38,531 bases of DNA from Nemertoderma westbladi. Lineage: Eukaryota > Animalia > Xenacoelomorpha. Location of the stretch: assembly GCA_032718475.1 (NCBI GenBank), contig JAUCBJ010002560.1, positions 1 through 38,531 of the forward strand. Reading direction: 5' to 3'. The stretch's first letter is position 1; each line of letters starts with the position of its first letter. Position numbers and translations under genes: made by a program. The notes under the pieces were generated by a model that saw only the letters and a program-made list of their open reading frames with translations, searched no databases and was not told where the DNA came from. This document shows, one piece after another, positions 1 through 38,531 of this stretch.

Positions 1-192
1 CCACAGATAGCTGGAAGTGGGGCCAGACTGTGGCATGAACAGGGACAAAATAACAACACGAACAAATATAACCCCAACACGCCCAGTAGGCCAAATTCAA
101 ATAACCAAAACACTAAACCGGTAGACGTAAACCTACGCGCAATACGTGTAGGGTTATATAGGGAACGTTACAACCCAGAATACAATTGTCAA

Positions 193-3100
193 TTGCATAA
201 AGACAGGACCCATAAGACCATGGACTGTAAGCATTGGCAGGCGTTACCCAAACAAGATCGGAAAGCCTATGCGGATAAGAATGGAATTTGTCACCGATGT
301 GTGATAGGGGGACACAAGGTTGAAGAGTGTAAGGAGACACCAGTAAGATTCGGTCAAGGCAAAGGTCAAACAATGGCGACAAGCACCATAGGGGCGAAGA
401 GGAGAGGAACGGTACTACTCGGGGTAGTACCAGTGAGGGTGATAGGGGAAGGCGGTCGATCAGTAACCTCATTGATGCTGGTCGACAGTGGAGCAGCCTT
501 CACATTGGTAGAGAATTGGGTGGCCGAAGAGATAGGACTAAAGACGAGGCCAAGTAGGATGGCGGTAACAACCATCTCCAGCAAAGATGAGGTCCTGGAG
601 ATGAGGACGGGACAGTGCGAGATAGCAGCGATAGCACCGGGATGCGATTATGGGGCGACCATCGACCCCATCCAGGTAATAGAATCGATCAATATCAACG
701 CCAGGCGACCAACCAACATCGAGGTCGAACAATACAGATTCCTGGACAACATCAATTTCTCGATACCGGAAGTGGACGTCAGGAAGGTATCCATCATAGT
801 GGGAATGGATTGCCCGACGGCCCACGAGAGAATGCAAACGGTCTTCGGCGAAGACAGACAACGTGACCTGATGGCAATTCTAACACCATTCGGGTGGACG
901 CTAAGCGGCCCAATTAAAACCAAGATTCCATTTAGGATGTCGGAGACATCAGGGTGCATGTTCGCGGGAACTATGAGGGAGATGGAAGATGAAGGAGCGG
1001 AGGAGCAGCTCAGGAGATTGCTGAGACAGGACTTTGAGGGACTAAAGGAGACTGGGGTCAGAACCTCGGTAGAGGATAAACAAGCGATACAAAGCATGAA
1101 GGACTCGATGAGATGCGAGGAGGGACGGTACACCATAGGCATGGTTTTGGAAACAGACGAAGCTACCGTTGCCTGACAACAAGAGGATGGTACTCACGAG
1201 GCTTCGCAAACTGAAGCAAACGCTGAAACAGAGCCCCGAAAAGGATGTGTACATCCACAAGACAATAAAGAAGTATGTCGAGAAAGGATGGGCCGTGGAG
1301 TTGCCGGTTGACGAACCGAACACGGACAGGACCTACTATCTGCCACTTCATGTGGCTTTAGATCCAAAGAAAGGTAAATTGCGGATGGTAGTTGTCGCAT
1401 CGGCTAAAACCAACGGCAAGTGCCTAAACGACTATCTGCTGGAGGGCCCCAATATCTATAACTCGGGAATCGAGGTCCTACTGAGATTCAGAAATGGGAG
1501 ACATGCCTTCACCTGCGACATCGAAGGCATGCTCAACCAAGTCCGTGTGACAGAGGAGGATAGCGACAGCCAGCGCTTCCTATGGTACAACAGCAACGAG
1601 GAACTGTCGACAATACCGATGTACAAGATGGTGGTGCAGAACATGGGAGCCAAGTCGTCCTCATTTATGACGACTGTGGCTGTAAGAGATACAGTAGAGG
1701 GGAAAGATAAGGGAAGTATAAGTGCCTAAGGGAAGTATAGTGCCTAAGCGATCGATATGATTCGACGCGGCTTCTACGTAGACGACGGGATGGAGTCTGG
1801 AAACACGGTTAAAGAATTTCTGGACACAAGGCGCGAGGTTCGCGACATCCTGAAAGGATTTGGATTTAACCTGGCCAAGTTTCAATCCAGCGCAGAGGAG
1901 TTTATGAAAGCCATAGAGGACAGGCGGCCAGATTCGACAATGGACAACCCCACGACAGCCAAAGGACAGGACATGGCGAACAAAAGAGTGGATTCTCAGC
2001 AGAAGGCGCTGGGGATCGTATGGAACCGGAGACAGACGAGTTCAAGTATCAACTGAGCCAGGAGGGCGCGGACACCCACACAAAGTGGGGCTATGTATCA
2101 TACATAGCAAGGATATACGATCCCTTAGGCCTAGCATCCCCATTGTTAGTCACGGGGAAACAGATACTTAAGAAAGTATACAAGTTAAAGGACGAGTGGG
2201 ATACAGAGGTCCCGGATGAAATTAGCAAGCAATGGAGTAAGTGGAAGGGGAGTTTAGAACAGATGGGGACGTACAGCATGCCACGCGTGTATTTTCCGGA
2301 CGGGGACAGGACGGACTAGTACAGCGGGGGGCTTATAAGCCCAGACTTGCATTCAGTAAAGCAAAGTCGACGCCGCCAGATTCAGCGTCAGTCCCGAAAC
2401 TCGAGTTGACAGCTGCAAGACTAGGTGTAAGGGCCACAGCCTAATTGATGGACACTATTCCCAACATAGTGGAAACACACTACTGGACGGACTCCATGGT
2501 AGTGCTCGGGTGGCTGCACAACGAGAAGACGAGGTACCCTATATTCGTCGCGAATAGGGTGGACGAAATAAGGGCGACGACAGACTTGGAAAGGTGGCAC
2601 TACTGCCGAACAGACGAGAACCCAGCAGACTTGTTATTGAGGGGCGTGGCACGACATACTTTCTTAAAGAAGGAAGTGTTGTGGCAGCACGGGCCACACT
2701 TCCTGAACGATAGATCGGCCTGGCCACCAATGAAGAAGGTGGACCCAGGTTAAGAGGAAGTAGCACCAGGGGGAGAGGAAGAAGACTCAGAAGGAGAAGA
2801 GATATATATTCAGATGGTGAGGGAAGTCAGGGAGGTGCAACCGAAATTAGAAGAGCCATGTGACAACCCGACAGATAGGCTACTTAGTTACAGCTCTAGC
2901 TGGTACAAGACCAAGAAGTTGGTGGCGTAATGGAGGGCCTACAGGGATTTCCTCAAGGGAGTTGGCAAGGACGCCAAGAAGAAACCAAATGCTAAAGCCT
3001 AAGGCCGTGATACGGTATTGACAGAGAAAGACAGAGACTGAACAACAACAGCCTTATCATCCCACCAAAACCCATTATCATCCCCAACAGGTCGCCGATA

Positions 3101-4234
3101 GTCCACCAGATCATTTGGGACTCCTACAAGTCGATATTGCACGGAGGCACCAACCAGACCCTCACAGAAATTTGGAGGACCTTCTGGATTGCGCAGTTAA
3201 GGAAGAAGGTGAAGGCGGTAGTGGGGTATTGCCAGACCTGCCGACGGATGAGAAAGGAGTGGGCCGTACAGGAGATGGCGCCATTACCGGTCAGTAGGGT
3301 GAGACAGCACGACCCGCCATTCACGCACTGCGGCATAGACATGTTCGGGCCGATCAAGATCAAGGTGATGCGACACACAGAGAAACGATACGGCATCATC
3401 TTCGTATGTAACAACACGAGGGCGGTAGGAATAGAACTCGCCCAAGACGCCACGGCATCGGCATTCATCAATGCCTTAGAGCGATTTAGAAACCGCAAAG
3501 GTGGAACGATTGCAGTGATCTATTCCGAGAATGGAACGAACTTTGTGGGAGCAGAGAACGAGTTGGCGGAGGCCTTGGACATCCTGGAAGGAGAAGAGGT
3601 CAGGGAAGCCATGCAGAGATGACAGGTGAAGTGGGAAAGGAGGACGCCGTATGCGCCGCATACTTTAGGATGTGTCGAGAGACTTGTGGGTAGTTCCAAG
3701 CGTCGATTGACGAAGTTGATGAACACCCACATGGTGACAGAGGACATTCTAAGGACGGTGCTAGCTAAGTGCGAGGGAATCATCAATAGCAGACCGCTAT
3801 ATCCAGAGAATGACGACCCGGAATCACTAGACGTGCTAACACCGAGCCACTTTCTGATGGAAAGGCCGGCGACCATCGCCATGCGGGGAGTAGACCCAGT
3901 TGACATACACTCCCGACAGAGTTGGAAAGTCGCCAAGGCGATAAGCACAGAGTATTGGAGGAGGTGGGTCGAGGAATATCTACCCACATTACACAGAAGG
4001 AGCAAGTGGAGAAATACCACTAGAGAGTTAAAGAAAAGTGATTTAGTGATCGTCACCGACGACACAATCATCAACAATCAGTGGAGGCTAGCGAGAGTAG
4101 TAGACACTTACCCCGACGAGGACGGAAGAGTCCGATCAGTGGAAGTGCGGATAGGGGGTAAGATAGGAGCAAAGGATAGGAAGACCTACAGGAGGGTTGT
4201 AGGAAAGTGCACCCCAGAGTTTAGTCATCCATGA
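193..4234 (+). pseudogene. Disrupted gag-pol polyprotein of the BEL/Pao element
   Basis: Coding sequence is split over ORFs 193-1176, 1169-1729, 1757-2056, 2020-2319, 2445-2753, 3137-3622 and 3626-4234 by frameshifts and stops. A ~19-bp tandem duplication at ~1709-1748 breaks RT. The second integrase catalytic Asp reads IYSENG instead of IYSDNG. Confidence 0.9.
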
Positions 4235-4242
4235 GTTGGACT

Positions 4243-4250
4243 GAGGGGGG
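4243..4250 (+). promoter_or_regulatory. Polypurine tract (PPT)
   Basis: GAGGGGGG lies just after the integrase stop and directly before TG at 4251, the usual BEL PPT position. Confidence 0.6.
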
Positions 4251-4532
4251 TGGGATTGAGGGCGAAACGCCCTTCCCACGCAAAATATTAAAATAAAAAA
4301 ATAAAATAAAATAATAGAAAGAAAGTTAGAAAGGAGAAAGTCAGAAAGTGATAGTATTAGATAGTACGTAGCACTAAGTAGTAGTTAGAAAGTCAGCAGA
4401 AATTAGTTGTAGTTAGAAAGTTAGTAGTAGTTAGAAAGTTAGCAGAAGTTAGTTGTAGTTAGAAAGTTAGTAGTAGTTAGAAAGTTAGCAGAAGTTAGTA
4501 AGAGTTAGAAAGTTAATAGAAGTTAGTAAGAG

Positions 4533-4826
4533 TAAGAGTTAGAAGTTAGAGATCAGGGAGTGTGGTATAGAGACATACCACGGGAGTAAGAGGGTACATA
4601 GTACCGTAAGAGTTAGAAGTTAGAGATCAGGGAGTGTGGTATAGAGACATACCACGGGAGTAAGAGGGTACATAGTACCTTAAGAGTTAGAAGTTAGAGA
4701 TCAGGGAGTGTGGTATAGAGACATACCACGGGAGTAAGAGGGTACATAGTACCGTTAGATTTAGAAGAATAGGGAGTGTGGTATAGAGACATACCACGAG
4801 GGTAGTAGGAGGGTACATAGTACCGT
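4533..4826 (+). repeat. 74-bp tandem repeat (3 near-identical copies plus 1 diverged), each with two hairpins
   Basis: GATCAGGGAG recurs at 4551, 4625 and 4699. Each unit carries GTGGTAT-agagac-ATACCAC and GGTAC-ata-GTACC. Confidence 0.9.
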
Positions 4827-4834
4827 TGGAATAA

Positions 4835-5010
4835 GAGAGTTAGAGAGTTAGTAGAGTTGGAGAGTTAGTAGAGTTGGAGAGTTAGTAGAGTTGGAGAGTT
4901 AGTAGAGTTAGAGAGTTAGTAGAGTTAGAGTTAGAGAGTTAGTAGAGTTAGGGAGTTAGTAGAGTTAGTAGAGCTAGTGGAGTTAGTAGAGTTAGCAGTA
5001 ATAGAGTAGA
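4835..5010 (+). repeat. Purine-rich minisatellite (AGAGTTAGTAGAGTTGG)n; related (AGTTAGAA/AGTTAGTA)n array at ~4380-4530
   Basis: Directly visible periodicity of about 17 bp. Confidence 0.85.
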
Positions 5011-6468
5011 GAATATGGTATATGGATACAACACACCATAGCAGTAAGTAGTAAGTACATAGTAAGAGACAAGTAAAGAGGTGGGTACGATGATAGCACA
5101 GAACAGGGGCAAATACAGATAAAACAAAAAAAATCAAAATTAAAATTAAGAATATCAGGACCACCCCCGAACTACAGAAGAGCCTTCAAGGTGACCTTCG
5201 AAGGTCTGGTGACCACCCGGGGCTGAAGGGCGAGTCGGTGTACTACAACAACCGGCATCTAGTAGACAGGGAGGTGGATTTGGATACACCATATCAGAGG
5301 TGGGAGAAGTTGGAAGCGGATAGACTTGAGGAGAAGCAACTGGAAGAAGTCGCCAAACGAGAAAGGCGGAGAAAGAATGAAACGGGCGAGACTGGGAGTG
5401 ACGAGTCATATCACCTCCGAGCGAGGGGGTTAAGGCGCGTCATGTAGATGAGCATATAATATAATATATAATTATAATAATTAATTGTTATATATAACTC
5501 ATATATATATTATACAGTATGTACCGTAGTCAAGTACAACCTTTTTCCAATTAGCTACTGGGACTGGGGACTAATTGACTAGGGCGACAGGGCGGGACTT
5601 AGACGGCTCCCACTAACATGATGCGAACATGTGTGGGGCCCAATAAGTGTATAAGGGATGAAAGCGAGAATGGGAATCGGGGGGAAGAATGGAGGAGGTG
5701 TTGACACGATGAGGGAAAGTGAGAGGAGTGCGATTCGGGTGTGGGGAGCGAGTAAGATAGAGTAGAGTGGAGTTAGAGTGGAGCTGAAGTGGAGTTAGAG
5801 TGAACTTAGAGTGAGAGGAGTTTTTAAAATTGTGTGAGGAGTCCACAATTGTCTCAAACAGAGACGTCAGATGTCTTGGTGCAACATAGGTTGCGGTTGC
5901 ACCAAGAAGGGGTAGTAACATCATACCCAGAGGGAGCGGCCTGGAAAGCCGACTCCAAGAAAAGAACTCCACCCCACACCCGATAATAGATCGGGTTCCA
6001 GCGGAATTGAAGCGCACTTACAGGTGATGCTATCTTCTCACCGGGAAGATAGCATGGGGGGGAGTGTATGCGGATTCAATTCCGCCGCACTACCCTCACA
6101 AATTTGGGAAGTGGCACCCTTTTCAGCAATATGTTGGAGATACGAGATTGGCAATAACCAATCTCGTATCACAACCAACACCGGGGACAACACAAACCCC
6201 AAAGCCACACAAAGGAAGGTTAGAGGTCAATCCACCTCGGGAGGGGAAACAACCAGCAGGGGCCAACAGCAGGGGGAAGCACTCCCAGAGAGGGGAGAGG
6301 CGTGAAGTAGATTATCAGCCAATAGGGGCGAGGGAGAGCATCCACTAGGTGAAAGGCCGCAGTAGTATAGGAGTAATCACATATATATTATCCTGCTACC
6401 GGTCTGTGAATCAGTCAGTTATCAGTTATTGGTTTTAGGTGTAATATTATGGGTTTGTTCAGAAGTGG

Positions 6469-6570
6469 AAAAAATGGGAGCGCGTCACCGGGGGTTGAAC
6501 CAGCGCTATACGTACGTTTCGGCCTAACAGGCCTCATCAGTAGCGCTAACCAGCTCAGCCACTAGCCCCT
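6469..6570 (-). promoter_or_regulatory. tRNA-like internal Pol III unit (A box, B box, oligo-T terminator) enclosing the hammerhead
   Basis: Minus strand: A box TGGCTGAGCTGG (6561-6550), B box GGTTCAACCCC (6501-6491), then GCTCCCA-TTTTTT (T6 at 6474-6469). Confidence 0.7.
6502..6547 (-). ncRNA. Minimal type-I hammerhead ribozyme
   Basis: Minus strand reads AGCGCUA-CUGAUGA-GGCCU-guu-AGGCC-GAAA-CGUACG-UA-UAGCGCU. It has a perfect 7-bp stem I, an invariant CUGAUGA/GAAA core, a 5-bp stem II, a palindromic short stem III (ACGUACGU) and a GUA cleavage triplet (cut between 6509 and 6508). Confidence 0.9.
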
Positions 6571-7807
6571 GACACTCACAGTCCCACCTAATTTGGTTTT
6601 AGTGCAGACCGGTGACAATCCTCACCGTCACCAATATATCCACATACCGGTACCCATCGAAACTATACCATTCGTTACCCTTTATTGTGCTATTATTCAG
6701 TTGCCCATCATTATTACCCATATTCAATATTAACATTCAAAGTATCAAAGAGATAACAACAAAATCTTATTTTATTATTTCACTACTACGGTGACGCGTA
6801 GCTTATTCATCCGGTCGGGATCCCTTGATCCCGTCACAGTATTATTAAATGCGTAATATAACTAGAAAGCCAGCAAGCTGGCTGGAAGGAGCCCGGGGGA
6901 AAAATCCTAGCCAAGACTATTACAAAGAACTATGTCAGTCAGCAGTAAGTAAACTAAACACTTGTCTAAACTGTAAGGCGTGAGGCTAGCTGACTTTGTG
7001 GCTCGCCCCACATAATAAAAAATGCAACTTAGCTACCACTAACAAAAATATAATATGAAGCAAATAATTTCATTATCAAGCACGTTTACAAGATATAAGA
7101 TGCGATTACCGAATATTTATAAAAAATGCCCATGATGCACAACCAGATAAATAACAACGAATAGAGCCAAATAACAAATTTAGTTTCCTTCTATAGGTAT
7201 TACCCCGTCGTCAAGCGGAATATCTCTTCCCAGTGAATTCTATGTGAATATGTAATATAGGTACTCCTTAGGCGGTAGGCCAGAGCGGGCTCCTTAAATA
7301 CATGCAACTACTGTATTATAGTGTAGGTCAACTATAAAACATTTTGCAATCCACAGTGAGTATCGACTGAAATAGGACACAACACACTGCTTTGTGTAAC
7401 TAAAATTCATTCTCCTGATCCACCCCCTAACATAGCAGAGTGAGTAACCTTATTGTAGATATACCCTTAGGAAGCACTGGGAGAGCAATCAGCTTATGGG
7501 GTAATACATTAGAAACCAACAGCTTATGTGTGAGTTTCCTTATAGCCTACTAGTAAAACTTGGCAACCAACACGTTTTTCTATGACTGTGTATAACATAT
7601 TAAGCCATATTTCATCATGAACACCAGCTGTTATTTTACCATTGCTTTTAATTTCGCGACAAAACAATGTCAAAAAACTAAATATATCGAATACCACACA
7701 TAGAATCGATCTGAAATTTTGTAACGCGATTATGAACCACCAAAGCAATGTACTTGCAAAATTTTATCAAAATCGCCAGGCAGGAAGTGCCTTAACCTAG
7801 ATAATTA

Positions 7808-7852
7808 TCAGTCAGTATGTCAGTCAGTATGTCTGTCAGTATGTCAGTCAGT
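7808..7852 (+). repeat. (GTCA/GTAT) compound microsatellite, probably inside a non-autonomous element
   Basis: gtcagtatgtcagtcagtatgtctgtcagtatgtcagtcagt. Confidence 0.6.
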
Positions 7853-8379
7853 GTAATGTATCCTGAGATTTTTATTACAGAAAGTATCCCTGAGATTCTT
7901 ACAGTAAGTATCCCGCTTATTGGCACTGATAATACGCATTTGGCTGTCGCATCGTTTGGAAGCGAGAAATCGTGGGCATTACCTCCACTATTGGGTTTTA
8001 ACTCCTTATTTATGGCGTTTAGTTCGCAAACAATGTATTGGGCCTCTTTGCTTAATTTCGGGGCCTCCATTTATATCACATACACAGGGGTAACTTAACT
8101 ATAACACTTAACTATAACGCAATACCACAATGCTTCACAGATTCACCCTTAAACCCCACTAATACCAAGTGTGGTAAAGTTGGAATAAGATAACCCGCTG
8201 CAATTTGTGATGAAATCGTAAAAGGGGCCTAGTGGAATCATGCATTCGTTGATTACAATGTAGCCATCTATCATATCCAGATTATGTCGAATGATCCTGT
8301 ACATTGGCTATAGGCGTCTATTATAATAGGAGGCAGCAACGTTAGGTGATCCCTTGATTGGCTGAATCTCTAACATTAA

Positions 8380-8720
8380 CGTATCAGGTACTCCAAAAAG
8401 GCCAAGATTTTGACAGTTAACTTTGAAAGTCCTCAGCAAGTCTCTGACCAGATGAGCATAAGCTCAAAGGATGTGGACGACTTCTGTTACCTGGGATCAT
8501 GGATGCGAAATTTAGGTGAGGACCTTCGAATACGTAGGGTCATCGGAAACTTAAGGTCCGATTATTTATAGCAGCAGTAGTTCCAGTACTCCTCTATGGA
8601 AGTCCATGCCGGGCTCTAACTGCTGAGGACGCCAAATCTCTGGATGAAACATTCACAAGAATGCTACGCCGGGTTCATTGTGTCAAGTATAATGCACACA
8701 TCTCCAACCAGACACTATCC
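8380..8720 (+). mobile_element. RTE-clade LINE fragment (end of RT / thumb region)
   Basis: Translates DFCYLGSW and LKVRLFIAAVVPVLLYGSPCRALTAEDAKSLDETFTRMLRRV. It is nearly the reverse complement of ~21487-21655. Confidence 0.8.
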
Positions 8721-8729
8721 AGAATTGGA

Positions 8730-9232
8730 TTTTTGTATGCTATGTAAATGATATGATAAGTAGTAATAGATCCCGATTTTAAACTCATTTTATATGCCGA
8801 CGACAGTGCTCTTATTTTCTCTCATAAAGATCCTATCCATATTTCCCAAAAGTTAAGTGCAGTTCTAGAATCCTGTAATGAGTGGTTGGTTGATAATAAG
8901 CTATCCATTCACTACGGTAAGACCGAAAGTATTTTGTTTGGTTCTAAAAGAAAGTTAAAGAAGGTAACTAAGTTTGAAGTCACTACTAATGGACATAAGA
9001 TTGAAAATAAAAAGGAAGTTAAATATTTAGGCGCCACATTGGATAACAGCTTATCAGGAGAAAGCACAGTGAAAAATATTTTCTCGAAAGTTAACAGTAG
9101 GCTTAGGTTTCTATACAGAAATAAAAATAGTTTAAACACCGACTCCCGCAAGTTACTTTGCTCTTCTTTAATACAGTGTCACATGGACTATGCATGCTCT
9201 TCTTGGTATGAAAGCTTAACCAAACAGCTTAA
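8730..9232 (+). mobile_element. L2/CR1-group (Crack/Daphne-like) LINE RT fragment, left half
   Basis: Contains YVNDM, LILYADDSAL, WLVDNKLSIHYGKTESILFGS, VKYLGATLD and CHMDYACSSWY. Interrupted at TTAA 9229-9232. Confidence 0.88.
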
Positions 9233-9542
9233 GGGGGGGTAGCATCCTTTTGGACTTGCTCCACGGTTTTGCTTATAGCAAGGACAATTTTGATTTCTAG
9301 ACCACATTATTTGGTCCAAGGCTCCTACAGATGTTGCTCTTCACGTTTCTGGAAAAAAATTTATTTTTAATTAAAATGATTAAATTTTTAATCGAATTAT
9401 TTACATTTTTAATTAAAATTAATTGAAACCCTAATGCTTTAGATCTACTGTACTTTCCATGGGAATGTAAGATTTGGTAATAATGCTTTCAATAAGGTAT
9501 AAATTGAAAGCTTTCAGCTCTGATTTTGAAAATTTCCAAAAA

Positions 9543-9561
9543 TGGCCACTAGGTGGCGCTA
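9543..9561 (+). promoter_or_regulatory. CTCF-consensus-like motif in the transposon subterminal region
   Basis: TGGCCACTAGGTGGCGCTA closely follows the canonical CTCF core. Binding is not demonstrated. Confidence 0.4.
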
Positions 9562-10306
9562 CAAATTTGCACATCAGTTGAACCGATCTTTTATTGGGAA
9601 AAACAAGATTGTTTTCAAATAATTTGAAAATTCTGACCTGGAAGTTTTGTCGAGAAGTGCGCTGCTGACATCATATCCAAAATTCAGATCAATAGCTTCA
9701 AAAATGACAGACTAGTAGGGTTTTGAAGAGAAAAAAAACCATTCTGAGATAAATGCCTTCAAAGTTCAAATGAAGAGATTTTTCAATATATTTTCGAAAG
9801 AATCACTTCTTTCGAAATGATTTCAACAGAATTTCCAACAAAAATATGCACAGGGGGGTTTTCGACACCGGGGAATAACATGGCCAGGTTATTTTTTCAA
9901 TCCGATGTCCGTGTGTCCGTCTGTCCATCTGTCTGTCTCACTGACTGTGACCAGTAGCATTGCAATTTAGCATGAATTCAGCTAAAAATATGAATAGATT
10001 TTCAGTAATGGAGAGAAGCATGGCAGGTTGTTTTTTAAATCCATGGGTTAGTTATGTGGATCTGCTCTAGTCTTTTTGTCATTACAGACAGACAGACAGT
10101 CTGTCTGTCTGTCTGATATTTTGATCAATTATGATACACAGCTTGGCTGAATACAGTATAAAACAAAATAGCAAATAAACCATCTATTTGGCAATCACAG
10201 TTTTATTCATTCTGAAAAATACTGTATAATGTATAGGCCTCTAATCCTAAGCCAAATATATAAACCCAAACACGATTTCATAGTCTTGAGGAACCTACTA
10301 GTGTTC

Positions 10307-11605
10307 TTACATAGCATCCCCGAAGCCACCTGGGATATATGCTTGGTCATCACCGGCTAGTAGACCAGCCTTCTTAGACTTGCTACCTTTCCTGGAGTAT
10401 TTGGCACGTTTCAACTTTCGAATCGAGCCAGCGATCCTTCTACTGTCACTCCTCTGAGCCAACACCGTGGCTGCCGATGTTTTTTCGATAGTCTGTTTGG
10501 ACAACTTGCCTAGGACAAGGTTCCTAGCTGTAGCACCCTCATTGAAGGCAAGGACTGCAGCTGCAACTGCTAAAGATATGCGCTGTCTACCCCAAAACTT
10601 ATGTTTGGGAGCTCTTGCCCAGATGAGGCTATTGAAGGATTCACTAACGTTCTGCGTATATCCGGGAACACACCGCCTGAGCAGGTTAATATCTGATAAC
10701 CGTCTATACACAGGCAACAAAAGAGATAAGAATATTGGGTCCAAGTGGTAGTCTTTGTCTATGTGTTTCCCATCCTTTTTGTATGAACACCAGTTATTAT
10801 CTGGGCAGAATTTATGGACATCTTCATCAGTTCCATGGCGTATCCCATGCCTAAACGATGCTAGAATGTTTCTCTTCATTGTCTGGACACACGCCGAAAT
10901 TTCCACCTGGGTTCTAGCTGACCTGTCGATGGACGATCTAATGGCGTTGCCATAGTAACGGCTCAGTCTTTCTATAGTTGATAGAGTCAGTCTATGCTTC
11001 GCACCACCAATAAACTTTCCATCTGCGAGTTTGCCCTTGTGTGAGTCCTTCAAATCGCGTAGAGCCTTTCCAAGTCTCTTCTTGACGTGGTTTACGCAGT
11101 CAATCTTGTTTACGCGTTTACACTGGACATCCCCAGTGTCATGCTTCGCCCAGATCGCCTTACCCGTGTCAGATTCATTGAAGAGAAGTTTCTCCTTATT
11201 TGATTTCTTGCTGTAAGTTTCGCAATCGTTACAAGATCCGTATATATCAACAACGGCATTGTATGCCGTTGAATCTCCATCACAGACTACAGATGTATAA
11301 CTGAGTCCATGACTATCAGAGTCCTTTCCATCAACAGACTTCTGAAATAGTTCTATGGCTATGTCTGCTTCCATAGACCCGCTACTGCTTGAGTATCTGC
11401 CTGGACATTGCGGTATATGGTTTTCCATAACTGAAATATATGACTCTGAGTCTTTAGGATATGGGGCAAATTCACAAGCATTGCAAATTTTATTTCTCAT
11501 TGCGTAGTCTAGAATTTTTCCAGTTGCCATCCCAATGACTGCTCCCACCCCACTGTTTGAGGTATGCCCACGGGTACCCCATGTGCCATCGAAAGAGACA
11601 GTGAC
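10307..11605 (-). CDS. Transposase exon 2 (catalytic DDE domain; 'Mutator-like transposase' Pfam-type family), 432 aa
   Basis: Acceptor ttttAG|GTC at 11606/11605 is in frame with ORF 10307-11548. Motifs: VSFDGTWGTRG, TGKILD, CNAC, SSGSME, CDGDS, KIDCVNHVKKR, RLT..YYGNAIR, H..CP..WC, TQNVSESFN.IW..APK. Confidence 0.88.
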   Translation of the reverse strand, partial: VTVSFDGTWGTRGHTSNSGVGAVIGMATGKILDYAMRNKICNACEFAPYPKDSESYISVMENHIPQCPGRYSSSSGSMEADIAIELFQKSVDGKDSDSHGLSYTSVVCDGDSTAYNAVVDIYGSCNDCETYSKKSNKEKLLFNESDTGKAIWAKHDTGDVQCKRVNKIDCVNHVKKRLGKALRDLKDSHKGKLADGKFIGGAKHRLTLSTIERLSRYYGNAIRSSIDRSARTQVEISACVQTMKRNILASFRHGIRHGTDEDVHKFCPDNNWCSYKKDGKHIDKDYHLDPIFLSLLLPVYRRLSDINLLRRCVPGYTQNVSESFNSLIWARAPKHKFWGRQRISLAVAAAVLAFNEGATARNLVLGKLSKQTIEKTSAATVLAQRSDSRRIAGSIRKLKRAKYSRKGSKSKKAGLLAGDDQAYIPGGFGDAM

Positions 11606-13149
11606 CTAAAACAATATAATTAGTGAAAGTGAAATTTATTCTCAACAATAACAATAATAGTAACAACAATTCACAACTACACATACCGGTAGCTCGGCAA
11701 TAAAAATATTCAAAGTATTATTTAGTACGATAAAAGTAGTAGTCAAGTAGACAGTACCGACCACCGTTCAAATTGGGTATGACTGCAGTTTTTTTTGCTG
11801 AAAGTGTTAACTTGTATAAACCATTTGAAATTATGTTATATTTTACATAGTCCGCATTGAGCAATTTTTTCTAGAACACTATTTATCTTAACGACAGATT
11901 TTTTACATAGCAACAATAATGAATTAGCACACAGGGGTATATTTATCTATTTAGACAATGGTCAATCATAAATAAGGAGAAACCATAAGCTCGAGAAAAT
12001 AAAAATGTAAGGAATAAGGATTATGTTTGCAGTTATGAGTTACAAATTTTGTAACATTGCAGTGTTATGGCAAACACTGTTACTGGTAGTGAACTTGTAA
12101 TACATACAAGGCTCGGAGTGCAATTTGGAGCTCATCACTGTGGCCAAGTAATGCACCGACATACCTGTCTGTCAGGAATATATGCTGTCAGCACCCTAAC
12201 TCTCGCTAGACATGTATCCCCAAGAACTGGTGGAAAATATGTTGGAAATATGTTAATTCGAATGTGGACTTTGTGGCCGACGCATTTATGGACAGAATGG
12301 AGCAGGTTTATCCTTTTCGAAGTACTGTAGCAGTGGTTACCCAAACTGAGATGTTGTTTCTGTAAGGTGATGTCCGGTATTACCAGTGGACCGTGAAATG
12401 AAAGGTGGAAGACTGTCGATGAAACAACTTCTGCATTTGCAGTAATTAATTTTAGTTCAATGTTTGATAATATATTTATTAACACGTTATCACAGTCCTT
12501 GTTCGCACACTTGCAATAAAAATTGAAAGCCCAATTTACAAATTGCTCCCACATCCAACCAAAGTTTGTAGGCTATAGTGGCGGCTGCCGGCTGCATATT
12601 ATCTACAGCCGCTCTCCAGAATAATACTTGCGAGCCCGCTCTTCTTATATTCATTCTTGACTGCTGCAGTTTCCTTTAATTCTAAATTTTACATCTGAAA
12701 TAAATAATACTTTCATTATATTTTGTGCAAGATAATTCGCAATGCCAGGTTAGCTTTGCAGGAATTAAAAGTTCTAGGAATTCGAATAATATATCAATAT
12801 CTGCATTATATAATAGTAAAAAAAAACCAATCAAACAGTCGGACTGAAGGCATCTCTTCGAAGATAGGGAGGGCCTTTAGTCGCAATCAAAATTCATCCC
12901 TCTCCAGGGAAAAATCGACGCAAATAACACCTGGTTACTCCCAAAAATAAAACTGTAACCTGTTCTGTTGACTTTCGTTTATAATTTTGGTTAGAATAAC
13001 GTGCCACTGTAACATGCTTCTGTCTCCCTCTTCAGTAGCTGCTACCCGAAGGTATGACTGGTGCTACTCGTATCCCAAGGTTTATTCCCAGTAATTCAAC
13101 AGGTACTCATTTTATCGACCCCAGTGAATGAAAGAAGGTCGAGCAGAAT

Positions 13150-14250
13150 GAGAACCAACCTGTTGAAACTTAGAAAGACACTAAATATTGCTACAATGAA
13201 CGCACGCACTCTAAAACTGCTTAGCAAACATTATTGCAGCTCTGGCAATGGAATATTACATCGACATAATTTGTATTCAAGAATATCAGATTAGTCATGA
13301 GACATTGCCATCAAGTATAATGAATGACATTTGAAATGGACGTTTATAACGTCCATCCACTTCCAGTCTGCAAATTCAGCAGAAAGCAATTCGGTCAAAG
13401 TTTCAATTGGTTGAGTATGAATTCTCCTAAGTCCATTTACACTTCTGACACTAAACCCCATCGAATATAAAAATTCCAGGATCATAAATTAATATAATTA
13501 CAACATTTTTGGTGGGAATCACAAGACAACAGCAATGTGTTGTTGCTACAGTCCAACCAACAATGCATCAGAGACAGAACAAACAGTTAAGGACTAGACG
13601 ATTTGAAAGGGCTTATAAAGTCATTGATACCTACAAACACCACATTCGAAAAGAGTAAGGATGGACATTTAACTGCGAGGCATACAGTAGTCAGCTCGTT
13701 CAACCTAATTTGTTCGGACCAGACCAGACTGCAGAGCTCAGACTCAGTTTGAGAGCCAGTAAACTCAGGACAAGCAAGCAAATCAACTATAACTGGGAGA
13801 AACTCAGAACTGACAATGCAGTAAAGGATGCTCACACAGTAGAAGTTCAAAATCGCAAGAGAGAAGATGTTAAGATACTCCTACTCCAAAGTAAAAACTG
13901 AACAACCAACAGCCGAAAACATCAACAAGGTTGAGAAAGCTAAACAACTAGGCACCTGCCGAACTCCAAAGAAGTATTAAAAGCATGTCCAATAATAAAG
14001 CGAGTCGATTATATGAAATTCCAGCGGAGGTATGGAAAACCGGAGTGCTAAAAAGACCATTTTCGGATGATTGCAACCGGATGTTAAAAGGGGACAATCC
14101 ACCACCAATTTTGACTAAAGGTCAACTAAAAGCCTCTCCCAAAGAGAGGATACCTCGATATACCAACAAACTATCGTGGGATCTGTCTGCTTGTGGTAGC
14201 TGCCAAAATATGCAATAAAATGATTCTATATAGGATTAGGCCTCACTTAG
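13150..14250 (+). mobile_element. Degenerate, internally deleted RTE LINE (APE endonuclease plus start of RT) nested in the transposase intron
   Basis: Contains LNIATMNARTL, IDIICIQE, CCYSPTN, EIPAEVWK and YRGICLL..AAKI.NKMIL.RI, with many stops and frameshifts. Confidence 0.8.
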
Positions 14251-16782
14251 AGAATGTTGCTCTTTTATGTTGCGTTTTATTCAAATTTTTTTTTATATAG
14301 GCCTATGTTATAAACAAATAAAGTTGAAAAAATATTTCTTTCATAACAAAAAAAATCTGCCATATTTTAAAATAAATAAATAAAATCTGAAATATTTAAA
14401 AAAAATACAATAATATTGTATAAATGTTGGGTAACGGCAATATGTTCCAGAACATTTATATGTATCAAAACTTAAAAAATAGCTAGATAAAAAGTATTAT
14501 AAAATGATCAATAATGCCTGATAGGGCCCTGGTGATGGAGACGTTTTAAAATTCTTTTCCAACAACAATTGTAAAGCGAAAATACAAGTCTTTTTAAATA
14601 TAAGTATTATACAATATTCTATATATTAAAAGGTGGTGTACATTTAGTATATTACCTTTAAAATTGACGTAACAACTTCGATAAATCGGTTTCCCAAAAT
14701 AGTTAGGTCTTCAAGCTCACCATCTCCCAAATCCAACGGAATCATCAAATTTCCATCAAATTCTTCGTATCGCGGCAATCTTGTTTCGCAAATCAATGGC
14801 AAAAGTCCTTTCTCATATTGCTATCGCTGCATTTTTCTTGCGTTTCCAACTTTTGGATTTTTTGGATCTATCGCCTTACATAAGGCGGTAGATCCAGATA
14901 AGGCAATCTTTCTCAAACCTAAATGTCACTATTAATCACAATATTTTTTAATTATTTTAGTCAAAGCACTCGTTGCCTCCAACTCTCTTTAAGGTTATTT
15001 TCATTGCCTAAATGTAACTTATTACTGCAATGTTTTGAATCATAAAAACATAATATTCTAGAATGTTTAATGTTGTTGCTAACACATTCTCTACATAGAT
15101 TAACATTTTTTTGGTAATTTTGTTATGATTTTATCCTCCAAACAAACGGCAATAAAAAAAATTGCTCAACCTTTCCCAAAGTCTTTATAGCGAAAATTTA
15201 TTGTTATAATGTTGAACAACATCATGAGCAAATAAAATTGCAGTCATACGCTGGAGAACGGTTCGTTAGTAAAATGTACCGAGAGAAAGCCGCCCCAATA
15301 TTAGATTATAACAACAACATTTCCATTGGGTAAGAAAGTGGAGAAGAGCCAGGCCCGACTCTCAATTTTTTAGTTTATATTACGCGATCAATTTTCACTC
15401 ATCTCGTCATGAACACAACATGTATGTAAACTTTTGATAAATTTGTTGGCTATGCGTTTGCGGTTGTTTGGGCGGAGTGTGGTAGGCCTAAACTTTTCAC
15501 ACTGAAACATTTTGGTTCTGAAATTTTCAGGGCACAGCGATCAGAGATATTTCATATATATTTTATTATGAGAGGAAGAAGAACATACAACGTTATTTAC
15601 TATATATGTAACAAAATAATTGTTTTCGGGTTTAACTTGGAAGCCTCCCCAAATAGTTGATATACAATTATATTTAAAATTATTTCCATGGTCATGGTCA
15701 TACACCCGTCTTTAGTTAGAAATTTGTTTGCATGAAAGACAGTTTAGTTTAGTTTTTACTGATTTATTATCTCTTATCTGGCTGGGGTAATAATAAAGGA
15801 TAGGATAAATGGAAGCAAAGTGTGACAGTAACAATTATTTCCCTGACAACCGAGCATGTCTTAAGTATACGATATCTAAAAGGGGGAAGTTTGGATTCAC
15901 TGCATAAATGCAGTTCACCAAACTTCCCCCGAATGCACACTGTAACTTCCCCCTTCCCCCAAATATCCACTGTTAAATTAATTTGAAGCGATATAATAAG
16001 TACAAAATTGTGCGAGTTTTTAATTGTGTAGTCCATTTGTTATTTGATCTCCATTTATTGTTTAAAGTGCATTTAATATCACACTGGTTTTTTAGAATAT
16101 TACAACCTTATGTTTTATTTATTAACCCAATCGAAGCCTTAATAAGGGCCGCTTATTTGTACGCATATCCCTAATGCGCTCAGTATGAGCCAAACAACAT
16201 ATTAATATGAAAATAAAGTATCTGCAAAGAAAAGAACCCAATGCTATATAATTTGACCTTATTAAAAAATTTGCACTTTTGCACACTTATTTGTACAAGT
16301 GCACTTCAGCAGATCGTAATGGTGGCTCTTATTTAACTATTACTTATGTTTATCCTCTACCGATCTACGATGGTGTATGATCAAGTGTCAGTCACTAAAA
16401 GTGTAAAAAATATAATTTAATAAATCGCGACATTTGCGATTTTGGACCATATTCATGGGCATTTTAAGTCACTTTATATACATAAAAAGTTAAACAAATG
16501 TTACGATTATAGTTAGAAATCACTCCAAACTACATTTTAATCCAAAAAATAACATTCTACGATGAATGGAACTGGAAATAATAGTGTTTGAAATATCGAA
16601 AAAATGTGTACTTTTTAAGTGCATTATGCACTAAGTGCACTTGCGTCTTTTCCCAAGTTGTATCCTATTTCACACACTACAATCTATCCTCTATCCAATG
16701 AAAAAGGTTTCAGATCAAACGGCCCAGTAGAACAGAAGTTATTGATGTTTAAAAATAATCACTCGAAAATTTCAAATTCTCT

Positions 16783-16856
16783 TGGTCACGTAGTCTAGTG
16801 GTAATCAATCACGTTAACGATACTTAAGTTCATGGGTTCGAAACCCAATATGACCA
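16783..16856 (+). other. tRNA-derived remnant (A/B boxes, decayed cloverleaf)
   Basis: GGTCACG-TAGTCTAGTGG...GGGTTCGAAACCC-AATATGACCA. Acceptor-like GGTCA/TGACC pairing is present, but there is no sensible anticodon arm. Confidence 0.55.
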
Positions 16857-18449
16857 TTCTTAATTTTTTGCAAAAAAAAAATTTTTAATTTTTGACTAAA
16901 TTTCGGTTCTGGTGCTCCAAATTAAATAAAATTGGTATATTCTTTGCCGTAATTTTTTTTTCTATCTTTTGAGAGGGGGTATTTTTGGCCCCAAAAAAAA
17001 ATGAAAAAAAGGGCCAAAATTACGCGATATTTTTCGACCCTTAAAACTCGTTATTTTAATTATAAATGTTAAGAAAAAAGATAGTGGAGTTAATTTGCTA
17101 CATTTTACAGGAACTTTTGGCGCAAAAAGTTAAATTATAATGTAATGGCGATTTATTAAAAAAAAATTTTTTCGTCCCTTTTTTATAAGTAGTATATTTC
17201 ACACGATCGTCTGCCGCTTCAGTTATATAATAGCTATGGCGCTGTAACTACCGTTGAAAGATCGATAATTTGACTCTCTATAAGACTGTTTAAATAAGTC
17301 TCCCAGACCTTATGTATTTTTCGAGCTAGACGAGTTCCCGCGAAGCGAGTTTGTAGCGTGAAATTATAATTTGGGCCCTAATTTTTTTAATATCGTTTGC
17401 GCGGCAAAACCAATCGAATATTTGGATTCCCCGTATCGATATTAACCGTATAAAATGTACTTTAACCTTCAAGAGTCAAAAATAAAAAAGTTGTTAGTTA
17501 AAAACTTTTTATTATTTTCTGGCCCTTTTTGGACCCCTTTGCCTACATATTTTTTGTACCCCCATTCGATAGGAATGTAGCCCCTGTGGTCTTCTACGCT
17601 TTCCGAAAAAGAATTGGCAGATTCCTACTAGCGTTGTCGAATTAAAAATTTTGGAAATAATAATTATGTAAAAAAGATGGAAAAAACGGACAAAGTTACG
17701 GCCCCTTTTTCCACCCGAAATATTAATAAATATCTTACTCCCATTCGATACGAAGGTAGTACCACTCTTCCCCTTTCCAACCGCGTTAATTTCATCCCCG
17801 TACGATTAATATTAGCCGAGTCAGAGCGGATCCCGCAAAGCCATTTTGTCCGTTTTTTCAACTTTGACGGACAATTTCGGGAAAAAGGCGTGGTAATCTT
17901 TTTTGAAAAAAAAAAACGAATTCACTAATTAATCCCTTCTATCGTATCCCGGCGTCGGTTAAGCAATAACCTAGGGTTTTTTCGAGCCACTGTAGAGCGC
18001 CTTTCAAAAAATTTTTAAAATTGTCGAAAAAATGACGGTTTTTTGTCCGCCGTGTCCGTCGAGGGGATAGATTTGCTAATGTTTGAGTGGCTAATATCTT
18101 AGAATTCCGAGTCGCTCCCCTGGTGCAAAAATAAAAAAAATTGGTCTGTTCCTTCATCGAAAAGTCCCCCAGAATCCCAAGTTAACCTATATAGTTAGCG
18201 ATGGCCTGCGGCTTTAGGAGCGGCCGCGGTATTCACCTCCCTCATAGCGGCCGCGGCGGTGTTGCGTCAAATGGAGAAATATTTATCCCACCAAGCGTCT
18301 ACTCGACTATAGTGTGTAGTATTTATTCAGTATATAAATAGGAGTATTTAGTGAAGTATATAGAACAGTACATGAGTATTTATGTGATGTTGTATTTATT
18401 TATATATAACTTACGATATTACTACCGGTACATACATTATATATTCATA

Positions 18450-18737
18450 CTAGCTGATTAATACCCGTAGGCGTAGAGCCTAGGACAGTGTGCGTGTATG
18501 CAAAGATAAACAAACAAACACACACACAGACAACGACGACTTGCCACACAGCCTATACCACTCAGAGTACTCAATTATGTATTCTGTTGAATTTTTAGCC
18601 CAATCTGACAGGGGGAAAATAGATCGCTGATGTGTAGATGGACAAACACACATACACACACATTTTTAACCACCCTGTACCCCATGTCCGACAAATGGAC
18701 AGAGACAGACATTGGCGGCTGAACCGAGAATTATAGA
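18450..18737 (-). mobile_element. Short non-autonomous Helitron-like element
   Basis: Minus strand starts TC (TCTATAATT) after an A and ends CTAG before a T, with no TSD. It has internal (TG)n/(TCTG)n runs. The 3' hairpin is weak. Confidence 0.55.
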
Positions 18738-18786
18738 TCTACCGGTATACAATATATTATTATCCTACATACAGTACAGTACTTAC

Positions 18787-19428
18787 ATCTGAACCAACTT
18801 TGAGCTTCAACGCCTTTCGCGCTTCACTCATCTTCTCCTCTGCCAGATTAGACACAACTGCGTTGATCTTATTGATGTTGAATGTCCATGTTGAATTTGC
18901 TAATGTGCACGGCATTTCCAAGCACTGACAGATAGTGTATAAGGTTTCTATGCCGTTTCCAGTCTCACAAAGGCCATAGACCATTCGGCTATTCAAATCA
19001 GCAGAGTGCTGTTTATTGTAAACAGTATCATCTGTTCCATACTTTCCTTCAGCACACTGCAAAATATCGCTAAACTCACAATGTGAACACTGAAAATAAG
19101 CAACAGAGTCAATCCCGAGTGTAAGATGGGCCAACTGTTCGACCTTCAACTCTCCGGGGCACCCGCCGCTATTATGAGCACGTCCTACTAGGTCTGTGAT
19201 ATTCCGCATACTCATTATACGGTATCCAGTTGTACTGTTCGAGAATTCATTACAGTTGTTCGTATTATCTCCTAACTTGTCAGTACTCGCTGTTATTATC
19301 GTCTTGTTTACTTCTTCCACTAATTCGACATTTGCGGACTCCACGGGATGGCGTGACAGGTACTGCGCCTTCTGTAGTTCAACCTGTCGGCTCTTAGTAA
19401 GCCTTGATAAAGCTTTCAATCTCGGCAT
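18787..19428 (-). CDS. Transposase exon 1 (214 aa; Cys/His zinc-binding region)
   Basis: ATG at 19428 (MPRLK...). Motifs GYRIM, H....C, LG......QCSHC, DLNSRMVYG..ETGNG..L..IC..L.MP are typical of this transposase N-terminus. Phase-0 donor GAT|GTAAGT at 18787/18786. Confidence 0.82.
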
Positions 19429-20009
19429 TGCAGCTCTCAAATGTGGCAACACTAGGTACCGGTAGAACAACTGAATACAATTTGTATATAGCAAACCCCA
19501 TGAATACTACAGTAGTTCAAATTTCCCGCCATGAAGAATAAGAGCTGGTACGGTAGTATGTAGCGTTAGGTCAAAGTCGAGTTAGGTCCATTTCTTTATT
19601 TGCTAACTTTGGATCTATATCTGAATCTTCGGGTCAAAATTTAGATCCAGTGGCATTAGTATTGTAATGCCAATGTCTATCGATCGGGCCAGGCGGTGAA
19701 TCCGCCAATGACCCAAATTTAGCAAACAAGGATACGGAACCTACCAGTACTTGGACCTAACGGTGCACAACCCAGGAGCTCCATACTGTATGTTGAGTTT
19801 TTGTAAAGTCGAAAATTGTTTAAAAAATGCGGATCTTCTTCCAAACTCCAGTAATATAAATAGTGCTATCTCAATAACTAAGCAAAATTTTGTAAAACGG
19901 ATTGCAGATTCGGGTTCCCCATAAAATTTTGGACAATAATCAATTAAAAAAACGAAAATCATTTTTTTTTCAAAAACGATGCTACCCCCCCCCCCCCCCC
20001 CCCCCCCCC

Positions 20010-20320
20010 TTAAATGTAAATTACAAGTAGCTCAGAATAAAGTAGTACGATTTATTAAAGACTACAAACCTAGGCACCACCTAACTCCAGATGACTTTTC
20101 TGAATCTGGACTACTTAACTTAGATAGTAGAGTTAAGCAGCTACGCCTTAACCATGTGCATAAAGTCGCGCAGCTAGTGCTTCAAACTTCTACCTCCCGA
20201 ATTGTAAATCCTTCGAATCTGATACTTTCTTTTTTAACGGTCTTAAAAATTGGAACGCTCTGCCTAATGAAATTAAAAACCTAAATAATCACCATTCAAT
20301 TAAATCTGCAGTTAAATCTA
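20010..20320 (+). mobile_element. L2/CR1-group LINE fragment, right half (continuation of 8730-9232)
   Basis: Removing the transposon and one TTAA gives WYESLTKQLK|CKLQVAQNKVVRFI...LNLDSRVKQLRLNHVHK in frame. Later GLKNWNALPNEIK appears in a shifted frame. Confidence 0.85.
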
Positions 20321-20956
20321 GTTGGTATCTTGCTTGAATAGGTTTTCATTGACTGTGTTAAAAAAGCGTTACCCCCCCCCCCCCTAAGGAATAATATTAC
20401 GTGGGATATAATAATATGTAATGTAGATAATTATTTTTTCAATTGAATATTCAAATCATTTAGTTATTGAAGCTATAGTCATGACGTCATCAGTAAATCG
20501 TTATCCGACCAAACAATCTTAATTCATTAATTTATTCGCGTTGTTAGTCAACGATAAGTGAGATTTATTAATACATAATTTACGAGATCAAAGTTCATAC
20601 TAATTTCACAGAAAGAGAAATATATTTAATTCCATCCATTGGGAGAATATATTATAATCACCCATACTCAATTTGTTTAACAATCTATAATTTATTATTT
20701 TTGCGTTTACATTTACTAATAATGCATCATCTTAAGAAATTTTTTCTCGCGAAAATTACATCTTATAATTTTGAAAGAATTTCATCAATAATTATTCAAT
20801 TGTAAATTAATTAATTCAACGGATAAATTACCCTTCTCCTTGTCACCCCATGGAATGAACTCACACAGTCAGCTGCTGTATTGCACTGCGCTTTAAGATG
20901 AATTGTTTTAGTCGAAATATTTGCGCCACCACCATGCATCCACAATTGTCATGCTG

Positions 20957-21750
20957 TACTACTACTACTAGGATCGGCATGCTGCATTGCAGCTGCATTT
21001 TTAAGAATGCTGTGCCGGCTTGTCAACAAAATTGCACCGCCACAACTCCCTATCACCCATGACATTTGCTAGATCATCCGCGTCTTTAAGGCCAGTGTCC
21101 TTTAAGATGCGTCTCAAGAAAGTCATGGGCTGTCCACCATGCTTATTCACTCCACGAGGCTGCCAAAGTACAAGATTATGCACTGGCTGGTCCTCACGGC
21201 GAAAGCAATGTCCTGCAAAGCGGAGGCGATTTTGTTCTAGTGTCAAGCTTGGGGGAACCAATGAGACACCTCCAATGTTATATAGTGTCTGGTTGGAGAT
21301 GTGTGCATTGTACTTGACACAATGAGCGTCTCAAGAAAGTCATGTGATGTCCACCATGCTTAATTCCATGTGGCTGCCAAAGTACAAGATTGTGCACAGG
21401 CTTGTACTCAACTATGCCCTACAAACAGAGGCGGTTGTGTTCGAGTACCAAGCTTGCTGAAACCAATGAGATACCTCCAATTATGTATAGTGTCTGGTTG
21501 GAGATGTGTGCATAGTACTAGACACAGTGAACCCGACGTAGCGTTCTTGTGAATGTGCCATCCAGAGATTTGGTGTCCTCAGCAGTTAGAGCCCAGCATG
21601 GACTCCCGTAGAGGAGTACTGGAACTACTGCTGCTCTAAATAATCAGACCTTAAGTTTACAATTAATTCTCGGTGACTTCCAAATCCTGGAAAGCCCATT
21701 CAAGACTGCTCATGCCTTTCCCTTACGTATTCGAAGGTCTTCACCTGACA
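20957..21750 (-). mobile_element. RTE LINE 3' portion with (TAG)n tail and an internal duplication
   Basis: ORF 21001-21261 RLRFAGHCFRR..QPVHNLVLWQP....DRELWR is the RTE C-terminus. The tail lies at 20957-20970. Segments ~21109-21190 and ~21326-21400, and ~21257-21325 and ~21461-21530, are duplicated. Confidence 0.85.
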
Positions 21751-23107
21751 TTTAAGGTTTACTTGTCACGGTTTACTAAGAGACGGTAACAAAGGGAAGA
21801 CAGCTGGGTCATCATCGGTTTAGTAAGAGACGGTAGGTATTAATAATAAAGGTAGAGATAATAAAGTAGATGATTTGGAAATTAAGTTGTCATATAGATC
21901 TGTTGATCAAATTGAATTAGTTAATTACTAAATTCCTAATTAAAATATTATAATTACTGTAAATGTTCTTCAACTCACAACATCAAATTTAAGGCATTTC
22001 ATTGGTTGATTCAAACATCAACAAATACCCTTATCTTCACTATCAAACTCTTAATAGCATGTCTTGCTTACTTAATACCTGTAGGATTTCCATGTGCGTT
22101 CTGTTGTATTTAGCGATTAAACACTGGATATCTTTTTGTAGGTAGATGATGAGAATTACAGTTCAGGCCACCAGAAAACGCAGATTTGTTCAAATGTGAA
22201 CACATTTGATCAAATATGTGAAAGTGTAATGTAATATACCTCTGCTACGCAATATTCAAATGACATTAAGTTATTATTTTTCTTCAAATAATTTGCTAAT
22301 AATATAATACAGTAATAATATAATGTTCTCATAGAATCTGGATCGATGATTTTAACAATAAAATTACATATTGTAAGATAAAAAAGTACTTTATTAACCT
22401 TTTGCCTCTCGATCTGACTTATTTATCTACCCCGCTGCGTTCGGTCGGTAAATAACAGATCTCGGGACGAATGTTAGAAAAATCTTTATTGATAGCAGGG
22501 ATTGGTCTAGCACTGGGTTCTGGGTTTATGGCATACTGGACTGTTACTGTTCCAAGCCGGCCTAAACCAATTTACGACTCCAGTGTAATACCTATAATGG
22601 GGAATACGTTGTTATATGTAATACGTATATGTCATACGTAATATGTTGTTACGCCCTGGGGGCTCTCTCGTCTACCTGATATCAGCACACGCACCGCACA
22701 CAAAGCTTTTGTCGGTCCCAGCAAGTCAGCCTCAAGCTGTGTGATCTAGACATGTGATCATATTTGATGAAATCTGCTTTTCTGGTGGCCTGTACTGTAA
22801 AACATACGATGCTGTGCGATCTAAATCCATGGAGCAGTCTTGTGATCAAGCTTTATAAATTCTGCGGCTAGAACGGATTTTGGATTCGTTTGTGATGAGT
22901 TCCAGGGAAGTAAGCAATTGACAGAATTATCCAAGACCATTCACATAATTGAACAAGAACAACAAATCAATAAAATGTGTCCAGCTTGATCAACTAATAA
23001 AAGATATAATTAATAAATTAGCATTTCAATACGTAATAGTAAAGTACATATAATTAAATTCTAATTGAAATATTGACATTGTAAATTAAATATTAATAAT
23101 AATAATA

Positions 23108-24220
23108 ATGAGGTTGACATCAAGATGGATTGTTGCTCTGGTTATCGTCATAGTAACATGGTTTGCCATTCTAGAATATCTATCAACAAGTTCAGAACAA
23201 TATGATAGTGTCATTGGTGAAATGACGCGAAAATTCAAACAGGAAGATGAAAATATTATTTATGACGTAGAAATAATAGAGAAAGGTAATTTTAGCAGCA
23301 ACGTAAATGCGGAAACTTTGATAATTAATGCCCAACGAGCAACTCCAAACAGTATTAAAGTTGTACCAAATATTGTACACCAAATATGGCTGCATGAACC
23401 AGAATTCCTCTTCATCCACTATATATGTCTTATATCTATATACAAAAATTTGAAACCGGATATTATTTATTTCCACACTAACATGGGTCTCGATTTCAAT
23501 GGTAGTTATGGCAACTCAAAACCATGGTTCGAGCGAGCCAGACTCGCAATTCCAGTTCTAGTTGTCAAGGAGATAACCCCTCCAGATTATGTGTTTAACA
23601 TTTCAATATCAACTGAATTTCGGGCTCCACACCAAGCAGACGTGTTGCGCCTCGAAATATTAATGGAATATGGAGGAATATATTTAGACGGTGACGTTTT
23701 TGGTCTGCATCCATTGGACAATCTCCGTTACTATGACTACACAGTGAATGAGCACGAAATTAAAGCACTAATGAATGGAGTTATTGTGGCCAATAAAAAC
23801 TCTCTATTTTTACGGCTTTTCTATGAAAGTTACATAAATTATAAACCGAATTGTTGGGGGTGCTCATGCTGTGTTGCCATGGAAACAATTGCCAAGAAAT
23901 ACCCTCATTTAGTTAATGTGGTGAACGACTTAGTTTTTCCTAAATGGCCTCAGAGCGGAATTCAATTCTACGCTAACTACAACTGGATAACCGAAAAATA
24001 TACAACTCATATATGGTTGCGGGAATGGAATAATCGACACGAGAAGATCACACCCGATAATATACATTGTTTTAATTCGTATTTTGGTAAAATGATGTAT
24101 AAAATATATATGGGTGAAACAGAACAAGAATATGAGAAAAAGTGCACACACCGTGAAAGAGCAACAAAGATTCCCAAATACATGGTTAGATCAAGAAAAT
24201 TTCGAAGAAAGGGTTATTAA
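23108..24220 (+). CDS. DXD-motif glycosyltransferase, GT32-like (alpha-1,4-glycosyltransferase family), type II Golgi membrane protein, 370 aa
   Basis: Short N-tail plus a hydrophobic signal-anchor (WIVALVIVIVTWFAIL) and a stem. Motifs VPNIVHQIW, HQADVLRLEILMEYGGIYLDGDV, NGVIVA...S.FL and HIW. The ORF is uninterrupted. Confidence 0.9.
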   Translation: MRLTSRWIVALVIVIVTWFAILEYLSTSSEQYDSVIGEMTRKFKQEDENIIYDVEIIEKGNFSSNVNAETLIINAQRATPNSIKVVPNIVHQIWLHEPEFLFIHYICLISIYKNLKPDIIYFHTNMGLDFNGSYGNSKPWFERARLAIPVLVVKEITPPDYVFNISISTEFRAPHQADVLRLEILMEYGGIYLDGDVFGLHPLDNLRYYDYTVNEHEIKALMNGVIVANKNSLFLRLFYESYINYKPNCWGCSCCVAMETIAKKYPHLVNVVNDLVFPKWPQSGIQFYANYNWITEKYTTHIWLREWNNRHEKITPDNIHCFNSYFGKMMYKIYMGETEQEYEKKCTHRERATKIPKYMVRSRKFRRKGY

Positions 24221-24380
24221 GGAGTGATTTTACGTGAACTAATATTATTTTATTATGTTACAGTTGCAGTACTACGAACTAGAAAACACGAACTAAGATC
24301 TTACCATCCAGGTTACCAGATTACCAGTAACGAAATTTAGGAAATTTCATATTGTTATAACTTTATGTTGGGCACAGCTG

Positions 24381-24455
24381 AGCCGCTAGCTGAATGGTTT
24401 GAGCGTCAGGCTTCCAACCCGGAGGTGACCAGTTCGTTCCCACCCGGATGTCATT
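24381..24455 (+). mobile_element. tRNA-derived SINE head / tRNA pseudogene
   Basis: A box TAGCTGAATGG, degenerate B box AGTTCGTTCCC, tRNA-like spacing; stems are imperfect. Confidence 0.5.
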
Positions 24456-24820
24456 AAGGTCTTTTCAAAAGACATCAACCAACATAAAGTTATAAAAAAT
24501 ATATGTGTATCAAATATAAGTGTTTTGAATATTAATCTGCCTGCTTATAATGTATCATAATTTTTTGACAGTAGATCAGAATACCAAGTATTCTATATCA
24601 ACCAGGGTGTAGCCCACCCAACCAGCCTCTGATCAGGGTTCCTGCATATAATCCCGATCGAGGGTTTTTGTAGTGAGACTGGTGGCGTCAATAGATATTA
24701 GTTTTGATGCTTCTGATAACAATAAATAAACTGGTCAATATTATCGCAAACACTCCACCTATTAGACATATGGTTGGACACAAAGAGCTATGTGATGTCT
24801 AATTATACCGGTAAACTGAA

Positions 24821-25010
24821 CCCACTATGGTGTGGTGGTTGCATTGAATTCACATCGCTTGTAGGACGTGGGTTCGATCCCCGAATGGGGGCCACGGCAG
24901 TTTTCGGCTGATCTCTACCTTGCATCCTTCAGGGGTATCTAAATGAGTACTGGAGTTTCCTTTGGGGAGTATAGTTCTGTGGGGACCGCAATGACCGACC
25001 TGCCAGAATT
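24821..25010 (+). mobile_element. tRNA-derived SINE with a conserved central domain
   Basis: A box TGGTGTGGTGG and B box GGTTCGATCCC, followed by CCTTGCATCCTTCAGGGGTATCTAAATGAGTAC. The latter resembles the central domain of widespread metazoan tRNA-SINEs. A related motif lies antisense at ~13100-13135. Confidence 0.65.
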
Positions 25011-25480
25011 ATTTTCACAAAATTTCGCCTGATAGTTATGTTGCCCCATTTTTGATCTATCATATAAAAAAACTTTCATGTGATTAGATTCAAAACTGTA
25101 AAAGCCTTAGAGTTTTAAGCGCAACCAAGTTTTTTTTAATGTTAACTAGTATTAAGTAATATTAAAAAACAGAACAATACAATTTTTCTGATCTGCATGT
25201 AGAATAGCATCTTAGGTACTTTATTCACAATATATTAACACAATTATATTACAAATTATAGCCAAAACCAAATGGAAGAGTTGTCTGAAAATGCTCTACC
25301 CCCATTAAACGCGATTACAACGCCATTTCATCATTATTGAATCTATTATGTTATATTTTATCGTAAGAAAAGCATGTATTCTTATCACTTGTTGTATATT
25401 TTACTGGCCACTGCTACTACTGCTGTTTCGTGTGAGGTCTATACAAACACTACTTCTGAACTAGTAGGCCTGCTAATACC

Positions 25481-25603
25481 ACTACTAGGATCGGCATGCT
25501 GCATTGCAGCTGCATTTTCAAAAATGCTGTGCCGGCTTGTCGGCAAAATTGCACCACCACAACTCCCTATCACCCATGGCATGTGCTAGATCATCCGCAT
25601 CTT
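25481..25603 (-). mobile_element. RTE 3'-end copy, same family as 20957-21085
   Basis: Nearly identical to 20964-21085 (actactaggatcggcatgctgcattgcagctgcatttt...). Confidence 0.85.
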
Positions 25604-25699
25604 CTTAATATATTCTGCAACAGTTTATAGACCAATAGACCAAAATGGACCAAATCTCTAACTGCATCATCCGTTGCCACTTCTCATGTTCTGGAGGAC

Positions 25700-26015
25700 T
25701 GGCTAAGAAGTTTCCTAAGGTGTTTCTGATTGTGTGCTACTCTCCAACTAGTGTTTCCCCAGTAGAAGAGGTAGAAAATTTCTACCACAATCTACAAGCA
25801 GCTACTGATGGAGTGGATCAGCATGCATTCTTAACATTCCTGGGAGACTTTAATGCAAGTCTGCATCAATCACCTACATCGCCCTGGGTCTATAGCGATA
25901 GTGTTAATCGAAATTCCGCCATTTTCAGAATTTCATCTCTGGAAATGTCATTGTTTTCGGCTGGAATACAGTTCAAGAAGCGAACTGGAATGCTATGGAC
26001 TCATGTGGACCCAGG
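25700..26015 (+). mobile_element. RTE-type AP-endonuclease fragment
   Basis: Contains IVCYSPT...EEVENFY..LQ, LGDFNA, NRNS and FKKR..LWTH. Confidence 0.8.
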
Positions 26016-26559
26016 ACACTTGAATGCTGTGTATATAAAGGAATCTATTCCTAGTACTGTAGTCACATATTCCAATTGTTTTAGCATACGCTTGCATCTC
26101 TTGCAACCCTGTATAAACCACCCAATGTTCTACTGCCTAGGCTAATGTCACCAGCTTGTCTACTTCTAAAGTAATACCTTACTGTACATGATTTAACCCA
26201 ATTTCTCCCTTCCTTACAGCGTTTGGAACATTTTCTACCAGCCAACTGAGTATAAAACCCTTACACTAGTTCGGCCACTTTCTTCATTCCTTACATGATT
26301 TCAACGTCCAATCGATTAATAGTTAATTAACCAATCCCAGGCTACTAAGTGAATCCTACACTAAACATTGTCACATTAAATACACCGAAATATTGCCAAT
26401 AATACACTAAACATCTGGCCGCACTAATATTATCACTTCAACTAAGGCCCATGAATGTACACTTCAAAATACAAGTTACTCATCCTGGCTGTGAGTACGA
26501 TGCCTATTCCCAACTAACATTGTCTGCTTTGTTCGTACAACAATGATTAATACTGTACA

Positions 26560-27500
26560 GTATACACATCTTTTGGCTTCACAAATACGCAGTGTCTAAA
26601 TGGGTTTGGCCGTCTAAATGGGTTACATTGTTTTCTCACACTTAATCTGCTCATCACTTTAACACTCTTAGTGATACCCCACTATGATTAAATCGGTAAC
26701 CAATATTACAGCCACTGTTATTTCCAATGCAAATATGTCCTTTATTGGTTTTGTATTATTCGCTCACAAGCTTTTGCCTTTGGTTTGGTAATTCTGAAGC
26801 AATACTGGTTTCAAGGCCGCTGATCACGATATAACTCGTTTGAAATCATTCGTGGTCACGCAACTATCGTTTTTGGTGCTAGTCTGGTGATAATGTGACG
26901 AAAAGTACAAATGGGCTTAATATTTCAAACGGCATAAATCGAATTTGGTGAGAAATACGATAATTTTGAGCGTCATATTCGTGATAAGCGCCCCCCAGAA
27001 TACCCATAATGTCATAAAATCCGGTTGATTTGGCAATGATTTTTGATTATCAAATTTGTGCTACATATTTTTTGTGCCGCACATTGACGCATATCCAAAA
27101 ATGCCGTAATCAACAATAAGGCACGATATTTTCCAGTGTCATGTTTGTGATCAGCATCCTAAAACCCATATGGTTTAAAAACCAATTTGAATTCGTGGTG
27201 ATTTTCATTATCATATTTCCACTTAGGCCTACTTGTTGTTTTCGTGCCCAAGAGGGCCCATTCAAAATTGCCAAAATTGTTCTCGAATGTTATGTTTGAG
27301 TTCTATAATGGTGATCAGGATAAAAAAAAAACTCTATACAATATACCGTGAATAAATTAATTTTAGTGAACTATAAACACTTTTGTAAATTTTAGCTCGG
27401 GAAATGTTTGAGATGGGTGCCAGAAATGGACCCAGCACGAATACGAACATAAGCTATATAAATAGCGTTTGATCTATTGCATGGCCCATTAAATTCACTA
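26560..27500. mobile_element. Probable non-autonomous DNA-transposon remnant (unclassified)
   Basis: Recurrent motif GTGAT(A/C)AGC...C...AA(T/A)ACCCATA at ~26981 and ~27147, with a weaker copy at ~27311. Non-coding; termini not resolved. Confidence 0.3.
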
Positions 27501-27769
27501 ACAAATTCATTAACAAATCTCACTCAAAGATACAGATAAATTACACAATTTAATTCGCCGTCACCCACCCCACAACAATTCATTTATTATTATTAAATAA
27601 CAGCATGATGGCCGGCATACGGCACGGGGTATCAGTGGTTTCTACAGCACTGAATATAGTAATTATTTGAGGCATGGTTGCCACTGCACTTCTGGCAGCA
27701 CGGGAATAACGTTGTACTTTACTTTGAGTGATTGTAAAAGACTAAGACAGTAAAAGTACTAAGAAACTA

Positions 27770-28857
27770 TTACTGCTCAGCTTCAGCTTTCTTGGCATCT
27801 AGAACACGGATATGTCAAGCATTCCCCTTAGAGAGAGGTGTAAGACAAGGCAGGATGTTATCCCCAATTCTTTTTAATTTCTATATGTCTAGTCTTTTTA
27901 AGGAGATTGATAACAGTGGTCTTGGTGTGCACATAAAGGCAGAATCTTTCGGTGGAGTGAGCTATGGTGATGATATCATTCTTGCAGCAAACATGAAGTC
28001 TGATGCAGAGAAACTTATGGCCCTATGCTGCAATTACTTTGAAAGACATAAGTTGCTTCTAAACATAAAAAAGACTCAATTCGTATACCTGAATGGTGCT
28101 AGAGCGAGCAATGGAGAGGAATCATTGGAATTCATAAATGGGACAGACAGCATTATTTTGGTTTCTGTGAAGGATTGCAACTATCTAGGGTTGCCCTTTC
28201 CCATGACGTCGCAATCTTTGACTCAGTTTGTAAAATGTAAAATTTGGACTTGTGTCAGCAGAATGGAGGCACGTGGTCTTTGCATTAACAGTGTTCCACT
28301 GGCAGTTGTTGTTAAATATGGAAGGTGATGTGCCTCCCGTCAATACTGTATGGATGCTCGGAACTTGATAAGCCCAATATTGCAGAGATATCGCTACAAC
28401 TTCATAAAGCAATGAGAACTATATGTGCAATAGGAAACTATGTTTCTAATGGAATTCTATGTAAACTCTTTGGTATGATCAACCTGGAAGATTTCCTATA
28501 CTTCAAAACTGCGTCACCTACAGCATCTTAAATTGTCCTAATAGAAAGGTTCTTTTTTTCTTTCATAATTTAATCTGTCTGCACCTTGCAGGTTTGTCTA
28601 GTGCTCAGATTTTTTTCCGTTATGGTGTCTCCGCATGGCACCTCGGTTTACAAAGTTTGTCTTCTCTGAGTGTCTCTAGATACAGTTTCAAGGCCATACG
28701 GAATCGACATGGAAAATCTCAAGCCACCGAACTGAGTCCTGCTAGTCAGTATAAACTCTTTTTTATTGGTACCATACTGAGTTGCACCACTGGCTCACAT
28801 GCAGCTCGCCATTTAGTGGTATTGGACTTTTATAATCTTTATCAATAATAATAATAC
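27770..28857 (+). mobile_element. 5'-truncated LINE RT fragment (RTE-X-like), decayed, with (AAT)n tail
   Basis: Contains F.LERGVRQGRMLSPILFNFY..L..E...SGLGVHI, VSYGDDIIL, NIKKT, YLG and, after a frameshift, CLPSILYGCSE. (AAT)n lies at ~28843-28857. Confidence 0.75.
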
Positions 28858-29214
28858 CTATAAAAGTATAAGTATAATAAATAATACTTAATCAATAATA
28901 CTCCTAATGATACGTGTTATTTTTAACTGATATGATACTATTAGTTTTTCGGCCCTTACATGCCAAAACCGGCCGTATTATATTGTCATTGTATCTTGTT
29001 GCTCTTATTTTGTATGTTATTTTAATTACTTTGATGTTGTTAGACCATTTTACCAATAATAGCCGCCGATAAATCAACATACTGTATCTTATGTATATAA
29101 ATATCATAATCATTATTATAATATAATTTTATAATTTCACCCTTCCTTTCTATCATTTAAAATAATTGATTGTAAATACTGTCTCTTCAGCATATTATAT
29201 ATATTCATTAATGT

Positions 29215-31357
29215 AATCTGGACCTAGACGGTACCTAGACGACGGGAATCTCGCTGACCACTACCGGGTGGTGTTAGACGACCTCCGATCCGTCATCCTC
29301 GAGGGAGGTCGTTGCGGACTCCGGATCAACCCCTCCAAGTCGGAACTCTTCTTCCTTGGGGAGGAATCTCCGGAGTCCCGTCTATCCATCCAACGCAGGT
29401 TCGACGAGGTCTGCGAGGGGATTCAGGTGCGCCCACTAGAAGACCTGAAGATCCTGGGCGCACCCATAGGAGACAATGCCATCGTCTCCTGTCTCGACAA
29501 CAAACTCGCGGACCTCCGGACTCTCGTCTCCCGACTCCCTCTCCTCGACTCCCATCACGCCTTCTTCCTCCTGCGGTGCTCCTTCACCATTCCGCGACTG
29601 ACATACTTCCTCCGAACGGCTCCGTGTTTCGACTTCCCGGGGCTGCTGGAGGAGTACGATTCCATCCAGCGGAGCACCCTGCAGGAGATCTCCAACGTCC
29701 ACCTGGACGACTCCGCGTGGGCACAATCCTGTTTGCCTGCGCGTTGCGGGGGTCTAGGACTGACCTCGGCTGTGCAGCTCGCACCTTCCGCCTTTCTGGC
29801 TTCCGCGGCTGCCTGCTCTGGACTCTCCTACTCCCTCTTTGAGTCTCTGGTGGATGCCCCCTCCCCATCCCACAACCGTGCCCTCGCTGCGTGGTCAACG
29901 ACTCTCGATCCTGTCGTGACCCCCGTTCCCCCGCCCCTAGCGCCACCATCCTTTACGCCACCGCCACCGCCACCACACGCGACGCCACCGCCACCATCCG
30001 CGACACCACCGCCTCCACTACCCACGACGCCACAACCCACGACGCCACCGCCACCAGCCCTGACACCACCGCCTCCACCCACGACGACGCCACCACCCAC
30101 TACACCACCGCTACCACCCGTGACATCACCGCCTCCACCCACGACGCTATCACCCACGACACCACCGCCACCGTCCGCAACACCAACCACCCCTGCTGCT
30201 TTTTCGTCCGCGGCCACCAAGCAGTGGGCCTACCTGGCCCCTGTCCACGAGGCCAGGCTAACAGCCCTGCGGGAGTCCCTCCCACCATCCGGGGTGGCGA
30301 GGTTGAACTCCCTGGACCACCCCGCCGCAGGCTGCTGGCTTGACGCCATCCCCGTCAGCTCTCTGGGACTGAAGCTGACGGACTCGCAGTTCCGGATCTC
30401 GGTCGGCACTCGCCTTGGGAGCAGGCTAACCGAGCCCCACAGCTGTGCCCGGTGTGGCAAGGATGTTCTGTCGGATGGCCTTCATGGGCTATCCTGCTCT
30501 AGGAGCCTCGGCAGACTTCCGCGCCACTCAATGGTTAATGACATTGTTCGCCGGGCGCTCATCAGCTGTGGCGTCCCCGCTACGCTCGAGCCTCTAGGCT
30601 TGTGTAGAGGGGATGGGAAGAGAGTAGATGGCGTCACCCTGGTCCCGTGGAGCCGCGGACGGTTCCTCACGTGGGACGCGACGGTGGCGGACCCTCTGGC
30701 ACCCAGCCACCTCGCCCAGACTCTATCCGCGGGAGGCCGTACTGCGGAGGAAGCGGAATCTCTAAAGATCCGCAAATATCAGGAACTCATGGACCGGGGC
30801 TACCTCTTCCACCCGGTAGCCTACGAGACCTTGGGCCGCCCCGGCCCTGAAACATCCGAGTTCCTGAAGGAGATCGGGGCCAGACTCCACTCTGTCACCC
30901 AGGCGCCCCGATCTCACCGTTTCCTCCTGCAGAGGCTGGCAATCGCCATCCTAGTCGGCAATGCGGCCTCCATCATAGGGACTGTGGACCCCTCACTCAA
31001 TAATAACGAGGGACTCTACGAGATGGTCCACGGTCCCTAACCCCCCCCCCCCCCCCCCCCCGATACTCATTGTGCTTTTTGTACTTAGTAGCTTAGTTTA
31101 GTTATTTTATACCTATTTGCATCAATTTCGGTAGTTAATTATTTAAAATAATGTAATTTCATCCAACATAATTTAAATCTGACATTATTAGTTATGTATA
31201 TACGGTGCGTTTTTAGACCTCACCATTTTACTGTAATTCTGTATTTTACTTAACCTATATACCGTGCGTTTTAAATTTTGTTTTAACAGTTATCACCCTA
31301 TAATTTTATCAATATAGCCTGCCGGGGCGTAAACCGAGCTTTGAAATTGAAAAAAAA
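29215..31357 (+). mobile_element. CRE-clade non-LTR retrotransposon (restriction-like endonuclease), 5'-truncated at YLDD
   Basis: YLDDG at 29232. GC-rich ORF, 3' UTR with a C-run at 31041-31061, and an A-tail at ~31350-31357. Confidence 0.88.
29232..31040 (+). CDS. CRE ORF C-terminal part: end of RT, thumb, Pro/Thr-rich insert, CCHC finger, RLE
   Basis: Motifs YLDDG, GLRINPSKSE, ILGAPIG, PRLTYFLR, LP.R.GGLGL, APSAFLAS, AGCWL.AIP...LG, C.RC...HGLSC, RH..VND, EP.GL...DGKRVDG, WD.TV, AE..K..KY, ETLG. No start codon because the copy is truncated. Confidence 0.85.
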   Translation, partial: YLDDGNLADHYRVVLDDLRSVILEGGRCGLRINPSKSELFFLGEESPESRLSIQRRFDEVCEGIQVRPLEDLKILGAPIGDNAIVSCLDNKLADLRTLVSRLPLLDSHHAFFLLRCSFTIPRLTYFLRTAPCFDFPGLLEEYDSIQRSTLQEISNVHLDDSAWAQSCLPARCGGLGLTSAVQLAPSAFLASAAACSGLSYSLFESLVDAPSPSHNRALAAWSTTLDPVVTPVPPPLAPPSFTPPPPPPHATPPPPSATPPPPLPTTPQPTTPPPPALTPPPPPTTTPPPTTPPLPPVTSPPPPTTLSPTTPPPPSATPTTPAAFSSAATKQWAYLAPVHEARLTALRESLPPSGVARLNSLDHPAAGCWLDAIPVSSLGLKLTDSQFRISVGTRLGSRLTEPHSCARCGKDVLSDGLHGLSCSRSLGRLPRHSMVNDIVRRALISCGVPATLEPLGLCRGDGKRVDGVTLVPWSRGRFLTWDATVADPLAPSHLAQTLSAGGRTAEEAESLKIRKYQELMDRGYLFHPVAYETLGRPGPETSEFLKEIGARLHSVTQAPRSHRFLLQRLAIAILVGNAASIIGTVDPSLNNNEGLYEMVHGP

Positions 31358-31797
31358 GTGATCCTAACTACCACCCTCCCTCCGGTAGCACACCCACCCC
31401 TAGTTTTGCAGCGTCAGCAATTTTAATATTTTTACTCATTTTATTTACTGTTGTCAAGAGTAAGTCTTCATTCTTAATACGTCATAATTAAAATTAATAC
31501 AGATTAATAATTATTATTATTGTTTAAAAATTCCTAAATTATAAAATATTCCAGGTCAATTTAATTAGTAATGCATTGAATAATGCAATTTAATAATTAT
31601 ATTCGAAGGATACAAATTAATAATAAAAATAATGTAATAACATCTGGTGTGATTTAAATTGCTTTTCAATTAGGAATAATTTTTCAGAAAACAAACAATC
31701 TGTCCCTAAATCCGCGGCAGACAACATAATAGTATTTTTTACCTGACATGAGTGTTTTACCTTTAATCCATGTATAGTATCTTTGTTGGGGTCATTT

Positions 31798-32186
31798 CGG
31801 TTGGGTGCAATCTTCGCCCGCGTCCAATCTTCGCCCGCCTCCAAACTTCGCCCGCCTCCAAACTTCGCCCGCGAGCAACCTTCGCCCAATTAGTAACCAT
31901 TTTAGTTACCAATTGAGGGCAAGTAGCACGTTACAGAGGCGGCTTTATCTAACCACAACAAAAAACTATGAATTTACCAATTGAGGGAAAGGAGCAGGTT
32001 ACAGATACGTCTTTTTCTAACCAAAACAATAATTGTTTATTGGGCGAAGGTTGCTCGCGGGCGAAGATTGCCTGCGTCCGAAGGTTTCCGCTGGGCGATA
32101 GTTGCTCATTTTGAGCGCGAAGATTGCTCCGGGTGAAGATTGGACACGGGCGAAGCTTTCTAGCGGGCGAATTTTGCTGCGTACCG
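31798..32186. mobile_element. Foldback-type MITE with arrays of ~16-bp subterminal repeats
   Basis: Left arm (CCAAACTTCGCCCGCCT-like)x5 ends in CTTCGCCCGCGAGCAACCTTCGCCCAAT. The right arm starts with its exact reverse complement ATTGGGCGAAGGTTGCTCGCGGGCGAAG. Termini CGGT...ACCG; no clear TSD. Confidence 0.8.
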
Positions 32187-32608
32187 GCCATGTCAATGTC
32201 TGACTTAGGTGTTTTTTCCTCAACAATCATAGGGAAGTATTGACTTGGGTTGAACAATAATTATTATTATTACCAATTAAATGGTTGGTTTGCCTATCAG
32301 AGTTCCTTGATGGTAGTATTTTTTAGAACAAATGATTTGAACCGTACTGTTGATGATTCCAGGCCATATGCTTATGTAAAACTTGTAGCATTGCCTCGAG
32401 CTAAATTCGTGACTCGAAGAGCATGCTCTGGACAACTTATTAATTATTGATTTGTAGACGTATGTGACGCTGTATGTGACTGTATGTTATATGTACTGTA
32501 CTGTACTGATAAGTACTGTACTGCAGTACTGCCTACACTACTGTGCTGTCTGCTGTGTCTTTTAATACTGATAGACTGAGTCGGAGTTATTGATGTATTG
32601 AATCCGAG

Positions 32609-35600
32609 ATGGTCAAATATAAACAGAGTAACAAAAACGAAACAACAACTGGAGTCCTAAATTCGGGGATTAACCTTCCCAAGACTATGCCCTGCTGTAG
32701 GTGCAACCGTGGAGGGACGTGTAAAAACTGCGTATGTGCAAGACGTACGGCAGGAGGATGTCATGGTTGTCTGCCCGCAAAACTGGGAAAGTGCTCCAAC
32801 CATAAAGTAGTGTCACTCTCCCCAGACACATCCGAAAATCATCAAACCCCCCCAGTGGAGGACCTCCAAAACGATGGGACCTGGCTGGATAGATCGACAT
32901 CGATTAGAAGTTGTGCTGAAAAGATGATGGGATCAGCTCCAACCATTATATCCACCAGTAAGTCCCAAAATCGTCCGATTGCTAGGAAATCGTTACCGGA
33001 CTCAGTTCCAACTCGAATAACTAAATCCTTCGATTTCCTGAAACGCCTGGAGACGAGAAAATCGTTACCAGGTTCAGTTCTACCTGGAGTACCGGTAACT
33101 CAATATTCCAAAAGGGGGTCAATGCGTAATCCATCCGCTATTAATTCGAGTCAGGTGGAATCCCCGGGAATCCATACAGATGAACACCTGACTCAGAGTA
33201 GCCATAGTCGCAACTCGCAGCTGTACAACCATTCGAAGTCCACGAAACCGTCGCCGGGTTCCGTTTCACCCAGAGCAACTCAAACTCCCGAAAGAGGGTT
33301 AACTCGTAATTCGTCCGCTACTAGTTTGAGTCTTATGGAATCCCTGGGAATCCATACAGGTGAACACCCGACTCAGAGTAGCCATAGCCGCAAATCGCAG
33401 CTGTACAACCATTCGGAGTCTACGAAACCGTTGCCTGGTTCTGTTTCACCCAGAGCAACTCAAACTCTCAAAAAAGGGTCAACTCGCAATCCGTCCGCTA
33501 CTAGTTTGAGTCAGGTGAAATCCCCGGGAATTCATACAGGTGAACACCTGACTCAGAGTAGCCATAGTCGCAACTCGCAGCTGTACAACCATTCGGAGTC
33601 CACGAAACCGTCGCCGGGTTCCGTTTCACCCAGAGCAACTCAAACTCCCAAAATATGGTCAACTCCTAATCCGTCCGCTACTAGTTTGAGTCAGGTGGAA
33701 TCCCTGGGAATCCATACAGGTGAACACCCGACTCAGAGTAGCCATAGTCGCAACTCACAGCTGTACAACCTTTCGGAGTCTACAAAACTGCTGCCTGGTT
33801 CAGTTCCACCCAGAGCAACTCAAACTCCCAAAATAGGGTCATCTCCTAATCCGTCCGCTACTAGTTTGAGTCAGGTGGAATCCCCGGGAATCCATACAGG
33901 TGAACACCTGACTCAGAGTAGCCATAGCCGCAAATCGCAGCTGTACAACTATTCGGAGTCTACGAAACCGTTGCCTGGTTCCGTTTCACCCAGAGCAACT
34001 CAAACTCCCAAAATATGGTCAACTCCTAATCCGTCCGCTACTAGTTTGAGTCAGGTGGAATCCCCGGGAATCCATACAGGTGAACACCTGACTCAGAGTA
34101 GCCATAGCCGCAAATCGCAGCTGTACAACTATTTGGAGTCTACGAAACCGTTGCCTGGTTCCGTTTCACCCAGAGCAACTCAAACTCCCAAAATAGGGTC
34201 AACTCCTAATCCGTCCGCTACTAGTTTGAGTCAGGTGGAATCCCCGGGAATCCATACAGGTGAACACCTGACTCAGAGTAGCCATAGTCGCAACTCGCAG
34301 CTGTACAACCATTCGGAGTCTACGAAACCGTCGCATGGTTCCGTTTCACCCAGAGCAACTCAAACTCCTAAAATAGGGTCAACTCCTAATCCGTCCCCTA
34401 CTTGTTTGAGTCAGGTGGAATCCGCGGGAATCCATACAGGTGAACACCTGACTCAGAGTAGCCATAGTCGCAACTCGCAGCTGTACAACCATTCGGAGTC
34501 CACGAAACCGTTGCCTGGTTCCGTTTCACCCAGAGCAACTCAAACTCCCAAAATAGGGTCAACTCCTAATCCGTCCGCTACTAGTTTGAGTCAGGTGGAA
34601 TCCCCGGGAATCCATACAGGTGAACACCTGATTCAGAGTAGCCATAGTCGCAACTCGCAGCTGTACAATCATTCGGAGTCCACGAAACCGTCACCTGGTT
34701 CCGTTTCACCCAGAGCAACTCAAACTCCCGAAAGTGGGTTAACTCGTAATCCGCCCGCTACTAGTTTGAGTCAGGTGGAATCCCTGGGAATCCATACAGG
34801 TGAACACCTGTCTCAGAGTAGCCATAGTCGCAACTCGCAGCTGTGCAACCATTCGGAGTCTACGAAACCGTCGCCTGGTTCCGTTTCACCCGGAGCAACT
34901 CAAACTCCTGAAAGAGGGTTAACTCGTAATCCGTCCGCTACTAGTTTGAGTCAGGTGGAATCCCCGGGAATCCATACAGGTGAACACCTGACTCAGAGTA
35001 GCCATAGCCGCAAATCGCAGCTGTACAACTATTCGGAGTCTACGAAACCGTCGCATGGTTCCGTTTCACCCGGAGCAACTCAAACTCCTGAAAGAGGGTT
35101 AACTCGTAATCCGTCCGCTACTAGTTTGAGTCAGGTGGAATCCCTGGGAATCCATAGAGGTGAAGTAGATCAGACACTTAGTATGTCCATCAAAAATCTC
35201 GATACCACAAGGGTGACGGCAGATTCCCCCGATACTGCATGGATGACGGCAGGCAGCCCTATAGGTAGTCAAATAAATAATAATGAGGTAGATACAGGTA
35301 CTGTATCAAATATAAATTGTGAATCTGACGTGAGTATTTTGGAGGTTTTAATTAACTCACCTCAAAAAGAATCTTTTCATTGCAATGATTTAGATAAGCA
35401 AATTAAAAACCATCTGCAGAACTTATCGCATAGATACCCCATTCATATTAAACCAATAGAAAGTTCTTTTGACACACTCAACAATCAGAAGTGGATTAGT
35501 GATGATATTATTGATAGTTTCCTAAATACTCTGGAATCTCACTTACCCCATACTGCTACTATTCCTTGTCAACTTACTACGAAACTCAAACAACCTGAAT

Positions 35601-38531
35601 GGGATATCTTAAGTGCAATAAAATTTGTTGCACGAAGATATTTAGGATCATATAAAAAAGAACTACCAACTACTCTATTCTTTCCTGAGTGTAATTCTGG
35701 CCATTATGTATTACATGTAGCTGATACACAATCTAAAACTATACACTTACTGAATTCTATTGGCCCTTCTACACCAAATAATGTAACTTTTAAGATTATA
35801 GATATTCTTGATTTAATTGATAAATCAAGTGCATTAAATGTAGAGGTCAAACATTGGACTGCTACATGTGTCAAATCTTTTCCTAAACAGAATAACACCT
35901 CCGATTGCGGAGTTTTCATCTGTCTGTATGCACTAGCTGTAGGTCAAAACTCGAAAGAGATCTTGCCCATTTATAAAAATAGCATACAAGCTCGTAATTG
36001 GATACGTAAATGTATTCTAATGAATAAAATAGTGAATCATAACAACTGTAGTGATGGTGAAGATATCAGTCTTGAAAAAGATAATCTACCAAAGAGACCC
36101 TCTGAACTTCAACAACAGGCAAAGGACAACAAAAACGGCAAGATCCAAAGGCCAGACACTGAACAACAAAAAATTTTAAATGCACAAACTATCATGCCTA
36201 TGGCTAGAGTCTACAGACCACCAGATCAAAAGAATGTATCGAATATCATAACCTCCAAAGAGATAGATATCTCTGTAATTGATGCATACTTCACCATCCT
36301 CGAACGAAACATTGATGAGGTGGCTTGCATGCCAATAGATTTCTGCAATAATATTGAATCTGTAAATACTGACCCAAGCTTTGTCAAGTACTTCTCAAAT
36401 AATCCAAACACCCAGACAGCAACAGTAATATATTTTCCAGAATATTCTAAAGATCAATACCTGTTACATATTGCCAATAAAATGGACTTCACTGTTTATA
36501 CATACAGTTCAGTTAGCAATTCCACACAAAACTCAACTACTAAGGCACTATGTGCTTTTCTTAATATAATTGAAAACTTAAATGGTGCCTCAGAACCAAA
36601 ATGGCAGTTAACCAAAACCCGAAGACCATATCCTGGCAGTCTAAATAAATTGGACAGCGGTGCATACATCTGCATTTATGCAGTAGCTATTACTCAGGGG
36701 TACAAACATATTGAGCCCTATAAAGATGTGTCTCAGCTTAGGAATTGGCTATATCGAATTATTGACGACTGTAGAATAGACCCTGAAGAGATCAGCAGCA
36801 AAATTATAGAGCATAATAACAATCCAATGCAACAGACTGATAATCTCAATAAAGTACGGGACACACGTAAAGAACCGCTATATGGAGCTGCCTTTGTTGA
36901 ACTTATTAGAAGCAAAACGTCAGCAGCAGAGTTTATAGCAGCACTAAAGACAGGTCGGATTCTTAGAAACCCCAAGGACGATTTAATCAAATTTCTGATA
37001 ACATTAGGCTTCAGATATCTAAGCACTATGCAAAAATTACTTTTCCAAGAAATATCAGATAAACTTATTGGGACCACAGTCGGACTGAAATGTGCAAGTA
37101 TAAACAGGAAGTCGCTGGAGGAGCTTGCAACTGATGTTGCAGAATTTACCATAGTCATAGTAGAAAAAACACTGACTCCAACTTTCAAGAAAAGAATTAA
37201 TGCAAGTTCCATTGATACCTTTGGACTATTTGAACTCATAAATCTAGTGACTTTGCTGCAGGTCGAAGTAAAGGGAATTGGGCAGAACTGTGCAGCATAT
37301 AAATCAAAAATAGAAGAACTAGAAGAAGATATAAAAAAACTCAAAGCATATAGCAACAACTCATGCATCTGTGCAACTCTTTCAAAACTAGAGCCTAAAA
37401 ATACACCTCTGGAAAAATCTAAAAAGAAACAAGGAAAAATACAAAAAGTAAAGGCCAATACCAAAGTTTCACCCTCAAACTCACCTCCAAAGGATAAACC
37501 TGTCATTTCAGCTATTACACCCAATAACTTAAAGAAAATACATAAACCAGCTCTGATGATCCCCGACTCGCCTGTTAAAACTTCAGTTCCACACCCACAT
37601 AACTTGGATGATGTCATGCATAGTGCATACACTTGGCAGAAACCTGCACAAACCTATAAACCTCAACATGGGCAGATACAGGGATCAGTGGGTATTAAAT
37701 TACAAAATAGATTCAAGCCTCTAGAAATAGATAATGAATGGGAATCACAGGTTGCTACACTGCTCAAAGAACAGAATATGCTCCTCCATAACATACTAGG
37801 ACACTCGTTGATATCTGCCTCACAGAGTACACCATCTCAAGGAGAAGGGACGAATGGAAATTCTAAAGGAGCTCCTCAGGATCACAATATAAGAATAGAT
37901 GCCCATAGCAGACTTAATGAACACACTTCCTCAAAGAGACTCACTTCAGACACAGGGAAACGCTCTGACCCTTCTGATAACTATGAAGCATACAATTATT
38001 GGTCAAACTCTGAAGATTCTACTAAAAATCTAGAGGCTTACAACTACTACTTTAATCTTGAAAACTTAAATACTAGTAGACCTAAAAGATCAAATGAACA
38101 TACCTGTAATAAAGCTAATCAGTATTATATGAATCATGAAGATCCAGTTCGAAATCTAGAAGCTTACAACCACTACTTAAATTCTGAAAGTTGTTTATTA
38201 CCAGGTAGAGGGGGAATCTTGACACAAGTGGGGGATACAAAATCTATCCAGACATCTACAACAAATCATCAGCAGGAATTGAAATTAGTCACAGTCTTAG
38301 TCAGAGGTCTTCCTACAAATACCTCATCCTTTGGACTATCACAATTTTGCTTTAAGCAAACCGGACATAGACCTTTAAATGTATGGATAATTGGTTCCAA
38401 GGGCACAATCAAAAATGCAAAAATAACCATTGAAAAGACCTATCTCCCAATGTTTTTGCGGCAAGATATGTGGCCTAATCTCTCTCTAAGTGTTATACCT
38501 GCGCACCTAAATCAAGGAAATAAATATATGA
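32609..38531 (+). CDS. Giant ORF (at least 1,974 aa, runs off the window), probably LINE ORF1: CXC-like Cys cluster, 60-aa repeats, two Ulp1/C48-like protease domains, coiled coil, RRM-like domain
   Basis: Translated by hand from ATG 32609 with no stop found up to 38530; the ORF track misses it because it has no stop codon. Motifs: CCRCNRGGTCKNCVC...CHGCLP...CSN; WISDDIID..FFPECNSGHYVL..LNS..PKQNNTSDCGVFIC; KSKIEELEEDIKKLK; IKLQNRFKPL; VLVRGLPTNTS..L..F...KITI....FL..DMWP. Confidence 0.85.
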   Translation, partial: MVKYKQSNKNETTTGVLNSGINLPKTMPCCRCNRGGTCKNCVCARRTAGGCHGCLPAKLGKCSNHKVVSLSPDTSENHQTPPVEDLQNDGTWLDRSTSIRSCAEKMMGSAPTIISTSKSQNRPIARKSLPDSVPTRITKSFDFLKRLETRKSLPGSVLPGVPVTQYSKRGSMRNPSAINSSQVESPGIHTDEHLTQSSHSRNSQLYNHSKSTKPSPGSVSPRATQTPERGLTRNSSATSLSLMESLGIHTGEHPTQSSHSRKSQLYNHSESTKPLPGSVSPRATQTLKKGSTRNPSATSLSQVKSPGIHTGEHLTQSSHSRNSQLYNHSESTKPSPGSVSPRATQTPKIWSTPNPSATSLSQVESLGIHTGEHPTQSSHSRNSQLYNLSESTKLLPGSVPPRATQTPKIGSSPNPSATSLSQVESPGIHTGEHLTQSSHSRKSQLYNYSESTKPLPGSVSPRATQTPKIWSTPNPSATSLSQVESPGIHTGEHLTQSSHSRKSQLYNYLESTKPLPGSVSPRATQTPKIGSTPNPSATSLSQVESPGIHTGEHLTQSSHSRNSQLYNHSESTKPSHGSVSPRATQTPKIGSTPNPSPTCLSQVESAGIHTGEHLTQSSHSRNSQLYNHSESTKPLPGSVSPRATQTPKIGSTPNPSATSLSQVESPGIHTGEHLIQSSHSRNSQLYNHSESTKPSPGSVSPRATQTPESGLTRNPPATSLSQVESLGIHTGEHLSQSSHSRNSQLCNHSESTKPSPGSVSPGATQTPERGLTRNPSATSLSQVESPGIHTGEHLTQSSHSRKSQLYNYSESTKPSHGSVSPGATQTPERGLTRNPSATSLSQVESLGIHRGEVDQTLSMSIKNLDTTRVTADSPDTAWMTAGSPIGSQINNNEVDTGTVSNINCESDVSILEVLINSPQKESFHCNDLDKQIKNHLQNLSHRYPIHIKPIESSFDTLNNQKWISDDIIDSFLNTLESHLPHTATIPCQLTTKLKQPEWDILSAIKFVARRYLGSYKKELPTTLFFPECNSGHYVLHVADTQSKTIHLLNSIGPSTPNNVTFKIIDILDLIDKSSALNVEVKHWTATCVKSFPKQNNTSDCGVFICLYALAVGQNSKEILPIYKNSIQARNWIRKCILMNKIVNHNNCSDGEDISLEKDNLPKRPSELQQQAKDNKNGKIQRPDTEQQKILNAQTIMPMARVYRPPDQKNVSNIITSKEIDISVIDAYFTILERNIDEVACMPIDFCNNIESVNTDPSFVKYFSNNPNTQTATVIYFPEYSKDQYLLHIANKMDFTVYTYSSVSNSTQNSTTKALCAFLNIIENLNGASEPKWQLTKTRRPYPGSLNKLDSGAYICIYAVAITQGYKHIEPYKDVSQLRNWLYRIIDDCRIDPEEISSKIIEHNNNPMQQTDNLNKVRDTRKEPLYGAAFVELIRSKTSAAEFIAALKTGRILRNPKDDLIKFLITLGFRYLSTMQKLLFQEISDKLIGTTVGLKCASINRKSLEELATDVAEFTIVIVEKTLTPTFKKRINASSIDTFGLFELINLVTLLQVEVKGIGQNCAAYKSKIEELEEDIKKLKAYSNNSCICATLSKLEPKNTPLEKSKKKQGKIQKVKANTKVSPSNSPPKDKPVISAITPNNLKKIHKPALMIPDSPVKTSVPHPHNLDDVMHSAYTWQKPAQTYKPQHGQIQGSVGIKLQNRFKPLEIDNEWESQVATLLKEQNMLLHNILGHSLISASQSTPSQGEGTNGNSKGAPQDHNIRIDAHSRLNEHTSSKRLTSDTGKRSDPSDNYEAYNYWSNSEDSTKNLEAYNYYFNLENLNTSRPKRSNEHTCNKANQYYMNHEDPVRNLEAYNHYLNSESCLLPGRGGILTQVGDTKSIQTSTTNHQQELKLVTVLVRGLPTNTSSFGLSQFCFKQTGHRPLNVWIIGSKGTIKNAKITIEKTYLPMFLRQDMWPNLSLSVIPAHLNQGNKYM
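33120..35164 (+). repeat. 180-bp in-frame tandem repeat, 11 full copies plus a diverged partial copy
   Basis: TGAACACC recurs exactly every 180 bp from 33181 to 34981. The unit encodes about EHLTQSSHSRNSQLYNHSESTKPSPGSVSPRATQTPKIGSTPNPSATSLSQVESPGIHTG. Confidence 0.97.

What the first reader, a model, noticed from the sequence alone, without database searches (positions are those of the whole stretch)
6398..6613. Hammerhead ribozyme occupying the anticodon position of a tRNA-like Pol III unit
Seen (minus strand): GGGGCTAG-[A box TGGCTGAGCTGG]-TT-[complete hammerhead, 6547-6502]-[B box GGTTCAACCCC]-CGGTGACGCGCTCCCA-TTTTTT. The ribozyme replaces the anticodon/variable region. Its stem I strands overlap the would-be D-stem (GCU/AGC) and T-stem (GCUGG), so the tRNA-like and ribozyme folds compete. 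A 9-bp inverted repeat (ACCGGTCTG 6398-6406 / CAGACCGGT 6605-6613) brackets the cassette. Established: minimal type-I hammerheads with a palindromic stem III are typical of Penelope-like elements and cleave as dimers, and Pol III-linked hammerheads are known from schistosome SM-alpha repeats. Inference: this is a self-contained ~100-nt Pol III self-cleaving RNA, either a SINE/retrozyme-like mobile unit or a Penelope terminal module. No Penelope ORF or second hammerhead is visible in the window.
Basis: partly seen in the sequence, partly recalled or inferred. Interest (0 to 1): 0.85.

Follow-up and report, generated by a model that had tools for sequence, protein, structure and literature searches.

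The report
Ribozyme repeat splitting its own promoter
A 154-base piece of an abundant non-coding animal repeat (seen as a 341-base head-to-tail unit), inserted with a 10-base target duplication behind an old retrotransposon, carries a hammerhead self-cutting motif between the two halves of a tRNA-type promoter, so its RNA likely passes on a working promoter only when uncut or re-closed into a circle, a new layout of a known kind of mobile element.

Summary
The motifs are real: a type I hammerhead (6547-6502, minus strand; Rfam RF00163 E=0.0011, below gathering score) lies between a Pol III A box and B box, followed by T6. The boundaries are not as read. The mobile piece is 6439-6592, flanked by a 10-bp target duplication, and contigs of the empty site exist; the 9-bp inverted repeat belongs to the host, the non-coding tail of a decayed BEL/Pao retrotransposon. 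The piece is a fragment of a high-copy family, and one run assembles it as a 341-nt circle or tandem unit. The RNA is predicted to fold as a hammerhead, not a cloverleaf, and the A and B boxes can pair as the distal part of helix I. Best reading: an animal non-LTR retrozyme with its own Pol III promoter, like schistosome SM-alpha, but with the ribozyme inside the promoter rather than behind it. Cleavage, Pol III use, circles and the Penelope partner are not shown. The scan noted tRNA-promoter hammerhead repeats in other genomes before. New variant of a known kind.

The parts
6439..6592 (-). Inserted piece (154 bp) of a high-copy hammerhead repeat family
   Evidence: 10-bp direct repeat on both sides; loose ends of many contigs at 6436-6439 and 6592, and contigs that join across the site without the piece
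6429..6438 (+). Target-site duplication, left copy (TTGGTTTTAG)
   Evidence: empty-site contigs carry one such copy (joint 6410-6600)
6593..6602 (+). Target-site duplication, right copy
6550..6561 (-). Pol III type-2 A box; its letters 6560-6553 can pair with the B box as distal helix I
   Evidence: pairing probability about 0.6 in the 6577-6469 fold but 0.01-0.02 in the 6570-6468 fold; common family variant at 6554 keeps the box consensus and turns a G-U into an A-U pair
6502..6547 (-). Type I hammerhead, canonical metazoan geometry; predicted cut between 6509 and 6508
   Evidence: Rfam RF00163 E=0.0011; pattern and shuffle test; helices I and II at probability 0.63-1.0; cleavage not tested
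6510..6517 (-). 8-nt palindrome forming helix III; predicted dimer interface
   Evidence: two cores co-fold at -42.4 kcal/mol against 2 x -15.7; monomeric helix III probability 0.02
6491..6501 (-). Pol III type-2 B box
   Evidence: no variant among the 40 rows shown of 50
6469..6474 (-). T6, predicted Pol III terminator; the only run of 4 or more T on either strand of the insert
   Evidence: kept in the main family variant (loose-end consensus at 6479)
6439..6468 (-). A/C-rich segment past the terminator, ending near the family's shared end; likely start region of reverse transcription
   Evidence: 73% A+C; loose ends at 6436-6439 with long, mixed flanks; role inferred from PMC11167929
6398..6406 (.). 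Left arm of 9-bp inverted repeat: host sequence, not part of the insert
   Evidence: outside the target duplication
6605..6613 (.). Right arm of the host inverted repeat
1..4234 (+). Decayed BEL/Pao LTR retrotransposon coding region in several frames (host element)
   Evidence: aspartyl protease, Peptidase_A17, Integrase_H2C2, DUF5641; broken frames
4235..6836 (+). Multi-copy non-coding tail behind the BEL/Pao coding region (3' UTR/LTR or a nested LTR-like repeat) that received the insert
   Evidence: covered by diverged contigs in three DNA runs; exact LTR limits not settled

Best explanation
The piece at 6439-6592 is a target-duplicated fragment of an abundant non-coding repeat whose hammerhead motif sits between Pol III A and B boxes, and it is likely an animal non-LTR retrozyme that carries its own promoter and is likely copied by a Penelope-type reverse transcriptase from uncut or circular RNA. 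Shown: the motifs, the insert limits, the target duplication, the empty site, high copy number relative to the flanks, and one 341-nt closed contig. Inferred steps: (1) Pol III loads on the A and B boxes and starts near 6577-6573; most transcripts would stop at T6 and give a 100-110-nt RNA that cuts into pieces of about 65-69 and 38-40 nt; (2) longer RNAs, from read-through of T6 or from neighbouring Pol II promoters, cross two units of a tandem array, are cut twice (alone or as dimers through the palindromic helix III) and are closed by a tRNA ligase into 341-nt circles, as shown for coral, mussel and axolotl retrozymes; (3) a Penelope-type enzyme nicks AT-rich DNA and primes inside the RNA near the A/C-rich segment 70 nt past the cut site, and copies stop early, as this one did after 154 nt. 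Because the cut separates A box from B box, a cut linear monomer carries no intact promoter; this copy runs unbroken through the cut site, so if it was made by reverse transcription its template was uncut or re-joined.
For: Hammerhead and promoter not by chance. 10-bp duplication exactly at the limits set independently by loose ends; empty-site joints in run X3 (6410-6600 and 6392-6596). 992, 751 and 56 contigs of three DNA runs lie on the 391-base stretch, with summed depth 187,000-453,000 over 6484-6567 against 93-3,077 over host flanks 6400-6427 and 6596-6720 in X1 (not a copy number). A 371-nt contig of run X4 overlaps itself by 30 letters, period 341, with 2 differences from the window piece. 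Unit size, duplications longer than 4 bp, absence of PBS/PPT and 2-bp helix III match non-LTR retrozymes (PMC7229834, Results parts 1-2 of 3). Shared lower end with long mixed flanks: 25 loose ends at 6436-6439 in X1 with agreement 0.54-0.59, and 2 listed long contigs stop at 6439 exactly. Internal priming in an A/C-rich stem-loop, AT-rich targets and uncut template are described for a Penelope enzyme (PMC11167929, passages and main text part 1 of 2). 5 of 12 listed DNA pieces with 30 or more letters beyond their upper end stop at 6573-6577, near the predicted Pol III start (25 of 1834 pieces listed; weak).
Against: T6 lies 35 nt past the cut site, so Pol III alone should not reach the rest of the unit, yet most family depth continues past it to 6442; the source of the long RNA is unexplained. 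The 341-nt closure is seen in one contig of one run whose RNA label is a guess and whose other contigs fall largely on the highest-copy repeats, so it may be a tandem DNA array; it was not seen as a joint in the DNA runs. The 185 missing letters could not be read. About a third of the depth in X1 and X3 carries C-to-U at the conserved G10.1-C11.1 pair (6521, a CpG site), so many copies may be weak or dead; only 1 of 9 frog retrozyme dimers cut in vitro (bioRxiv 10.64898/2026.07.22.740005, part 3 of 5). No Penelope element is in the window and no genome is held. 6 of the 12 pieces run on past 6592, and ends at 6573-6577 may be subfamily divergence.
Confidence: 0.65

Rival explanations
1. A SINE-like gene whose real product is the short Pol III RNA (start near 6575, stop at T6). 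It cuts itself or acts in trans, and the flanks are only the retroposition handle; the 341-nt repeat is a secondary satellite.
For: Conserved T6; depth falls 17-fold between 6554-6567 and 6582-6595 in X1, and 5 of 12 informative listed pieces stop at 6573-6577; the predicted 109-nt transcript folds with A box paired to B box.
Against: The insert starts at 6592, upstream of any Pol III start, and ends 30 nt beyond T6; most family depth includes the post-T6 segment; no A-rich or simple-repeat tail.
Confidence: 0.13
2. The family is a miniature LTR retrotransposon of the Helenus/LTR-retrozyme kind: the A box, hammerhead and B box lie in a roughly 190-bp LTR and the 341-nt circle is LTR plus internal part; this copy is an aberrant fragment.
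For: Helenus LTRs hold tRNA-type A and B boxes (PMC10886601, passages and sections 13, 16); an unchecked scan note reads a similar hammerhead-in-Pol III unit this way (e1-8596853); loose-end consensus letters could be read as TG...CA ends some 9 and 24 letters beyond the insert (low agreement).
Against: 10-bp duplication, not the 4 bp of animal Helenus; both putative LTR ends missing in this copy; no TGG primer site in the 30 consensus letters past the shared end (noisy); plant LTR retrozymes use type III hammerheads.
Confidence: 0.1
3. The piece is the pseudo-LTR of an autonomous Penelope-like element that captured a tRNA promoter, and the 341-nt circle is its partial tandem.
For: Frog retrozymes share sequence with Penelope pLTRs; unchecked scan notes report tRNA-headed Penelope pLTRs in other genomes; insertion signature fits Penelope priming.
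Against: The closed 341-nt unit has no room for an ORF; the frame from the AUG in the core is closed by 1-2-letter indels in family variants at 6476-6478; T6 directly follows; hammerhead geometry is canonical, not Penelope-minimal.
Confidence: 0.09
4. The A and B boxes are only the strands of the ribozyme's distal helix I and resemble a promoter by accident; this is an ordinary retrozyme without Pol III use.
For: The boxes can pair with each other, so structure alone could conserve them; no cloverleaf, no tRNA call.
Against: A + B + T4 at this spacing appears once in 300 window-length shuffles; the A-box/D-loop pattern retrieves tRNA genes in 109 of 121 viral loci; the only T run of the insert sits where a terminator belongs.
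Confidence: 0.03

Closest known systems
SM-alpha / Sj-alpha SINE-like hammerhead repeats of Schistosoma (as described in PMC6765202 and PMC8490949, passages; the 1998 primary paper is not held)
   Same: About 335-bp unit, type I hammerhead of the same geometry (RF00163), Pol III promoter inside the unit, no ORF
   Different: The review describes 'a promoter followed by a hammerhead', which ends up at the 3' end of cleaved transcripts; here the ribozyme lies between A and B box, the cut splits the promoter, and a T6 follows the B box
Metazoan non-LTR retrozymes (PMC7229834, passages and Results parts 1-2 of 3; bioRxiv 10.64898/2026.07.22.740005, parts 1 and 3 of 5 and a term search)
   Same: 150-450-bp units, type I hammerhead with short palindromic helix III, duplications longer than 4 bp, no LTR/PBS/PPT, dispersed monomers and fragments, likely Penelope partner
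   Different: No internal promoter is described in the passages seen ('promoter', 'tRNA', 'Pol III' absent from the preprint); circles and cleavage are shown there, not here
Helenus / TRIMp3 miniature LTR retrotransposons (PMC10886601, outline, passages, sections 13 and 16)
   Same: tRNA-type A and B boxes inside a small non-autonomous retroelement of animals
   Different: Paired LTRs, PBS, PPT and 4-bp duplications; 'hammerhead' occurs only in its reference list
Penelope/Poseidon pseudo-LTRs, e.g. PAc of Anolis (PMC11167929, passages and main text part 1 of 2; PMC4209133, passages)
   Same: Type I hammerhead upstream of an A/C-rich internal priming site; AT-rich targets; 5'-truncated copies
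   Different: No ORF here; canonical rather than minimal hammerhead; Pol III boxes around the ribozyme

Membership tests
Type I hammerhead (RF00163) | CUGANGA and GAAA core, NUH cut triplet, three helices open at helix I | tested here: met
   (E=0.0011; 23.3 bits, under the gathering score of 34)
Type I hammerhead (RF00163) | Self-cleavage | not testable with these tools
   needs in vitro assay
Non-LTR retrozyme | Head-to-tail unit of 150-450 bp bearing a type I hammerhead | tested here: inconclusive
   one 341-nt self-overlapping contig in run X4; not seen as a joint in DNA runs X1, X3, X5
Non-LTR retrozyme | Non-coding; no LTR, PBS or PPT | tested here: inconclusive
   none in the 154 bp read or in 30-letter flank consensuses; 185 letters of the unit unread
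Non-LTR retrozyme | Target duplications longer than 4 bp; many dispersed copies | tested here: met
   10-bp duplication with empty site, one insertion only; hundreds of contigs per run
Non-LTR retrozyme | Circular RNA in vivo | tested here: inconclusive
   contigs cannot tell a circle from a tandem array; RNA label of X4 is a guess
Non-LTR retrozyme | Penelope-like partner in the genome | not testable with these tools
   no genome held; none among 17 window ORFs
SM-alpha family | Pol III promoter followed by the hammerhead | tested here: not met
   hammerhead lies between A and B box versus PMC6765202
tRNA gene | Cloverleaf with D, anticodon and T arms | tested here: not met
   ARAGORN and Rfam give none; D and T stems at probability 0.001
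Pol III type-2 unit (tRNA-derived SINE head) | A box, B box at 30-60-nt spacing, oligo-T terminator | tested here: met
   60 nt start to start, T6; 1 hit in 300 shuffles; consensus recalled; transcription not tested
tRNA-derived SINE (LINE-mobilised) | Copy starts at the Pol III start and ends in an A-rich or simple-repeat tail | tested here: not met
   insert starts upstream of the predicted start and ends in unique A/C-rich sequence
Helenus / LTR retrozyme | TG...CA LTRs, PBS, PPT, 4-bp duplication | tested here: not met
   for this copy: 10-bp duplication, no TG...CA ends; not testable for full-length family members
Penelope-like element (autonomous) | RT and GIY-YIG ORF next to the hammerhead repeat | tested here: not met
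   none in the window; 341-nt closed unit; other loci not testable

The most novel reading that the evidence does not exclude
A mobile RNA gene in which one 60-nt stretch is at once Pol III promoter and ribozyme: the A and B boxes form the distal helix I of the hammerhead, the cut splits the promoter so that only re-ligated circles or multimers found new active copies, and the abundant T6-terminated 100-nt transcripts act in trans through the 8-nt palindrome as dimer partners or cleavers of the long precursor. That would be a natural Pol III-terminated, trans-acting hammerhead family and would answer, for one family, how non-LTR retrozymes are transcribed and why they need a circle.
Probability: 0.25. 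Interest if true: 0.72.

Novelty: new variant of a known kind. Interest (0 to 1): 0.48.

Why it matters
Animal retrozymes are abundant, but what transcribes them, whether circles are the template for new copies and what the ribozyme is for remain open (PMC7229834; bioRxiv 10.64898/2026.07.22.740005; PMC8557442 passages). This layout makes those questions testable in one 100-nt construct: the cut site lies inside the promoter, so the state of that junction in new genomic copies reports whether the template was cut, uncut or re-joined, and single changes in A or B box can separate promoter from ribozyme function. A compact promoter-ribozyme fusion could also serve as a design for Pol III-driven circular RNA. 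The locus itself is a truncated passenger in a decayed retrotransposon and probably has no host function.

Tried and rejected
tRNA-Asn origin of helix II: a pattern of window letters chosen with a recalled tRNA-Asn in mind hit tRNA-Asn in 17 of 17 viral loci, but this is circular. The A-box/D-loop pattern alone gave Asn in 8 of 109 tRNAs called among 121 loci (mostly phage tRNAs, a poor eukaryote panel), Asp tied with Asn for the helix II region, and random hammerheads matched some tRNA arm as well in 160-227 of 1000 trials and an Asn arm in 50-142 of 3000. Rejected as unproven. Relatives elsewhere: family patterns found 0 loci in metagenomes, prokaryote genomes and viral contigs; a loose hammerhead + B box pattern gave 4 viral loci and 117 metagenome loci, of which 116 were examined, 2 had helices I-III, and none of those had an A box. 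These collections hold little animal DNA. No RNA holder listed, which says nothing on expression. No genome held. No look-alike by sequence in earlier findings; none on hammerheads or Penelope in this genome's 19 notes. A 40-codon frame from the AUG in the core is not kept in family variants. The host tail is not richer in hairpins than the rest of the window (3.3 against 2.4 per kb), so I do not argue from that. Atlas search with the window's glycosyltransferase gave only 'eukaryote'. Paper searches for a hammerhead between A and B boxes or a Pol III retrozyme found no description of this layout; Ferbeyre 1998 and Lunse 2017 are not held, Repbase and Dfam could not be searched, and supplements with retrozyme sequences were not opened (PMC7229834) or are closed (bioRxiv), so an unremarked earlier example is possible.
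Full report
What is there. On the minus strand the window reads, in order, an A box (6561-6550), a hammerhead (6547-6502), a B box (6501-6491) and T6 (6474-6469). The hammerhead has a 7-bp helix I, the CUGAUGA core, a 4-bp helix II, GAAA, and a 2-bp helix III closed by GUAC, so that helix III is an 8-nt palindrome; the predicted cut is after GUA, between 6509 and 6508. The core pattern occurs once in the window and in 0 of 100 shuffles. Rfam gives nothing at gathering score, a weak type III match in a 1.5-kb search and a full-length type I match at E=0.0011 in a 181-base search. A box + B box + T4 at tRNA-like spacing occurred once in 300 window-length shuffles (box consensus recalled). ARAGORN finds no tRNA.

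Where it sits. Positions 1-4234 hold a decayed BEL/Pao LTR retrotransposon on the plus strand, followed by a multi-copy non-coding tail to about 6836. The hammerhead unit lies antisense in this tail. No genome is held, so I laid contigs of public runs on the stretch (4 of 7 listed runs, 4; X1-X5 in all). Many contigs leave the window sequence at 6436-6439 and at 6592. Exactly there the window has a 10-bp direct repeat, 6429-6438 and 6593-6602, and contigs of run X3 join the two sides with one copy of it and no insert. The insert is therefore 6439-6592, 154 bp, with a target duplication. It is a host hairpin into whose loop the piece was inserted.

The family. On the 391-base stretch 6330-6720 lie 992, 751 and 56 contigs of three DNA runs, and summed depth over the core is more than a hundred times that of the host flanks (the tool warns this is no copy number). 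Beyond 6592 the loose ends agree (0.69-0.73) and are mostly short, so the family goes on and this copy is truncated there. Before 6437 they are long and mixed (0.49-0.59), which suggests a shared family end at or a few letters beyond that point, 70 nt past the cut site. One 371-nt contig of run X4 covers 6592-6483 and 6512-6437 with 185 other letters between and overlaps itself by 30 letters: a closed unit of 341 nt, with 2 differences from the window piece. It may be a circle or a tandem array. X4 is only guessed to be RNA, carries another organism label, and its other contigs lie largely on the stretch's highest-copy repeats, so I do not count it as expression. Among the 40 of 50 variant rows shown, none falls in the B box, GAAA or the GUA triplet. 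Common variants are: 6554 (39, 43, 92% of depth in X1, X3, X5), which keeps the A-box consensus; 6527 (48, 53, 82%), in loop II; and 6521 (37, 32, 11%), a CpG change that weakens the conserved G10.1-C11.1 pair. One core position (6534) varies in 0.1% of X1 and 8% of X5. The main variant beyond 6479 keeps T6.

How it folds. The free fold is no more stable than shuffles (z -0.1), but helices I and II dominate the ensemble. The tRNA-like D and T stems have probability 0.001; forcing them costs 5.6 kcal/mol against the free fold, forcing the whole hammerhead 1.8. Hand-drawn structures are closer (cloverleaf -21.4, hammerhead -18.4, hammerhead with distal helix -23.5), so a cloverleaf is not impossible, only disfavoured. 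In the predicted Pol III transcript 6577-6469 the A box pairs with the B box as a distal extension of helix I behind a 5-nt bulge (probability about 0.6); with a start at 6570 this helix drops to 0.01-0.02, so it depends on the boundary. The common 6554 variant turns a G-U of this helix into A-U. Monomeric helix III is weak (0.02); two cores gain about 11 kcal/mol by pairing through the palindrome. Invertebrate retrozyme hammerheads with 2-bp helix III cut as monomers in vitro, amphibian ones better as dimers, so dimer dependence is open. The geometry is the canonical metazoan one, not the Penelope minimal motif. I tested the idea that helix II is a former tRNA-Asn anticodon arm and found it no better than chance.

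How it most likely works. See Best explanation. Shown are the anatomy, limits, duplication, empty site and abundance. Inferred are Pol III use, cleavage, circularisation by a tRNA ligase, and Penelope-type priming near the A/C-rich segment (73% A+C; compare). Two consequences follow from the layout. The cut separates A from B, so only uncut, multimeric or re-ligated RNA can hand on a whole promoter; this copy crosses the cut site intact. And T6 should stop Pol III 35 nt after the cut, although most copies include the sequence beyond it; either read-through or Pol II supplies the mobile RNA, and the short Pol III RNA is free to act in trans. This second point is unexplained and is the main weakness of the model.

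Comparison. It works like a non-LTR retrozyme and like SM-alpha. Membership of the retrozyme class is likely but rests on one closed contig; it fails the SM-alpha layout (promoter followed by ribozyme), the tRNA test, the LINE-SINE tail test and, for this copy, the Helenus and autonomous Penelope tests. Nine paper searches found no description of a hammerhead between A and B boxes; two primary papers were not held, repeat databases could not be searched, and supplements were not read. Papers seen: PMC10886601 (outline, passages, sections 13, 16), PMC7229834 (passages, Results parts 1-2 of 3), bioRxiv 10.64898/2026.07.22.740005 (parts 1, 3 of 5, term search), PMC11167929 (passages, main text part 1 of 2), PMC6765202, PMC8490949, PMC4209133, PMC5680766, PMC8557442 (passages only). 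Unchecked scan notes report tRNA-promoter hammerhead repeats in other genomes, mostly with the head in front of the ribozyme, and one with a hammerhead inside a Pol III-like unit read as an LTR; they gave me rivals and one paper, not support. That the organism is an animal rests on the repeat content and on such notes, not on a test of mine.

Verdict. Observation confirmed, interpretation partly supported. New variant of a known kind; interest 0.48. The bold reading (promoter and ribozyme in one helix, circle-only inheritance, trans-acting short RNA) has probability about 0.25 and interest 0.72.

Noticed in passing
window 16781-16870 (+): A second A box + B box + T-run unit, followed by an A-run; not called by ARAGORN or Rfam; probably a tRNA pseudogene or SINE head.
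   Followed up: no
window 5520-6836: Segment with TG...CA ends flanked by the same 5 letters (5515-5519, 6837-6841); may be a solo LTR nested in the BEL/Pao tail, or chance.
   Followed up: partly
window 5874-6170: Three perfect 11-13-bp hairpins in a stretch whose contig depth is far above its neighbours: a shared module or another nested repeat.
   Followed up: no
window 6850-7400: Another very high-copy repeat begins right after the BEL/Pao tail.
   Followed up: no
window 32594-38531 (+): Open frame of at least 1979 codons with 11.5 tandem 60-residue repeats and a weak Ulp1/Peptidase_C48 match; probably a transposon or retroelement protein.
   Followed up: no
window 4320-5005: Nested purine-rich tandem arrays (periods 9, 17, 46, 74) just behind the BEL/Pao integrase.
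   Followed up: no
window 23090-24220 (+): Intron-free DXD glycosyltransferase frame (PF04488), closest Atlas clusters eukaryotic.
   Followed up: partly
window 10307-11605 and 18760-19506 (-); 8760-9242, 27738-28328, 29217-31040 (+): Two Mutator-like transposase remnants, two LINE RT remnants and a long proline-rich frame without Pfam match that looks like a LINE tail (last label by eye).
   Followed up: no
window 6461-6468 and family flank beyond 6592: The letters after T6 are complementary to the family's flank upstream of the insert (loose-end consensus), suggesting a long-range stem that closes the whole unit in the longer RNA.
   Followed up: partly
L047 and L109 (metagenome loci): Well-formed type I hammerheads with short helix III, no A box upstream.
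   Followed up: no
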